Positions 1 through 64,000 are shown, numbered from the stretch's first letter. The stretch is 64,000 bases of DNA from Flavobacteriales bacterium (GCA_020635655.1 JACJZI010000009.1:79456-143455), one strand, 5' to 3'. Made by a program: numbers and translations. Notes: a model not told the origin generated them from the letters alone.

Positions 1-1
1 C

Positions 2-2038
2 GTGGGCTGCAACCTGGATGTGCGCGTAAAGGATGAAAAAGTGGTGGCCATCCGCGCACCCTACGACGCCGAGGCCAACAGCGGGCACACCTGCCTGAAG
101 GGCCGCTACGCCTTCAGCTTCTACGACCACCCCGACCGCCTGCGCACTCCGCTGATCAAGCGCGACGGGAAGTTCGAGGAGGCCACCTGGGACGAGGCCT
201 ACGACTTCATCGTGGACAAGCTCACCCAGCTGAAGAAGGACCACGGGCCGGACAGCATCGCCGGCATCAGCAGCGCGCGCACGCCCAACGAGGAGAACTA
301 CCTGATGCAGAAGTTCATGCGGGCGGTGATCGGCACCAACAACATCGACTGCTGCGCGCGCGTGTGCCACAGTCCCACCGCCCTGGGCATGCAGCGCACC
401 TACGGCACCGGCGCCGCCACCAACAGCATCGACGACCTGAAGGACACCGACACGATCATGGTGATCGGTGCCAACCCCACCGACGCACACCCGGTGACCG
501 GCGCCCGCATCAAGCAGCAGGTGATGAAGGGCAAGACGCTGATCGTGATCGATCCGCGGCGCATCGAACTGGCCCGCTATGCCAAGTACCACCTGCAGCT
601 GAAGCCCGGCACCAACGTGGCCCTGCTGAACATGATGATGCACTACATCATCGCCGAGGGCCTGGTGGACGTCGCCTTCATCGATGCGCGCACCGAGGGC
701 TGGGAGGAATTCCGCGACCAGCTGCTGGCGCTGGACATCGCCAAAATGGAACAGGTCACCGGCGTGGACCGGAATCTTGTGCGTGAAGCCGCCATCTCCT
801 ATGCGAAGAGCCCCGCGGCCATGAGCTTCCACGGACTGGGCGTCACCGAACATTCGCAGGGCACCTTCACCGTGATGCAGATCGCCGACCTGGCGATGAT
901 GACCGGCAACATCGGCCGGCGCGGCGTGGGCGTGAACCCGCTGCGCGGGCAGAACAACGTGCAGGGCGCGGCCGACATGGGCGCGCAGCCGCACCAGGGC
1001 GCCGGCTACTTGGACGTGACCAAGGAGGAGGCCAACAAACTGTACCAGGAGCACTACGGCGTGCCCGTGCCCAGCCACATCGGGTGGAAGATCCCCGAGA
1101 TGTTCAACGCCGCCATCGACGGCCGGCTGAAGGCGCTCTGGCTGATCGGCGAGGACGTTGTGCAGACGGACCCCAACACCAACAAGGTGATCAAGGCCAT
1201 GGACAGCCTGGAGCTGCTCGTGGTGCAGGAGCTCTTCATGACCGAGACGGCGAAGCATGCGGACGTTGTGCTGCCCGGCGCCAGCTTCCTGGAGAAGAGC
1301 GGCACCTTCACCAACGGCGAGCGCCGCGTGCAACGCGTGAACGCCGTGGTGGAACCGCTGGAGGGCACCAAGAGCGACGGCCAGATCATCGTGGACCTGA
1401 TGAACCGCATGGGTTTCGAACAGCCCGACTACCACCCCTCCTGGGTCCTCGAGGAGATCAGCCGCATCGTGCCCTTCTTCAAGGGCATCCGCTGGGAGAC
1501 CCTGGGTGAGAACGGCAAGCAATGGCCCGTGGCGGCGGACGGCACGGACACGCAGATCCTGCACACCGAGACCTTCAAGCGCGGCAAGGGCAAATTCTTC
1601 ATGCCGGAGTGGATCGAGAGCAAGGAGGTGGCCGCGCACGGGAAGGACTACCCCTACATCATCACCACCAACCGCGAGCTGGAGCACTACAACTGCGGTA
1701 CCATGACGCGCCGCACCCGCAACAACGACATCCTCACCGAGGACGTGCTGCTGATCCACCCGGACGATGCCGCCGCCAACGGCCTGGCCGAGGGCGATAT
1801 GGTCTGCGTGGAAAGCCCGCGTGGCAAGGTGGACATCAAGGCGCGCATCACCGACGAGGTGAAACCCGGCATCCTCTCCAGCACCTTCCATTTCCCGGAG
1901 ATCATGCTGAACATCATCACCAGTGATGTCCATGATACGGAGGCGCTCTGCCCCGAGTACAAGGTGGTGAGCTGCAGGATTAGGAAGGCCAAGAAGGGAC
2001 ATCTCCGCAGCCATGGGGAAGTGGTAAAGAAGAACTAA
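2..2038 (+). CDS. fdhA: Formate dehydrogenase alpha subunit (molybdopterin oxidoreductase), 5'-truncated by window edge
   Basis: 678-aa ORF open to the window start. It has MopB-family signatures (GHTCLKGRY, NNIDCCARVCHSPT active-site loop, C-terminal dinucleotide-binding domain). The active-site residue is Cys where FdhF has Sec. fdhD and Moco genes lie elsewhere in the window. Confidence 0.9.
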   Translation: MGCNLDVRVKDEKVVAIRAPYDAEANSGHTCLKGRYAFSFYDHPDRLRTPLIKRDGKFEEATWDEAYDFIVDKLTQLKKDHGPDSIAGISSARTPNEENYLMQKFMRAVIGTNNIDCCARVCHSPTALGMQRTYGTGAATNSIDDLKDTDTIMVIGANPTDAHPVTGARIKQQVMKGKTLIVIDPRRIELARYAKYHLQLKPGTNVALLNMMMHYIIAEGLVDVAFIDARTEGWEEFRDQLLALDIAKMEQVTGVDRNLVREAAISYAKSPAAMSFHGLGVTEHSQGTFTVMQIADLAMMTGNIGRRGVGVNPLRGQNNVQGAADMGAQPHQGAGYLDVTKEEANKLYQEHYGVPVPSHIGWKIPEMFNAAIDGRLKALWLIGEDVVQTDPNTNKVIKAMDSLELLVVQELFMTETAKHADVVLPGASFLEKSGTFTNGERRVQRVNAVVEPLEGTKSDGQIIVDLMNRMGFEQPDYHPSWVLEEISRIVPFFKGIRWETLGENGKQWPVAADGTDTQILHTETFKRGKGKFFMPEWIESKEVAAHGKDYPYIITTNRELEHYNCGTMTRRTRNNDILTEDVLLIHPDDAAANGLAEGDMVCVESPRGKVDIKARITDEVKPGILSSTFHFPEIMLNIITSDVHDTEALCPEYKVVSCRIRKAKKGHLRSHGEVVKKN

Positions 2039-2082
2039 TTGGGGCAACTACGGCAAATCATGGAGCGCTCTAGATTCGCATA

Positions 2083-2907
2083 ATGGATATTTTGTGGACA
2101 GGACCTGCGGTAAAAGCCGCATGGGACAATCGCGAAGACCTGGCAGACGGTTGGCAACGACTTCTGAACCTGCTACTTGGACGCAAAACTAGAATTGCGT
2201 TTACTGGCTTGCCCGGTGTTGGCAAGACCGTGCTTTTTGATTGCTTGACAGGCCCTGGGTTGCGTTCAACATATCAACCTCCAAAGACTGCTTCTGCTGA
2301 GGAAGATACAGGGACCATAAACGCCAAACGCAGAAGGATGGCGTTGACTGTGGTGCCTGGTCAAAGCGCTTCGACGACTCGTATGGACACCCTGGAGCAT
2401 CTCTTCGACGTAGAAAAACCCGTGGAAGGGGTAATACATGTTGTCTCCCATGGCTATATTGAGGTAAGGAACCTCGCAGCACGAGAAACGCTTGTGGCCT
2501 CGGGACTCAAGTCGATCGCGGACCTGCGTGCTCACTACCTGGCCCAGGAAATTGAAGATATCAAGGACTTGTGCCACAGAATGCGCAGATGCCATCAAGA
2601 CCAGAAACGGCGGCCGTGCTGGTTGATTGTCGCAGTAACCAAGGCTGATTTGTTTCCACACGAAATGTCCATTGTCCGTCCCTACTATTCACCTGAAAAT
2701 ACCAGCGCTTTTTCAGGAGTCTTGGACCAATTTCAAAGACAAGTTGGCGAGGACAATTTCTCATGGTCAGCGCTGCCTGTAGCTGGGCATCCACAAGACT
2801 TTGAATGGGGGGACGAAACAACAAAGTCGTCGATATCTGTCGAAGAACGGAATGCATATTTGCGTCAGTTCACGGCGGTAATTCAGAGTAAATGCTTGAC
2901 CAGATGA
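2083..2907 (+). CDS. Small GTPase-like P-loop NTPase, unassigned family (candidate defence sensor)
   Basis: 274-aa ORF. Walker A GLPGVGKT at nt 2206-2229, G3-like VVPGQ at 2350-2364, G4 TKAD in LIVAVTKADL at 2638-2649. No other domain recognised. Lies in low-GC DNA. Confidence 0.75.
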   Translation: MDILWTGPAVKAAWDNREDLADGWQRLLNLLLGRKTRIAFTGLPGVGKTVLFDCLTGPGLRSTYQPPKTASAEEDTGTINAKRRRMALTVVPGQSASTTRMDTLEHLFDVEKPVEGVIHVVSHGYIEVRNLAARETLVASGLKSIADLRAHYLAQEIEDIKDLCHRMRRCHQDQKRRPCWLIVAVTKADLFPHEMSIVRPYYSPENTSAFSGVLDQFQRQVGEDNFSWSALPVAGHPQDFEWGDETTKSSISVEERNAYLRQFTAVIQSKCLTR

Positions 2908-3359
2908 ACGACTCGAGAGAGCCATATAGCAATGCGACTGACCCGGCTTTCAAGCATTCGAAAGAAGATTTGAAAAGCCTCCTCGACCTGGCCGAGGAGA
3001 TTGAAGGGCGCCTAGAAAAGGCAACAACAAGGCTCAATCTGTCAATCGGCGGATTAGTAGTATATTCTATTGGGGGGACCGTCTTTGCCTTTTACCAAAC
3101 TCCTAGAGCTTTTCCTACCGAGTGGCATGGCCTGTTGTTCTTTTTCCTGTTCGTCATACTCATACTCATAGTTGCCTCGCCATTTCTTTTCCGCATGAAC
3201 AAGAAGCGCAAAACAGAAGCGCGTGCTTTGAATGAGGTACTAGAGGTACTTCATGAAGTCGAATCGGCAATTACGCAGAGAGATGCTTGGAGCGCTCTCG
3301 AAAGAGCTGAGTTCCGGATTCGACTTTCAAGATTTGCTGTACGCAACCGCATGAGGTAG
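2904..3359 (+). CDS. Small 2-TM membrane protein coupled to the GTPase-like gene
   Basis: The ATG at 2904 overlaps the upstream TGA (ATGA). An alternative ATG is at 2892. Two hydrophobic helices (LSIGGLVVYSIGGTVFAFY and GLLFFFLFVILILIVASPFLF) are flanked by charged helical segments. Confidence 0.7.
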   Translation: MNDSREPYSNATDPAFKHSKEDLKSLLDLAEEIEGRLEKATTRLNLSIGGLVVYSIGGTVFAFYQTPRAFPTEWHGLLFFFLFVILILIVASPFLFRMNKKRKTEARALNEVLEVLHEVESAITQRDAWSALERAEFRIRLSRFAVRNRMR

Positions 3360-3425
3360 TGTTACTCATGTATGGACATCGTACATTCCTGGTCCTTCCA
3401 TAGAATTGGAGATGCTCCTGACTGA

Positions 3426-3588
3426 CGCTATGGATTCTTTCAGGATAGCGCTTTCTACATACCGGAAATCATGCTCACCGTGGTCAGGCAACGGTGGCGA
3501 TTCACAGGCGATGTGTCCGGATTACGAGCTAGTGTCTTGTCTCATCAGGAAGGGGAGGAAGGTGATCTCACACAGGCCGGAGAGGTGA
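3426..3588 (+). pseudogene. Decayed, frameshifted copy of the fdhA 3' end
   Basis: My own translation gives GFFQDSAFYIPEIMLTVV in one frame, matching fdhA GILSSTFHFPEIMLNIIT. After a frameshift near 3480-3495 it gives DSQAMCPDYELVSCLIRKGRK, matching DTEALCPEYKVVSCRIRKAKK. Confidence 0.8.
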
Positions 3589-3736
3589 GTGTAAAGGCCT
3601 AGGTTGCCCGCCCTGAGCTTGTCGAAGGGTTTGTGTGTGCCCCCTTGCAAATACCTCGGGGTCGCGCTTTTCGCTACAATTCCTCGCCGGATTACCGACT
3701 CCGGGCTTTCCGCTTCAATCGCTCACGCGAGATGCG

Positions 3737-5443
3737 TCAAGAGTGCAAACGTTCCTCAAGCGCCTTGACCAATGCATCGATTGACCCTCTTCGTCCTTCG
3801 ATAAGACTTTCGAGCCCGGCAGCGGCGGCACAATTTGAAACAATACCCTTGACCTGCGACTCGACCGATTTCGACCACTCCTTCCCTTGATCTTTGCAGT
3901 TCAGTTTCATTCTGTCTGACCAGCTTCCTTTGCTCGTCCTCATGATTGATGGCTTGTATTCAACTCGCAAGTCAGACAATAGCCGGGCCTGATATATCTC
4001 TGGCTTGATGAAGTCCTCTAGCTCAGAGTCATTGAACCCTTTCGCGCTCGCTAGGTGATACTCAGAATGGTCCAATGTCCCTTGGTCAAGTGCCAGCTCA
4101 ATGGCCTTCCTTCCGGCCTGGTCATTATCCAAGAAAGCATGGACGCCACACAGATAGCTCTTGTGCAGGCGCACCTTATAGCCAAGGTTTGACGCTCCAA
4201 CCAAAGGATCAATCGACAGGTTACCATCAGCAAGTGCTCTACCAACGTCCTTTGACAACAAGGGAAGCCATGCCCTCAATACCTGTTCGTCCTCCTTGCC
4301 CTCGCAAACCAATATCAGACTGGCAGTTGCAAGGTTATCAGCAATACGTACCCCTAGCGCATCCCTCACCGCACTGATATGACCAGCCGGAGCAGCCTTG
4401 CCCTTCTGCACAATGATGTTCCTGCTTGGGTGGTACCGATCAACAAGTACAGGCGAGTGGGTGGTGAGGATAACCTGATGACTCTTGGCGATATCGGCTA
4501 GTACCTCTCTGAGCCGGTGAATTGCTCGAGGATGCAGATGTGATTCAGGTTCTTCGATTGCGAGAATTAAGCCCTTTGTGCCGAGTGATCGCTGACTGAC
4601 ATGCCGTAAGAGCGAAATGGCCGTAAGACTCTTGATTCCGTCCCCCTTCATCTCAAGCTCTGTTTCAGTTCCGTCATTTACCAGTACCCGCGCTGACCTA
4701 CGCAGGGCGCGGGAGATACCGCCACCCGACTTAAGGGTTACGCTCCTGACCTCGGGGATGAAGCTTGCAACCATCGTAGTGAGCTCATTGCTAAGCGACT
4801 CTAGTATTGGTCGCTGAATCTCTTCAATGCTCTTCACAAGCTCGCGATACTCCTCCTTTGCTTCAAGCTGTGCAAGTTCCCGTGCCAGTAGATCCTCGAC
4901 GACCCGTTCTGCCATATCTGAGGGCCGAAGGGCGGGTATGTATTGAATGTCTAGTCGCTCGTTGACGAATCGCGCCATCTCTTCTTTCCATTGATCTGCC
5001 TGCGGCCGCTTTGTCAGCTTCGTCTTGGCCTTTCCGGGCAGTACAATATCCAGCAGGGCATCACTTGATCCACAAGAGAGTTTGAGTTTGAGGTTCGTGG
5101 CCAACTGAATCTTGACCTTCCTATTGAAAGCCGTCAGCTCTGCAGCAGTCAGCTCAAACTCCAAGATGAATTCCGACCTGCCATCTGGATAGTCCTTCTG
5201 GGATTGTACTGGATAATCTCGCTTCCAATCGTATGTGTTCTCACCATAGGCATACCTCAGCTGGCGCTGAGCTCGGAAGTAACGTGAACGCGATAGCAAG
5301 CCCAGCGAGAGGACCATTGCTTTCAGAACATTCGACTTCCCCTCATTATTCGGCCCAACCAGCACCGCGAAGTCTCCAAGTGGGAGCTTATACGCCTTTG
5401 TGATGGAGCGATAATCGCTCACGGTGAATGTCACGAGTTTCAT
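3737..5443 (-). CDS. OLD-family nuclease (ABC-type ATPase + TOPRIM), stand-alone
   Basis: 568 aa. Walker A GPNNEGKSN near the N-terminus, Walker B/D-loop LAIEEPESHLHP, TOPRIM glutamate motif LILVCEGKEDE and DxD motif FLDNDQAG. GC about 52% in the hand-counted 4401-4500 sample. Confidence 0.85.
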   Translation of the reverse strand: MKLVTFTVSDYRSITKAYKLPLGDFAVLVGPNNEGKSNVLKAMVLSLGLLSRSRYFRAQRQLRYAYGENTYDWKRDYPVQSQKDYPDGRSEFILEFELTAAELTAFNRKVKIQLATNLKLKLSCGSSDALLDIVLPGKAKTKLTKRPQADQWKEEMARFVNERLDIQYIPALRPSDMAERVVEDLLARELAQLEAKEEYRELVKSIEEIQRPILESLSNELTTMVASFIPEVRSVTLKSGGGISRALRRSARVLVNDGTETELEMKGDGIKSLTAISLLRHVSQRSLGTKGLILAIEEPESHLHPRAIHRLREVLADIAKSHQVILTTHSPVLVDRYHPSRNIIVQKGKAAPAGHISAVRDALGVRIADNLATASLILVCEGKEDEQVLRAWLPLLSKDVGRALADGNLSIDPLVGASNLGYKVRLHKSYLCGVHAFLDNDQAGRKAIELALDQGTLDHSEYHLASAKGFNDSELEDFIKPEIYQARLLSDLRVEYKPSIMRTSKGSWSDRMKLNCKDQGKEWSKSVESQVKGIVSNCAAAAGLESLIEGRRGSIDALVKALEERLHS

Positions 5444-5491
5444 CTCAGCAGTTGTTCGGATACGTGTATGTTGAATTCAATCGCACGAATT

Positions 5492-5836
5492 CTACAACCT
5501 ATCATACTTCGTCGCCACCCCTTTCGCCTTCTCGACGGGGTACTTGGCGGCGTTCTTCCGCAGCTTCTGGCGCACGGCCGTTCCCAGATCCAGGTCCAGA
5601 TCATGGGCCAGATAGGTGAGCAGGATGGCAATATCCGCCATCTCCTCTGCCAGGGCATCGCGGTGCTCTTGGGCCAGGGCTTGCAGGTCGGCGTCCTTGG
5701 CCCATTGGGTGTGCTCCATCAGCTCGGCGGCTTCCAGGGCAATGCTCGTGCTCAGGGTCCGCAGGTTGTGGAACTGCTCCCAATCGCGCTCCTTCCGGAA
5801 GGCCAGCAGTTCATTGCGCAGTTCGTCGCTCAGCAT
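5492..5836 (-). CDS. MazG-like nucleotide pyrophosphohydrolase (DCTPP1-type, single domain)
   Basis: 114 aa. Metal-binding EAAELMEH and EEMADI motifs in a four-helix MazG-type layout. GC about 64%. Confidence 0.8.
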   Translation of the reverse strand: MLSDELRNELLAFRKERDWEQFHNLRTLSTSIALEAAELMEHTQWAKDADLQALAQEHRDALAEEMADIAILLTYLAHDLDLDLGTAVRQKLRKNAAKYPVEKAKGVATKYDRL

Positions 5837-5848
5837 GGGTCAGGGTGT

Positions 5849-6778
5849 TCATCCAACGAAACGTTCATTGTGCCAGCTCAGGAACTCGGGGTCGGGTCGC
5901 TGGCTGTCCAGTTTGGGGATCACGGCCAGCGGCTGGTCGTGCAGGCGGTAATAGGCCTTGCCGTTGTACCACTGCTCCTTGATGCGGTCGCTCACGCGTA
6001 TCCGCAGCTCGGGCGTCACGGTCACCAGCCCCGCATCGAAGAGCTTGTGAAAGTCAGAGCGCAGCAGCATGCCATTGGAGATGCGGTGCGGCCCACCGCT
6101 CGCGTACGACTTGATATGTGCCGCTTCGAGCACCGGCAAGGTGGATTCACCGGTAATGGCACAACGCTTCTGGTACGCCTCGCCCACCAGGATCTGGAAA
6201 GACCCCTGGCCCAGGCGGGCTCTGGTCAGGAAGAGCTCGCCGTAACGCGGTCCGCCATATTCCGCGGCCGGCTCCGCCACCAGATCTTGGACGGCCTTGT
6301 TCTGCAATCGTTCCTGCACCGCATTCCAAAGCCACGCGCCTTCGCTGGTCTCCGTATCGTAGGTCTGTCCCTTCACAATGTTCGGCGCCCAGTTGGGAAG
6401 TTGTATCCAGTTCATGCGCTCGAAGAAGAACGGCTGCACCAGCACGCTGCACCCGATCTCCAACACCTCACGCGGCCCGGAGGACAACCGGCGGATGCGC
6501 TTCTCCACTTCCAGGTATGTGGCCGCCCCGTTCTTCTCGCCGAATGCTTCCCACGCCATGTTCAGCGGCAGCTTCGAGAAGTTCACGAAGTAGCCGCCGC
6601 CTGCAATGCAATTGTGCGGAGCCTTCAGCTTGAAAAGAAAGGGCGTTCCAGCGGGCAGCGTCGTGAAGGGTGCTTTGCCGCTCGGCTGCCAGAAGTTCAC
6701 CTCATCGAAGTCCCGCTCCGAAAGGAAGGTGTACCAATCAAAGTCCGTGACGCCGGCCCAGAACTTCATGCATACCAA
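5849..6778 (-). CDS. HNH_2-type endonuclease with unassigned N-terminal domain (putative restriction-like enzyme)
   Basis: 309 aa. The C-terminal CAITGESTLPVLEAAHIKSY...NGMLLRSDFHKLFDAGLVTV matches the HNH_2 (PF13391-type) signature. The N-terminal ~190 aa are not recognised. An alternative start is at 6769. Confidence 0.75.
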   Translation of the reverse strand: MVCMKFWAGVTDFDWYTFLSERDFDEVNFWQPSGKAPFTTLPAGTPFLFKLKAPHNCIAGGGYFVNFSKLPLNMAWEAFGEKNGAATYLEVEKRIRRLSSGPREVLEIGCSVLVQPFFFERMNWIQLPNWAPNIVKGQTYDTETSEGAWLWNAVQERLQNKAVQDLVAEPAAEYGGPRYGELFLTRARLGQGSFQILVGEAYQKRCAITGESTLPVLEAAHIKSYASGGPHRISNGMLLRSDFHKLFDAGLVTVTPELRIRVSDRIKEQWYNGKAYYRLHDQPLAVIPKLDSQRPDPEFLSWHNERFVG

Positions 6779-6813
6779 AGGAAGGGATCACCGCCCTTCC
6801 ATTTCCGGTAAAT

Positions 6814-7146
6814 CTACCCCAACCCATTCTCCCTGGCCCACAGCACCAGGGCCACCTGGCCGCGGATGCCGTAGCGCTCGAAGATGCGCGTGCGCCACCT
6901 GCTGAGGGTGCCGGGGCATACGTGCATGCGGTCGCAGATCTCCTTGCCGGTGAGGCCCACATCCCGCGCACGGTCTCCGCCTCGGGACCCCGCGCCAAGG
7001 AGCAGCACCCCAGGGTCCACTTCGTGTGAACCTGCGGGAAAGCCAGGGTGCGCAGCCAGGAAAAGCGCGTACCTTCCCTTATGCGTCCGATCTATCTTGC
7101 TTGTCTCGCGATCTGCCAAACGCCCTACATCCCGATCATCGGGCAA
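6814..7146 (-). pseudogene. LuxR/GerE-type HTH C-terminal fragment (possible gene remnant or small regulator)
   Basis: The C-terminal GLTGKEICDRMHVCPGTLSRWRTRIFERYGIRGQVALVLWARENG fits the GerE HTH pattern. No receiver or sensor domain is present. The upstream part overlaps the divergent T9SS gene and contains a 40-nt repeat. Confidence 0.3.
6961..7000. repeat. 40-nt repeat, copy 1 (atcccgcgcacggtctccgcctcgggaccccgcgccaagg)
   Basis: 37/40 identity with 8672-8711 in direct orientation. Contains the imperfect palindrome ggtctccgcctcgggacc. Confidence 0.8.
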
Positions 7147-8649
7147 ACATCCTTCCAGGGTCTATTCGGCGGCTCCGGCCGGGAGGTGGGCTCTTCCGTA
7201 GTTCAGACAAGTGATGGGGGTTACGTGCTCGCCGGGTCCACCACAAGCACGGGCGCAGGGGAGGCTGATGTCCTGCTTATCCGGACCGACCTCAACGGCG
7301 ATACCCTCTGGACGCGGACATACGGTAGTCCCGGTCCTGAGTTTGCTAGTGCATTGCGGCGAACCAGCGATGATGGGCTGATCATTGCGGGCTTCACGGA
7401 TACGGCCAATGCAGGAGCCAACCTTGCTTTTCTAATGCGCACGGACGCGAACGGCGACCTTCTATGGACCAAGACCTATGGATTCGGGTCGGTCTCGGCC
7501 GCCACATCGGTAGAAGGAACATCCGATGGTGGCCTCATCATGGTGGGATACGCAGGTGGGTCCGGTTTTGGTCCCTGGATGTTCGTAGTCAAGACGGATG
7601 CCGTCGGGGATACGCTCTGGACAAGGCGATACCAACATCTCGGCGGTTCCATTGTGGCCACCTACGCATCTTCCGTGCAGGAGATGCCCGGCGGGGGATA
7701 CGTGGTGTTGGGCGATGCCAATGACCTGACCGTGTGCTACGTCATATTAGCTGAGAACGGTGCCAATTTGAGTTCCGGCACCTTCAGCGGAGTCCAGAAC
7801 TATGGCAATGACCTCAATGTCCTCGCACTGGCCAATGGTGGCTATGTGGTAGTTGGTACAACGGCCTCTCCTGGGCCCAATGCGCTCGACATCTTCATGA
7901 TCCGGCTCGATTCCCAGTTGCAGCAGGTTTGGACCCGGACCTATTTCGGCACGAACAGCGAATACGGAAAAGATGTGCGGCAAACGACGGATGGCGGGTT
8001 TGTGATCGTTGGTGTCACACACAGTTTCAATAGCTTCGGTAATGACCACGGTGATGCGTATCTGGTATGCACGGACTCGACCGGGAACCTGCTTTGGTCC
8101 AAGTCCTATGGCAGTATTCAATACGACGAAGGCAGATGTATTCTTCAGACACAGGATGGAGGTTTCATGATCTGTGGCATGCAGGACTTGACAGGAATGA
8201 ACGATATGAAGCTGTATATGGTGAAGGTCGACGCGAACGGCTCAAGTAGCTGCAACCAAGCAGACCCGGCCACGGTCACCTCCGCCATTGCATCGCAACG
8301 TACGTGGCTATCTACAAATTCTTTCATGGGTTGCAACATCGGTTCCCCGCAATTCACGTTCGGTCGTGGAATACCTTTCTCCGATCCATGCACCAATGGG
8401 ATCGAGGAAGACCCCTCGTTCCCGGACGTCCTGATCCAAGGCACCTGCATTCGTGACGAGATATGGATGACCGGCACGGACCAAGGCGATTTGATCATGC
8501 TCTATGACCTGACAGGCAGGTTGCTGAGGACGTACAAGGCGGAAGCGGAAAAGACCATGATCCCGAGTAAAGGGTTAGCCCCAGGCCAATTCATTGTGGT
8601 GTATTCGGATGGCCAAAAGAAGTACACGTTCAAGTTGACCATGTTGTAG
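7048..8649 (+). CDS. Secreted repeat protein with T9SS C-terminal sorting domain
   Basis: The signal peptide is better from the ATG at 7081 (MRPIYLACLAICQ). Recurring DGGY..G....G..D..L...D..G..LW...YG repeats and a C-terminal T9SS-type beta-sandwich tail. Paralogue of 11807-13450. Confidence 0.85.
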   Translation: MRSQEKRVPSLMRPIYLACLAICQTPYIPIIGQTSFQGLFGGSGREVGSSVVQTSDGGYVLAGSTTSTGAGEADVLLIRTDLNGDTLWTRTYGSPGPEFASALRRTSDDGLIIAGFTDTANAGANLAFLMRTDANGDLLWTKTYGFGSVSAATSVEGTSDGGLIMVGYAGGSGFGPWMFVVKTDAVGDTLWTRRYQHLGGSIVATYASSVQEMPGGGYVVLGDANDLTVCYVILAENGANLSSGTFSGVQNYGNDLNVLALANGGYVVVGTTASPGPNALDIFMIRLDSQLQQVWTRTYFGTNSEYGKDVRQTTDGGFVIVGVTHSFNSFGNDHGDAYLVCTDSTGNLLWSKSYGSIQYDEGRCILQTQDGGFMICGMQDLTGMNDMKLYMVKVDANGSSSCNQADPATVTSAIASQRTWLSTNSFMGCNIGSPQFTFGRGIPFSDPCTNGIEEDPSFPDVLIQGTCIRDEIWMTGTDQGDLIMLYDLTGRLLRTYKAEAEKTMIPSKGLAPGQFIVVYSDGQKKYTFKLTML

Positions 8650-8671
8650 GCATGCGGGACCTGGGTCTCAG

Positions 8672-8711
8672 ATCCCGCGCCGGGTCTCCGCCTCGGGACC
8701 CTGCGCCAAGG
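8672..8711. repeat. 40-nt repeat, copy 2
   Basis: Direct repeat of 6961-7000 (37/40). Lies in the convergent intergenic gap after the stop at 8649. The hairpin-capable core could also act as a terminator. Confidence 0.8.
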
Positions 8712-8721
8712 CTCATTCCTT

Positions 8722-9333
8722 TCAATTGTTCCGGGCCACGAACTCACCGTGGAGCGTGATGGTCTCGGCCGGCACCTGAACGTTCGGATCGGTCTGCACC
8801 CGGTACATGCTGAATTCGAGGATCCCGGCGATGAGGTCATCCGTCCGCTCGACGATGGTGATCAGGCCCGAGGCCGCGCCCTGGCCTGCGGGTACCAGAT
8901 GGTACCGCCTGGCGTTCAACACCTGCGCAGTACCGACCCGGACATCCGTGGTGGATAGCACGGCGGAGGAGACGACCGCCGTGTACACATTGTTGATGTA
9001 GGCGAAGTGGTCGATGCCGATGGTGAGCGTTCCCAGCGGTTCGGCATCCGCATCGGCACCGAGGTACACCAGGCCGGCCACATCGGACCAACTGGCATCA
9101 TCGATATCGTACCCGACCAAAGTCTTGCTTTCCCCATCCCCGGAAACATGGTCCAGATGGAGCAGGTAGTTGGAGAAGGACAGGTCCGACACGAACACAG
9201 GTGGGTCCGCGGGGGTGGGGTCGCTTGGTGCCGGCTCATCCCCCTTGCTGCAGGAGGCAAGGGCCAGCATGGCGATGGCCGGAAGAACGAGCCACGGCCT
9301 GTTGCCGGAAAGGGGACTGCGGAGCTGGTGCAT
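8722..9333 (-). CDS. Hypothetical lipoprotein
   Basis: Signal peptide followed by a lipobox-like LALASC. No recognised domain. Confidence 0.7.
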   Translation of the reverse strand: MHQLRSPLSGNRPWLVLPAIAMLALASCSKGDEPAPSDPTPADPPVFVSDLSFSNYLLHLDHVSGDGESKTLVGYDIDDASWSDVAGLVYLGADADAEPLGTLTIGIDHFAYINNVYTAVVSSAVLSTTDVRVGTAQVLNARRYHLVPAGQGAASGLITIVERTDDLIAGILEFSMYRVQTDPNVQVPAETITLHGEFVARNN

Positions 9334-9597
9334 GTGCGCGGTGGTTCGTGGGTGTTGGAGGTCCTGCGCATGGTCGCGCCGCTCCTCGTGCCCTGAAACT
9401 ATCCACGGTGTTCGGCTTGCGCACCAGCGAATGAGCGGATCGCGGCACCGGTCCAGTGACTGGCGGTCCGCACGCGATCACCGGGTCCGCACGGTGTCGG
9501 GATCCACGGGGATGCGGCACCGGGATCGGATCCCGCGCAGGGTCCGATCCTGCTCAGGGTATCCGCCTTGGGGAACAGCGGTTCTTAGCTTCGTTCC

Positions 9598-10254
9598 ATG
9601 TTCATCGGTCACTTCGCACTGGGCATGGCCGCGAAGCGGTTGGTGCCCCGCGTATCCCTCGGCGTCCTTTTCATCGCGGCCCAATTCCTTGACCTGCTAT
9701 GGCCCGTGCTCCTGCTCACCGGCGTGGAGCAGGCCCGGATCGTTCCGGGGATCACTGCGCTCACGCCCCTCGACTTCACGCACTACCCCATTTCGCACAG
9801 CCTGGTGATGGCCACGGTGTGGGGGGTGCTGGTGGGCGTGGTGGCCTACCTGGTGCGCCGGAACGGCCGGGTGGCCCTGGTGCTGGGCGCGTTGGTGCTG
9901 AGCCACTGGGTGCTGGACCTGTTGGTGCATCGGCCGGACCTGCCGATCAGCCCGTTGGGCGGCCCCAAGGTGGGACTGGGCTTATGGAACATGCCCGTGG
10001 CCGCATTGGTGCTGGAACTGGGCCTGTTCGCCTGGGGCGTGTGGGTGTACGTGCGTTGCACCACCGCGCGCGACAAGGTGGGCCGCATCGGTTTCTGGGC
10101 GCTGGTGGCCTTCTTCCTGGTGGTACATCTGATGAACGTGCTGGGGCCTCCCCCGCCGAACATGACCGCCGTGGCCTGGGCCGGCCAGCTGCAATGGCTC
10201 TTCGTGCTCTGGGCCTTCTGGGTGGACCGGCATCGGGAGGCGACGGTGGGGTGA
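9598..10254 (+). CDS. Integral membrane protein, possibly YdjM/DUF457-like metal-dependent hydrolase
   Basis: 218 aa with about 6 hydrophobic helices. The N-terminal MFIGHFALG and conserved His/Asp positions resemble membrane-bound metal-dependent hydrolases. The family assignment is tentative. Confidence 0.65.
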   Translation: MFIGHFALGMAAKRLVPRVSLGVLFIAAQFLDLLWPVLLLTGVEQARIVPGITALTPLDFTHYPISHSLVMATVWGVLVGVVAYLVRRNGRVALVLGALVLSHWVLDLLVHRPDLPISPLGGPKVGLGLWNMPVAALVLELGLFAWGVWVYVRCTTARDKVGRIGFWALVAFFLVVHLMNVLGPPPPNMTAVAWAGQLQWLFVLWAFWVDRHREATVG

Positions 10255-10300
10255 TGTTGGCGATCTGCCCGCGTCGCAGAGGCGGGCGAGGAACGCGCGC

Positions 10301-11659
10301 TCACCGCACCACCACCCGTGCATGCCATGACGCGCCCTCCACCGTGGCGCGCAGCACGTACACGCCGGGAGCGAGCCCGCGCAAGGACACATTCGCGCGT
10401 CGATCCACCGCGCGCAGCGCCACGAACTGTCCGGTGGACGTGAAGACTTCCACCGCATCGCCGGTGTGCAGACCTTCCACGGTCACGGCATCGGTGGTGG
10501 GGTTGGGCCATACACGCAGGCCTGCGCCATCATATTCCGGCACGCCGGCCACCACGCAATTGAGGATCACGCCCACGTAGGCCCCGTTGCTGGCGGGGAT
10601 CACGATGTCCGGCAGGGCATCGCCATTGAAGTCACCCACCGCGAAGTCGATGGGATCCACCGTGGCGCTGCAGCTCACCGCCGCACCGAATTGACCCGCA
10701 CCATCGCCGGGAAACACATGCATCGCATTGCCATAGTAGTCCGCCACCAGCAGGTCCTTGTGCCCGTCCAGGTCCATGTCCACGAAGCGGACGAACGAGG
10801 GACCTGTGCCGGCCTGCATGGCGATCGGCGCGGCGAAGGATCCGCTGCCATCGCCCATGCACAGCGCGAGCGGATCGGGATAGGAGTCGGAAACGACCAC
10901 GTCCGCATGGCCGTCGCCGTTCAGGTCGAAGGTGGAGGCGAAGATGCTGGTGTGCGGATGGGGCACGTGGGTGCGCGTGCCGAAGGTGCCGGGGCCGGTG
11001 CCCCACAGCACGCTCCAGAAGTGGTCCACCTCGCCGAACCCGGCCAGGTGGGTGTACAACACATCGAGGTGTCCGTCCTCGTTCAGGTCGGCCAGGTCGA
11101 GCGAGGTGGCGGTGGCATCCGTCGGGTAGTTCACCGCGGGTTGGAAGGTGCCATCACCGTTGCCGAGCAGCACCGCCAGGCCGCCACCGCCCGCGCCGTG
11201 GGGCACGAGCAGGTCCACGAAGGTGTCGCCATCCATGTCGCGCGCCAGCAGGGTCCACGTTTCTCCGAGCGGGATCGGCACGGCGACCGGCGCGGCGAAG
11301 CTGGCTCCGCCGAGGTTCATCAGGATGTCCACCTGGCCGGCATGGGCGGTCACCAGGTCGGCGCGGTCATCGCCGTTCAGGTCGGCCGCGACGATGTCCG
11401 TGGGGAAGGTGTCCACGTCCAGCGTGAGGGCCGGTTGGAAGGTGCCATCGCCGTTGCCGAAAAAGAGGGACACATCACCGGTGAGGTGGTTGCTCACGGC
11501 CATGTCCAGCAGGGTGTCGTCGTTCAACTGCGCCGCGGCGATGCCCCAGAGGTCGAGCCCGCCGGAGGCGACAAAGCCGGTGTAGTCCAGGCAGGGGCCC
11601 TGGGCGTTCGCTATGCCGGATAGCGCGAACACGGATGCACCAACGAGGAGGCGTCGCAT
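10301..11659 (-). CDS. FG-GAP/VCBS repeat protein with T9SS C-terminal sorting domain
   Basis: Signal peptide MRRLLVGASVFALSGIANAQ, repeated D.NGDG..D motifs, and the C-terminal VWPNPTTDAVTVEG... tail. Confidence 0.9.
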   Translation of the reverse strand: MRRLLVGASVFALSGIANAQGPCLDYTGFVASGGLDLWGIAAAQLNDDTLLDMAVSNHLTGDVSLFFGNGDGTFQPALTLDVDTFPTDIVAADLNGDDRADLVTAHAGQVDILMNLGGASFAAPVAVPIPLGETWTLLARDMDGDTFVDLLVPHGAGGGGLAVLLGNGDGTFQPAVNYPTDATATSLDLADLNEDGHLDVLYTHLAGFGEVDHFWSVLWGTGPGTFGTRTHVPHPHTSIFASTFDLNGDGHADVVVSDSYPDPLALCMGDGSGSFAAPIAMQAGTGPSFVRFVDMDLDGHKDLLVADYYGNAMHVFPGDGAGQFGAAVSCSATVDPIDFAVGDFNGDALPDIVIPASNGAYVGVILNCVVAGVPEYDGAGLRVWPNPTTDAVTVEGLHTGDAVEVFTSTGQFVALRAVDRRANVSLRGLAPGVYVLRATVEGASWHARVVVR

Positions 11660-11806
11660 GTGAACAAGGTAGGGGTGGGAGGCGCCGGGGCCGGATGCAT
11701 CACCCGCAACCGGTGCGCCATTCTTGGAGGGCGTGAGGTGAAGCGTTGACGGTATGCGGCAACGAGGCCTGCCATTCGGGCTATCTTCACGAATGCACCT
11801 CGGCCC

Positions 11807-13450
11807 ATGCTACTGTTCGATCGCACCATCCTCAAGCGTCCATTCATCCTCGCGTGTGGCCTGCTCACCGCGCTGACCGCTCCTGCGCAGACGCTCTTCC
11901 ATTACGCATTCGGCTATGAAAGCAACATCGGGAACCTGGAGCCCGTCACCGGGCCCAGTGGCTACCTGATCTGTTCCACTGTTCGCTTCGGGTTGGGAAA
12001 CATCGATGGCTTTCAGTTCACGCGATTCGACTCCACCGGCCATGTTGTCCATACCGCCGCCTTTTCAACAGGGCCCCTCACGAATGTGATGCAGGATGGA
12101 GCCCTGTCCCGCTGTCGATCGAACGGCACGTACGCATTCCTGTTCGGGACCTGGACCAATGGAGTAGGAACGCCCAAGTCCTCCCTGCGGGTCTTCAACA
12201 CCACCCCAGCAGGGCTCATGAATTGGAACCGGAGGATCGAGTACGCTGCTCCGAATTATTCCATCCGCTATCTGGGGGCCATGGAACAGGCCTTTGAGGA
12301 AACCCCGGATGGGGGCTATTTGATCAGTGGATTACGGTCGGCCCCTGCCCCAGGACCATCGGACACGCTCGCGCCCATGGTCGTGAAGCTGGACTCAATG
12401 GGCAATGTGCTTTGGAACAAGACCTATTCTCTGGACCTAGCGCACGCCTGGCATATCGTTTCTGATGTGGACAGTAGTGGTGCAACATTGCTCGGATTTC
12501 ACGCCGATAGTCTATTGGCGATCAACAGTGACAATTGCTTTCTGACAAGGATCGACCCCGCTGGGAACACGCTTTGGTCCAAGCTGATCGATGGCCTCCA
12601 CGGGCGGCTCACCAGCTGTGTAGGGGTACATAGTCACTACGCCATCAGTGCCGAGGATTCGACCAGCACCTACCTCATGGAACTCGATACGGCAGGAGTT
12701 CCCATATGGGGTAAGCGCTATGTCTTCGCATCTCCGCTGGATACATGGGGTGCGGGTATTGTTCCCACGCATGACCACGGCTTCGTGCTACAAAAGGAGG
12801 TGCCGGACAGCGTTGGCGGCATCGATGTGTTCCTCTTCAAGGTGGACTCAGTTGGTGCCGTGCAATGGGAGCGACGATTCGGCAATTTGAACTATGAGTG
12901 GCCCATCGACCTGGTCGAGAACGCGGACAGTACATTCACCCTGCTGGCAGGCACCCAGCTTTTCGCGATCTGGTCGGGGTTTTACTTCAGCGAGCTCGAC
13001 GCCATCGGGATGAATGATTGCATCACGCCCGCTGACGGAACCGTGACCGAAAGCACGATCCCGTTCGCACTGGTCGATGTGGCGCTCAATGAATTCGAGC
13101 CCCCAATGACCTCACAACCGCTCTACTTCGGCGATACGCTAGGCTGGGATCCCGTCATGGTGGACACCTGCTTATATCCCTTCACCTTGGATGTGCACGA
13201 GCAGATCCCCACTCAAGGCCCCACCATCTACCCCGATCCCTGTCATGATCTGGCCATCCTGCACCTGGACCCGATCGCCGACCACCCGGTGTTCCAACTG
13301 CTGGATGTACTGGGAAGGCCGGTCAAGCGCCTGCGGATCGCCTCGAACGACACGCCGGTCGACGTCAGCGATCTGCCCGGCGGGATCTACCTCTACCGCA
13401 TCACCACTGATCGCGGACAGAGGTGGTCCGGGCGGTTGTTGAAGGAATAG
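11807..13450 (+). CDS. Secreted repeat protein with T9SS C-terminal sorting domain (paralogue of 7048-8649)
   Basis: Signal peptide, G..LW.K repeats, and the C-terminal IYPDPCHDLAILHL...GIYLYRI tail. Confidence 0.85.
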   Translation: MLLFDRTILKRPFILACGLLTALTAPAQTLFHYAFGYESNIGNLEPVTGPSGYLICSTVRFGLGNIDGFQFTRFDSTGHVVHTAAFSTGPLTNVMQDGALSRCRSNGTYAFLFGTWTNGVGTPKSSLRVFNTTPAGLMNWNRRIEYAAPNYSIRYLGAMEQAFEETPDGGYLISGLRSAPAPGPSDTLAPMVVKLDSMGNVLWNKTYSLDLAHAWHIVSDVDSSGATLLGFHADSLLAINSDNCFLTRIDPAGNTLWSKLIDGLHGRLTSCVGVHSHYAISAEDSTSTYLMELDTAGVPIWGKRYVFASPLDTWGAGIVPTHDHGFVLQKEVPDSVGGIDVFLFKVDSVGAVQWERRFGNLNYEWPIDLVENADSTFTLLAGTQLFAIWSGFYFSELDAIGMNDCITPADGTVTESTIPFALVDVALNEFEPPMTSQPLYFGDTLGWDPVMVDTCLYPFTLDVHEQIPTQGPTIYPDPCHDLAILHLDPIADHPVFQLLDVLGRPVKRLRIASNDTPVDVSDLPGGIYLYRITTDRGQRWSGRLLKE

Positions 13451-13511
13451 GGCCGCTCTCCTCCGATCCCACACCAAGGGTCTCGATCCCGGGACCCACA
13501 CGAAGAAGACC

Positions 13512-16500
13512 CTACCGCTTCACCACCAGACGCAGAAGCGAGGGCAGCACGACGAGGAGCAGGGGCAGCCCCGTCACGAATCCGCCGATGACGGCGATGG
13601 CCAGGGGTTGGTGCAGTTGCGCCCCCACGCCGATCCCCAGGGCCACGGGCGCCAGCGCGACGATCGCGCCGATGGCCGTCATCAGCTTGGGGCGCAGCCG
13701 TGTCCCGATCGCATAGACCAACGCGTCATGCACCCCCTTTCCGGGAAGGACGTGCGCGTATTGCCGGTAAGTGAAGATGGCGTTCTCTCCGATGATGCCG
13801 ACGATCATGATGATGCCGGTATAGCTGCCGACGTTCAGCGGCGTGCCCGTGACGTACAGGGCCAGCACGCATCCGCCGATGCCCAGCAGCGCCACGAACA
13901 GGACGACGAGCGCGGCCCGCAGATCGCGGAACAGGAAGAGCAGCACGGTGAACACGAGCAGGCTCGCCGCCAGGAGCACGCGCGCCAGTTCCTGGAACGA
14001 GCGCTGCTGTTCCTGGAAGGCCCCGCCGTAGGCGATGTGATAGCCTTTCGGCAGTTGCACCGCGCTGCGCACGGCGTGCTGAATGTCGTGCATGACGCTC
14101 CCCAGATCGCGGCCGTTCAACCGGGCGGTCACCGGCACCATGAGCTGGAGGTCCTCGCGTTCCACCTCCGCATCACCCGGCGCCGCGGTGATGGTCGCCA
14201 GGCTGCCCAACCCCAGCGTGCGCCCGTTCGGCAGGAAGATCGGAGCCCCGCGCAGCTGTTGCATCGACAGGTCCCCCGCGTCGCGATGGGCCATGCGCAC
14301 GGGCACCATCTGTTCGGTCTCCAGCACCTCCCCGATGATCGTGCCTTCGCCGTAGAGGCGCACCTGGTCGTCGAGGTCCTGGGACGAAAGCCCGCGCAGG
14401 GCGAGCTCCCGCTGATCGCCGACCACCGCGATGCTCGGTCCGGCGATCGTGATCCCATCGAAGACGTCGGCGGTGCCGGGCACGCGCTCCACGATCCCCG
14501 CGACCCGCTTCGCCAGCTTGCGCAGGACCTGTCGATCAGTGCCGAACACCTTGATCTCGATGGGTTGCGTGCTGCTCATCAGGTCGCCGAGCATGTCGCC
14601 GATCACCTGCCCGAAGTCGACGCGGAGCGCCGGTTGCGAAGCCTCCACGCGCTGCCGGATGTCGTCGATCACCTCATCGGTCGTGCGCTTCCGGTCCTTC
14701 CTCAGCTGGATCAGATAATCGCCGCGACTGGGTTCGGTGATGAAGAAGCCCATCTGCGTGCCGGTGCGGCGGCTGTAGGTGGCGATCTCAGGGACCGCCG
14801 CGAAGGTGCGTTCCACTTCGCGTAGCATCCGGTCGGTCTCTTCCAGTGACGTGCCGGGCGGCGAGTCGTAGTCCAACACGATGCTGCCCTCGTCCATCTC
14901 CGGCAGGAATCCCGAGCCGATGTGGCCCAGCGCCCAGATGGCGGCGACCACCAGCAGGACGATGAAGGTCAGGCTGATCCACGGCCGCCGGACCAGCCAG
15001 CCGATCGTCCGAGCGGTCCGCGTCACACGTTCCTTTCCCTCCACATCGTGGGCGGGCTGCAGCGCGGCGATCTTTTCCTTTGGCAGCAGCAGGTAGATGA
15101 CCGGCAGTCCGATCCAGGAGATCAGGAACGAACAGCCGAGGGTGATCATCATCGTGTCCGCGAGCACCTTGAAATAGGCCCCGGCCACGCCGCTCAGCAG
15201 CACGAAGGGCAGGAAGATGACGATGGTGCTGAGGGAGGATCCCACCATGGCGGGGAACAGGAAGCGCACCGCGTCGCCCACGAGCTCCGCGCTCGGGCGA
15301 CCGGGATGCTCCTCGTGCGTGCGATGCAGTTGCTCGACCACCACGATGGCATCATCGATCACCAGGCCGATGGCGGCGGCAACGGCACCCAGCGTCATGA
15401 TGTTCAGCGTGAAGCCGAAGGCATGCATCAGCACGAGCGTGAACGCCAGCGTGATCGGAATGGTGAGGAGCAGCACCAGGCTGGAGCGCCAGGACCGCAG
15501 GAAGATCATCGCCACCACGATGGCCAGCAGCATGCCGATCAGGAGCGCATCGCGCACGCTGTGGATGGAATCGCTCACGAAATCGGCCTGCACGTAGTAC
15601 GGAGCGAGGTGCACACCCGATGGCAGCAGCCCGTCGTTCAGTTCCTGGACGCGCTGACGGACCCCGTCGCTGACGTCGATCACGTTGGCCCCGGGCTGCC
15701 GGACCACCGCGATCAGCACCGCGTCGCGCCCGTTGGCATTGATCCGGAGGTATTGCGGCGCCTCCTGCACGGCGACATCCGCCAGATCGCTCAGGTGCAG
15801 CACGCGGCGCCCATCGTTGGCCACCACCAGGTCCTGCAGTTCGCGCAGGGAGCGTACGGTGGCGTCGGTCACGGTGAGGTACATGCGGTGGCCGGTGAAC
15901 AGGAAGCCATCGCTCCGGATGAAGTTGGTGCGGCCCAATGCCGCGGCGATGCTGTCCGGCGTCACGCCCAGTTGGGCGAGCCGGTCGGTGCGCAGCGTCA
16001 CCCGGTATTCCTTCTTCCGCCCGCCGATCACGCGCACCTCGCTGACGCCCCCGACCTGTGTGAGGTATGGACGGACGACGTAGTTGGCGATCAGGTCCAG
16101 TTCGATGGGGTCCTTGTCGCCGCCGGCAATGGTGAAGCCCATGATCGGCAGGATCGACGGGTCCATCTTCTCCACCGAGATGTTGGTCCCGGGCGGGAGA
16201 TCGCCGCGCACCTGTTCGATGGCCGTGGCGATCTGCTGTTTGCCCAGGTCCACGTCGGCGTTCCAATCCAGGAAGGCGCTGATCTCGCAGCTGCCCCGGC
16301 TGGTCACGCTGCGGATGTCCTGCAGCATCGGCGTGCGCTCGATGGCCGCCTCCAGGGGTCGGGTCACCGTCACCATCATCTTGTCCACCGGCTGCAGCCC
16401 GTTGTCGGCGATGATCTTGACCTTCGGGAAGGTCACCTCCGGAAAGAGGGAGGAATGGATGTGGGTGTAGGCGAACAGGCCGGCCATCAGCACCAGCGCG

Positions 16501-16547
16501 AGCACCAGCCCGACGGGGTCCCGGTAGCGGACGAAGAAGTCCCTCAT
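13512..16547 (-). CDS. RND efflux transporter permease
   Basis: 1011 aa with the 12-TM AcrB/CzcA-type architecture. Stop/start overlaps link it to the adaptor gene. Confidence 0.9.
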   Translation of the reverse strand: MRDFFVRYRDPVGLVLALVLMAGLFAYTHIHSSLFPEVTFPKVKIIADNGLQPVDKMMVTVTRPLEAAIERTPMLQDIRSVTSRGSCEISAFLDWNADVDLGKQQIATAIEQVRGDLPPGTNISVEKMDPSILPIMGFTIAGGDKDPIELDLIANYVVRPYLTQVGGVSEVRVIGGRKKEYRVTLRTDRLAQLGVTPDSIAAALGRTNFIRSDGFLFTGHRMYLTVTDATVRSLRELQDLVVANDGRRVLHLSDLADVAVQEAPQYLRINANGRDAVLIAVVRQPGANVIDVSDGVRQRVQELNDGLLPSGVHLAPYYVQADFVSDSIHSVRDALLIGMLLAIVVAMIFLRSWRSSLVLLLTIPITLAFTLVLMHAFGFTLNIMTLGAVAAAIGLVIDDAIVVVEQLHRTHEEHPGRPSAELVGDAVRFLFPAMVGSSLSTIVIFLPFVLLSGVAGAYFKVLADTMMITLGCSFLISWIGLPVIYLLLPKEKIAALQPAHDVEGKERVTRTARTIGWLVRRPWISLTFIVLLVVAAIWALGHIGSGFLPEMDEGSIVLDYDSPPGTSLEETDRMLREVERTFAAVPEIATYSRRTGTQMGFFITEPSRGDYLIQLRKDRKRTTDEVIDDIRQRVEASQPALRVDFGQVIGDMLGDLMSSTQPIEIKVFGTDRQVLRKLAKRVAGIVERVPGTADVFDGITIAGPSIAVVGDQRELALRGLSSQDLDDQVRLYGEGTIIGEVLETEQMVPVRMAHRDAGDLSMQQLRGAPIFLPNGRTLGLGSLATITAAPGDAEVEREDLQLMVPVTARLNGRDLGSVMHDIQHAVRSAVQLPKGYHIAYGGAFQEQQRSFQELARVLLAASLLVFTVLLFLFRDLRAALVVLFVALLGIGGCVLALYVTGTPLNVGSYTGIIMIVGIIGENAIFTYRQYAHVLPGKGVHDALVYAIGTRLRPKLMTAIGAIVALAPVALGIGVGAQLHQPLAIAVIGGFVTGLPLLLVVLPSLLRLVVKR

Positions 16548-17464
16548 GGCCGCGCTGCTTGCACCTGGACCCGCGCGGTGTCGCCGAGCCCGTAGGCACC
16601 CGTGAGCACCAGGCGGTCGTCCGGACCGAACTCCGGCGCGACCACCTCCACGCTGTCGCCGGCTTCGATGCCGGTGGTGATGGGCACCTTCACGGCGGTG
16701 CTGTCATCCACCATCCGCATCACCCACCAGCGCGTCATCTCCTCGTTGCTCAGCACGCAGGCGGCGGGCACCACCTGTGCGTCCCGGTGGGCCTGCACAG
16801 GCAGCAGCACGGTGCCGATCAATCCCTCGGGAAGGTCCCGCTGCACACGCGGCCGCACGGGGAAGGATCGGGTCTGGGCCGGACCCTCCATGGTGGAGAG
16901 CGGCGCACCGATCGTCCCCTCCACGACCGAGGAGTCGGGCAGGGTGATGGAACACATGGTCCCGGGGATCACCTGGCGGCTGCGTTCGAAGGGGACCTCC
17001 AGCATGAACACCCTGCCGGACGCGTCCGCGAGCACGAGCAGGGCATCTCCCTCCGTCACGAGATCGTCGGTCAGTTTGTCCATCCGCACCACCACCCCGT
17101 CCGATGGGGCCCGCACCGTGAGATCACCCGCCAGCCGGAACAGGCTGTCCGGTCGTTGCGCCGCACGCAACGCATCCGCCTCGCGGGTCCGGAGGTCGTA
17201 GAGCGGGCTACCGGCCTGCACATGCCCGCCGAGCTGCACGTACGCCTTGGTGATCCTGCCCGTCACCGGGCTGGTCACGGTGTTCCGGCGCAGGAAACGG
17301 ACCACGGCATTGAGGCGCACGTGCGCGGCGATGTCCGAACGAACAACGTGGGTGATGGTCACCGGCGTCCGGGATGCGGGCGCACCCTCCTCCACCGCGG
17401 GGGTGTTGCACGCGGTGACGATCAACGTGAAAAGTGCGAGGCGTGCGCTGGAGCGGTGGATCAT
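16544..17464 (-). CDS. RND efflux periplasmic adaptor (membrane fusion protein)
   Basis: 306 aa with a lipoyl/beta-barrel MFP-like sequence. ATGA-type overlaps with both neighbours. Confidence 0.85.
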   Translation of the reverse strand: MIHRSSARLALFTLIVTACNTPAVEEGAPASRTPVTITHVVRSDIAAHVRLNAVVRFLRRNTVTSPVTGRITKAYVQLGGHVQAGSPLYDLRTREADALRAAQRPDSLFRLAGDLTVRAPSDGVVVRMDKLTDDLVTEGDALLVLADASGRVFMLEVPFERSRQVIPGTMCSITLPDSSVVEGTIGAPLSTMEGPAQTRSFPVRPRVQRDLPEGLIGTVLLPVQAHRDAQVVPAACVLSNEEMTRWWVMRMVDDSTAVKVPITTGIEAGDSVEVVAPEFGPDDRLVLTGAYGLGDTARVQVQAARP

Positions 17465-18720
17465 TGCAGGTGGATCAGTTCGTTCAGGACCTGGTCGCGG
17501 TCGCTCTCCGCCTGCACCAGGTCGGTCAGCAACGCCGTTCGTGCGTTCAGTACATTGAACAGGTCGTTCATCTTCAGCACGCCCTGTTCCAGTTCGGTGC
17601 GGTAGATGTTCACGAGCGCATCGTACCGCTCCAGCTGTGCGCGCAGGTCGTCGAGCAGGGAGTCCGCGTCGGACAGGGCCGCGCGCAGCCGGGCATGGCG
17701 TGCCTCCAACTGCAACGCGTAGTGGTCCGCCTGCACCTGGCGCGTGGCCTCCTGGATCGCGACCTTGTCATGGGCGAGCTTGCGCTGGCCGCCGTCGTAG
17801 ATGGGCAGGGAGAGTCCCGCGCCCAGGCTGCCTCCGAAATGCTGCGGGATGTCCGGCGCGGTCACGGCGTTCAGACCGAGATCGCCCATCACATCGACCT
17901 GTGGCCGGTAGGCCGCATCGATGGCCCGGTCCGCGATGCCGTTCCGGACCCGTTCCGCCTCGAACCGCCGCATCGCGGGCGAACGCGTCGCATCGAAGTT
18001 GACCGTGTCCTGCAGCGCGGGCGGGTCCAGTTCCACCGTCGCCGTGTCCATGATCCCGCATTGGATCCGCAACTGCGCCAGATCGGCCCGATAGCGCGTT
18101 CGGGCCCGTTTCACGGCGATGTGTCTTGCTTCCAGGCCGCTCCGGAGCACGAGCAGGTCGGTCTGCGGATAAATGCCACGGTCCACGAGCGCGGCGAGCA
18201 CCCGCTCCTCCGACCGCCACAGGTCCAGCTCCTGTTGCGCGAGGGTCGCCACGCGTTGGTCCGCATGGGCCTGCAGGAAGAGCGCGGTCACCGTCCGCTG
18301 GACCTCGATCCGTGTCGCGGCGATGTCCGTGCGCAGGACCCCGCGGTCCGCCACCACCGCATCGGTCCGCGCGCGGCGTTCGAAGCTCCGGAACAGGGGG
18401 ACCGATGCACCGACGACCGCGGAGTAAAGGCCGCCGTTCGTGATCGCCTGATCATAGCCCCAGCCGCTGCCCGATGGGGCGTAGAGCACCTGTCCCGTAG
18501 CGTTCACCTGGGGACCGAAGCGTGCCCGTGCGAGGGCGCTGTCCTTCTGCAGGATGCTCGCCTGACCGGTCAGGTCGCGCAAACCGGCATCATAGGCTTC
18601 GGCGGCTTCCAGGAAATCCACCAAGGTGGTCCGTTGTGCGGCCGCCGGATGGGTGAGCAACAGGGCCGCGAGCAGCGGAACGAGGACGATACTTCTCCTA
18701 TTCCCGGTCGATCCGCTCAC
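17461..18720 (-). CDS. TolC-family outer membrane efflux protein
   Basis: 419 aa with a signal peptide and duplicated coiled-coil/beta OEP repeats. Confidence 0.85.
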   Translation of the reverse strand: MSGSTGNRRSIVLVPLLAALLLTHPAAAQRTTLVDFLEAAEAYDAGLRDLTGQASILQKDSALARARFGPQVNATGQVLYAPSGSGWGYDQAITNGGLYSAVVGASVPLFRSFERRARTDAVVADRGVLRTDIAATRIEVQRTVTALFLQAHADQRVATLAQQELDLWRSEERVLAALVDRGIYPQTDLLVLRSGLEARHIAVKRARTRYRADLAQLRIQCGIMDTATVELDPPALQDTVNFDATRSPAMRRFEAERVRNGIADRAIDAAYRPQVDVMGDLGLNAVTAPDIPQHFGGSLGAGLSLPIYDGGQRKLAHDKVAIQEATRQVQADHYALQLEARHARLRAALSDADSLLDDLRAQLERYDALVNIYRTELEQGVLKMNDLFNVLNARTALLTDLVQAESDRDQVLNELIHLQ

Positions 18721-18741
18721 GGCCCCGAAGTTCGATCGATC

Positions 18742-19230
18742 CTAGTTGTCGTCGTCGTTCTCCTCGCCTTCATCCTCCTCCTCCACCGTCGACTTCAACA
18801 CGTTGCCCTGGGCATCGAACACCACTTCCATCGTGGTCTCCCCCTTCTCCAGTTCCACCTCGTAGCGCGGGCCATCCGGTGTCTCCACGGACTCGGCTTC
18901 CTCCATTTTGTAGCCGCCGTAGTTCTTGCCGATGGACTCGCGCACCGTGCCGGGCAGGTCCTGCACCTTCATGCGGCGTTCGGTCTCCGTCCAGGTGCCA
19001 TCGGTGCGGAAATTGGCCGAGACCTTCTCCCCGTTCAGCTGGAAGTTGGCTTCGTATTCCTCCTTCCCTTCCATCTCCCACTTCACCTTTTCCGCCTGCG
19101 CGAACCGCGCCTTGAATTGTTCCATCACCACATCGGGAATGTGGATCGTGCCATTGTTCTGGCTGCAGGCAACGCTCCCGAACAGGAGCATCGCACCGGA
19201 TAAGGTCAACAAGGTCTTCATGATGAGCAT
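18742..19230 (-). CDS. PepSY-like (DUF2874-type) periplasmic protein with acidic tail
   Basis: I trimmed the 286-aa track ORF to the ATG at 19230 (MLIMKTLLTLSGAMLLFGSVAC signal). Repeated short beta-hairpin modules and a C-terminal EEEDEGEENDDDN tail. Confidence 0.7.
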   Translation of the reverse strand: MLIMKTLLTLSGAMLLFGSVACSQNNGTIHIPDVVMEQFKARFAQAEKVKWEMEGKEEYEANFQLNGEKVSANFRTDGTWTETERRMKVQDLPGTVRESIGKNYGGYKMEEAESVETPDGPRYEVELEKGETTMEVVFDAQGNVLKSTVEEEDEGEENDDDN

Positions 19231-19260
19231 GTGTTTGGGGTCCGGTCGCAAGCTGGCACC

Positions 19261-19282
19261 CGATCCTGAACGGATCCTGGAT
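19261..19282. promoter_or_regulatory. Tandem 11-bp direct repeat cGATCCTGAAC GGATCCTGGAT upstream of the PepSY-like gene
   Basis: The same two 11-mers occur in swapped order at 21236-21257, upstream of the response regulator operon. An 11-bp period fits OmpR/PhoB-type sites. Confidence 0.4.
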
Positions 19283-19286
19283 GCGG

Positions 19287-20540
19287 TCAGGCCTCGGACA
19301 CCCGCAAGGTGTGCAGCCCGTCGGCGTGGTCGTAGCGGATGCGCCAGCCAGCCCCTTCCACGATCTCGCGGGCGATGGAAAGGCCCAGGCCCACGCTGCG
19401 GCCGCTCGGATCGGCCTGCGCGAAACGTTCGAACAACGTTCCGGGATCGACCGTGAGCGGCGCTCCGGAATTGGCGATGCGGAATCCTTCGCGCGTGATG
19501 GTGATCGTGATCCGCCCGCCGGGCCTGTTGTGTTGCACCGCGTTGCGCACCAGGTTGCCCACGAGCACCTCGGCCAGCATCGGATGCAGCCGCAACGTAC
19601 AAGGTCCGGTCGCGTCGATCGTCGCGGTGATCCGCTGGTCCGCGATCGGCCCTTCCAACAGTTCCAGTTGTTCGCGGAACAACGCCGGCCAGTCCACCAT
19701 GGCGGGCGGGAATTCCTGGTTGCCGATGCGGGCGAGCAGCAGCATGTTGGATACCGTGCGGCCCAGTCGTTCGCGTGCATCCAGCAGGCCCGCGAGCATG
19801 GTGGAACGCTCCTCATCGAGCCCGGGCATCTGGAGCAGCTCGTCCAATTTCCCCTGCATCACCGCCAGCGGCGTGCGCAGCTCGTGCGCGGCCTTTTCAG
19901 TGAAGCGTTTCTGCGCGGTCATGTCCGCCTGGATGCGGGCCATCATCCGCTCCAGCGCGGCGGCCAACGTGTCGAACTCGTCCGTGCCGGAGCGGGGCAG
20001 GTCGGGGATGGTGGAGACGTCCGCACGGAAGGTTCCCGTGGCGTCCACGATGCGGTGGAAGGGGCGCCAGAGCCGGTCGGCCGCCCAGCGGAAGAGCAGG
20101 AGATTGCCCACCAACAGCAACACCAGCAGGACACCCATCGTCCCGGCGATGGCCATCACCAGGTCCTCGGTCTCCACGAGACTGCGTCCCACCAACAGTA
20201 CTTGTGGTCCCCGCATCCCATCGGGCATGGGGAACCGTGCAATGCGCCAGGGCACCAGCTCGCCCTCCTCGTCCGTGTCGGCGATCAGCGTGTCGGCGAA
20301 GACCGGCTGTGCGCTGCGCCCGCTCCGCAGCAGGAGCAGTTGGTCCGGCGCCGTGGTCGGAGGCAGCGACTGTCCGTTCATGATGGCCGCGCGCACGCGC
20401 TCCGCATGATGCACGAGGAATTCGTCCACCTGGTCCTTCACGATGGCATTCACCAGCAGGTAGCCGAGCAACGTGCCCACCACGGCCACGGGAAGCGCCA
20501 GGGCCAGTTGGTAGCGGGCGGTGCGTTGCAGCAGCTTCAT
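19287..20540 (-). CDS. Sensor histidine kinase (2 TM, HAMP, HisKA, HATPase_c)
   Basis: I set the start at the ATG at 20540, which overlaps the regulator stop (ATGA). H-box HELRTPLAVMQG and G-box GLGLSIAREIVE. Confidence 0.9.
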   Translation of the reverse strand: MKLLQRTARYQLALALPVAVVGTLLGYLLVNAIVKDQVDEFLVHHAERVRAAIMNGQSLPPTTAPDQLLLLRSGRSAQPVFADTLIADTDEEGELVPWRIARFPMPDGMRGPQVLLVGRSLVETEDLVMAIAGTMGVLLVLLLVGNLLLFRWAADRLWRPFHRIVDATGTFRADVSTIPDLPRSGTDEFDTLAAALERMMARIQADMTAQKRFTEKAAHELRTPLAVMQGKLDELLQMPGLDEERSTMLAGLLDARERLGRTVSNMLLLARIGNQEFPPAMVDWPALFREQLELLEGPIADQRITATIDATGPCTLRLHPMLAEVLVGNLVRNAVQHNRPGGRITITITREGFRIANSGAPLTVDPGTLFERFAQADPSGRSVGLGLSIAREIVEGAGWRIRYDHADGLHTLRVSEA

Positions 20541-21217
20541 GGCTGCGACACGAACTTGTAGCCGATGCCGTAAACCGTGCGGATGTGGTCGCGGCAACCC
20601 TTGTCGGCCAGTTTCTTGCGCAGGTTCTTCAGGTGCGAATACAGCATGTCGTTCTGGTCGAAGCGTTCACCCAGGTCGCCCCAGACATGCTCCACGATGG
20701 CGCTGCGCGACAGCACCCGGTCCGTGTTGGCCACCAGGAACAGCAGCAGGTCCATCTGCATGGCGGTCAGCTCCACCGGCGCACCGTTCACCTCCACGCG
20801 CCGCTCCTCCGGCAGCACGCGCAACTCGTCCAGCTCGATCGCCCGGCGCCCGCGGAACCGTTTGCGCCGGAGCAGCGCCCGCAGGCGCGCCACCAGCTCC
20901 GGCAGGTGGAAGGGTTTGGCCAGGTAGTCATCGGCACCGAGGTCCAGGCCGTGCACCTTGTCGTCCAGCGATCCCTTCGCGGAGATGATCAGCACACCGG
21001 TCGACGGATCACGCTCGCGCAGGGCGCGCACGATCTCCAGACCCGATCCGCCGGGAAGTGTGATGTCCACGAGCACGGCATCATAGTCGTGCGCAGCGAC
21101 CTTCTCCCGAGCGGAAGGCAGGTCCGTGGCCGTCTCCACGAGGAAGCCCACGTCGGTCAGGTAGTTGTGCAACGACCGGCGCAGCTCCGGCTCGTCCTCG
21201 ATCACGAGCAGTTTCAC
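20537..21217 (-). CDS. OmpR/PhoB-family response regulator
   Basis: Receiver domain (VIEDEPEL...DAVLVDITLPG) plus a winged-helix C-terminus (TVYGIGYKF). Confidence 0.92.
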   Translation of the reverse strand: MKLLVIEDEPELRRSLHNYLTDVGFLVETATDLPSAREKVAAHDYDAVLVDITLPGGSGLEIVRALRERDPSTGVLIISAKGSLDDKVHGLDLGADDYLAKPFHLPELVARLRALLRRKRFRGRRAIELDELRVLPEERRVEVNGAPVELTAMQMDLLLFLVANTDRVLSRSAIVEHVWGDLGERFDQNDMLYSHLKNLRKKLADKGCRDHIRTVYGIGYKFVSQP

Positions 21218-21235
21218 CCCTGCAAGCTAGGTGGC

Positions 21236-21257
21236 GGATCCTGGATGGATCCTGAAC
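21236..21257. promoter_or_regulatory. Tandem 11-bp direct repeat GGATCCTGGAT GGATCCTGAAC upstream of the RR-HK operon
   Basis: Lies 19-40 nt upstream of the regulator start codon. A weaker third unit ggatccttcct is at 21303-21313. Matches the units at 19261-19282. Confidence 0.4.
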
Positions 21258-21327
21258 GATGGCATCGCGACACGAACGCCGGATGCCGGACCGAGCTCGG
21301 TTGGATCCTTCCTGATGAAGCGCTCGC

Positions 21328-22050
21328 TCACTCCACCACCACCTGCCGCACGTACCGCTGCCCACCCTGCTCCAACACCAGGTTGTACACCCCGGAAGCC
21401 ACATCCTGAAGCGGGATCGTCAACCGGCCCTCGCCTTTGCGCCGCTGCATCTGAACGCCGCGCATGTCGATGAGATCCGCCGACCAATCGCCCGGTGGAA
21501 GGTCGATCAGCACGAGCCGGTTCGTGGGATCCGCGTGGATCACGGGTGCCTGGACCGCTCGATCGCGGATGCCGGTGGTCTGGGTGGTGTCGCACCCCTG
21601 CGCCGGCGCCTGCCCATAGTCGAACACCACCGAGGTGCAGGGGAATTGCTGGAACCATCCGTTGGGATCCACGATGTCGGCCGTGGGTGCGTACCACACC
21701 GCATCGAAAGGCCCGCTGCCCCAACCGGTGGTATCGAGATTCACGATCAGGTGGGCACCGTCCTTCAGGCCGATCTCGGTGCTGATGAGGTAGTTCGACC
21801 CCATGGGATCGATGATCACGGTACCGCCCGGTTCCACCCAGACCGAGTTCTCGGCACCCGTGAGGTAGAGGGTGTCGCCCCCGCATACCCAGAAGCAGGT
21901 ATAGCCCGCATCCTGTGTGGTGGTGCTCGAGACCACGATGGTTGAGGGACTGATCGTCGTGGCGCATCCGCTCAGGACGAAACTGCCGCATTGTTGACCA
22001 TGGGCTGATAGCGCGAGCGGCACGAGCAGGGAGGCGGTGAGCGTTCTCAT
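21328..22050 (-). CDS. Small secreted protein with T9SS C-terminal sorting domain
   Basis: I trimmed to the ATG at 22050 (MRTLTASLLVPLALSAHGQ signal). T9SS-type tail ...GVYNLVLEQGGQRYVRQVVVE. Confidence 0.8.
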   Translation of the reverse strand: MRTLTASLLVPLALSAHGQQCGSFVLSGCATTISPSTIVVSSTTTQDAGYTCFWVCGGDTLYLTGAENSVWVEPGGTVIIDPMGSNYLISTEIGLKDGAHLIVNLDTTGWGSGPFDAVWYAPTADIVDPNGWFQQFPCTSVVFDYGQAPAQGCDTTQTTGIRDRAVQAPVIHADPTNRLVLIDLPPGDWSADLIDMRGVQMQRRKGEGRLTIPLQDVASGVYNLVLEQGGQRYVRQVVVE

Positions 22051-22097
22051 GGGAGCCTGTTGTGCGATCAAATTAGCGAACCATCCGCACACCGCAA

Positions 22098-22250
22098 CTA
22101 GCGCTTCCTGCTCGCCTTGGCCTCCGGGTTGAACGCCAGGCAGCGGTCGATCCAAAACTCGAGGTCGGATTCGGAATCGTAGCCCGAGGGTTCGATGCGG
22201 AGGTAACCGAACATGGGCTGGAATGGACGGTCACCAGGTCGAGGTGTAGC
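22098..22250 (-). pseudogene. 3' fragment of a tfoX-like gene (duplicate of the 3' end of 26250-26597)
   Basis: Encodes ...GYLRIEPSGYDSESDLEFWIDRCLAFNPEAKASRKR, versus GYLRIDPAGYDSEADLEFWIDRCLAFNPEAKASRTRVG in the intact gene. A 54-nt core (22107-22160 vs 26265-26318) matches 52/54. No N-terminal half is present. Confidence 0.85.
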
Positions 22251-22327
22251 CACCATTGCCGCAATAGGACATGGCCCATTGCCTTCTGATCGATACCATG
22301 GACAAGATCGCTCGTTAAGCGCTATTC

Positions 22328-23719
22328 CTATTCCTTGACCATGGCCAACGTGGTTCTCGAACCACCTATCGCCGTGCATAGATAGAGGCCCGGAGCCAAC
22401 ATGGATGCATTCCAACGGACCTGGGTGCGACCATTGACCGGTATTCGCTCCAATTCCCGACCAGAAACATCCTGGATCAGAAGCATATCGTAGTCATGTC
22501 CTTGTGCCATAGCTATCGTTACCTCGTTCGTGAACGGAACTGGTGTGAGCATCAGGTCGCTCGGGCGATCATGTTCCTCGATCGATACGCTTCCCGCTTG
22601 TTCCCAATACACATAGTCCCCGTCGTCATAGATGCCCAATAGTATGTCCAGGTCACCATCGCCATCCAGGTCGGCAACGCTCAGATATTCCGTTTGTCCG
22701 ATATTCGGATCCGTCAGCCCCGGCAATGCCGCGTGTGCCTGAAAGAACGGTGCTTGCGCCGTGCCCACGTTCTGGAAATAGGCCAGACTGTCGTAGCCGG
22801 CCAGCAGAAGGTCCTCGTCACCATCCGCATCCAGGTCAATGAAGGCGTGAGCATCCGTGGCGATATTCCCAAGGGATAACCCGAACGGATCCAGCACCGA
22901 TGGACCGAAGGACGGGTTCATGGCAGAACCGATATTCTCATAGTAGATCATGTCGGTATGGTAGGTATCATCGTTGTATTGTGAGATCACGAGATCGAGG
23001 TCCCCATCACCATCCAGATCGACCAAGGAAGGCTGGCCACCGAATTCATAGATCGTGATCGGCGCCAGGCCGAACGGATCTGTTTGTTCATTACCGAATG
23101 CCGGAGACATCGCACTGCCGATGTTCTCCACATAGATGAAATAGCTCATGTCGTACACCGTGGTATCTTCAGCCAGGATCAGCAGATCCTGATCACCGTC
23201 CCCATCGAGGTCCGCGAATACCGGGAGCAGAGATTGACGGCTAGTGTTCTGTCCGAAGCTTGTCGCATCCAATCCGAACGGATCGTTGACGATTGATCCG
23301 AACGAGGGGTTCTGCGCCGTGCCGATATTGGGTTGGAAGCGGATCGAACTGTCGTTGTAATCGGCAGTGAAGAGGTCCAGGTCCGAATCGCCATCGATGT
23401 CGACCAATTGACAGAATGGCGCATACAAGTCGTAGGAATAAGGGATCACCATACCGAAAGGGTGCATCACGGGTGGAAGAAAGCTCAGCGATTGCGCACG
23501 GGTCGATGTAGTGCTCGTGCACAATGTCACCGCAACGCAAGAACTAAGGAGCAATTGCCGCTTGGTCCATGCATCGAGCCCGGCCCACTGCCGGGCCAGC
23601 CGCGAACGAATTCGGAGGACCTGTTCCGGGCTTTCAGCTCGACCGACCATGCGATCGATCTTCCGGCACAGCCCTTTGATCTGACGGCGTATCCTGGCAT
23701 TGTATCGCTGCGTTCTCAT
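22328..23719 (-). CDS. FG-GAP/VCBS repeat protein with T9SS C-terminal sorting domain
   Basis: Repeated DLDGDGD.DL motifs and a T9SS tail. It has an unusually long basic N-terminal region before the hydrophobic signal segment. The start overlaps the upstream stop by 4 nt. Confidence 0.85.
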   Translation of the reverse strand: MRTQRYNARIRRQIKGLCRKIDRMVGRAESPEQVLRIRSRLARQWAGLDAWTKRQLLLSSCVAVTLCTSTTSTRAQSLSFLPPVMHPFGMVIPYSYDLYAPFCQLVDIDGDSDLDLFTADYNDSSIRFQPNIGTAQNPSFGSIVNDPFGLDATSFGQNTSRQSLLPVFADLDGDGDQDLLILAEDTTVYDMSYFIYVENIGSAMSPAFGNEQTDPFGLAPITIYEFGGQPSLVDLDGDGDLDLVISQYNDDTYHTDMIYYENIGSAMNPSFGPSVLDPFGLSLGNIATDAHAFIDLDADGDEDLLLAGYDSLAYFQNVGTAQAPFFQAHAALPGLTDPNIGQTEYLSVADLDGDGDLDILLGIYDDGDYVYWEQAGSVSIEEHDRPSDLMLTPVPFTNEVTIAMAQGHDYDMLLIQDVSGRELERIPVNGRTQVRWNASMLAPGLYLCTAIGGSRTTLAMVKE

Positions 23720-24876
23720 GGTCTCCGGTTTGAGGTGGGTCGGGGCGCCCAGAAGGTCTGTTCGGGCGTGGATAGTCCGTTCAAATGGTCCCTGCTCAAC
23801 GTGTTCAAGATGTTCGGCCTTAGCAGATCCGGAAGTACGTGCACGTCATAGATCTCCTCTACGGAAGCTTGATAATGGATCCGTCCCAATTCACGGCCCG
23901 AACGTAGATCGATGATGGCCAGACCGGCATGTGCGTTCGCGATATTGGACCCGAGCGTTCCAAAGGAACTGGAGTCCTTTCGAATGGAAGAAAGACCAAC
24001 GAACAAGTGGTCCTTGTGCAAGGACAATCCGCGCACGAAACCATTCAGCCGGATGATCGGTCGTATCGCACCTGTGCGCCGGTCCACTTCCACCACTTCG
24101 CCAGTGGCGGACAGGAGCAGGTAGAGCCGGTCCTCATGAATCCGGGGTGAATGGGGCATGGCCAATCTAGATGCCAGGATCTCGTTCGTGGATACGTCCA
24201 TCAGTACACCCGAGCCGGGTATCGTGCTTCGCCAGCTTTTAGGCATATCACCCGTGCCGAACGCCGTCACGTACTTCGGCAGGCCCTTGTCCATGGCCAG
24301 TCCGTTCAGGTGGCATCGATCGCCTGAGGCGATGCTTGAGATGTACGGCGGTCTCCAATAAGGGTTGAAGTTGTGGTCCGTGCCGATAGTGGCCAGGCAA
24401 CTGAACGCCGTGATCACCCCGTGAAGGACCCCGCTCTGATCGAACGCAAGATCGTGCAGATCGACCGGTCCGGTATGAAAGGTGACCCTCGGCATGAAGA
24501 GCGTATCGTAGGTATCCGGCTTGTTCGGATAGTGCGATGCAAGGCTCTTCGACCCTGCAAAGCGGATCACCTCCTCCTCACATGCCAGTGCCATACGCCC
24601 TGTGGAATAGGCCAAACCCATGGCCTTCTTGAACGTACGCGTCAGTTGGACCAGTCCGCCACCGGCTGCCGGTGAAATGAAAATCACTTTGCCGGCCTGG
24701 TAAGTGGTCAGCGCTACTGAGCAACCCAGCGCAGCGAGTGTCTCAGGTACCGCTCTGTCGTAAGAACAGGCAAAGGGTTTCGTCGTTCCTGCCATACCGG
24801 GCACTATCAAATCTATGTCCGGATGACCTAAGTTCAAATGCCACATTGGCGCCCCTGTTCCAGGTCGGCCGATCAC
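23716..24876 (-). CDS. TIGR03032-family conserved hypothetical protein (beta-propeller-like)
   Basis: The N-terminal FACSYDRAVPETLAALGCSVALTTYQAGKVIFI matches the STYQAGK-type signature I recall for TIGR03032/DUF4915. The family has no known function. Confidence 0.7.
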   Translation of the reverse strand: MIGRPGTGAPMWHLNLGHPDIDLIVPGMAGTTKPFACSYDRAVPETLAALGCSVALTTYQAGKVIFISPAAGGGLVQLTRTFKKAMGLAYSTGRMALACEEEVIRFAGSKSLASHYPNKPDTYDTLFMPRVTFHTGPVDLHDLAFDQSGVLHGVITAFSCLATIGTDHNFNPYWRPPYISSIASGDRCHLNGLAMDKGLPKYVTAFGTGDMPKSWRSTIPGSGVLMDVSTNEILASRLAMPHSPRIHEDRLYLLLSATGEVVEVDRRTGAIRPIIRLNGFVRGLSLHKDHLFVGLSSIRKDSSSFGTLGSNIANAHAGLAIIDLRSGRELGRIHYQASVEEIYDVHVLPDLLRPNILNTLSRDHLNGLSTPEQTFWAPRPTSNRRP

Positions 24877-24986
24877 AAGGCTAGATCCCGTGCAAGATCT
24901 CCGCTCCGAGGTCGATCGTCCGACAATGGTCTATCCGGCATTCGCGGTGGACAATACCCTTACTTTCACAGAACAACCCGTCCGGT

Positions 24987-26243
24987 TTGTCAGGAACTAG
25001 TGGTCCCACCTCTGCCCAAGGCAGCAGGATGTCCAAGCTGTCCAGCTATTTCTCGGCGATACCGGACCACATAGACATCCGGAATTACCGCTTCTATCTC
25101 GTTGGACACGTTGCCTACCACTTCGCCCTGACCGTTCACACGATGTGGGCGGTCCTGTTCACGATCGTGGGAGTTCTCCCCCTGGCGGTATTCAACTTGT
25201 TCAGCATCTCATTGTTCGTTCTGTGCATCTATCTGAACCGCCGGGGCAAGCATATGACCCCCACCGTTCTGGGCATGACGGAGGTGGTCGCGCATCAGGT
25301 GTTCGCGTGCCACCTTCTGGGCACGGGGTCCGGCTACCAGCTCTATATCCTGGTTGTTTCGCTGTATCCCTTCATCATGCCTTCCTGGAAGGCCTGGATC
25401 AAAGTGGGCCTCTTTCTGTTCACCCTTGCTGGGTTCCTTTACATCCAAATGGCGATCAGCGCGGGAACGCCCTTGGTCACATTGGACCCCGTGCTGCTCC
25501 GATGGTTGATGATCACGAACATCATCTTCAGCTTCGTATGCCTGGGTATCTGGGGCACCTACTTCAACTTGGCCGTGGATCGGACGGAAGCGGAACTGGA
25601 CGGTGCTTACAGCAAGGTGGAGAACCTGTTGCTGAACGTCCTACCGGCCCCGATCGCGGAACGGTTGAAGGAAAAAGAACGGGTGATCTCCGATCGTTTC
25701 TCGGATGCCTCCATCCTGTTCGCCGACCTGGTCGGGTTTACGCGTTTCTCGGAACGTATGCCACCCGATGAGCTGGTCGCTATCCTGAACACCTACTTCA
25801 CCGCGTTCGACGATCTGGCAGAAAAGCACGGACTTGAAAAGATCAAGACCATTGGGGATGCTTACATGGTGGCGGCCGGTGTGCCCCAGCCCGATCCAGG
25901 CCATGCGCATCGCATGTGCGCCTTCGCTCTGGAGATGCTCGCGGTCCTGCAACGATGTAATGTGGAATTGGGCCATGCGCTCGAACTTCGGATCGGTACG
26001 CACTGCGGTCCTGTGGCCGCCGGCGTCATCGGCACCCACAAGTTCGCCTACGATCTGTGGGGCGATACGGTGAACACCGCCTCCCGGATGGAGTCGCATG
26101 GCGTAGGTGGCAAAGTCCATGTGACCGAGGAGCTATACCAAGCCTGTCGCAATGCCTATTCCTTCGAAGAACGTGGTGTCATCGAAGTGAAAGGGAAAGG
26201 TCCAATGAGGACATACTTCCTTCGTGGCTCTGGGCCCGCTTGA
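24987..26243 (+). CDS. Membrane-anchored class III adenylate cyclase
   Basis: About 6 N-terminal TM helices, then a CYCc domain: ILFADLVGFT, KIKTIGDAYMVAAG, WGDTVNTASRMES. An alternative start is at 25029. Confidence 0.88.
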   Translation: MSGTSGPTSAQGSRMSKLSSYFSAIPDHIDIRNYRFYLVGHVAYHFALTVHTMWAVLFTIVGVLPLAVFNLFSISLFVLCIYLNRRGKHMTPTVLGMTEVVAHQVFACHLLGTGSGYQLYILVVSLYPFIMPSWKAWIKVGLFLFTLAGFLYIQMAISAGTPLVTLDPVLLRWLMITNIIFSFVCLGIWGTYFNLAVDRTEAELDGAYSKVENLLLNVLPAPIAERLKEKERVISDRFSDASILFADLVGFTRFSERMPPDELVAILNTYFTAFDDLAEKHGLEKIKTIGDAYMVAAGVPQPDPGHAHRMCAFALEMLAVLQRCNVELGHALELRIGTHCGPVAAGVIGTHKFAYDLWGDTVNTASRMESHGVGGKVHVTEELYQACRNAYSFEERGVIEVKGKGPMRTYFLRGSGPA

Positions 26244-26249
26244 TCATCC

Positions 26250-26597
26250 CTACCCTACCCTTGTCCTGCTCGCCTTCGCCTCCGGGTTGAACGCCAGGCA
26301 GCGGTCGATCCAGAACTCCAGGTCGGCCTCGCTGTCATAGCCGGCGGGGTCGATGCGGAGATAGCCCTTCATCGGACGGCCACCGTGCACCATCTGCGTG
26401 GCACCTTCACGCTTCGTCAGCTGCTCCACCGCGTCCGGCCCCACGCGTGCCATGAGCCCGCCCTGGTAGAAGCCGATGCACATCTTGTCATCGACCATGT
26501 AGCAGTAGCCGCCGAACATCTTCTTGCCGACCCACTGCACCCTGCGCCGGTGCAGGGCCTTGTCGATGCGCTCGAGGAGGTATTCGTCGACGGGCAT
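26250..26597 (-). CDS. TfoX N-terminal domain protein
   Basis: I trimmed to the ATG at 26597. KKMFGGYCYMVDDKMCIGF is typical of the TfoX_N domain. Confidence 0.8.
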   Translation of the reverse strand: MPVDEYLLERIDKALHRRRVQWVGKKMFGGYCYMVDDKMCIGFYQGGLMARVGPDAVEQLTKREGATQMVHGGRPMKGYLRIDPAGYDSEADLEFWIDRCLAFNPEAKASRTRVG

Positions 26598-26728
26598 GGG
26601 CGGGTACGTATCGCACCAAAGTACCGCTATTCGAAGAAGCCCTCGGACCTGTAAAGAACACCGCACATCCAGTGGCTGAAGGTGTAGCACGTTCGCGGAA
26701 CGACCATTAGTTTCTACATCAGAAACGA

Positions 26729-29248
26729 ATGGTCATGCGCTATTCCACTACGCTCCTTCTTGCTCTTCTGGTCCACACGCTCGCCGCGCAGCGCCTGGTG
26801 CCCTATGGCCAGGGAGCGGCGGGAGTGCTGGTCGAGGACCTGCTCGTGTTCAACAACGAACTCACCGTGGGAGGGTGGTTCTACCAGCTCGACCAGGTTC
26901 CGGCATACGGGATCGCCGCGATCGACATGAACGGCAACGTGACCCAGATCGGCCCGTTCGTCTCCAATTCGGTGTGGGTATATGACATGGCCCTTTGGGG
27001 ATCGGACCTGGCCGTCGCCTATAGGGACATCGGCATCCGCGGCGTGGCCACCTGGGATGGGACCTCCTGGACCCAGCTTGGCCCTGATTTCGATGATCCA
27101 CCCAAGCGGGTCGCGGTGTTCAATGGCGAACTGTACGCGGCGGGCGATTTCACCCTGTGCGGGAACGTTCCCCTATCACGCGTGGCCAAATGGGACGGCG
27201 GCGCCTGGGTGCAGGCAGGCACGCCCTTGGACGGGGAGGTGCAAGCCATGACCGTCCACGATGGCGACCTCTACATCGGAGGCCTGTTCACCAACACGAA
27301 CGGAACGACATTGCTCCACGTGGCCCGGCTGTCCGGGTCGACCTGGTCAAGTCTGGGAGCGGGGATGAACGCCACGGTGGAGGACCTGCGCTCGGTGGGC
27401 AATGAGCTGTGGATGGTCGGCGAATTCACCTACAATGGCGATTCTGCCGTGGCCTTGCCGATGAGCGCGCGTTGGGATGGCGCACAGTTCCTACCCCTGT
27501 CACCCACGCCCTTGAGCGGTAGTGACCGGCGGATCCTGCATGCGCCCAGCTATGGTTACTTCCTGTCGGATGCCGAACGGACGCTGCTGGACCCGGGACC
27601 TGGCGAGCGGAGCCTCAACATGCGCGGGCTTCGCGCCATGGCGCAATTCAACGGACTGACCTTCGCGGGTGGGGACCTCAGACATTACTCCTACCGGGAA
27701 ATGAAGGACCTCGGAAAGGTCCTTCCCGGAGAGGATGCGCACATCCTGGACCTCGCAGGCATGCGTGTGCGCGTGGACGCCCTGGGAGGGATCGGCTATG
27801 ATCTGGATACCGATGCTCCGGGATACGAGGTTCCCGCCGGCTCCGGCGCTTCGACCGTGTTCGATCATGGGCTTTGTGCCGTGGCCGTGGCCAATGGCGC
27901 ACTTCGGGTCGTGCCAGCGGGATATGAATCCCAATTCCCGGATGGCATGACTCCGGGTCCCTGGTGCGCGGACACCTCGGATCAGTATTGGGACCGCTAC
28001 ACACAGGTCTGGCCCATGGATAAAGGCACCGTCTGGGACCACAATGCCCATTGGAACGACCCGGGCTATGTGCCTTCCTATCCCATCGCCGCCTGGCCGG
28101 GTGACGGCGACGCAGGCAACGATGAACCGGCCACACTCGCACCCTACCTGGATGCGAATTCGGACGGCGTGTTCGACCCGAGCAGCGGGGACATCCCTCT
28201 CTTTCGGGGCGATGCCGCGGTCTACCAGGTCAGTTCCGACCAACGCACCGCGGCCTGGACCGGCCTACCTCCCATGGGCGTGGATGTGCATGCGATGACC
28301 TATGTCTGCAATGATTCTCCGTCCGACACGAACTATCAGGTGATGTACGAACACTACCGGGTGGTCAATCGCTCCAGTGAGACCTACGATACACTGTGGT
28401 TGGCATCGCGAACGGACACGGATATCGGCGGATCCAGTGATGACTACGTGGGCTGTGATACGGTGCTGAACATGGCCTTTGGCTACAATGGGGACGCCAT
28501 TGATGAGACCGGCTATGCCCAAGGTTATGGTGAGCACCCACCGGCACAAGGACTCGTTGCACTGAATGCGGATCTCCATGCATTCGCCCCGATCGGTGGG
28601 TCCGTATCAAGCGACCTCACAAATGCGGTTACGTACTACAACTACGCGATCGGTCTTCATGCCGACGGGTCTCCGATGGTCGATCTGTTGACCAATGCGG
28701 TCACCCATTATCGCTATCCGGGCGATCCCAACGACCCATCCCAATGGTCGGAGCAATCCGCCATGAACGCACCGGGCGACCGTCGCTTCATTGCTTCCTA
28801 CGGCCCCTGGTACAACGTGGCCCCCGGAGACACCATCTGCCTGGACCTGGCCTTCGTCTTCGCCCAGGATACGCTCGGGGACAACCTCAGCAGCGTCACC
28901 CTGCTGAAGCAACGCGCCGCCGCCGTGCGGGCCTGGTACGATCAACATGCGACCGCATGCAACACCTACATCCCGCTCGCCGTTCCTGATCACCCAAGCG
29001 GCCCTGCACCATCGATCACGCTCCGGCCCAACCCCACCACCGGACCGATCACCTTGGGCGGGGCCGTGCAGGAGGTCGAACAGGTGCGCGTGCGCGATCT
29101 GCTCGGACAGGTCGTTCTCGCTCGACCGGTCACGCCGGCTCAGGAACGGATCACCCTGGACCTGGGCGATCTGGCATCCGGCACCTATCTGGTGGAATTG
29201 ATCGCGCCAAGGACGCAAGAGGCTTTGCGCGTGGTGGTGATGCGTTGA
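26729..29248 (+). CDS. Large secreted protein with T9SS C-terminal sorting domain
   Basis: 839 aa. Signal peptide MVMRYSTTLLLALLVHTLAAQ and tail LRPNPTTGPITLGG...GTYLVELI. Confidence 0.88.
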   Translation: MVMRYSTTLLLALLVHTLAAQRLVPYGQGAAGVLVEDLLVFNNELTVGGWFYQLDQVPAYGIAAIDMNGNVTQIGPFVSNSVWVYDMALWGSDLAVAYRDIGIRGVATWDGTSWTQLGPDFDDPPKRVAVFNGELYAAGDFTLCGNVPLSRVAKWDGGAWVQAGTPLDGEVQAMTVHDGDLYIGGLFTNTNGTTLLHVARLSGSTWSSLGAGMNATVEDLRSVGNELWMVGEFTYNGDSAVALPMSARWDGAQFLPLSPTPLSGSDRRILHAPSYGYFLSDAERTLLDPGPGERSLNMRGLRAMAQFNGLTFAGGDLRHYSYREMKDLGKVLPGEDAHILDLAGMRVRVDALGGIGYDLDTDAPGYEVPAGSGASTVFDHGLCAVAVANGALRVVPAGYESQFPDGMTPGPWCADTSDQYWDRYTQVWPMDKGTVWDHNAHWNDPGYVPSYPIAAWPGDGDAGNDEPATLAPYLDANSDGVFDPSSGDIPLFRGDAAVYQVSSDQRTAAWTGLPPMGVDVHAMTYVCNDSPSDTNYQVMYEHYRVVNRSSETYDTLWLASRTDTDIGGSSDDYVGCDTVLNMAFGYNGDAIDETGYAQGYGEHPPAQGLVALNADLHAFAPIGGSVSSDLTNAVTYYNYAIGLHADGSPMVDLLTNAVTHYRYPGDPNDPSQWSEQSAMNAPGDRRFIASYGPWYNVAPGDTICLDLAFVFAQDTLGDNLSSVTLLKQRAAAVRAWYDQHATACNTYIPLAVPDHPSGPAPSITLRPNPTTGPITLGGAVQEVEQVRVRDLLGQVVLARPVTPAQERITLDLGDLASGTYLVELIAPRTQEALRVVVMR

Positions 29249-29251
29249 ACC

Positions 29252-29800
29252 CTACTTCACCCCCACCCCTTTCTCCGCCAGCGCCACCATCTCGTCGCAG
29301 AAGAGCTTCACCCGCGCCCAGTCGGTGTACTCGTGGTCCTGCGTGGTGTCGGTGCTGCCCCCCTCACGCTTCACGATCTGCTTCATCATGAATCGCTTGA
29401 AGAAGTCGTACTCGACGTACTTCAACGCTCCGGCGATCTGCTCGACCCGCTTCGGCGTCCATTGGCAGGCATCCGTGAACTGGCGCGTGATGTCCATTGC
29501 CTCCTCCATGGCCTTCGGCTCACCGGAAAGGATGTGGAGGCACACCGAGAAGAAGGCGTTGGGCCGCGCCTCGATGGCGGCCTTGTTGGCCAGGATGTAG
29601 TGCTTCAACGCGGTCGCATAGTGGCCGATGTGCACGGACCCGCCGAGCAGGACCAGGTCGAAATTCTCCGGTGAAGGTGGTGCATCGATGGCGTTGCAAC
29701 AGGAGACGGCATGGCCGAGCGATTGGAGATGGTCCTCCATGGCCCGCGCGATCTTGCGGGTCTGGCCCTCGACGGTGGCGTAGATGATGAGGATGTGCAT
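29252..29800 (-). CDS. hemG: Flavodoxin-like protoporphyrinogen oxidase HemG homologue
   Basis: I trimmed to the ATG at 29800. MHILIIYATVEGQTRKIA...GGSVHIGHY...IAGALKY..YDFFKRFMMK..YTDW is collinear with E. coli HemG as I recall it. Confidence 0.7.
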   Translation of the reverse strand: MHILIIYATVEGQTRKIARAMEDHLQSLGHAVSCCNAIDAPPSPENFDLVLLGGSVHIGHYATALKHYILANKAAIEARPNAFFSVCLHILSGEPKAMEEAMDITRQFTDACQWTPKRVEQIAGALKYVEYDFFKRFMMKQIVKREGGSTDTTQDHEYTDWARVKLFCDEMVALAEKGVGVK

Positions 29801-29928
29801 GTTCTTCGGGGATGGGTGGATGCGGGGGTGCCAAGCTATCCGGCCCTGCCGATCGCCACACTGATCACCGTCAGACCCGGGTCCGACGCGACTACTTTTG
29901 ATGGCATATCGATCAAGCACCTCCATCC

Positions 29929-30315
29929 ATGAACCCCGTCGTCCATTTCGAAATGCCTGCCGAGGACCGGCAGCGCGTGAGCAAATTCTACTCCACGGTA
30001 TTCGGCTGGCAGATGCAGCAGCTAGGCCCCGAGATGGGGGACTACCTCCTGGCCGGCACCACCGAGGTGGATGAGGACCGGATGATCAAGACGCCCGGCG
30101 CGATCAACGGCGGGTTCTTCCAGAAGGCGCCGGACAACGCGCATCCCTCGCTCACCATCGCCGTGGACGACATCCACGCCCATGTGGAGAAGGTGAAGCA
30201 GGGCGGCGGAACGGTGCTGCACGAGCCGCAGGAGATCCCCGGCATCGGCCTCTATGTGTCGTTCCTCGACTCCGAGGGCAACCGGGTGAGCATGCTGCAG
30301 CCGACGAACATGTAG
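29929..30315 (+). CDS. VOC/glyoxalase-family protein
   Basis: 128 aa. NPVVHFEMPAED...YSTVFGW...GIGLYVSFLDSEGNRVSMLQ is typical of the glyoxalase/bleomycin-resistance fold. Confidence 0.8.
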   Translation: MNPVVHFEMPAEDRQRVSKFYSTVFGWQMQQLGPEMGDYLLAGTTEVDEDRMIKTPGAINGGFFQKAPDNAHPSLTIAVDDIHAHVEKVKQGGGTVLHEPQEIPGIGLYVSFLDSEGNRVSMLQPTNM

Positions 30316-30337
30316 GCCGGGAGGCCTACGACACCCC

Positions 30338-31645
30338 TCAATGCACCAGGTCACCGGCCAGGCGCCGCAGCTCGGTCTCGGCCACCTTCGCATTGTACCG
30401 CGCGGTGACCAGTCGGGACGCGGCCTCCGCGAAGGTGCTCTGGGCCTCCTTCAATTCGACGATGCTGCTGAGCCCAGCTTGGAAGCGTGCTTCCGCGATG
30501 TGCAGCACTTCGCGTGCCGCCGTGATGTTCTCTTGCTCCAGGGCCAGGATCCCCTTGCGGCTCTGCAGGTCGCGCCAGGCCTTGCGCGTGTCGGCATCGA
30601 GTTGCTGGCGTTCGCTTTCCAGGTCCAGTCCCGCGTTCAACAGATCGAGCTTCGCGTTCCTGATCGCGGTGTTGGTGCGAAGGCCGTTGAACAGGGGCAC
30701 CGAGGCGGTGACACCCCAGGTGTAGCCGAGGTTCTGGTTCAGCAGGATGAAGCTGGCGTTGTTGGTGGAACGCGTGAACTGGTAGGCGCCGTTCAGGTCG
30801 ATGGTGGGCCAGCGTGTCGCCTGGGTCGCACGCAGGCCGAGCTCCGCCGCCCGCTGCCGGCTGCCAGAGAGCAGCAGCGTGTTGTTGCCGGCGGTGGCCG
30901 CGTTCTGGAGCGCCGCGAGGTCGGGGTCGTAGCGGATGATCACGGTGTCCTCCACCGCGATCGTCGTGGTCGGGGCGATCGCCAGCATGCGGCACAACTC
31001 CAACTTGGCGTTGTCCAGATCGGCTTGGGCGGAAAGGGCCGCGGAGCGCTGCGCATTGAGCTGCGTGCGCGCCAGCAGCACATCGAGCTTCGAGCCGGAA
31101 CCGTTGTCGAGCCGGCGTTGCGCAATGGTGCCCACCTCCTCCGCCACCGCGATCTGCTCATTGATCGCCTCCAACGCCTGTTGCTGCTGTACGACCGTAT
31201 AGTACGTGCCGATCAGGCCGGACAGCACATCCTCGATGCGCACCTTCAGCGCCAGTTCACCCTCCGTGGTCAGCTCCTCCAACCGCTTCTTCGTGGCGAA
31301 CATGCCCAGGCCGTCGAACACGGTCCAGTTCAGGGCCACATTGCCGCTCAGGTTGTCCGACGTGGCACCGGTGCGGTCCACCTCGGTGTTGTTCGACAGT
31401 TCCTGCCGCGCATGACCGGTGGTGGTGGCGTAGGCCCCGTTCAGGTCCACGCGGGGCAGCATGCCGGCGTTGCCGATGGTGTTGTCGTTCGCCGCCTGTT
31501 CGGCCGTGTTCCGCGCGATACGGATGTCGAAGTTGTTCTTCAGCACCAGCTCCACGGCGTGGTCCAATGTGAGCAGGCTGTCCTGGGCCTGAACGCCGAT
31601 CATCGCGCAACAGGCGACCGTCCCGATGATCGTGCGCGCCCTCAT
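30338..31645 (-). CDS. TolC-family outer membrane efflux protein
   Basis: I trimmed the 559-aa track ORF to the ATG at 31645, which overlaps the RND stop (ATGA). Signal peptide and OEP repeats. Confidence 0.85.
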   Translation of the reverse strand: MRARTIIGTVACCAMIGVQAQDSLLTLDHAVELVLKNNFDIRIARNTAEQAANDNTIGNAGMLPRVDLNGAYATTTGHARQELSNNTEVDRTGATSDNLSGNVALNWTVFDGLGMFATKKRLEELTTEGELALKVRIEDVLSGLIGTYYTVVQQQQALEAINEQIAVAEEVGTIAQRRLDNGSGSKLDVLLARTQLNAQRSAALSAQADLDNAKLELCRMLAIAPTTTIAVEDTVIIRYDPDLAALQNAATAGNNTLLLSGSRQRAAELGLRATQATRWPTIDLNGAYQFTRSTNNASFILLNQNLGYTWGVTASVPLFNGLRTNTAIRNAKLDLLNAGLDLESERQQLDADTRKAWRDLQSRKGILALEQENITAAREVLHIAEARFQAGLSSIVELKEAQSTFAEAASRLVTARYNAKVAETELRRLAGDLVH

Positions 31646-34600
31646 GCCTCCTCGTGGGTTTCCCGTTTCCGGGTGGCGATGTAGGTGTACATCGCCGGGA
31701 TCACGTACAGGGTGAGCACCAAGGAGAAGAGCAGGCCGCCCACCACGACGATGCCCATGGGGATGCGGCTCTGCGCGCCGTTGCCCAGGCCGATGGCGAT
31801 GGGCAGCGCACCCAGCACGGTGGCGATGCTGGTCATCAGGATCGGACGAAGACGTTGCGTGGCCGCCTCGATCGCGGCGTCGATGCGGGACAGTCCATGG
31901 TGTTCGCGCTGCTGATTGGCGAACTCGACGATCAGGATCCCGTTCTTGGTCACGAGGCCGACGAGCATGATCATGCCGATCTCGCTGAAGATGTTCAGCG
32001 TCTGGTTGAACAGCCACAGCGACAGGACGGCACCACCGAGGGCGAGCGGCACGGTGAGCATGATGATGAAGGGATCGCGGAAGCTCTCGAACTGCGCGGC
32101 GAGGATCAGGTAGATCAGCACAAGGGCGAAGACCAGAGCAAAGACGATGTTGGAGCCGCTCTCGGCGAAATCGCGGGAGGCGCCGCTGAGGGAAGTGGCG
32201 AAGGAATCGTCCAGCACGCGATCGGCGATGGTCTGCATGGCGGCAATGCCGTCACCGATGGTCTTCCCGGGTGCGAGCCCAGCCGAAACGGTGGCCGACT
32301 TGTACCGATCGTAGTGGTAGAGCTGCGGCGGTTCGCTGGCCTCCTGGATATCGAGCAGATCGTCCAACTGCACCATCCGGCCGACCTGCGCATGCACCTG
32401 CAGCGTGCGCACGTCCAGCGGCTTGCCCCGGTCCTCCAGGCGCACCTGGCCGATCACCTGGTATTGCTTGCCGTCCTTGGTGAAATAGGACATGCGTCCG
32501 CCGCCGTAGGCCAGCTGCAGGGTGCGGGCGATGTCGACCACGGGCACGCCGAGCGCACGCGCCCGGTCGCGGTCGATGGTGATGTTGAGCTCGGGCTTGT
32601 TGAACTTGAGGTTGACGTCGAGGCCCTGGAAGGTCGGATCCTTGGCCGCCTCGTCCATGAACCTGGGCACGAACTCCTTGAGCTTGTCGAAGGAGTTGTT
32701 CTGCAGCACGAACTGGACCGGTTGACTGGTCTTCGCGCCGACGCCCACGCTGATGGTCTGTTCCTGGATCACGAAGGCACGGCCATCGGTGTAGGCGCCG
32801 AAGTCCTGCTGGAGCGCCTGGGCGATCTCCGCCTGCGAACGCCTGCGCTCACCGGGTTCGGACAGGGTCACGCGCAGGAAGCCTGAGTTGACCGCGCCAC
32901 TGCCTGCGAAACTGGGTGCGGTGACGCTGAGCACCACCTTGTGTTCGGGCACGCTGTCCACCGCATCCTGCACGAGCTGGTCCATGAAGTGGTCCATCCG
33001 CTCGTAGGACGTGCCCTCCGGCGCGCTGACGATCACCCGCAGCAGGCTGCGGTCCTCCAGCGGCGCCAGCTCCGACTGCAGGAAGGCACCGACACCGAAG
33101 ATCAAAGCGATGGCGCCGATGAGGATGCCGAAGGCCCAGCCGCGGCTGCGCATGAAATTGGTGATCGACCGCCGGTAACCTTCCGTCATGGCGACGAAGA
33201 ACGGCTCGGTGCGCTCGTAGAAGCGGCTGTGCTTGTGGTCCTTCCGCGTCAGCTTCACGTTGAGGACGGGGGTGAGCGACAGGGACACGAAGGCCGAGAT
33301 CAGCACGGCGCCGGCCATCACCATCCCGAACTCACGGAACAGGCGGCCGGTGAAGCCCTGCAGGAAAATGATCGGCAGGAAGACCACGGCGAGGGTGAGC
33401 GAGGTGGACACCACGGCGAAGAAGATCTCGTTCGATCCCGCGATCGCCGCCTGCATCGGACGCATGCCGCCCTCCAGTTTCTTGTAGATGTTCTCGGTCA
33501 CCACGATGCCATCATCCACCACCAGGCCCGTGGCCAGCACGATGGCCAGCAGCGTGAGGATGTTCACCGAGAATCCGGCGACGTACATGATGAAGAAGGC
33601 GCCGATCAGCGACACGGGGATGTCGATCAAGGGGCGCAGGGCGATCAGCCAGTCGCGGAAGAAGAGGTAGATGATCAGGATCACCAGGATGAAGGCGATC
33701 GCGAGGGTCTCGCCCACTTCCGCCACGGAGCGCCGCACGAACCGCGTGGTGTCCATGGCGATGTCCAGGTGGATGTCCGACGGCAGCTCCTTCTTCAACT
33801 GCTCGTAGCGCTTGTAGAACTCGTCGGCGATCGCGATGTAGTTGGCACCCGGCTGGGGCACCAGGGCCAGGGCGATCATCGGCGTGCCGCTCTGCTTCAG
33901 GATCGTCTCCTCGTTCTCCGGGCCCAGCTGCGCCTCCCCGATGTCGCGGAACCGGATCAGCCGGTCGCCCTCCGAACCGATGATCATGTTGTCGAACTCC
34001 TCGGGCGAACTGAGGCGACACCGGGCGTTCACGCTCAGTTCGGTGGCCCTGCCGGTAAGCTTGCCGGCGGGCAGTTCCACGTTCTCCCGGTCCAGCGCGT
34101 TCTGCACATCGAGCGGGGTGAGCCCATGCGCGGCGAGCCGGTCCGGGTCGATCCACAGCCGCATGGCGTACTTCTTCTCACCCCAGATCTGCACGGTGCT
34201 CACGCCGGGGATCGTCTGCAGGCGCTCCTGGATCACGTTGGCGCCGTAGTCGCTCACCTCCAGCTGCGTGCGCGTGTCGCTCTGCACGGTCATGGAGATG
34301 ATCGAGCTGCTGTTGGCATCCGACTTCGTGACCACCGGTGGCGCGTCGATATCCTGCGGGAGCTGGCGCGCGGCCTGGGACACCTTGTCACGCACGTCGT
34401 TCGCCGCGGCCTCGAGGTCGGTGCCGAGGTCGAACTCCACGGTGATCGTGCTGCTGCCCAGGTTGCTGGCCGAGCTGAGCGTGCGGATGCCGGCGATGCC
34501 GTTGATCGTCTTCTCGAGCGGCTCGGTGATCTGCGATTCCACCACCTCCGCGCTCGCGCCGGTGTAGCCGGTGCGCACGGTGATGATCGGCGGATCGATC

Positions 34601-34716
34601 GAGGGGTACTCCCGTACGCCCAGGAAACGGAAGCCGATGCCACCGAAGATGACGATGATGATGGACATCACCATCGCCAGGACCGGTCGTTTGAGGCTGA
34701 TCGAGGAGAGGCTCAT
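31642..34716 (-). CDS. RND efflux transporter permease (AcrB/HAE1-like)
   Basis: 1024 aa. The N-terminal SISLKRPVLAMVMSIIIVIFG and 12-TM architecture are typical of AcrB-type pumps. Confidence 0.92.
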   Translation of the reverse strand: MSLSSISLKRPVLAMVMSIIIVIFGGIGFRFLGVREYPSIDPPIITVRTGYTGASAEVVESQITEPLEKTINGIAGIRTLSSASNLGSSTITVEFDLGTDLEAAANDVRDKVSQAARQLPQDIDAPPVVTKSDANSSSIISMTVQSDTRTQLEVSDYGANVIQERLQTIPGVSTVQIWGEKKYAMRLWIDPDRLAAHGLTPLDVQNALDRENVELPAGKLTGRATELSVNARCRLSSPEEFDNMIIGSEGDRLIRFRDIGEAQLGPENEETILKQSGTPMIALALVPQPGANYIAIADEFYKRYEQLKKELPSDIHLDIAMDTTRFVRRSVAEVGETLAIAFILVILIIYLFFRDWLIALRPLIDIPVSLIGAFFIMYVAGFSVNILTLLAIVLATGLVVDDGIVVTENIYKKLEGGMRPMQAAIAGSNEIFFAVVSTSLTLAVVFLPIIFLQGFTGRLFREFGMVMAGAVLISAFVSLSLTPVLNVKLTRKDHKHSRFYERTEPFFVAMTEGYRRSITNFMRSRGWAFGILIGAIALIFGVGAFLQSELAPLEDRSLLRVIVSAPEGTSYERMDHFMDQLVQDAVDSVPEHKVVLSVTAPSFAGSGAVNSGFLRVTLSEPGERRRSQAEIAQALQQDFGAYTDGRAFVIQEQTISVGVGAKTSQPVQFVLQNNSFDKLKEFVPRFMDEAAKDPTFQGLDVNLKFNKPELNITIDRDRARALGVPVVDIARTLQLAYGGGRMSYFTKDGKQYQVIGQVRLEDRGKPLDVRTLQVHAQVGRMVQLDDLLDIQEASEPPQLYHYDRYKSATVSAGLAPGKTIGDGIAAMQTIADRVLDDSFATSLSGASRDFAESGSNIVFALVFALVLIYLILAAQFESFRDPFIIMLTVPLALGGAVLSLWLFNQTLNIFSEIGMIMLVGLVTKNGILIVEFANQQREHHGLSRIDAAIEAATQRLRPILMTSIATVLGALPIAIGLGNGAQSRIPMGIVVVGGLLFSLVLTLYVIPAMYTYIATRKRETHEEA

Positions 34717-34722
34717 CCCGGC

Positions 34723-35778
34723 TCAGTTCCCGACGTTCACGACCACGGGCATCCCGGGGCGTACCTGCATGATCCCGCTCGTGAGCAGGGTGTCGCCCGG
34801 CTGCAGGCCGCTGGTCACCTGCACCGTGCTGTCGTTGCGCAGGCCCACGTCCACCAGGACCGGCGTGGCCTTGCCGCCCCTGCTCACCATCACCTTCTGT
34901 CCGCGGATCTCGGGGATGATCGCCTGCGAGGGCACCATCAGCGCGTTGAGGATGCGTTGCAGCGGCACCTCCACCTTGGCGAAGGCCCCGGGGAGCAGGG
35001 CTCCATCGGCATTGGCACAACGCGCGCGGGCCGTAAGCGAGCGCGTGCCGGGATCGACGGCCGGCTCGAAGGCATAGATCACACCGGAACGGGGCTCCGG
35101 CGAGGACTCGACGGTGAAGGTGATCGTGTCGTTCACATGCAGCCGCTCCTGGTAGCGCGACGGCAGGGTGAACTCCAGTTTCATGGGATCGAGCTGCTGG
35201 AGCGAGGCGACCACCGTGAAGGCCGGCAGATAGGCGCCCTCGCTCACCGATCGCAGCCCGATGACCCCATTGAACGGTGCGCGGACCTCGGTCCTGGCGA
35301 TCTGCGCCCGCACCACATCGATGTCCGCCCGGACGCCGTCCAACTGGTTCTTCGCCGCGTCGTATTCCTGTTGCGACACGCCGTTGATCGCGAGCAGATC
35401 GCGCAGGCGGCCTTCGTTGGTGGCGGCCAGTTCCGCATCGAGCTGCAGCTTCCGCAACTGCGCCTGCAGGTCGTCGTCATAGATCTTGATCAGCAGGTCG
35501 CCCTTGTTCACCCGCCGGCCTTCCTCGAAACCGAGATGCACCAGCCGACCGGCCGTCTCGTTGCGCACCTCCACGCTGTTGTTGGCCAGCAGGGTGCCTG
35601 TTGTGTTGATGCGATCATCCAATGGACGAGGCTTCACGACAAGTCCGTACACATGCGCGGCGATCATGGGACCGCCGGGACCGCCCTGGGCCTGCTTCTC
35701 ACCACCGCACTTGTTCACGCCGATGATGACCGCCACGCCCACGATGGCGAGCAGCAGAAGAACACGGGAGATCTTCAT
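34723..35778 (-). CDS. RND efflux periplasmic adaptor
   Basis: 351 aa with an N-terminal anchor, a coiled-coil hairpin, and MFP beta-barrel motifs. Confidence 0.88.
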   Translation of the reverse strand: MKISRVLLLLAIVGVAVIIGVNKCGGEKQAQGGPGGPMIAAHVYGLVVKPRPLDDRINTTGTLLANNSVEVRNETAGRLVHLGFEEGRRVNKGDLLIKIYDDDLQAQLRKLQLDAELAATNEGRLRDLLAINGVSQQEYDAAKNQLDGVRADIDVVRAQIARTEVRAPFNGVIGLRSVSEGAYLPAFTVVASLQQLDPMKLEFTLPSRYQERLHVNDTITFTVESSPEPRSGVIYAFEPAVDPGTRSLTARARCANADGALLPGAFAKVEVPLQRILNALMVPSQAIIPEIRGQKVMVSRGGKATPVLVDVGLRNDSTVQVTSGLQPGDTLLTSGIMQVRPGMPVVVNVGN

Positions 35779-35908
35779 GCGGTCGGGACGTTCACGAATG
35801 AGGTGCCAGCGGGCGTTGCGGCGCCGAAATTACCAGCAACGCGCCCACGTCCGACGCGGCTTCACCTCCCTTAGCACCTCAGCCTTCCAAGGGTTCGACG
35901 CACGAAGC

Positions 35909-36310
35909 TCAATGCAAAGTGGTGCCGATCGCCCCGTACCAGGGATGGATCTCGTAGGCCAGCTTGCCACGCTTCACGAAGGGGTCCTGCAACAGGTAGC
36001 CCTCGACCTCCTCCCGGCTGTCGCAGTCATACAGCAATACGCCGCGCCAGGCCCCCTTGTCACCGAAGGGTCCCGCCACCTGGATCAGGCCGCGCTTCGC
36101 CTGTTCGCCCTGGTGCTCCAGGTGCTGCTTCAAAAGGTCCGCGGAGGTCGCACTATCCAGGCGGGTCGTATCGGGTCCGGCCGTGTACAGCACGAACCAG
36201 TACTGTTTCATGTGGTAGGTGCTGTCGGCGATGGTGACGTCGAAGGTGCGTTGGCCATGGCCCAGGCAGGAGCCCAGCATGGCGGAAAAGAGGGCGAGGG
36301 AACGGATCAT
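35909..36310 (-). CDS. YciI-like domain protein with N-terminal signal-like segment
   Basis: I trimmed to the ATG at 36310 (ATGA overlap with the grpB-like stop). GPFGDKG...DCDSREEVEGYLLQDPFVKRG...IHPW resembles the YciI family. Confidence 0.6.
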   Translation of the reverse strand: MIRSLALFSAMLGSCLGHGQRTFDVTIADSTYHMKQYWFVLYTAGPDTTRLDSATSADLLKQHLEHQGEQAKRGLIQVAGPFGDKGAWRGVLLYDCDSREEVEGYLLQDPFVKRGKLAYEIHPWYGAIGTTLH

Positions 36311-36885
36311 GGGTGTTCGGAACGGGCTTGTTGGACGATCGTGGCGATGAAGTCGGTCTTGCCCTTCGTGTACGCTGCGCGGTCGTTCGGGTAGACCTCG
36401 GAAAGTGTGCGCTTGAGCTTTTCGTAGCGCCGCACATCGGCAGGGTGGGTCCGGAGGTGGTCGCGAAAAAGGACCCGGTCCTCGCTGGCTTCGTCGGGCT
36501 CCACCATATGGATGTGATACGTTCTGGTCCCGTCCGGCCCGCGCTTGATGAACCAGGCGTAGAACGGTGCCTCCTCGCCGATGGTCGGCCGCCAAATGAA
36601 CTCGTAGCCTTCGGCCTCCAGAACAGGCACTACCTCGTCGATCACGCGTTCGTGGCTGTGCACCTCCACCTGGACATCGATGATCGGCTTGGCGCTCAGT
36701 CCGGGCACGGCCGTGCTACCGATGTGGGCGATGCGGATCACCAGATCGGCGGGCAGCGTGCCACGCAGATGGTCCTCCTCTTCCTGATACCGGTCGGGCC
36801 AGGCGGGATCGTACGGCACCAGGTCGATCCGTTCGCGGATGAGCGCGTCGATGCGCTCCCGGGGAACCTGCAGGCGATCCTTCAT
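36307..36885 (-). CDS. GrpB-family protein (UPF0157 nucleotidyltransferase-like)
   Basis: I trimmed the 360-aa track ORF to the ATG at 36885 (ATGA overlap with the fdhD stop). LVPYDPAWPDRY...IAHIGSTAVPGLSAKPIIDV...HIHMV is typical of GrpB. Confidence 0.8.
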   Translation of the reverse strand: MKDRLQVPRERIDALIRERIDLVPYDPAWPDRYQEEEDHLRGTLPADLVIRIAHIGSTAVPGLSAKPIIDVQVEVHSHERVIDEVVPVLEAEGYEFIWRPTIGEEAPFYAWFIKRGPDGTRTYHIHMVEPDEASEDRVLFRDHLRTHPADVRRYEKLKRTLSEVYPNDRAAYTKGKTDFIATIVQQARSEHP

Positions 36886-37730
36886 GCGATCAGGGCCGGG
36901 TCGCCGGAGTAAACGTTGAAGCGGTCGTCGCGGAGAAAGCCGATCAGCAGAAGAAGATTGTCTTTTGCCAACTGAACGGCCAGCGAGCTGGGCGCGCCCA
37001 CGGCGGCCATGGCGGGGATCCCGGCCATCACGCATTTCTGCACGAGTTCGAATCCGGCGCGGCCGCTGACGAGGAGCAGGCGGTCGACCAAAGGCAGATC
37101 GGCAAGTTGCGCAGCGCCGATCACCTTGTCCACGGCGTTGTGCCGGCCGACATCCTCGTGCAGCAGCAGGAGCTTCCCCGCGGGATCGAACAGGGCTGCC
37201 GCGTGGATGCCGCCGGTGTGCTGGAACACGACCTGGGCCTCGCGCATGCGCCGCGGCAGTTCGAGAAGCACAGCACGTGTGATCGTCGGCGGATGCAATT
37301 GCTTTACCGGGCACAAGTTGCGCACGGCTTCCAACGAACCCTTGCCGCAGACCCCGCAGCTGGAGGACACGTAGAAGTTGCGCTGCCAACGCGCCGTATC
37401 CACCTGCACCTCCGGCTTCAGGCTGACGCGCACGACATTCCCCATTTCCTCCGGCTTCACCTGCTGGCAGTGCTCCACGCGAATGATGTCGTCCGTGCCC
37501 GAGAGGATCCCCTCGCTGAGCAGGAAACCGATGGCCAGCTCCCGATCGTCGCCGGGCGTGCGCATGGTGACGGTGATCCGGTCCTCGCGGCGATCATCGA
37601 CAGGACCGTGGTCCAGGCGGATCTCGAGCGGTTCCTCGGTCACCAGCAGGTCCTCGGCCCGTTCGATCGGGCCCTTGCCGGAGCGGGATACCTCAACAGG
37701 TGTGACGGGCGCTTGCATGGTATCGGGCAT
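36882..37730 (-). CDS. fdhD: Formate dehydrogenase accessory sulfurtransferase FdhD
   Basis: 282 aa. [13 protein letters not shown] active-site loop and C-terminal [10 protein letters not shown]. Confidence 0.9.
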
Positions 37731-37735
37731 ATCGA

Positions 37736-37999
37736 TCAGGGGAAGAAGCGATAGATCTCCTTCCGGTCCAGAAGTCGTGCGAGCAGGATCGTTCGGTCTT
37801 CCACGAAAAACCCGAGCCGGAACCGACCCATACGAAGCCGATATGCGTCCTTGTGCCCTTTGAGCTTCTTCACTTGTGCCAGGTCCGTCACGTGTTCGAC
37901 CTGTTCCATGGTCGCGATCAGGACGATCAGCTTTCGTTTGACCGCTGCATCGGCCTTTGCAAGGTCCCGCTCGAAGGACCTCAGAAAAAGGACCTCCAT
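37736..37999 (-). CDS. RelE/ParE-family type II toxin
   Basis: 87 aa. KKLKGHKDAYRLRMGRFRLGFFVEDRTILLARLLDRKEIY matches the RelE/ParE core pattern. Confidence 0.8.
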   Translation of the reverse strand: MEVLFLRSFERDLAKADAAVKRKLIVLIATMEQVEHVTDLAQVKKLKGHKDAYRLRMGRFRLGFFVEDRTILLARLLDRKEIYRFFP

Positions 38000-38000
38000 C

Positions 38001-38204
38001 TCAACTCCTGAGCTTCCGCATCACGCGCTTGCTGTCGGCCAGTTTCGTTCGGTCCACTTTCGTCAAAGCAAGCGCCAGACCGGCATCCTCCAACTCCTCT
38101 TCGTCCAGCAGGCGGCCCTCCAGGCCCATCCGTGCGATCAACTGCCGCAGGAGCTCCTCCTCCTTCCGATCCTTGGGGGTGATGATGAAAGCTTTGCGCG
38201 CCAT
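38001..38204 (-). CDS. Putative cognate antitoxin
   Basis: 67-aa acidic ORF ending 1 nt before the toxin start. Assigned from position and size only. Confidence 0.6.
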   Translation of the reverse strand: MARKAFIITPKDRKEEELLRQLIARMGLEGRLLDEEELEDAGLALALTKVDRTKLADSKRVMRKLRS

Positions 38205-38303
38205 ATCGCCAAAGTTACTTCGCCCTTCGCCCGACCGGGGTGATCCAACCCCTATGAATTCATGGTGAATATGGGTGTCGCGAGGGTTTGCCGGGAGGCC
38301 GGA

Positions 38304-38879
38304 TCATCCCTTCGCCTTCCGGAAGCAGCCGTCCATATGGTCGTCCACCATGCCTATCGCCTGCATGTAGGCATAGACGATCGTGGTGCCGACGAACGAG
38401 AAACCGGCCTTCTTCAGCTCCTTGCTCAAGGCATCGCTGATGGGCGTGCTGGCGGGCACCTTCCCCGGGTCCTTCCAGTGGTTCACGATGGTCCTGTGAT
38501 CCACGTACTTCCAGAGGAGGTCATTGAAGGAACCCTTGCCGCCTTCCATGACCTTCAGCCAGGCCTGGGCGTTGCTGATCGCGCTGGCCACCTTGGCGCG
38601 GTTGCGGATGATGCCCTCATCGGACAACAACCGTTCGACATCCTTCCTGCCGTACCGCGCGATCTTCTCCACGTTCCAGTTGTCGAAGGCTTTGCGATAG
38701 CCCTCGCTGCGGTGCAGGATGGTCTTCCAGCTGAGCCCGGCCTGCGCGCCGTCGAGCACCAGCTTCGCATAGAGCTTGCGATCGTCGTGCTCGGGCGTTC
38801 CCCAGATGGTGTCGTGGTACTCGACCATCCGGGGGTCGTCGGCGGGCCAGGGGCAGCGTGTCAACTCCTTCTTCGCCAT
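38304..38879 (-). CDS. tag: DNA-3-methyladenine glycosylase I
   Basis: RCPWPADDPRMVEYHDTIWGTPEHDDRKLYAKLVLDGAQAGLSW is the canonical Tag N-terminus. Confidence 0.92.
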   Translation of the reverse strand: MAKKELTRCPWPADDPRMVEYHDTIWGTPEHDDRKLYAKLVLDGAQAGLSWKTILHRSEGYRKAFDNWNVEKIARYGRKDVERLLSDEGIIRNRAKVASAISNAQAWLKVMEGGKGSFNDLLWKYVDHRTIVNHWKDPGKVPASTPISDALSKELKKAGFSFVGTTIVYAYMQAIGMVDDHMDGCFRKAKG

Positions 38880-38924
38880 GCTGGGTTTTCCGTCAGGGTG
38901 AGGGTCTCAAGGTAACTTGCGGAC

Positions 38925-39920
38925 GTGTCCACGACGCTCACCGACCGTTTCGGCCGCATCCACCGCAGTCTGCGTATCAGCATCGTGGACAAATGCGACC
39001 TGCGTTGCACCTATTGCATGCCGGAGGACCAGCAGTTCCTGAAGCGCGATGAGCTGATGACGCGGGAGGAGATCACGACGATCGCCCGACTGTTCGCGGA
39101 GCGATACGGGGTGAACAAGATCCGGATCACCGGCGGTGAACCGCTCGTTCGCCCGGATGCCGTGGACATCGTGCGCGACCTGCTCCAGCTGCCCGTGAAA
39201 TTGGGGCTGACCACCAACGCGCTCACGCTGCAAAAGCATCTGGAAGGACTGATCGATGCCGGGCTGAAGAGCATCAACATCAGCCTGGACACCTTCGACG
39301 CGGAGCGCTTCAAGAAGATCGCGCGACGGGACGGCTTCGACCGGGTCTGGGCGAACATCCGCATGGCGCTGGACCAAGGCCTGCGCGTGAAGGTGAACAT
39401 GGTGGTGATGCGCGGGGTGAACGACGACGAGGTCCTCCGATTCGTGGAGCTGACGTGCGACCACCCGGTTCACGTGCGCTTCATCGAGTTCATGCCCTTC
39501 GCGGGCAACCACTGGGGAAGGGAACGCGTGTACACCTACGGTGAGATGCTCGGCCAGATCGGCTCGGTGCATTCGTTCGAAAAGCTCGACGACGACCCGC
39601 ACAGCACTGCCAAGGCCTACCGCGTGTCCGACTGGCCCGGCACCTTCGCGGTGATCAGCACGGTGACCGACCCCTTCTGTGCCACCTGCGACCGGCTGCG
39701 TGTCACCGCCGAGGGAAAGATGCGCAACTGCCTGTTCGCCCGCGATGAGACCGACCTGCTCTCCGCCCTCCGCCGTGGCGAGGATATCACGCCGTTGATC
39801 GAAGCGAACGTCCGGGCGAAGCACGCCCTGCTCGGTGGACTACCGCCCTTCAAGCCGGAAAAGCAACAGGAGGTGTTGCACGACCTGAGCGCGCGGCCGA
39901 TGGTGAGCATTGGGGGATGA
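38925..39920 (+). CDS. moaA: GTP 3',8-cyclase MoaA (radical SAM)
   Basis: CDLRCTYCMPE radical-SAM cluster motif and a C-terminal second-cluster Cys motif CATCDRLR. Confidence 0.93.
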   Translation: MSTTLTDRFGRIHRSLRISIVDKCDLRCTYCMPEDQQFLKRDELMTREEITTIARLFAERYGVNKIRITGGEPLVRPDAVDIVRDLLQLPVKLGLTTNALTLQKHLEGLIDAGLKSINISLDTFDAERFKKIARRDGFDRVWANIRMALDQGLRVKVNMVVMRGVNDDEVLRFVELTCDHPVHVRFIEFMPFAGNHWGRERVYTYGEMLGQIGSVHSFEKLDDDPHSTAKAYRVSDWPGTFAVISTVTDPFCATCDRLRVTAEGKMRNCLFARDETDLLSALRRGEDITPLIEANVRAKHALLGGLPPFKPEKQQEVLHDLSARPMVSIGG

Positions 39921-39930
39921 GAAGGACAAT

Positions 39931-39996
39931 GGGAGAAATAAGGGAAATGAGAGAAATAAGGCCAATGAGAGGAATAAGGGAAATAGGGGAAATGAA
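39931..39996. repeat. AT-rich purine-strand array of GAAAT(A/G)AG-type units (left arm)
   Basis: gggagaaataagggaaatgagagaaataaggccaatgagaggaataagggaaataggggaaatgaag. It is an imperfect inverted counterpart of 40417-40474 (shared AAATGAG units and the central aggccaat). Confidence 0.75.
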
Positions 39997-40002
39997 GCTG
40001 CC

Positions 40003-40416
40003 TTAGCGCCTTGAATTGGCGGAACGGATGATGGTGTAGAGCAGGGCCCGCACTTCTTCCACTTCATTCATCAGTCCCTCGGCATTGGGTAGATCAGGTG
40101 CCTCCTGGCAAAGCTTCAACCAGAAGCGGGTCTCGCCGGCCTCCTTTTCAGCCAGACGCATCTTGTGAATGAAGTCGGCTCGGCTGGACGGATGTTGCGC
40201 TTCATGGATGTTCGCGGCTACCGATGTGGCACTGCGAAATAGTTGCCTTGCCAGGTCCACCCAGCCTTCATTGCGGAGTCGCTTGGTGAACGGCACGACA
40301 CGCAAAGCCAACACGAACGACTTCTCCAACACCGGGTTCGGCCGTGATGCAGCATACCCGGCAGCGTCCTCCCCCACCAGCCAATTCCTGATCTCCTCAT
40401 CCATGCCACCCCGCAT
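40003..40416 (-). CDS. Four-helix-bundle protein (23S rRNA intervening-sequence protein / Avd-like family)
   Basis: LARQLFRSATSVAANIHEAQHPSSRADFIHKMRLAEKEAGETRFWLKL is the hallmark of this family. An alternative start is at 40404. Confidence 0.85.
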   Translation of the reverse strand: MRGGMDEEIRNWLVGEDAAGYAASRPNPVLEKSFVLALRVVPFTKRLRNEGWVDLARQLFRSATSVAANIHEAQHPSSRADFIHKMRLAEKEAGETRFWLKLCQEAPDLPNAEGLMNEVEEVRALLYTIIRSANSRR

Positions 40417-40474
40417 TTATCTCATTCCTCTCATTTATCTCATTCATCATATTGGCCTCATTTCCCACATTCCC
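40417..40474. repeat. AT-rich pyrimidine-strand array of CTCATTT-type units (right arm)
   Basis: ttatctcattcctctcatttatctcattcatcatattggcctcatttcccacattccc. The reverse complement shares AAATGAG units and aggccaat with the left arm. Confidence 0.75.
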
Positions 40475-40482
40475 CCGATCGA

Positions 40483-41505
40483 TCAAAGTTCCTGCTCGTA
40501 GTAGATCTTGTAGAACTTCCTTCCCTGCTCGTCCACGCCGCGCTCGATCTTGTTGCGGTCGCCGTGGATGTAGATGTGGAAGTTCTTGTCGAGCTTGAGT
40601 ACGCTCTTGAACACGCGGGCCTGGCGCTTGACCGCATCGGCCGAGATGGTGAAGCCGTCCTCCAGGTCCAGGGCGCGTTCCTCCTGATAGCGGTCACCGA
40701 AGCGTTGGAAGGATTCCACGACCTCGTCGCTCTCGAACACCTCCCGGGCGAAGCTGCCGCGGTCGAACTCGGTGTTGTCCTTGAAGTACTGCACGGACCG
40801 GTTCAGCAGGTCGATCTGGTCGGCCTTGGGGATCTCGTAGTCGTGCGGCAGCTGCTGTGTGATGAAACTCTTGGTCATCTCAAGCACATTGCGCGTGCTG
40901 TTGACATGGTCCTTCTTCGGCCGGGCGTGGATGAACCCGTTGCGCCAGTGTTCCGTCCGAGCTGGATCATCGATGACGAACAGCGTGGGATCATCACCGG
41001 TGAACACCACCAGGCAGGCCAGGTCGGGCCGACGGCTCCCGAGGCCGCGCCGCAGGCGCATGGCGATCTGCGCGTTCCGTGCCTTGCTCTCGAGGAAGAC
41101 CTCCTTGTCCTCGAACTTGTACATGCCGAGGGCCTCGTAGGCCTGGCCGGCCACCTCCACATCGGTGAACTTCACGATGAAAACGTCACCACCGCGCTGG
41201 TCCTGCTCCCGCGTCGCTTTCTCCAGCAACTTCGCGATGCCGATCGAATGGCCGACCAGCTCATCGCCGCCCTCGATCTTGCGGCACAAGGCCTGGAGCG
41301 GGTTCCCCTTCCTGCCTTCCCCCGGATCGAACTCCAGGGTCTGGGCCACGAGCGCGAACGGTTTCAAAAAGAACCGACGGAGGAAGGCCTGTTCCTCGTC
41401 GCCATTGAGCACGGCGCTGTAGTCGTTGAACACGCTCTCCTCCGCTCCGTTGCCGATGTGGTGCACCACCAGTTCGAGCACACGCGCTTCCTTGCCTTGT
41501 ACCAT
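40483..41505 (-). CDS. Nucleoid-associated protein, NdpA/YejK-like
   Basis: 340 aa. The N-terminal LELVVHHIGN motif and overall length fit the 37-kDa nucleoid-associated family seen in Bacteroidota. Confidence 0.65.
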   Translation of the reverse strand: MVQGKEARVLELVVHHIGNGAEESVFNDYSAVLNGDEEQAFLRRFFLKPFALVAQTLEFDPGEGRKGNPLQALCRKIEGGDELVGHSIGIAKLLEKATREQDQRGGDVFIVKFTDVEVAGQAYEALGMYKFEDKEVFLESKARNAQIAMRLRRGLGSRRPDLACLVVFTGDDPTLFVIDDPARTEHWRNGFIHARPKKDHVNSTRNVLEMTKSFITQQLPHDYEIPKADQIDLLNRSVQYFKDNTEFDRGSFAREVFESDEVVESFQRFGDRYQEERALDLEDGFTISADAVKRQARVFKSVLKLDKNFHIYIHGDRNKIERGVDEQGRKFYKIYYEQEL

Positions 41506-41581
41506 GATGGATCGTTGACCCCCGACCGCTCCGGCAGCGGACGCGATGGGGGATGGCGAAAGTAGGCTTTGTGCTGAAGGC

Positions 41582-42499
41582 CTATTGTCCGTGCCGGAAC
41601 GCGTGCTCCTGCACCTTCACCACATGCAATACGAACGGGAAGAGCGCATCCATCGTCTCCTTGGCACCACGCGTGGAGCCCGGCAGGGTGATCACCAGCG
41701 TACGACCGATCATGCCGGCCAGACCGCGGCTCATCATGGCCCACGGTGTGCGTTCCTGTCCGTAGCTGCGCGCGGCCTCCATGATCCCCGGCACCTCACG
41801 GTCCAGGATCGGGGCGATGGCCTCGGGCGTGCGGTCGCGCGGGGAAAGTCCCGTACCGCCCGTGGTGATGATCAGGTCGAGCCCTTGCGAAGCCCAGGCC
41901 TTCACCTGTTCCGCGATCCGCTCGGGTTCATCCGGGACCAACCCGCTCTCCAACACCTCAACGCCCAACCCCTTCAACCGCTCAACGATCGCCACGCCTG
42001 CCTTGTCCTCCTTCTTCCCACTGGATACACTGTCGCTGATCACCAGCACGGCGGCTTTCACGGGCACGTCGAACCGATCGACCCGATCGCTCTTGCCGCC
42101 GCTCTTCTCCACCAACCGGATGCCGGCGATCGCCACGCTCTTGTCGATCGGCTTGAGCATGTCATAGATCGTGAGCGCCGCGATGCTTGCTCCATGCATC
42201 GCTTCCACCTCCACACCGGTGCGATAAATGGTCCGTACGCGCATGGTGATCAACACTTCCTGCTCGGACAGATCGAAGGTGACCTCCGCATGCTCGATCG
42301 GCATGGGATGGCAGTCGGGGATGAGCTCGGCGGTGCGCTTCACTCCCAACAGCGCCGCCACACGAGCGCTCTCGAGCACGTCGCCCTTGGGCACCTTCTT
42401 GCCACGGATCGCGGCGATGGACGCAGGATCGCCCACCGTGACCAGGGCCGTGGCCGTGGCCTCCCGTAGAGTGGTGGGTTTGTGGGTGATGTCGATCAT
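41582..42499 (-). CDS. moaC: Bifunctional MoaC (cPMP synthase) / MoaB-Mog-like domain protein
   Basis: The N-terminal MIDITHKPTTLREATA...VEAMHGASIAALTIYDM is MoaC. The C-terminal VLVISDSVSSGKKEDKAG...IITTGGTGLSPRD is a MoCF-biosynthesis (MoaB/MogA) domain. Confidence 0.88.
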   Translation of the reverse strand: MIDITHKPTTLREATATALVTVGDPASIAAIRGKKVPKGDVLESARVAALLGVKRTAELIPDCHPMPIEHAEVTFDLSEQEVLITMRVRTIYRTGVEVEAMHGASIAALTIYDMLKPIDKSVAIAGIRLVEKSGGKSDRVDRFDVPVKAAVLVISDSVSSGKKEDKAGVAIVERLKGLGVEVLESGLVPDEPERIAEQVKAWASQGLDLIITTGGTGLSPRDRTPEAIAPILDREVPGIMEAARSYGQERTPWAMMSRGLAGMIGRTLVITLPGSTRGAKETMDALFPFVLHVVKVQEHAFRHGQ

Positions 42500-42555
42500 C
42501 GGTCGGTGCGGGCATGAAGGTATCCACCGACATCGGTCGACCTACTGGGTCGACG

Positions 42556-43011
42556 CTACCGGTTCACTTTCCAAGCATGGGTGGAATCCGGGAGGATCTC
42601 CTTTCCGAAGATCGGCAGTTCGGATTTGACACGGTCCACCACCCAGGCGACAGCTTCGCGTGCGGCCTGTCGATGCGGGGCACTGGCAAGGACCATGAAG
42701 CACAGTTCGCCGGTCTTGATCGTGCCCAGGCTATGATGCACATGCAGACAGGTCATCGATGGCCACCTGGCGAAGGCCTCCTCGCGGATGGCGGTCATGC
42801 GTTCGAGGGCCATGTCGCGATAGGCGGTGTACGCGATGGCCTGCACGGGCTTCCCATCGACCTCATCCCCGCGCACCTGTCCCAGGAAGACCTCGTGCGC
42901 GCCGATGTCATGGCGCGTGGCGTGCTTGGCGATGCTCTCCCCCACGAAGTCCGGATCGATCGGGCCCTCCACGAAGATGTCGCGGACCTTATGCTGCTTC
43001 GTGGCGCTCAT
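42556..43011 (-). CDS. moaE: Molybdopterin synthase catalytic subunit MoaE
   Basis: 151 aa. HEVFLGQVR...PHRQAAREA...PIFGKE motifs. ATGA overlap with the moaD stop. Confidence 0.88.
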   Translation of the reverse strand: MSATKQHKVRDIFVEGPIDPDFVGESIAKHATRHDIGAHEVFLGQVRGDEVDGKPVQAIAYTAYRDMALERMTAIREEAFARWPSMTCLHVHHSLGTIKTGELCFMVLASAPHRQAAREAVAWVVDRVKSELPIFGKEILPDSTHAWKVNR

Positions 43012-43232
43012 CCGCCTGCGAAGGGTGGCAGCACGGCGATCTCCTCGCTGCCGGTGAGCGGTATGTCCTCGTGCACGATCCTTCGATCAACGGCGATGGC
43101 GTACATCATCCGGTCGAGGCCTACGATACGACCGGTCAACGCCTGGCGCAGTTCACCCGTGCTGGAGCCCTGCACATCGATCTCCGAAGCTCCGGCCTTT
43201 TCCGCGATCAGTCCGAACAGGAGGACCTTCAT
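43008..43232 (-). CDS. moaD: Molybdopterin synthase sulfur carrier MoaD
   Basis: 74 aa with a ubiquitin-like fold pattern, ending in the diagnostic C-terminal GG (PPFAGG). Confidence 0.85.
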   Translation of the reverse strand: MKVLLFGLIAEKAGASEIDVQGSSTGELRQALTGRIVGLDRMMYAIAVDRRIVHEDIPLTGSEEIAVLPPFAGG

Positions 43233-43235
43233 CCC

Positions 43236-43802
43236 TCAAAGGTCGGAAGGTGCGTTGATGTTGTGGAAGAGGTCCGACGACCACCCCTCCGTTCCGGGCT
43301 CGATGTCCAGGTAGCGTCCTTCCACCAAGGCAAGGGCGTCCGTCATCTTCAACACCTCGTCATCGATGCAACGCTGGAACGTGGGCAGACAGCCGCGGTG
43401 GTAGGCGGCCACAAGAGGTTCCGCGCCGCCGGTGTGCCGGGGCACGACCGCTTCAGCCTCACTTTCCAGTTCGCGCATCACATGCTGCAGCAGGCGGGCA
43501 TCGATGTTCGGCATGTCGCAGGCCAGCAGCAGCACACGATCGTTGCTGGCGTAGCGCAGCGCCGTGACCAGCCCGCCGAGCGGGCCTTTCCCGGGACGTA
43601 CATCGCCGATCACGAACGGACCGACATGATTATACTTCTCCGGGTCACCGATCACCAGGAGTTCCGACACGAGCGGCTCGACCAGGTCCATCGCGCGATC
43701 GAGCAGCGTGCGGCCCTCCAGCTCGATCAAGGCCTTGTCCCGACCCATGCGGCTGCTTTGGCCACCGGCCAGCACCGCGCCCGTCCAGCCGTCGCCATTC
43801 AT
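43236..43802 (-). CDS. mobA: Molybdenum cofactor guanylyltransferase MobA
   Basis: I trimmed to the ATG at 43802 (ATGA overlap with the moeA stop). GAVLAGGQSSRMGRDKALIE nucleotide-binding motif. Confidence 0.88.
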   Translation of the reverse strand: MNGDGWTGAVLAGGQSSRMGRDKALIELEGRTLLDRAMDLVEPLVSELLVIGDPEKYNHVGPFVIGDVRPGKGPLGGLVTALRYASNDRVLLLACDMPNIDARLLQHVMRELESEAEAVVPRHTGGAEPLVAAYHRGCLPTFQRCIDDEVLKMTDALALVEGRYLDIEPGTEGWSSDLFHNINAPSDL

Positions 43803-44971
43803 TGCGTCGGAATGTAGTGGACCTCGACCGGCTCGCCCGCTTCCCACTCCCGCCTGTCCGCCGGCAGGTAAGCGAGGGCGTGCACACCCACGAGCGACCG
43901 CAGCATGTGCGATCCTTCATCGGCCAGCAGCGTTACCTGGCCACCTTCGACGTGTGCCGCCCGGAATTCGGCCCGGCCACCCTTGACCTCGATGCCCTCA
44001 GACAAGGGAAGGAGCTCGCTCTTCGGCCAGGGATCCCGAGCCCCCTGCATGGCCTTGAGCAAGGGAAGTACGTATTCCCAAAAGAGGACCATCACCGCGC
44101 GCGGATTCCCAGGCAGACCGAACACCGGTCTTCCGTCCAGCATGGCGAACAGCATCGGCTTGCCCGGCTTTTGGGCCACGCGATGGATGATGATATCCGC
44201 GCCCAGTTCCTCCAGCACGGAACGCACGATATCGTGATCGCCGACCGAGACGCCGCCCGTGGTCACGACCAGGTCCGCACGGGCCTCCCCGAGCGCGTCC
44301 CGCAACAAATGGCGCTCATCGGCCACGGTCGCGATCCCCACCTCTTCCGCATGAGGCAGGAGGGATGCATGCAGCATGGGCCCATTGCTGTTGAAGATAT
44401 CTCCAGGTCGCGGCGCCTCGCCCTCCTCCACGAACTCATTGCCCGTACACAGGACCAGGACGCTCGGGCGTTCCACGACCTCCAGCTCCTTGATCCCCAC
44501 CGACGCCAGCAGACCGATGGCCGGAGCATCGAGCGGGACTCCCGCGTCATGCACCACTTCACCGGCGCGCATCTGTTCACCTTGACAGCGGACGTTCGCA
44601 CCACACTTCAGCCTGGGATCCTGCAACACGATCCGGTCGCCATCACGTTGGACATGCTCCTGCATGATGACCGTGTCGGCTCCCGCAGGGATGGGTGCTC
44701 CGGTGAAGATCCTCGCGCATTCACCGCCGCCCAGTGCGTGGGTCATGGCATCTCCCGCAGGGATGGCTGCGACCACGCGACGCTCGGCAGGACCCTCGAA
44801 CGCAAGGGCATAGCCGTCCACCGCGCTCATGGCGAAGAGCGGGTGGTCATGAGGTGAAACGATGTCCTCCGGCGAAATGCGGCCGCCCGCAGCCTCCAGG
44901 CGAATGGATCGCAATGGCATGCGCGACGCACAGGCCTTGATCCGTTGCCGCGCCTCCTCCACAGAGATCAC
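43799..44971 (-). CDS. moeA: Molybdopterin molybdotransferase MoeA
   Basis: I trimmed the 626-aa track ORF to the GTG at 44971, which overlaps the TauE stop (GTGA) and gives (M)ISVEEARQRI. MSAVDGYA, TGAPIPAGADTV and TTGGVSVGD motifs. Confidence 0.88.
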   Translation of the reverse strand: MISVEEARQRIKACASRMPLRSIRLEAAGGRISPEDIVSPHDHPLFAMSAVDGYALAFEGPAERRVVAAIPAGDAMTHALGGGECARIFTGAPIPAGADTVIMQEHVQRDGDRIVLQDPRLKCGANVRCQGEQMRAGEVVHDAGVPLDAPAIGLLASVGIKELEVVERPSVLVLCTGNEFVEEGEAPRPGDIFNSNGPMLHASLLPHAEEVGIATVADERHLLRDALGEARADLVVTTGGVSVGDHDIVRSVLEELGADIIIHRVAQKPGKPMLFAMLDGRPVFGLPGNPRAVMVLFWEYVLPLLKAMQGARDPWPKSELLPLSEGIEVKGGRAEFRAAHVEGGQVTLLADEGSHMLRSLVGVHALAYLPADRREWEAGEPVEVHYIPTQ

Positions 44972-45696
44972 GGCAACATCAGTTTGAAGGAGGCCAGTAG
45001 TAACATGACGCCGAGCGCTTGTCGCAGCCGCGGTTCCGGGACCCTGTGTGAGCCAAGGAAGCCACCGAGCAGGCCGCCGAGCACGGCGGCCACGACCCAT
45101 CCACCGATCTCCGGTGTCATCGTTTCGCCGTTGCCGAACGCACCGATGATGCCGGCCGCACTGTTCACGAAGATGAACAAGGCGCTCACTGCGGCGGTCT
45201 CGCGGGCATCCGCCCAATTGAACACCAACAGCAATGGGCTGAGCAGGATGCCACCACCGATGCCGATGATGCCCGAAGCAAGACCAAGCACGGCCCCGAT
45301 CGCCAGCGCGGCCAACACGGGCAAGGTGTGCCTTTCCCCGATCCCCTTTCCGAAGAAGCCGAACAAACGCACTACCGCGAACAAGAGAGCGGCCGCGAGA
45401 ACGCGTTTGTACAGGAGGGGATCGATCTTGATCTGCGCGCCCAGCCAGGCCATCGGGACCGAAGCCACCGCGAAAGGCCAGAACAGGCCCCAACGGAAAT
45501 GGCGGGCCCGGGCGAACTGGAAGAAGGAGATCGCGCTGACGAACAGGTTCATCAGCAAAGCGGACGGTCGCATCACCTCCTGCGAATAGCCCATCAAGGC
45601 CATGACGGCGAGGTAGCCGCTCGCACCGCCGTGCCCGACCGAGGCATACATCAACGCGATCACCGCGAACAGAACCCAAAGCCCAATGGTGCTCAT
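44968..45696 (-). CDS. TauE/SafE-family anion permease embedded in the Moco operon
   Basis: I trimmed to the ATG at 45696 (ATGA overlap with the upstream stop). About 8 TM helices and the VGHGGASGY motif typical of TauE/SafE. Confidence 0.8.
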   Translation of the reverse strand: MSTIGLWVLFAVIALMYASVGHGGASGYLAVMALMGYSQEVMRPSALLMNLFVSAISFFQFARARHFRWGLFWPFAVASVPMAWLGAQIKIDPLLYKRVLAAALLFAVVRLFGFFGKGIGERHTLPVLAALAIGAVLGLASGIIGIGGGILLSPLLLVFNWADARETAAVSALFIFVNSAAGIIGAFGNGETMTPEIGGWVVAAVLGGLLGGFLGSHRVPEPRLRQALGVMLLLASFKLMLP

Positions 45697-46352
45697 GTGG
45701 TCGGGACCTTGGCTGGTGGCGGAGCGAACAGGACGTGCTGTCGCGACGGATGATCGATCAGTTCGACCCAACCCGCGCGGGGATCAATGCCGGCACGAAG
45801 CGCACGGATCCGTTCCCACATGACCGCGGCGACCGAGCGCAGCAGTGCATCGGGCACATCGTGCATGTCACAACCATCCTGTTCGGCGGAGGCGCGGCCC
45901 GGGAAGAGGTCGCTGAGACCGGCACCCGCTGTGGCCCGGTCCAGAAGGACGACCTGCCCTTGGGCGCCATGCACCGCCCCGCTCAACAAGGGGACGCCCA
46001 CATCTGCACAAGCCTGGTCGATCATTAGCCGGGCATGGAGGTCATCCGTACAATCCACCGCGAGGTCATGTCCTTCCAGCATGTACGCGATGTTCTCGGG
46101 ACCGGCGAACCCGTCCAAGGTGTCGAGGGAGAGTTCGGGCCAGGCCCGCCGGCACCACGCGCCCACGATGCGCACCTTGGGGCTTCCTGTATCATCGGCC
46201 ACACAAAGCGGTTGACGACCGACGTTGTGCGATTCCACCCTGTCGCCATCCACGAGGGTGACCTTCCCGACCACATCAGCATGGAACTGGTGAAGCAGGT
46301 GCTGACCGATGCTCCCGACCCCGAAGACGATCATCCGCAAGGGTCCGTCCAT
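45693..46352 (-). CDS. ThiF/MoeB/HesA-family adenylyltransferase (short form)
   Basis: The Rossmann motif VFGVGSIGQ, followed by VTLVDGDRVESHNVGRQ, is typical of the E1-like family. No rhodanese domain. Confidence 0.8.
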   Translation of the reverse strand: MDGPLRMIVFGVGSIGQHLLHQFHADVVGKVTLVDGDRVESHNVGRQPLCVADDTGSPKVRIVGAWCRRAWPELSLDTLDGFAGPENIAYMLEGHDLAVDCTDDLHARLMIDQACADVGVPLLSGAVHGAQGQVVLLDRATAGAGLSDLFPGRASAEQDGCDMHDVPDALLRSVAAVMWERIRALRAGIDPRAGWVELIDHPSRQHVLFAPPPAKVPTT

Positions 46353-46436
46353 TCTTGCGAATGTAGCGCGCGACCGTCCCAGAACGGCGAGACCCCCGAC
46401 ATGGCCGGGGGTCTCGTTGGTTGTGTCCTTCCCAGA

Positions 46437-49256
46437 TCAGCGGACCACGACCGGATGCACGGTCCGACGGTCGTTCACACTGACCGTGACGAAATACTGA
46501 CCCGCAGCGAGGTCGCCCACAGGCAGTTCGATGCGCAGATCACCATGTGCCGCACCGAGATCACGGGCGCGCAGCACGCGTCCACTGATATCAGTGATCT
46601 CCACCTGGACCGGCCCTTGGGCGCGATGGACCGCGATGGTCAGGAGGTCATTGGCGGGGTTCGGCCAGAGGCGGATACCATCGGCGGCATCCACCGCATC
46701 GATCCCGACGGGCCCAACGGTCACGACCGCCTCCGCCCGATCACTGGCGCAGCTCCAGCTTTGTGCACTCACCTCCCAATCATAGAAGAAGTAGTAGTAC
46801 TCATAGGTATTGCCACCGGTGACGTTCGTGCCGGTGATGGATCCCAGTGTGCCCAATGCGTAGGGATAGGTCGGGTTGCTGCCCAGGCCATCACGCCAGA
46901 GGTTCGGTGTACCCACACAGCGCAATGCATAGGTACCCGCGGCAGGCACGTCCAGGTCCAGATCGATGCGCACCTCCCCGACCGGGATGTTGACATCCGT
47001 GGTGGCGACCGTGATGCCGTTCGATTGGTCCACCACGTCGATCGTCCTGTCGCCCGCCGTGTTGCTGTACACCTTCACACTGTTGATGGTGAACGGCTCG
47101 TTGGCGTCGAAGATCAGGTAGTAGCTGTCGTTGGTGTGGTACTGGCCTGTTGCGGTGTTATCGGTACGACCACCGTTGTAGGTATCGCCGCCCAGCACAT
47201 TGGCATCCTCCGCCCAGAAGCTGGTGGTGCTGTTCACGACCGGGGTCGTCCACATGTTGCCTGAACCCACCTGGTTCCCGCCGGACTGCGCGTCGTACCA
47301 AAGCACATTGCTTCCCGTGGCACTGATATCGGCGGTGCCCGGCGCGGGAATTGTGGCGCCCGTGGCCGTAGGCATGGCCGGATAGTCGAGCACGACCACT
47401 TCAATGGGGTCCGATGAGAAATCCGCACAGACCCCGGGGACAGTGACGGAATACGTGCCGCTCTGGTCGACGGAGATGCTTTGGGCCGTGGCATTGTTGC
47501 TCCACATATAGCTGTCCGCATCGGAACTGGTCAGCATCACCGATCCGCCCTGACAGAAGATGGTCTCTCCGTTCGTCGACACGGTCGGGGTCTCGTCGGG
47601 GTCCTGCACCACATTGATGCTGGCCTGACCGGTGCAACCGTTCCCGTCATCAATGGTCACGGTATAGCTTCCGCCCTGGGTCACATCGATGCTCTGGGTG
47701 GTCTCGTTCGTGCTCCAGGTGTAATCGAAGCCGGGATTGGCCGTCAGTGTGAGTGGTGCGCCACCTGTGCAGATCACTGGATCAGTGGAGGTGGTGATCG
47801 CCGCGTTCGGGGAGATGCAGGTCCCTTCGATCACGGTGATGGACTGGTCAGCGTTGATGTTCGCATAGTTGTCCACCTGACCGCTGGGCCAGTGGATCGT
47901 CATGCTGGTGACCTGCGTGGCGGAGCCCAGCCCGAAATGCGCCGTGGAGGTATTGACGATGCCGTAGCTCTCGCCCGAGTGCACCTCGCGCACCTGCGTG
48001 CCCCATGGCCCGGTGATGATCACCTTGGCCCCGATCGCATCCGGGTTGCTCACCACCCCTTTCAGGTTCACGTTCAGCCAATGGTTCCCGTTGGGGGTGT
48101 TCAACCAAAGCCGGTCCGGATTGGACGGATCCCCGGTGACATAGGCGTCGCCGTAGCTGGCATAGACATCCTCGAAACCATCACCGTTCAGGTCACCGAA
48201 TGCGAAGCTCAGCATCGATTTCGGGGAGGGGAACAATCCGGTGACTTCGGTGAACGTGCCATCGCCATGGCCCTTGAAGTAATGATCGGTCGTACCGGTC
48301 ATGATGTCGAGATAGCCGTCGTTGTCCATGTCGCGGAACAGGCCCTGCAGGAAGAAGCCCGAGAAGCTCTCCAAGCCACTGCCGGCGGTCACATTGGTGA
48401 AGTGGCCGGTGCCGTCGTTCTCGAACAGCATCAGGGTGCTGCTGTGCGTGGTGCTGAAGGCGTCCAGGTCGCCGTCGTTGTCGTAGTCACCGAAATCGGT
48501 GGTCCATACCTGCTCGTGGTTCTGCAGGCCATAGACATCGGCCTGATCGGTGTAGTGGTTCGTGCCATCGTTCACGAAGAGGCGGTCCCAGCGGCGCGGG
48601 TCGTTCGGGTCGTTCACACCCTGACGGCAGTGGCTGATGTGCAGATCGATGTCACCGTCGTTGTCGAAATCGGTGAACGTGCTGCCGTAGTTCCCGCTCA
48701 TGTCGCTGGCCGGGTTGGTGCTCCAGTCGATGTAGGTGGCCTGATAGAGGGGTGTCCCGGCACCATCGTTGAACCAGATGTTCGGGGCACCGTTGTCATG
48801 ACAGGCATATACATCCAGCCAGCCATCGCCGTTCATGTCGGCGATGCTCATGCCCTGCGTGAAGATCGAGGGTCCGTTGAGGTTGGACAGGGTATAGACC
48901 CCTCGTGCGGAGATCTGCAGGTAGCGCGTGATGGACACGCCGCTCACCACGTCCTTATGGCCGTCGTTGTTCAGGTCCGCGATCGCCCAGCCCCACTGGT
49001 TGCTGTTGTCGACCTGACCGTAGTCGTAGGTCTCGAAGGTGTGGTCGGGGTTCTGGTAAAGGACGTACACATGCTTGCTCAGATCGAGCTGCACGATATC
49101 GTCCAGGCCGTCCTCGTCCATGTCCACCACGGCCATGCAGCCACCGCTGCTGGCGTTGTGGGACAACATGGCGCTCCCGTTCGTGAACGACGGTTGCGCC
49201 ATCAGGCCACTGGATACGAGGAGCGCCAGGGCCGTCAGGGTGTAAGGGTGTTGCAT
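46437..49256 (-). CDS. FG-GAP/VCBS + ASPIC/UnbV (CRTAC1-like) protein with Ig-like modules and T9SS C-terminal sorting domain
   Basis: I trimmed to the ATG at 49256 (MQHPYTLTALALLVSSGLMAQ). FG-GAP repeats, the UnbV-type GESYG..N....HFGLG segment, and the tail LWPNPANDLLTIAV. Confidence 0.88.
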   Translation of the reverse strand: MQHPYTLTALALLVSSGLMAQPSFTNGSAMLSHNASSGGCMAVVDMDEDGLDDIVQLDLSKHVYVLYQNPDHTFETYDYGQVDNSNQWGWAIADLNNDGHKDVVSGVSITRYLQISARGVYTLSNLNGPSIFTQGMSIADMNGDGWLDVYACHDNGAPNIWFNDGAGTPLYQATYIDWSTNPASDMSGNYGSTFTDFDNDGDIDLHISHCRQGVNDPNDPRRWDRLFVNDGTNHYTDQADVYGLQNHEQVWTTDFGDYDNDGDLDAFSTTHSSTLMLFENDGTGHFTNVTAGSGLESFSGFFLQGLFRDMDNDGYLDIMTGTTDHYFKGHGDGTFTEVTGLFPSPKSMLSFAFGDLNGDGFEDVYASYGDAYVTGDPSNPDRLWLNTPNGNHWLNVNLKGVVSNPDAIGAKVIITGPWGTQVREVHSGESYGIVNTSTAHFGLGSATQVTSMTIHWPSGQVDNYANINADQSITVIEGTCISPNAAITTSTDPVICTGGAPLTLTANPGFDYTWSTNETTQSIDVTQGGSYTVTIDDGNGCTGQASINVVQDPDETPTVSTNGETIFCQGGSVMLTSSDADSYMWSNNATAQSISVDQSGTYSVTVPGVCADFSSDPIEVVVLDYPAMPTATGATIPAPGTADISATGSNVLWYDAQSGGNQVGSGNMWTTPVVNSTTSFWAEDANVLGGDTYNGGRTDNTATGQYHTNDSYYLIFDANEPFTINSVKVYSNTAGDRTIDVVDQSNGITVATTDVNIPVGEVRIDLDLDVPAAGTYALRCVGTPNLWRDGLGSNPTYPYALGTLGSITGTNVTGGNTYEYYYFFYDWEVSAQSWSCASDRAEAVVTVGPVGIDAVDAADGIRLWPNPANDLLTIAVHRAQGPVQVEITDISGRVLRARDLGAAHGDLRIELPVGDLAAGQYFVTVSVNDRRTVHPVVVR

Positions 49257-49267
49257 GTTGAGATCGC

Positions 49268-50461
49268 TCAGGTTTGGTCCGAATGAAAGTTCCTTGCAGA
49301 GGACCCCGAAGATAGGGGCGTGCGCGATACGTTCTCCAACCGCTCCGTGCCTCTCGCTGGGGATCCTGAAACGGCCTCCCACACGGCGGTCTGATGCCGG
49401 ATGCTCTCCTGATGGACCGTATTCATGAAGGCTTCGACGAACGCCCGGTCCAGGCCCAGCTCTTCGCCCAATGCACGTTGTGCCGCCATGATCCGTTCCC
49501 AGCGCTCCGGCTGCAGGATCGCCACGTTGTGCTCCCGCTTGTAGAGCCCGATCCGTTCGGCGATCTCCATGCGGGCCCCCAGCTTTTGCGCGATATCCGC
49601 GTCCAGACGGTCGATCTGGTCCCGCAGATCGCTCAGTGTGTTCCGGAGCGCCCCGCTCGGCGCGGCACTGCGGAATACGAGGCCCTCCAAGAGGTCGGAC
49701 AGGGCCCCCGGAGCGATCTGCTGCTCGGCATCGCTAAGGGCCTGACCGGGATCGTGGTGGGTCTCCACCATCAATCCGCTGAAGTTGAGGTCCAGGGCCT
49801 GCTGGGCCACTTCCTTCAACCGGTCGGGGGCCCCGGCCACGTGGCTCGGATCGGAGACCAGGTCCAGATCGGGGAATGCCGCTTTCAGTCGGATGGGGAA
49901 CTCCCACATCGGATGGTTGCGGTAGGGCGTGGCACCGCTCCAGCTGAACCCGCGGTGCACGGCGGCCAGTCGGCGCAGACCCGCTCCATGCAGCCGTTCG
50001 AGGGCCCCGATCCACAACTGCAGGTCGGGGTTGATCGGATTCTTGACGAATACAGGCACATCATGCCCGACAAGCGCGTCCGCGATCGCCTGGACGCTGA
50101 AGGGATTTGGCACGGTGCGCGCACCGATCCACAACATGTCGATACCCGCCCGAAGGGCCGCCTGAACATGTTCAGGCGTGGCCACCTCGGTGAGCGTCAA
50201 CAGACCGTACCGCTCGCGCACCTCACGCAACCAATCCAAAGCCTTTTCGCCCGCCCCCGCGAAAGTGCCCGGGCGCGTGCGCGGTTTCCAGACACCGGCC
50301 CGGAACACCCGCACACCGGGCACATGGGCCACGATCCCGGCTGCCGTGCCCAGTGCTTGTTCACGGCTCTCCGCACTGCAGGGGCCCGCGATCAGCAGTG
50401 GTCGCTCCAACCCAAGGCCCCACGACCCGAGCGGCAGCACGTTCAATTGCTGATGATCCAT
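49268..50461 (-). CDS. Bifunctional 3-deoxy-7-phosphoheptulonate synthase / chorismate mutase
   Basis: The N-terminal LIAGPCSAES...VFRAGVWKPRT is an AroA I-beta type DAHP synthase. The C-terminal LRDQIDRLDADIAQKLGARMEIAERIG is chorismate mutase type II. Confidence 0.9.
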   Translation of the reverse strand: MDHQQLNVLPLGSWGLGLERPLLIAGPCSAESREQALGTAAGIVAHVPGVRVFRAGVWKPRTRPGTFAGAGEKALDWLREVRERYGLLTLTEVATPEHVQAALRAGIDMLWIGARTVPNPFSVQAIADALVGHDVPVFVKNPINPDLQLWIGALERLHGAGLRRLAAVHRGFSWSGATPYRNHPMWEFPIRLKAAFPDLDLVSDPSHVAGAPDRLKEVAQQALDLNFSGLMVETHHDPGQALSDAEQQIAPGALSDLLEGLVFRSAAPSGALRNTLSDLRDQIDRLDADIAQKLGARMEIAERIGLYKREHNVAILQPERWERIMAAQRALGEELGLDRAFVEAFMNTVHQESIRHQTAVWEAVSGSPARGTERLENVSRTPLSSGSSARNFHSDQT

Positions 50462-50504
50462 TCAGGGACAACAAATGTAGAGGAGGGCCCCATGCTGTGC
50501 GCGG

Positions 50505-51512
50505 TCACCACTGAACACCCAACTTGCCGATCGTTATCCCCCCGGCCAGGTCGGTCAGGGCATTGGGCAGGTCTCCCGCGGCATGGACATGGTGCACATG
50601 GGGCTTGAGCATGCCGCTGGCATGGGCCCGTACGACCTCGCGCAGGCATCGGGCGACGCGGTCCGGATCGTGGTCACCCAGCTTCAACATGTTCACGCCC
50701 ACGATGCTCTTGCTCTTCATCATCAAAAAGATCGGAAGCACCAGGCCCATGTTCCAGACGAAGCGCCAGGTGCTCATGCGGCCGCGCTCCGCCCCACCGA
50801 AAAGCACCACCACGCCTCCGGTGCCGACCAACCGCATGTCCTTCGGGAAGGTCGCCCCAGCCACGGCATTGAAACTGACATGCATCCGCTTGTCACCGAG
50901 CAGGTCCCGCAATTGTCCATCATAGGGCGCGGCCTTCCGATCGATCACGTGATGGGCGCCGATCCTTCGCAGATATCCCAGTTTTTCCGTACCCGACGCC
51001 ACGGCGAACACATCGCATTCCCGCCGCAGTGCGATCTGCACGAGCAGTTGCCCCACACCCCCGGCTGCGCCGTGGACGAGCACGCGCATCCCAGGTTCCA
51101 GGCGACAGGCATGTTCGGCCATGAACCAGGCGGTGCAACCCTGGGTGCCCAGCGCGAGCGCTTCGCCCAGTGGCATATCCTCCGGTATCGGGACCACCGC
51201 GCGATGATCGGTACAGGCGTATTCCGCGTAACCCCCGAAACGCGTGAGCGCCAGCACGCGTTGACCGATCAGCTCCTTCGGCGCACCGCCACCCAACGCA
51301 TCCACACGACCGACGACCTCATATCCCAACACACTGGGCAGCGGCGGAGCCTCGCGGTAAAGGCCCCGCACGGCCATGACATCAGCATAGTTGAGACCAA
51401 AACCCTCCACACGCACGCGCACTTGACGGGGTGCCGGTCGGGGCTCGCTGGCCTCGCCGAGGGTCAGGACCCTGGCGGGATCGCCATGTTGGGTAAGGAT
51501 CCAGGCCCGCAC
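50505..51512 (-). CDS. Zinc-type alcohol dehydrogenase-like / NADPH:quinone oxidoreductase (MDR family)
   Basis: 335 aa. GLNYADVMAVRGLY, GYEVVGRV, and the Rossmann motif VHGAAGGVG. Confidence 0.85.
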   Translation of the reverse strand: MRAWILTQHGDPARVLTLGEASEPRPAPRQVRVRVEGFGLNYADVMAVRGLYREAPPLPSVLGYEVVGRVDALGGGAPKELIGQRVLALTRFGGYAEYACTDHRAVVPIPEDMPLGEALALGTQGCTAWFMAEHACRLEPGMRVLVHGAAGGVGQLLVQIALRRECDVFAVASGTEKLGYLRRIGAHHVIDRKAAPYDGQLRDLLGDKRMHVSFNAVAGATFPKDMRLVGTGGVVVLFGGAERGRMSTWRFVWNMGLVLPIFLMMKSKSIVGVNMLKLGDHDPDRVARCLREVVRAHASGMLKPHVHHVHAAGDLPNALTDLAGGITIGKLGVQW

Positions 51513-51530
51513 GGCGGTAAGATAGCTGAC

Positions 51531-53108
51531 CTACTCGTGGACCATGGCCACCTGGGAACCGGGCCTTGGTCTGTTGTAGCGAACGAAGAGGATCAACGGG
51601 AGACAAATGATCGTCAGGATCCCCACGAGCCAGAAGACATTGTTGTATGCCACCAAGCTGTATTGCTTGGTCACCATCAAGCCCATCAGGCGGTCGGCCA
51701 TTTGAGAAGCCTGGTCCACACTGTAGCCATGGGACATCATGCCCTGGGTGATGGCCCCGAGCCTGTCCTGCACCGCAGTGTCATAGATCGTCACACCGGA
51801 CAGGAGGTCCACATTGTGCTGCACGCCCCTGTTCACCAGGAATACATTGAGGAGCGCGATCCCCACAGCACCTCCGATCTGGCGGATCATGTTGGTGATA
51901 CCGCTGGCCTGGGCCACGTCCGACCCGGTCATGCCCTGGAGGCAGACGGTCAGTATCGGACCCATCATCATGCCCATGCCGACACCCCGTACAATGAACG
52001 GCCAGAAGAAATCCTTCGCGGCGCTACCGGGCGCGCTGAAGGTCATGGCCACAGCAAAGCCCGTCACAAGGAGGATCCCAGCGCCCATGATCCATCGCGG
52101 ATCCGCGCCGCGACCGAGCCATCGTCCAACGAGACCCATGGACACGCCGGTGGCCAGCGCACCCGCGATCAGGAAGTTGCCCGTCATCATGGGTGTCCAG
52201 CCCAGACCGATCTGGACGAACAGCGGGAACACGAACACCGTGCCCATCAGGACCAGGCCCAGCACCGCATTGAGCACCGCGCCGATCGTCATGTTCCCTT
52301 CCGCCAGCAGGCGGATGTTCACCGCCGGGTGCGCTGTGGTCCACTCGTGGTAGACGAACGCGACCAGGCCGACCACGGAGAGGACCGACAGTGCGGTGAT
52401 CAGCGAACTGTTGAACCAATCATCAGCAGGACCCTCCTCGAGCACATACTGAAGCGCACTGATGCCGATCACCAGGAACGCGATGCCCCACCAGTCCAAT
52501 CGCTCGGGGCGTTGCGCACCGACCCTGTTGTGCACGAACGTCCAGGAGAGATAGGCGGCGGCAAGACCCACGGGGATGTTCACCAGGAAGATCCAGTGCC
52601 AGCTGAAGTTCTCGGTAAGGAAGCCTCCGAGCGTCGGTCCGAGCGTCGGTCCGACCATCACACCCATCCCGAATATGGCATTGGCCGTGCTGAGCTTTTC
52701 CGGTGGGTATGCCTCCACGATGATCGCCTGTGCCGAGGTGAGCAACGCACCACCGCCCAATCCCTGGATGAATCGCCACATCACCAGCATGGTCAGAGAG
52801 TCGGCCATGCCGCAGAAAAAGCTGGAAACGGTGAAAAGGAGAATGCTCGCGGTGAAGTAGCGTTTACGACCGAACAGGTCGGAAAGCATACCGGCGAGCG
52901 GGATCATGATCACATTGCTCACGGCATAGCTGGTCACCACCCAGGCGATCTCGGTCGTGGTGGCACCGATGCTGCCAGCGATCTCGCGCAGCGAGACGTT
53001 CACGATGCTCATGTCGATCAACTGGAGCATCGCGGCGGTGATGGCGGCAAGGACCACCATGGTGCGTTCGAACCCTGCGGCGTATCCGGCCGTGCGCCTC
53101 TTCTTCAT
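51531..53108 (-). CDS. MFS efflux transporter, DHA2/EmrB-QacA family (14 TM)
   Basis: 525 aa. QLIDMSIVNVSL, and GMLSDLFGRKR matching the MFS motif A pattern. Confidence 0.9.
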   Translation of the reverse strand: MKKRRTAGYAAGFERTMVVLAAITAAMLQLIDMSIVNVSLREIAGSIGATTTEIAWVVTSYAVSNVIMIPLAGMLSDLFGRKRYFTASILLFTVSSFFCGMADSLTMLVMWRFIQGLGGGALLTSAQAIIVEAYPPEKLSTANAIFGMGVMVGPTLGPTLGGFLTENFSWHWIFLVNIPVGLAAAYLSWTFVHNRVGAQRPERLDWWGIAFLVIGISALQYVLEEGPADDWFNSSLITALSVLSVVGLVAFVYHEWTTAHPAVNIRLLAEGNMTIGAVLNAVLGLVLMGTVFVFPLFVQIGLGWTPMMTGNFLIAGALATGVSMGLVGRWLGRGADPRWIMGAGILLVTGFAVAMTFSAPGSAAKDFFWPFIVRGVGMGMMMGPILTVCLQGMTGSDVAQASGITNMIRQIGGAVGIALLNVFLVNRGVQHNVDLLSGVTIYDTAVQDRLGAITQGMMSHGYSVDQASQMADRLMGLMVTKQYSLVAYNNVFWLVGILTIICLPLILFVRYNRPRPGSQVAMVHE

Positions 53109-53112
53109 GCGC

Positions 53113-54249
53113 TCATCCCTTCGTCGTCACGTCGACGGTGGCGCTCAGGCCGGGTGCGAGGTACACGTCGCTGTCCTGCATCGGATCCAATGCGATGCGA
53201 ACGGGGATGCGCTGGGTCACCTTCACGAAATTGCCGGTCGCATTGTCCGGCGGCAAAAGGCTGAACTTCGCGCCGGTGGCACCGCTGAAAGAGGCGAGAT
53301 GCCCCGACAGCACGACATCCGGAAAAGCATCGAGATGCACTTCCACCGGTTGTCCAGGGCGCATGTCGGTGATCTGTGTCTCCTTGAAATTAGCGGTCAC
53401 CCAGATGTGGGCCTGGTCCACGGCGCTGCACATCGGCATGCCCACGGCGATGTACTGCCCCGGCTCCACGGATTTCCTGCTGACGACGCAATCGAACGGG
53501 GCGAGCACGGCGGTGTGACCCAGCCGGATGCGTGCCAGATGGAGCTCGGCCTCGCGCTGGGCCACCATCGCTTGTGCGAGCGCCACCTGTGACCGTTGCG
53601 CGTTGCTCTGCGACCGCGTGGCATCGGCCTGCCGGCCGCTGGCGTCCGCTTGTTTGCGCGCGGCCTGGAGCATGGCGGTGGCCACATCCACCTCGGCCTT
53701 GGCGGCATCGAGCTGCTGGGGGGTGGCCGCGTCGTCCTTCACCATCGCCTGCACGCGTTCCAGCTCGCGCTGCGCTTTCCATTGGCGTGTCTCCGCACTG
53801 GACACATTGTCCTGCATCGCCGCACCGCTCAGCTGACTGGCACTGGCGCTCATCTCTGCGCTCTGATGACCGGAGCGCGCCGCCTCGAGCTGCGCCTCGG
53901 CGCTGGCCAAAGCGGCCTCGCTCTGCGCCACCATCGCCCGGTAATCCTTGTCCTCGATCAACAGCAGGGTATCCCCCGCGTGCACGTGCTGGTCGTCGGT
54001 AAAGCGCACCTCATGGACGTAGCCTGCGACGCTCGCGCGTACCGGTACGATGTTGCCATCGAGCTGAGCGTTGTCGGTCGTCTCGTGGCCCATGGACCGA
54101 TACCAGAAATAGCCGCCCGACAGGACGGCGGCCACGGCCACAGCGACCAGGATGTTGCGGCGCTTCTTCAGTGACCCGTTGCCGGACCTTTCGTTGGGAT
54201 CTGCCATGTGTTTCTCATTGTCGGGCTCACCGGCCCAGGATGCGTTCAC
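53113..54249 (-). CDS. HlyD/EmrA-family membrane fusion protein
   Basis: N-terminal TM anchor, a long Ala/Gln-rich coiled coil, and a beta-barrel C-terminus. An alternative start is at 54207. Confidence 0.88.
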   Translation of the reverse strand: MNASWAGEPDNEKHMADPNERSGNGSLKKRRNILVAVAVAAVLSGGYFWYRSMGHETTDNAQLDGNIVPVRASVAGYVHEVRFTDDQHVHAGDTLLLIEDKDYRAMVAQSEAALASAEAQLEAARSGHQSAEMSASASQLSGAAMQDNVSSAETRQWKAQRELERVQAMVKDDAATPQQLDAAKAEVDVATAMLQAARKQADASGRQADATRSQSNAQRSQVALAQAMVAQREAELHLARIRLGHTAVLAPFDCVVSRKSVEPGQYIAVGMPMCSAVDQAHIWVTANFKETQITDMRPGQPVEVHLDAFPDVVLSGHLASFSGATGAKFSLLPPDNATGNFVKVTQRIPVRIALDPMQDSDVYLAPGLSATVDVTTKG

Positions 54250-55498
54250 GATCGATGCGGGCCATCACGGCCTGGATGCGATGCAGCTCCAGATCGAGCA
54301 TCGCCTGGTCCTGCGCGTTCTGGTACCCCACATAGTCCTGGGCCGTGATCACGCCGTTCTCCAGCTGACTGGCGGCCGTCTCCCGAATGGTCCGTCGACT
54401 TTCCACGATGTCGCGGTCCATTTCGATCAACCGGTCCAGTTTGGCGATCTCCAGGTCCTGTCGCTCCAGGTCGCTGCGCTGTCGCAATTCGAACCGTTCC
54501 CGTTGACCATCGACCACCTGTTGCATGACGCGCAGGCGATGCAGTTCGCGACCCTGGGTATAGAAGCCGGCGATGTTCCAGTTGAAGCCCACGCCGACAA
54601 GACCATATGGACGCAGATCGTTGTTGAGGAAGTCGAACCCGGGCCGGCCGTAGTAGCCATCGGCGAACGCCATCAGATGGGGCAGGTTCCTCCTGCGCAC
54701 GAGCGATCCGCCAAGGTCCAGCCCCTGACCCTTCCGGGCGAACACCTCCCTTTCCGGCCGCTGGTCCGCAGTGTCCCTCTCCTGCGGGGGCGAGGCTGGC
54801 AGGACGAACGTGGTCGTGGTGTCCACAGGAACGCCCATCAGCACGCCGAGCGAAGTGACCGTTTGTACGAGGGCGGTCTCGGCGTCGAGGATCTTCTCAT
54901 GCGTGGCCACGGCCTCGGCCCGAAGCACCTCCGCGTTGCTTCGCAGGGAAACACCGTTGCGCACGGCGCTCTCCACCTTGGCCTGCCGTGCGGCGATCTC
55001 GACCGCCCGACCGTGCAGGATGCGCAGGTTCTCCCTTTGAAGGAGGATGTTGCCGTAGAGATGGTCCACGGCGGCGCGGACCTGCAACAGCTCGACATCC
55101 GCCTGAGCGGTCTGCATCCGGGCATCGTTCAGCGCGATCTCACGTCGGGTGTGGTCCTCGCCGAATTCGCACAAGGTCTGACGGACCTCCAGACCGGCCT
55201 GGTACTGGTCCCTGCTGATGGTGATCGGCGGCAGACCGAAGGCACCGAGATCGAACTCGGTCACCTCGCTCTGATAGGTGGCCCGCCCTGTGGCGACCAC
55301 CTGGGGCAGCCAGGCACTGCCCGCGTTCTTCGCAGCCAGTTCACCGGCCTCCATGTAGAGCGCACCATCGCGACCGGCGGGGTGATGGGCGAGCGCCGCG
55401 GTCCTTGCCTGGTCCAGCGTTAGCGTTGCGGGGGCTTGGGCGATGATGGTGCCTGCGAGGCACAAGGAGGACAGGAGCACGATGGATCGCATGGTCAT
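54227..55498 (-). CDS. TolC-family outer membrane efflux protein
   Basis: 423 aa with a signal peptide and OEP repeats. The start overlaps the TetR stop (ATGA). Confidence 0.85.
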   Translation of the reverse strand: MTMRSIVLLSSLCLAGTIIAQAPATLTLDQARTAALAHHPAGRDGALYMEAGELAAKNAGSAWLPQVVATGRATYQSEVTEFDLGAFGLPPITISRDQYQAGLEVRQTLCEFGEDHTRREIALNDARMQTAQADVELLQVRAAVDHLYGNILLQRENLRILHGRAVEIAARQAKVESAVRNGVSLRSNAEVLRAEAVATHEKILDAETALVQTVTSLGVLMGVPVDTTTTFVLPASPPQERDTADQRPEREVFARKGQGLDLGGSLVRRRNLPHLMAFADGYYGRPGFDFLNNDLRPYGLVGVGFNWNIAGFYTQGRELHRLRVMQQVVDGQRERFELRQRSDLERQDLEIAKLDRLIEMDRDIVESRRTIRETAASQLENGVITAQDYVGYQNAQDQAMLDLELHRIQAVMARIDRERILGR

Positions 55499-56130
55499 TT
55501 CTTCATCAGGCGGATCAGCAGCTCTGTCGCTTGTTCCGTGTATTCGTTCTTCAGATACGCCTCATAGCCCTTGTTGTTCATGCGCAAGGCGGCCCCCATC
55601 ATCGGGGCGTTCAGCTGAGGGTATGCGCACACCGCATGCATGGTGATCGCCAGGGCCCGGGGATCCTGCTCGCGCACCAGGCCGTCGGCCATCAAACGCT
55701 CGTAGTAGGTGATGAACCTGTTCCTTCCCCGCTTTTTCTTTTCGAGCCTTGAGATCAGCTTGGCGGGATCGCGCCGCAGCTCCTGCACCATGAAATGCAA
55801 GGAGGTGTCGCCATAGATCGTCGTCAGCTGCCGTACGAAAAGACGCACCTTGGACTCCCAGTCGTCGCTGTCATCGTTCCAGGTGTTGAGCAGCGGCATC
55901 ACCCGGTCCATGTACTCCGCGAAGATCCGATCGAACAGCTTTTCCTTGCTGCGGAAATAGTAGTGCAGGGAAGCCTTGCTGATGCCCGCTTCGTCCGCAA
56001 TGCGTTGCATCCGTGCACCGACGAACCCATATTCCACGAACACCTTGCGGGCGGCCTGGAGGATGCGCTTTTCCGGGTCGGTGATCGCCATGGCGGGGGC
56101 AAAATTAAGCAGGGCTGACCAAATGGTCAA
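55495..56130 (-). CDS. TetR/AcrR-family transcriptional regulator
   Basis: The N-terminal HTH is ILQAARKVFVEYGFVGARMQRIADEAGISKASLHYYF. An alternative start is at 56091. Confidence 0.9.
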   Translation of the reverse strand: MTIWSALLNFAPAMAITDPEKRILQAARKVFVEYGFVGARMQRIADEAGISKASLHYYFRSKEKLFDRIFAEYMDRVMPLLNTWNDDSDDWESKVRLFVRQLTTIYGDTSLHFMVQELRRDPAKLISRLEKKKRGRNRFITYYERLMADGLVREQDPRALAITMHAVCAYPQLNAPMMGAALRMNNKGYEAYLKNEYTEQATELLIRLMKK

Positions 56131-56272
56131 ACTGGTTCGTCAAACCCTTTGGACGATCCCGTCCCCAGGGACCGGTGGAGAACCCTTGGGGCCGACCGGA
56201 GCATTGCACTGTTCTCTGGTCGTACCTTGGATGGTGGTCCTACCTTCCCCTTCACCTCAAAACCGGTAAACC

Positions 56273-57154
56273 ATGCGAACAAGGCTACTCCACCTCCCCT
56301 TTCACCTGACGTCCACGTGCCTGTTCATCGCACTTGCCCTCTCCCTTCCGACCTCCGCGTTGCGCGCACAACAGACCCTCTGGCTGGAGACCTTCGATGG
56401 TGGCACATCCACCACGGGATTCACCGTGGACAACAACACGTCCGACTGCTACTGGGTCTATGCGCCTGATTCCGTGCACACGGGCATGAGCTTCAATCAG
56501 GATTTCGGCGGGGCCTGGCCGGCCGGCCCTGGGTTCGATTCCAGCTTCGTGTTCCTGGACAGCGATGAATGCGGCGGCAGCAGCGTCACTGTCAACAGCA
56601 TCCTGAACTCACCGGTGTTCGATGCCTCCACCGCTGGCAACTATTTCCTGCATTTCTCGCAACAATTCCGCTCCCGGCTGCAGTCGTTCACCCGCATCGA
56701 GGCCTACAACGGCACCATATGGACCGAGGTGTACTATGTCACGGGGACCGACATCGGCTACCCGAACCCCGCACGGGATACGACGGTGGACGTCACAGCG
56801 GGCCTCGGTGGTTCGGCAACCGCACAGATCCGGTTCCAATTCAGCGCCGGATGGGATTGGTGGTGGGCGCTGGACAGCATCAGCGTAACGTACGAACCAA
56901 GTACCGGGATCCTGGTCGGTGGCCTGCCCGGCCTGTCGATCGGTCCGAACCCGGCCCAAGACCGGCTGTACGTGCGGACGATACCCCAGGCAGCCACGCT
57001 TCTTCGTGTGTATGATTTGCTGGGACGAACGGTCCTCGAGCAGCCACGCAATACCGAGCTGTCCTTGGAGGATCTCAGACCCGGTGCCTATATCCTGGAG
57101 GCCGCGGACCGCGCCGGTCACGCCTTCGCCAGGGCGCGGTTCGTAAAGGAATAG
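56273..57154 (+). CDS. Secreted protein with T9SS C-terminal sorting domain
   Basis: Signal peptide and the tail LSIGPNPAQDRLYV...GAYILEAA. Confidence 0.85.
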   Translation: MRTRLLHLPFHLTSTCLFIALALSLPTSALRAQQTLWLETFDGGTSTTGFTVDNNTSDCYWVYAPDSVHTGMSFNQDFGGAWPAGPGFDSSFVFLDSDECGGSSVTVNSILNSPVFDASTAGNYFLHFSQQFRSRLQSFTRIEAYNGTIWTEVYYVTGTDIGYPNPARDTTVDVTAGLGGSATAQIRFQFSAGWDWWWALDSISVTYEPSTGILVGGLPGLSIGPNPAQDRLYVRTIPQAATLLRVYDLLGRTVLEQPRNTELSLEDLRPGAYILEAADRAGHAFARARFVKE

Positions 57155-57158
57155 GGCG

Positions 57159-57671
57159 TCAGGGGTTTCCCGCCAGAGCAAGGCAGTCGCATCCGAGCGC
57201 TTCGTCCACGAAGCGTTTCAGCGCGTGCATCTCCTCCCGGGAGCGCAGCTTGCCGGCCTGGGCCACCAGCCACAGGACCACGGCGATGATGGGCGTGGGC
57301 GCTGCCAGCAACCACCCCCAGGGATCGGCACCCACCACCTGTTGTGAGACGGCGATCGACAGGCCGAGCAGCGCCAGTACCGCACAGAGCAGATACCCGC
57401 CCATGAACAGCATCCAGATCGACGGGGAAGGGCCGATGAGCACGCGCGCCCGTGTGCCTTTGGGCCGCTCCTCCAGGTCCAGATCGAGCTGGGGCGTCCA
57501 CGCGTGGCGGAGGTCCTGGCGATAGCGAAGGATCAAATGATGTCCGGTGCCGCCCAATCGGAACCCGTTCGTTCCAGGTGCGCTCAGGTGTTGCTGCATT
57601 CGAAGCTTCACCTCATCGGCGGGGAGTGGCGTGAGGAAAAGGAAACGGGGGCGGAAGGCGAATTCGGTCAT
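57159..57671 (-). CDS. Hypothetical membrane protein
   Basis: 170 aa with a soluble N-terminal half followed by two hydrophobic helices. No recognised domain. Confidence 0.6.
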   Translation of the reverse strand: MTEFAFRPRFLFLTPLPADEVKLRMQQHLSAPGTNGFRLGGTGHHLILRYRQDLRHAWTPQLDLDLEERPKGTRARVLIGPSPSIWMLFMGGYLLCAVLALLGLSIAVSQQVVGADPWGWLLAAPTPIIAVVLWLVAQAGKLRSREEMHALKRFVDEALGCDCLALAGNP

Positions 57672-57728
57672 GAAAGAACGGAAGGTCCACTACCCTGGGG
57701 ATCCTGGGGCTGACCGCCGTCATCTTCG

Positions 57729-59339
57729 CTATTGCCGTTCGTTGACCGGGTCGATCAGTTCCAGCCGCACGAAACGGGAACCGGAGCGGGTATTGAAGGT
57801 GGTGACCACCGACCCCTGATCGAGCCGTAGTTGGTCCTGTGGAGAGAGCCAATTGCCCTTTTTCTGCAGTTCAGGGACCAGCACCCGATCGGACGGACCA
57901 CCGGGAACATATGTGAAGCAACTTGTCACCACGTCCGTTTCATCAAGGTCCGACAGAGACGGTTGGGATGTCCCGGTCGCCTGGTTCATTTCCTTACCCA
58001 CGCGGTTGGCTATGGCGAACTCATTGAACAGGATGCGGATCGTGTCACCATCGTAGAGTGCGACCACACCTGTCAGGACATCCGTGATGGACGCACGATA
58101 GAGTTTACTGACCGCGTCGATATCCGTCACCGTTCCGTCCTGTCCGACGCGGAAATGGCACAGGTTGCCACGGAAGTAGATTGGCGTGCAATGGACATGA
58201 TCACCGGAGCCTGTGCAGAATTGGTCGTTCTGTTGCACTTCGGCAATGAATACATGATCGCCATTGGAAAGCTGGTCGAAATTGGTCGTGACCATGAAGT
58301 TCACCAAGCGATAGTGCTCCCGTCTGTCGTCCTTGGCCTGAGCTTCCTCATCCAATTCCTCGTCGCGGTCCGCTTGTTTGAACTTGTTCGCGCTGAATAG
58401 GAGCTTTTCCATCTGCACTTCGGGGATCGGACTGAACACAGGCGCACCAGCGCCCCTGTGCCCCGAGGGACCGGTCCGAGTGAAGATCTCCGGAAGGCCA
58501 TTGTCCCTGCGCATGGCCAACCCGGCCATCAGGACCTCGCCCTGCTCGCTCACATCCAGTGCGGCGCAGATCGGCAAATGCCCGGCCAGTGCGACCTCTT
58601 CGACGACCATCGATCCAGGAATACCGTAGGCGACCACGAGATGCGGTTCCTTGGAACGATCCCGGTCAGCCTCTTTGTCCTTCCATCTTCCCAAAAGTGC
58701 GACACCCACAAGCCCCTGGTTGGTCACCTTGAAGAATCCGAACCGAAATCGTGTCATGGGCAAGGGAACGGCTATATACTGGTCCCCCACCATGGACATC
58801 GCGCTGTCAAAGACAAGAACCTCAAGCCCGACCAGCTTGTCATGGTAGACGTCCTTGCACAGGATCATGGTGTAGCTCCCATCCGGACTGGTCTGGCTAT
58901 GGAACCGGTCGAGCCGGTGCCGGCTTTGCGGAGCGGGTACAGAGCCGATATCCTCACGCACCGAGGCCTGCGACCCACGGTCGATGACGTGGCGCACGAA
59001 CCGTACCCCCCCATGATCACCTAATACGTTCAGCGTACGTACATCAGCAGCGTTCAACCGAACGGTCATCCAGCCTTTTGCGGCCGTGCTCGGAATGCTG
59101 TACGCTCTCCCACGTTTCAGTTTCGGTCCTTGGTAGGTCTGTACGGACCCGTTCATTTTCCGGTCCGGGTAGGTGACCGTGGCTATTCCGTCCTTGCCGT
59201 CACGGAAAAGCGAGAGTCCATAGAGCCCTCCATTGGAGGAGCTGCCGGAGCTCAAAGTCACTTCCAACGCGTCTCTACTCTGCGCGATCGAAGGTGTCGC
59301 GAACCCCAGCGCAGCGAGCATGAACAGGATATTCCTCAT
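57729..59339 (-). CDS. Hypothetical secreted protein (no T9SS tail)
   Basis: I trimmed to the ATG at 59339 (MRNILFMLAALGFATPSIAQ). 536 aa with no recognised domain. Confidence 0.7.
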   Translation of the reverse strand: MRNILFMLAALGFATPSIAQSRDALEVTLSSGSSSNGGLYGLSLFRDGKDGIATVTYPDRKMNGSVQTYQGPKLKRGRAYSIPSTAAKGWMTVRLNAADVRTLNVLGDHGGVRFVRHVIDRGSQASVREDIGSVPAPQSRHRLDRFHSQTSPDGSYTMILCKDVYHDKLVGLEVLVFDSAMSMVGDQYIAVPLPMTRFRFGFFKVTNQGLVGVALLGRWKDKEADRDRSKEPHLVVAYGIPGSMVVEEVALAGHLPICAALDVSEQGEVLMAGLAMRRDNGLPEIFTRTGPSGHRGAGAPVFSPIPEVQMEKLLFSANKFKQADRDEELDEEAQAKDDRREHYRLVNFMVTTNFDQLSNGDHVFIAEVQQNDQFCTGSGDHVHCTPIYFRGNLCHFRVGQDGTVTDIDAVSKLYRASITDVLTGVVALYDGDTIRILFNEFAIANRVGKEMNQATGTSQPSLSDLDETDVVTSCFTYVPGGPSDRVLVPELQKKGNWLSPQDQLRLDQGSVVTTFNTRSGSRFVRLELIDPVNERQ

Positions 59340-59377
59340 GCAACCAAAATAAGTGTCGCGCGCGATCCGGAGCACGC

Positions 59378-60058
59378 CTACGCGGTGCTTCCCCCCACGC
59401 ACACGACGAACTCCCCCTTTGGCGGATGGGCCTCGAAATGCGCAGCGACCTCGGCCAGGGTCCCGCGCACGGTCTCCTCGTGCAGCTTGCTGATCTCGCG
59501 GCTCACACTGACAAGCCGGTCGGGACCCAGGGCCTCTGCCAGTTCATCCAACAGTTTCCGGATGCGGTGCGGGCTCTCGTAGAGCACGATCGTCCGCGTT
59601 TCATCCTTGAGCGCCTCGATCCGTGCACGCCTGCCCTTCTTCTGCGGCAGGAACCCTTCGAATATGAAACGCTCACAAGGCAATCCGCTCATGACCAGCG
59701 CGGGCACGAAGGCCGTGGGGCCGGGCAGGCACTCCACCGGAATATCCGCCTGCAAGGCCGCACGCACGAGCAGGAATCCCGGATCGCTGATGCCCGGAGT
59801 GCCCGCATCGCTGCACAAGGCAAAGGTGCTTCCGTTGCGCAGGCGGTCCACCAACCCTTCGACCATGCGGTGCTCGTTGGCGGCATGAAAGCTGATCAGC
59901 GGTTTCGCGATGCCCAGATGCTGGAGCAATCGCCCGGTCACGCGGGTGTCCTCGGCGACCACGGCATCGCATTCCGCGAGCACCCGTTGCGCGCGCAGTG
60001 TGATGTCCTCCAGGTTGCCGATCGGCGTGGGGACCAGGATGAGCCGTCCCGCGTTCAC
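59378..60058 (-). CDS. rsmI: 16S rRNA (cytidine1402-2'-O)-methyltransferase RsmI
   Basis: LILVPTPIGNLEDITLRAQRVL...DAVVAEDTR is the canonical RsmI N-terminus. Confidence 0.92.
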   Translation of the reverse strand: MNAGRLILVPTPIGNLEDITLRAQRVLAECDAVVAEDTRVTGRLLQHLGIAKPLISFHAANEHRMVEGLVDRLRNGSTFALCSDAGTPGISDPGFLLVRAALQADIPVECLPGPTAFVPALVMSGLPCERFIFEGFLPQKKGRRARIEALKDETRTIVLYESPHRIRKLLDELAEALGPDRLVSVSREISKLHEETVRGTLAEVAAHFEAHPPKGEFVVCVGGSTA

Positions 60059-61317
60059 TTGATCGCGTCGATCAGGTCCACCAGCGTAAAATAGAGGTCG
60101 GCATAGTCCGTGAGCGGCAGGGTCTCCGGCCGGTCGTATACGTCATGGTAGGCCGTGATGCCTCCGAGCGTGTAGATGAAGATGCCCGGGACGCCACGTT
60201 TCACGAAGGGGCAGTGATCGCTGTTGCAGGCCGGACCGCGGGCCTTCACCGCCGCCAGGCGATGGGTGGTTTCATTGATCGCCACGAGCTGATCGTACAC
60301 CTCGTGCTGGTCCTTCGCGTTCACGACCATGATGCCGTCGTCGCCGGTACCCATCAGGTCCATGTTGATCAGCAGCCGGATCGACGCCAGATCGAACGGT
60401 CGGTCCACCGCGCACCATTCGCTGCCGAGCAGTCCGGCCTCCTCACCGGCGAACGCGATGAAGATCAGGTCGTACCGGGCCGGATGGGCCCGGAAATGTT
60501 CGGCCAGGTTCAGCAGCATGCTCACCCCGCTGGCATTGTCGTTCGCCCCGGGGAACAGCACGTCCGGCCCCATCCGTCCCAGGTGATCGTAGTGCGCCGT
60601 CAGCACGATCACCTTCCTGCTGTTGCGCCCTTTCACACGACCAAGCACATTGCGGGCATGATGGACCAGCAATGCATTCCGAACATCGAGCGTCACCGTG
60701 CGGGCCGTGTCGTTCCACACGCTGTCCCGCACTTCCAGCACGGCGTTGGGCAATGCATCCTGCGCCACGCTCCATGTCAGCTTGCCGTTCGATCGACGCA
60801 GGACCGGACCAGAATAGGCAAGGTCCTTCAGCCAACTTTCGTACAGGCCGAGCGTGTCGCGGTCCCGGGTGGGCGGAAGGTCCAGTGCGATGGCACGACC
60901 GGTGACCACGCCCATGGTCATGGCGCGACGCTCAGGGGTCAGCAGGTCCTCCCGGGTGAGATGGACCAGATCGAAGGTGCCCCTGCTCGATCCGGATGCC
61001 GGGTCGACGAGCAGATCGATGCCGGGACGCAGCCGCACGCCGTCCAACGCCACCTTGATGCTGTCCGGAAAAGTGTTCACACGGAATTCGAACGGCTCGA
61101 AGTAGGTCTCCTTGACGGGGTGGATCCCGATGCGCGCGAACTGCGCCGCGATGTAGTCGGCCGCGATGCTGTCGCCACCGGCCACAGGACCCCGCCCCTG
61201 CATCGATGGCGACGCGAGCGTGTCGATATAGGCATGGCCCCGTGCCAGGATCGTGGCCGCGTCCTGTGCGCGCATGCTGGCACCGACGAACAGGAAAAGG
61301 AATGTGAAGGTCCTCAC
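60055..61317 (-). CDS. M28-family aminopeptidase
   Basis: TAHYDHLG, GANDNASGV, FAGEEAGLLGS and a C-terminal HDVYD motif match the M28 zinc ligands. Confidence 0.88.
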   Translation of the reverse strand: MRTFTFLFLFVGASMRAQDAATILARGHAYIDTLASPSMQGRGPVAGGDSIAADYIAAQFARIGIHPVKETYFEPFEFRVNTFPDSIKVALDGVRLRPGIDLLVDPASGSSRGTFDLVHLTREDLLTPERRAMTMGVVTGRAIALDLPPTRDRDTLGLYESWLKDLAYSGPVLRRSNGKLTWSVAQDALPNAVLEVRDSVWNDTARTVTLDVRNALLVHHARNVLGRVKGRNSRKVIVLTAHYDHLGRMGPDVLFPGANDNASGVSMLLNLAEHFRAHPARYDLIFIAFAGEEAGLLGSEWCAVDRPFDLASIRLLINMDLMGTGDDGIMVVNAKDQHEVYDQLVAINETTHRLAAVKARGPACNSDHCPFVKRGVPGIFIYTLGGITAYHDVYDRPETLPLTDYADLYFTLVDLIDAIK

Positions 61318-61970
61318 TGGAATCGGCGTTCGACCAGTTCCATGAACGCGGCGAGCGCGTCCTCCTCCGGCTTCTTCTTCAACAGGGGCAGTACGTTCTT
61401 CTCGACATGCTGCCGGGCCTCCTGGACATTGCCCATGCCGTTGATCGCCTCGATGGCCTGCTCGTACTTGACGCGATCACCAGCGAACAGCTCGGCGATG
61501 AACCAGAATTTCTGACTGAGCGCGATCGCTTTCCCCAGGTCCGGGATGGGTGCATGCTCGTGCTTCTCGGCGACGGAAGCCTTGTCCTTGGGTGTGGATC
61601 GCTTCCTTCCCTTGCCACCCTTCTCCGTCTCCGCGATCGCATCGATCAGTGAGGTCTGCCGGCTTTCCGGACGCGTGTCCAACTTGATCGGCGCGATGGG
61701 GACCGCGGGGTCCGCGGCAAGGGAGAGCGATCCGGTTCCGGGACGCATTCGCGAGGCCCCCCCGGGTGGGCGGGGACCACCTTCGCGCGCCTTGTGGCGG
61801 ATCACCACCAGACGTTCGTACAGCTCACGTGCCGCGTCACAGGCCTTGTCCAGGCCTTCCAGGTCCAGTCGCCCCTTGTTCAGATCGCGCTCGGCATCGG
61901 CCAACACGCGCAACAGGTCCGCGATCCGTTCGTAGCCCTTTTCCGTTGTCATGGAGAGGACCGTCCACAT
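61314..61970 (-). CDS. Hypothetical protein (helical N- and C-terminal domains with a Pro/Gly/Lys-rich linker)
   Basis: 218-aa ORF coupled by a 4-nt overlap to the M28 peptidase gene. No recognised domain. An alternative start is at 61952. Confidence 0.6.
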   Translation of the reverse strand: MWTVLSMTTEKGYERIADLLRVLADAERDLNKGRLDLEGLDKACDAARELYERLVVIRHKAREGGPRPPGGASRMRPGTGSLSLAADPAVPIAPIKLDTRPESRQTSLIDAIAETEKGGKGRKRSTPKDKASVAEKHEHAPIPDLGKAIALSQKFWFIAELFAGDRVKYEQAIEAINGMGNVQEARQHVEKNVLPLLKKKPEEDALAAFMELVERRFQ

Positions 61971-62007
61971 ACCGGTCCAACGCGAAGATGCCTAATTTCG
62001 TGCCGGG

Positions 62008-62667
62008 GTGCAAAAAGGCCGGATGGCCCGTCCCCCAAGGCTTTCGACGATGTTCCTGGAGCGTACCGGCGGCGAGCGGCCCGGCAAGGGCTGGATCGAG
62101 GTGATCTGCGGATCCATGTTCAGCGGCAAGACCGAGGAACTGATCCGGCGATTGCGTCGCGCCGAGTTCGCCAAACAACGCGTCGAGATCTTCAAGCCGA
62201 GCATCGATTCGCGCTACGATGAGGTGCAGGTGGTGAGCCATGATGCCACCAGCATCCACAGCACGCCGGTGCCATCCAGTTCGAACCTGTTGTTGCTGGC
62301 CCAGGACATCGAGGTCGTGGGCGTGGACGAGGCCCAGTTCTTCGACGATGGCCTGCCCACGGTCTGCGACCAATTGGCGAACGGCGGAAGCCGGGTGATC
62401 GTGGCGGGATTGGACATGGACTTCCAGGGCCGCCCCTTCGGCCCCATGCCCCAGCTCATGGCGATGGCCGAGTTCGTGACGAAGGTGCATGCGATCTGCG
62501 TGCATTGCGGACAGCTCGCCAGCTTCAGCCACCGCACCCACGGCAGTCGGGACCTCATCCATCTTGGAGAAACGGAGAGCTACGTACCGCTGTGCCGGGG
62601 TTGTTTCGAGCAGGCACGGTCCGAACAGACCGATACCGTCACCGATCGTTCGCACGGGCACCGATGA
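62008..62667 (+). CDS. tdk: Thymidine kinase
   Basis: P-loop [14 protein letters not shown] and C-terminal zinc-ribbon cysteines (CVHCG...CRGC). The likely true start is the ATG at 62050. Confidence 0.92.
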
Positions 62668-64000
62668 CCTCGACCGGCCATCGTCTTTCCGCCATCGCCG
62701 AGGCCGTGGGCGGCCGCCTCCTGCAAGGCGATGGCCATACCCTTGTCACACACCTCGCCATCGACTCGCGCAAGGCCATGCCGAGGGAGGGTGTCCTCTT
62801 CATCGCACTGCAGGGCGAAAGGCATGATGGGCACCGCTACATCCCCGACCTGGTGGATGCCGGCGTGCGCAGCTTCCTGATCCGCTCCGGGGCACCGACC
62901 GAAGGCCTGGAGGGCTGCCATGTGATCGCTGTGCCGGACACGCTCGACGCACTGCAGCGTCTGGCCGCCTGGCACCGCGGCCATATCCACGCACCGGTGA
63001 TCGGCATCACGGGCAGCAACGGCAAAACGATCGTGAAGGAATGGCTCGCGCAACTGCTTCAACAGGAGGAGCACATCGCGCGCAGTCCGGGCAGCTGGAA
63101 CTCGCAGGTGGGCGTACCGCTCAGCGTGTGGGCGATGAACGCACGACACACCCTGGGCATCTTCGAAGCGGGCATCAGCAGGCCGGGTGAGATGGAACAT
63201 CTCCGGCCGATCATCCATCCCACGATCGGACTGATCACCAACATCGGTCCGGCACATGCCGAGAACTTCCGCGACGATCGCGAGAAGGCCCTGGAGAAAT
63301 TGAAGCTGTTCAGCGACGCCCAGGCACTGGTGTACTGCCGCGATCACGGCACCGTGCACAAGGCCATCTTCGGATCCGGGCTGGACAAGGACCTGATCCT
63401 GCGCGATTGGTCGCGCGAGGAGTTCGCCTACGTGCAGGTGACGCGCGAGGAGCGCGGCCCGACCGGCTGCCGGATCACGGCGTTGCACGATCACCTGGAA
63501 TTCACCTTCGAGCTGCCGTTCACGGACCACGCTTCGGTCGAGAACGCGCTGCACTGCGTCACCCTCCTGCTGCATCTGGGGCGCACACCCGAGCACATCG
63601 CGGAAAGCATGCGCACGCTCGCCCCCGTCGCGATGCGTTTGGAGATGGTCGAAGGTGCGAAGGGCAGTCTCCTGATCAACGATGCGTACAGCAACGACGA
63701 AGCCTCATTGCGCATCGCACTGGACCACTTGATGGCCAATGGGCGTGACCGGCGTCGTGTGGTCGTGCTCAGCGACATCGAGCAGAGCGGTGAGCCGCCC
63801 GAGGCGCTCTACCAGCGGATCGCGCACGCCATTGCGCATGCGCAGGTCGATCGGGTCCTCACCGTGGGCCCGCACCTCGCGGCACATGCGAAGCTCCTGC
63901 ATGGCAACGTGCGCACATACCCCGATACGGAGGCCCTCCTGCAAGGCGTGGACACCGAAGAGCTGGCCGGTGCGGCGGTGCTCGTGAAGGGCGCCCGGCG
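62664..64000 (+). CDS. murF: UDP-N-acetylmuramoyl-tripeptide--D-alanyl-D-alanine ligase MurF (3'-truncated by window edge)
   Basis: This ORF is not in the supplied track because it has no stop before the window end. My translation from the ATG at 62664 (ATGA overlap with the tdk stop) gives [17 protein letters not shown]...[14 protein letters not shown]...[10 protein letters not shown]..., a Mur ligase pattern. Confidence 0.85.

Follow-up and report, generated by a model that had tools for sequence, protein, structure and literature searches.

A recent 4.2-kb insertion behind a TfoX_N gene, with a chimeric scar and a probably homology-driven origin

How does a block of foreign-looking genes come to lie behind an intact gene, bordered by a second copy of that gene's own tail, when the block encodes no recombinase? 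The question is raised by a 64,000-nt stretch of a Flavobacteriales metagenome-assembled genome (GCA_020635655.1; hereafter the window), in which a tfoX-like gene and a fragment of its 3′ end bracket three genes (Table 1). Islands with duplicated gene ends are usually taken as proof of an integrase-driven element, and the original prediction called this arrangement the classic footprint of integration, with the fragment being a scar and not a paralogue.

Table 1. Features of the tfoX locus, with positions counted from the first nucleotide of the window.
Feature	Position	Strand	Evidence or remark
Left flank: 240-aa protein with T9SS C-terminal sorting domain	21328–22050	-	NCBIfam TIGR04183, 23.7 bits
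Scar, distal part (B′)	22098–22161	-	Native last 21 tfoX codons and stop (...EFWIDRCLAFNPEAKASRKR, stop), running into native downstream DNA
Scar-side crossover interval	22162–22168		Left, empty-site match; right, diverged arm
Scar, island-proximal part (P arm), ~95 nt	22169–22262	-	tfoX-like codons about 63–92, in-frame indels
Cargo 1: FG-GAP/VCBS-repeat protein with T9SS-type C-terminal tail	22328–23719	-	Pfam FG-GAP_3 2.6e-19, FG-GAP 4.3e-10
Cargo 2: TIGR03032/DUF4915 family protein	23716–24876	-	Pfam DUF4915 7.5e-104; NCBIfam TIGR03032 347.7 bits
Cargo 3: membrane class III adenylate/guanylate cyclase	24987–26243	+	Pfam Guanylate_cyc 3.4e-63
Intact TfoX_N-only gene, 115 aa	26250–26597	-	Pfam TfoX_N (PF04993) 56.4 bits, cut-off 30.1
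Direct repeat (103 nt), gene-side copy	26264–26366		Gene-side junction somewhere in 26264–26326
Separate second indel, 5′ of tfoX: 839-aa T9SS-secreted beta-propeller protein	26729–29248	+	

The recurrence of the tfoX 3′ end in the same orientation was confirmed as an ungapped direct repeat of 103 nt (22106–22208 and 26264–26366) in which 89 of 103 positions are identical (86%), with 57/60 identical toward the stop codon and approximately 72% identity farther out. In BLAST the repeat has an E value of 2e-28 when the window alone is searched and of 7e-28 when the search takes in the full 3.07-Mb genome, which holds no third copy. The fragment does keep its own stop codon, a TAG at 22098–22100 that follows the C-terminus ...AKASRKR. 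Its predicted extent slightly underestimated the coverage, as weaker in-frame tfoX homology, with a 9-nt indel, reaches approximately 22262 and the fragment spans TfoX residues from about 63 to 113. The intact protein, like its 113-aa relatives, matches TfoX_N alone in Pfam, with no match for a TfoX_C domain, and the term tfoX-like should be read only as a family label and not as a predicted competence role. tRNA and Rfam scans returned no matches.

A lower-GC cargo of three genes between the two copies was also borne out. GC content is 54.9% in the FG-GAP gene, 56.9% in the DUF4915 gene and 57.0% in the cyclase gene, compared with 64.7% in tfoX, 64.0% in the left neighbour and 62.1% in the genome, and GC3 is 0.64–0.73 in the cargo genes (0.64 in the FG-GAP gene) against 0.80–0.92 for most neighbours. 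All three genes are intact and tightly packed, with a 4-nt overlap between cargo 2 and cargo 1, spacers of just about 120 nt and 110 nt, and 6 nt separating the stop codons of the cyclase gene and tfoX, which are convergent. In over 20 further Bacteroidota MAGs an FG-GAP gene likewise comes after DUF4915, which is present in 2 of 131 genus genomes. Elsewhere the nearest relatives of the DUF4915 protein reach no more than 57% identity; a search for related loci gave at best 54% in genome contigs and 50% in metagenome contigs, never with tfoX in the vicinity, and a look-up of the exact protein gave no record. The nearest cyclase homologues are 62–73% identical, all in unrelated contexts, and a MASE7-like region in the cyclase gave a weak Pfam match (6.2e-5, below the cut-off). 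A Pycsar assignment for the cyclase was considered and rejected, as the match was to the generic PycC model (1.3e-15, against 3.4e-63 for Guanylate_cyc), the neighbours are DUF4915 and FG-GAP genes, and no effector model matched.

A tfoX search across all 131 genus genomes turned up the empty site that the original prediction had proposed looking for. In one genus relative (G091) and in ten contigs from at least six other samples (L094–L100 among them), the 240-aa T9SS gene lies directly beside a single tfoX gene encoding 113 aa, and these sequences have identical breakpoints, a flat GC profile and a TfoX C-terminus ending in ...KR. The TfoX_N protein of the window is 99% identical to this 113-aa protein over residues 1–113 but ends in ...AKASRTRVG, and its last codons (TRVG and stop, 26250–26263) together with everything downstream are island DNA, the homology to the empty site stopping at 26263/26264. 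Positions 20000–22160 of the window are 99.6–99.9% identical to the empty-site contigs, the tfoX body 98.5–99.6% and the right flank 97.3–98.0%. With 98.5–99.9% identity on both sides of the insert, the insertion event is recent. The occupied structure was also found in a second assembly (GCA_020635595.1, on a 474-kb contig), and the occupied form is known from this one lineage only. The block entered the 3′ end of tfoX recently, as a lineage-specific insertion.

Synteny searches with the 240-aa and 839-aa proteins were uninformative, their homologues among the first 30 genus genomes being at most 51% identical and scattered. The gene encoding the 839-aa protein, on the other side of tfoX, is an indel that the original prediction overlooked; it is missing from every empty-site contig, and no repeat flanks it. 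Joint import of tfoX, this gene and the right flank from a third lineage is disfavoured, as the identity of the tfoX body resembles that of the left flank and not the right.

Two readings would take away the insertion itself. In one, an ancestral tandem tfoX pair enclosed ancestral cargo, the downstream copy decayed, and the block was lost from the relatives when the two copies recombined; deletion between direct repeats does leave an empty site with the junction pattern expected of insertion. This history is largely refuted, and we regard it as very improbable, since two full-length tandem tfoX genes were absent from 131/131 genus genomes, the eleven empty-site sequences are all built alike and only one lineage shows the occupied form, and the cargo is foreign in GC and GC3 with DUF4915 as rare in the genus as noted above. 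The view of the fragment as a scar and not a decayed paralogue was upheld by these single-tfoX sites. A pair of tfoX genes 31 kb apart in G038 was examined as a potential att pair and rejected, being two full-length distant paralogues with no common tail. In the other reading, two strains were chimerically joined during assembly or binning. The assembly is a MAG that is 85% complete with 2.7% contamination, and the region is a mosaic in its identity to G091, but the occupied structure recurs in the second assembly with 69 substitutions and 21 indels relative to the window over 16 kb, the genes are intact with in-frame junctions, and an assembler would neither collapse nor invent repeat copies that are diverged instead of identical. 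We consider such an artefact hardly credible.

A three-way comparison of the fragment, the full gene and G091 mapped the identity drop-off, as the original prediction had suggested doing, and placed the scar-side crossover. At the informative sites 22119 and 22161 G091 agrees with the fragment, and from 22169 onward it agrees with the full gene. Distal to the crossover G091 continues to match the fragment through the intergenic DNA, and the full gene past its stop differs from G091, which is the basis for assigning the distal part to the native gene. The scar is a chimera, with a foreign piece of tfoX on the inside, the native tail on the outside, and an in-register switch between them at 22162–22168. 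Taken from this crossover, the insert measures 4,158 bp (22162/8 to 26320/6). The gene-side junction was not placed more finely because 26319C, 26337A and 26361A are also found in the empty-site alleles L096/L101.

The P arm is 72–75% identical to every available tfoX and equidistant from them (75% to G091, 73.7% to G139), and its 15 alignable codons carry 6 synonymous changes and 3 conservative replacements. Since the substitutions are of the coding type and the indels are in frame, we infer that the P arm came from a functional, diverged tfoX as opposed to in-place decay or a freely evolving att arm. The flank beside it differs by at most 0.4% from the empty-site contigs, so the divergence of the P arm is older than the insertion, and a 28% diverged arm next to such a flank cannot have arisen by the in-place decay of a recent duplicate that an ancestral tandem pair requires. 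The P arm arrived together with the cargo.

What carried it there is the main point of contention. The block could be what is left of a site-specific integrative element, or a satellite of one. A tyrosine or serine integrase targeting the 3′ end of tfoX would then have inserted a circular element whose attP carried a replacement tfoX tail, with the integrase module either lost afterwards, leaving a CIME-like relic, or supplied in trans by a helper element missing from this assembly. Repeats drawn from the target 3′ end, a restored target, a precise empty site and cargo of foreign composition would all fit, and the near-identical 56-nt core beside a strongly diverged arm is like many attP/attB pairs. 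Integrase-less attL/attR derivatives and stacked target copies are documented (PMC5704250; bioRxiv 10.1101/2020.12.28.424599), and the assembly is 85% complete. Against this, the original prediction's statement that the island has no recombinase was confirmed by Pfam and NCBIfam searches of all island ORFs, and the 4.2 kb, filled by intact cargo, holds no excisionase, transfer-gene or decayed-integrase remnants. Two Xer-like tyrosine recombinases, each of approximately 305 aa and in a housekeeping context, are the only ones encoded in the 85%-complete assembly, which has no serine recombinase. Neither the island ends nor the repeat core has a further copy in the genome, a 26-nt attP junction pattern had 0 matches in JGI metagenome contigs, and there was no integrase-bearing occupant among the tfoX loci inspected. 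The coding-type substitutions of the P arm also count against an att arm. We therefore see an integrative element as a possible but rather unlikely source of the block.

The P-arm signature was absent from the 131 genus genomes and from the best 120 of 371 TfoX homologues. When the reconstructed attP peptide was compared with those best 120, the best match was the host's own type, and the PRP/FQP insertions occurred in none of them. The searches yielded no donor in which a P-arm-type tfoX adjoins the cargo, the nearest cyclase and DUF4915 homologues being in other contexts; the donor lineage may simply be unsampled.

The same architecture occurs at other genes of this genome. At least five (fdhA, a crtI-like oxidoreductase gene, a pirin-like gene, a thioesterase-like gene and C12:23773) show an intact gene, then 0.6–10 kb, then a diverged copy of the gene's own last 30–50 codons, a number that cannot be called unusual as the census covers this genome alone. 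The crtI-like locus has two stacked cassettes with a copy of the gene tail after each. G091 is empty in the pirin case (5.2 kb) and the thioesterase case (10 kb, with RND efflux genes) and its crtI and fdhA loci are in yet another state, and scar lengths and boundaries vary among loci and genomes. A scar at hsdM duplicates the 5′ end of the gene, which would not be expected from an integrase that targets 3′ ends; to explain scars at these unrelated genes, including one at a 5′ end, an integrative origin would need several different lost integrases. A 43-nt direct repeat (6958–7000 and 8669–8711) was considered as a further scar and discarded, being a GC-rich hairpin and not a gene end. The tfoX locus lies within approximately 45 kb that is 93–99.9% identical to G091, compared with 80–86% for the remaining contig, and the boundaries of the identity blocks coincide with indels, which points to intense recent homologous exchange at the locus. 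With no recombinase in the island, only two of the Xer type in the assembly, a P arm that looks like part of a once-functional diverged tfoX, recurring scars and this patchwork of recent inter-species recombination tracts, the footprint of a site-specific element was not established, and homology-driven insertion accounts for these observations no less well.

Known systems share parts of this picture. Islands, ICEs and IMEs at gene 3′ ends have, like the tfoX islet, direct repeats of the target tail, an intact target, foreign cargo and a precise empty site, whereas the islet lacks a decayed integrase or transfer module and its inner repeat arm derives from a functional orthologue that had diverged. 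To our knowledge, no att site has been described in a small TfoX_N gene. Cis-mobilizable elements (CIMEs), integrase-less derivatives that keep attL/attR, have been documented for ICEs and IMEs (PMC5704250). The islet is similar to these in keeping attL/attR-type repeats while integration and transfer genes are absent, but differs in having no cognate integrase in the 85%-complete assembly and no further copy of either the core or the island ends. The tycheposon islands of Prochlorococcus are additive, with stacked partial target copies (bioRxiv 10.1101/2020.12.28.424599), and the crtI-like locus resembles them in its cargo-only segments divided by partial target copies. Tycheposons use tyrosine recombinases and mostly tRNA genes, though, while the targets here are various protein-coding genes with no such recombinase.

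The explanation that we favour over an integrative element, with a probability of approximately 0.58, is a homology-driven, recombinase-independent insertion of the 4,158-bp block behind the TfoX_N gene, the block not being mobile by itself. The enzyme would be the homologous recombination machinery of the host. DNA of a related lineage would have brought the cargo genes beside the 3′ part of a diverged tfoX; in the donor this tfoX was presumably full-length, encoding ...PRPGDRPFQPMFGYLRIEPSGYDSESDL... and ending in TRVG, next to the cyclase, TIGR03032 and FG-GAP genes. A crossover within the common tfoX tail (the last roughly 60 nt) would then link the incoming DNA to the chromosome, either through a single, Campbell-type crossover after the fragment had circularised, or through an import anchored by homology on one side and joined illegitimately at its far end, in which case a later recombination tract from a donor of the empty-site type would have overwritten the outer scar. 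Either route would leave an intact tfoX with an altered C-terminus (KR to TRVG), the cargo, and a chimeric relic joined to the native downstream gene.

Campbell-type integration and homology-facilitated illegitimate recombination have reportedly been observed in naturally transformable bacteria, in work ascribed to de Vries and Wackernagel (2002) and Prudhomme et al. (2002). As in the islet, a short anchor is enough and no site-specific enzyme is needed, the anchor is partially duplicated, and the copies are chimeras of donor and recipient. Those are laboratory observations, while the islet is natural, its asymmetry needs an extra step, and no donor was found. We know of no natural transformation in the host lineage. 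The asymmetry is the harder point for homology-driven insertion. Within the 56 nt nearest the stop the two copies differ at only 3 sites and the adjacent arm is 28% divergent, whereas real orthologues diverge alike in both segments (70–79% vs. 72–81%), and therefore a single crossover with one diverged orthologue is insufficient alone. Gene conversion, repeated cycling in and out, or a second recombination tract is needed in addition. The sharp layout of conserved core and diverged arm, by analogy with attP/attB pairs, counts against the favoured model, and so does the fact that a trans-acting integrase could have been missed at 85% completeness, with mobile elements often left unbinned.

At the tfoX islet, occupied and empty forms both occur naturally, the scar-side crossover is narrowed down to 7 nt, and the assembly offers no candidate enzyme. 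A broader and more speculative idea, which we hold only tentatively, is that the genus routinely captures genes behind, and sometimes before, conserved genes by a homology-anchored process independent of recombinases, each capture leaving a relic of the anchor end. If true, the stack at the crtI-like gene would be integron-like without an integrase or an attC-type site, and the tfoX islet would be the freshest capture, with both states still segregating. The insertion provides the host with a secreted FG-GAP protein and the TIGR03032 protein that is its conserved partner, adds a membrane-sensor cyclase, and slightly alters the TfoX C-terminus. Since the cyclase gene converges on tfoX with so little space between the stops, it could dampen tfoX expression. 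A weaker suggestion, modelled on the way cAMP-CRP and Sxy act as partners in Proteobacteria, is that insertion of a cyclase beside a TfoX-family gene may be functionally meaningful. If homologous recombination alone can yield att-like footprints, some annotated degenerate integrative elements would have been misread, and such scars would be a usable marker of gene gain in uncultured Bacteroidota.

The end of the intact tfoX-like gene recurs on the far side of three cargo genes (the islet), as the original prediction had described. The direct repeat (22106-22208 and 26264-26366) runs for 103 nt without gaps, with 89/103 positions identical overall and 57/60 at the stop-proximal end (BLAST E = 2e-28 within the window), and a whole-assembly search showed these to be its sole two copies. 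Weak homology extends beyond it up to about 22262, across a 9-nt in-frame indel. The fragment retains its own stop codon, ending in ...AKASRKR*, while the intact gene ends in ...AKASRTRVG*. The cargo genes also have the lower GC noted at first, at 55-57% compared to 62.1% for the genome, with a GC3 of 0.64-0.73 compared to 0.80-0.92 in neighbouring genes. The assembly holding the window is 3.07 Mb in 24 contigs and 85% complete, with the window at C24:79456-143455.

Features of the tfoX locus (window coordinates) and gene-tail scars elsewhere in the same genome (contig coordinates)
Feature	Coordinates	Strand	Remark
Histidine kinase	19287-20597	-	
Response regulator	20537-21217	-	
240-aa protein	21328-22050	-	type IX secretion system (T9SS) sorting tail
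tfoX 3' fragment	22098 to about 22262	-	
FG-GAP protein	22328-23719	-	
TIGR03032/DUF4915 protein	23716-24876	-	
Membrane class III cyclase	24987-26243	+	
Intact tfoX-like gene	26250-26597	-	TfoX_N only
839-aa protein	26729-29248	+	T9SS beta-propeller
Flavodoxin-like gene	29252-29926	-	
Glyoxalase-fold gene	29929-30315	+	
crtI-like oxidoreductase scar	C22:39506-41065		copies at 41660 and 43828; two stacked cassettes
Pirin-like gene scar	C2:110472-111350		copy 5.2 kb downstream (region C2:110472-116659)
Thioesterase-like gene scar	C22:192265-192717		copy 10 kb downstream past RND efflux operon (region C22:182135-192717)
C12 scar	C12:23773-24534		copy 0.7 kb downstream

Only the window and a second assembly, GCA_020635595.1, were found to carry the occupied form; across 16 kb the two are 99.4% identical, separated by 69 substitutions and 21 indels, and this divergence argues against an assembly artefact, which is essentially excluded. 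The 240-aa and 839-aa neighbours are poorly conserved within the genus, and a TfoX search of all 131 genus genomes gave one relative, G091, with a single-copy gene that is 99% identical. Gene order in G091 is kinase, regulator, 240-aa gene, tfoX (113 aa, ...KR*), flavodoxin and glyoxalase, with a flat GC profile and no tfoX fragment. The exact 113-aa TfoX sequence is found on eleven contigs, and the ten of these examined all have the same arrangement and breakpoints; six or more samples are represented among them, through two NCBI assemblies as well as ENA and Logan assemblies. The empty site sought by the original prediction, with tfoX beside the 240-aa gene, is therefore present in G091 and ten contigs. 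The fragment could instead be a tandem tfoX paralogue in decay, but tandem full-length tfoX genes were found in none of the 131 genus genomes, leaving this reading with next to no probability and the fragment as a scar, as first proposed. Two tfoX matches in another genome, G038, were rejected as a tandem pair, being distant paralogues 31 kb apart.

We used a three-way comparison to map the crossover, a step that had been suggested along with the empty site. G091 tracks the fragment across the 240-aa gene and the intergenic DNA, past the stop codon and at both informative sites (22119 and 22161), and from 22169 onward tracks the intact tfoX instead, placing the scar-side crossover in 22162-22168 with an insert of 4,158 bp. 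Relative to the empty-site contigs, the flank (20000-22160) is 99.6-99.9% identical and the tfoX body (26327-26590) 98.5-99.6%, so the insertion is recent and occurred within sequence of the empty-site type. On the intact tfoX side, homology to the empty site stops at 26263/4. Apparent island variants of the gene copy (26319C, 26337A and 26361A) are also present in empty-site alleles L096 and L101, and position 22128/26286 is G in both window copies as opposed to A in all ten empty-site contigs; the gene-side junction is therefore only bounded, to 26264-26326.

The island-proximal part of the scar, or inner arm (22169-22262, 95 nt), is 72-75% identical to any available tfoX (75% for G091 and 73.7% for another genome, G139). 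Since the flank beside it departs from the empty-site contigs by 0.4% at most, this divergence came in with the insert. Across its 15 alignable codons, six changes are synonymous (one of them a TCC/AGC serine switch) and three replace a residue conservatively (E/D, S/A, S/A), with indels in frame, suggesting from sequence that the inner arm comes from a once-functional diverged tfoX, and is neither a decaying copy nor an unconstrained att arm. Among true orthologues this segment (70-79%) and the last 18 codons (72-81%) are about equally diverged. The last 56 nt of the window copies differ at three sites only, all synonymous, and with such a near-identical stretch beside a diverged arm, a single crossover with one diverged orthologue is insufficient alone; a later recombination tract or gene conversion could account for this core.

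In agreement with the original prediction, Pfam and NCBIfam profile searches found no recombinase domain in any island ORF. PF00589 is matched by two proteins in the entire assembly; each is of the Xer type, roughly 305 aa long and in a housekeeping context, with hpf/tuf adjacent to one of them. PF00239, for which control genomes did score, has no match in this 85%-complete assembly. There were no further copies of the island ends in the genome, no matches to a 26-nt attP-junction pattern in JGI metagenome contigs, no tRNA genes within the window and no Rfam matches across 18000-31000. The main alternative is a site-specific element that has decayed or is served in trans, such as a CIME-like relic (PMC5704250) or a tycheposon-style remnant (10.1101/2020.12.28.424599). 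The layout of conserved core and diverged arm and the incompleteness of the assembly speak for such an element, but the missing enzyme favours an insertion anchored by homology, and we consider the alternative possible though rather unlikely.

As for the cargo, TIGR03032/DUF4915 is found in 2 of the 131 genus genomes. An FG-GAP gene directly follows it in over 20 metagenome-assembled genomes from Flavobacteriales, Saprospiraceae and other Bacteroidota (the pairing was seen among loci L071-L093; L109-L131 are further DUF4915 loci), and the two form a conserved module. Another genome, G090, carries the cyclase (73% identical), DUF4915 (57%) and FG-GAP together, yet all co-directional, and the gene contexts of the other closest cyclase homologues (62-73%) are unrelated. 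A Pycsar reading of the cyclase was rejected, as the match to Pycsar cyclases is generic only and there is no effector partner. No donor lineage was found among TfoX homologues (best 120 of 371 matches) or metagenome-contig DUF4915 relatives.

Across most of contig C24, which holds the window, G091 is 80-86% identical, with blocks of 93-99.9% from about 4.6 kb before the window start to 39916 and at 56366-61769 (C24:74842-119371 and C24:135821-141224), whose borders coincide with indels. These blocks could reflect a patchwork of recent recombination between species, or a flexible region that both genomes share. The 839-aa gene, which has no flanking repeat, is absent from all empty-site contigs, where 28 nt of intergenic DNA takes its place; this second indel is independent of the islet and lies on the opposite side of tfoX. 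Also missing from the window, at 30320/30333, is a 2.2-kb segment encoding a methyltransferase and an HGSNAT_cat-domain protein, which in G091 and the longer empty-site contigs lies between the glyoxalase-fold gene and an efflux operon. Together, the block borders and additional indels place the locus in a zone of intense recent inter-species homologous exchange. Elsewhere in the window, a variable segment absent from G091 (2266-6778) resembles a defence cluster, with genes for an AAA_15/AAA_21 (OLD/AbiEii-like) ATPase, an HNH_2 nuclease and a MazG-like protein. A 43-nt GC-rich hairpin (6958-7000 and 8669-8711, 91% identical, also absent from G091) flanks an orphan 533-aa ORF (7048-8649, GC3 0.66) without a Pfam match; it was rejected as a gene-end scar, as it looks more like a terminator or REP-like element.

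Scanning the window's genome for intact genes followed by a same-strand diverged copy of their own last 30-50 codons gave further scars, a census of this genome alone, without a control genome, whose frequency should not be read as unusual. In the window, the fdhA tail is duplicated downstream of fdhA (1880-1997 and 3447-3563, 62% identical) around a GTPase/2-TM cassette, while G091 has its own second tail copy with a 24-nt insertion (G091:C2:263753-263909) and about 0.65 kb of other DNA between. At the crtI-like locus (C22:39506-45500), repeats of the last ~30 codons form the borders of a 138-aa gene and a T9SS gene of 641 aa, with G091 having the outer copy only, after about 170 nt; the pirin and thioesterase cases have empty sites in G091. 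Identity to G091 at these three loci is 97-98% on the side of the intact gene, compared to 78-92% for the scar and its flank, as expected if scars lie where recombination tracts end. For hsdM (type I restriction-modification, C21:188538-190168) it is the 5' end (MPLKKSDLYSTIWQS...) that is duplicated, about 0.7 kb upstream and fused to the end of a 288-aa ORF, with the copies bracketing two small low-GC genes. Separately, a 305-aa gene is followed by a tandem array (C12:214869-216074) of five units with a 225-nt period, each repeating its last 33 codons at 92-100% protein identity, and a 163-nt intergenic direct repeat (87%) at C12:216522-217882 surrounds about 1 kb of 42% GC DNA in a 66% GC neighbourhood.

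Any model needs an illegitimate junction between cargo and about codon 63 of tfoX, a further junction right where tfoX ends, and one or more homologous crossovers within the shared tail. We favour a recombinase-independent, homology-anchored insertion, with a probability of roughly 0.58, because no enzyme is present, the inner arm comes from a functional orthologue, scars occur at unrelated genes with variable boundaries and in one case at a 5' end, and the region is demonstrably recombinogenic. A circularised fragment could have joined by a Campbell-type crossover, or the islet could have entered by one-sided homologous import. Of the proposed "classic footprint" of integration at a gene's 3' end, the insertion leaving a scar holds, given the empty site and mapped crossover, and the classic integration footprint is unsupported; on balance, site-specific integration is less likely than homologous recombination for the islet. 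Integrase-less islets with att-like repeats are a kind already known, and it is the recurrence of scars without an enzyme that gives the tfoX islet a moderate wider interest.
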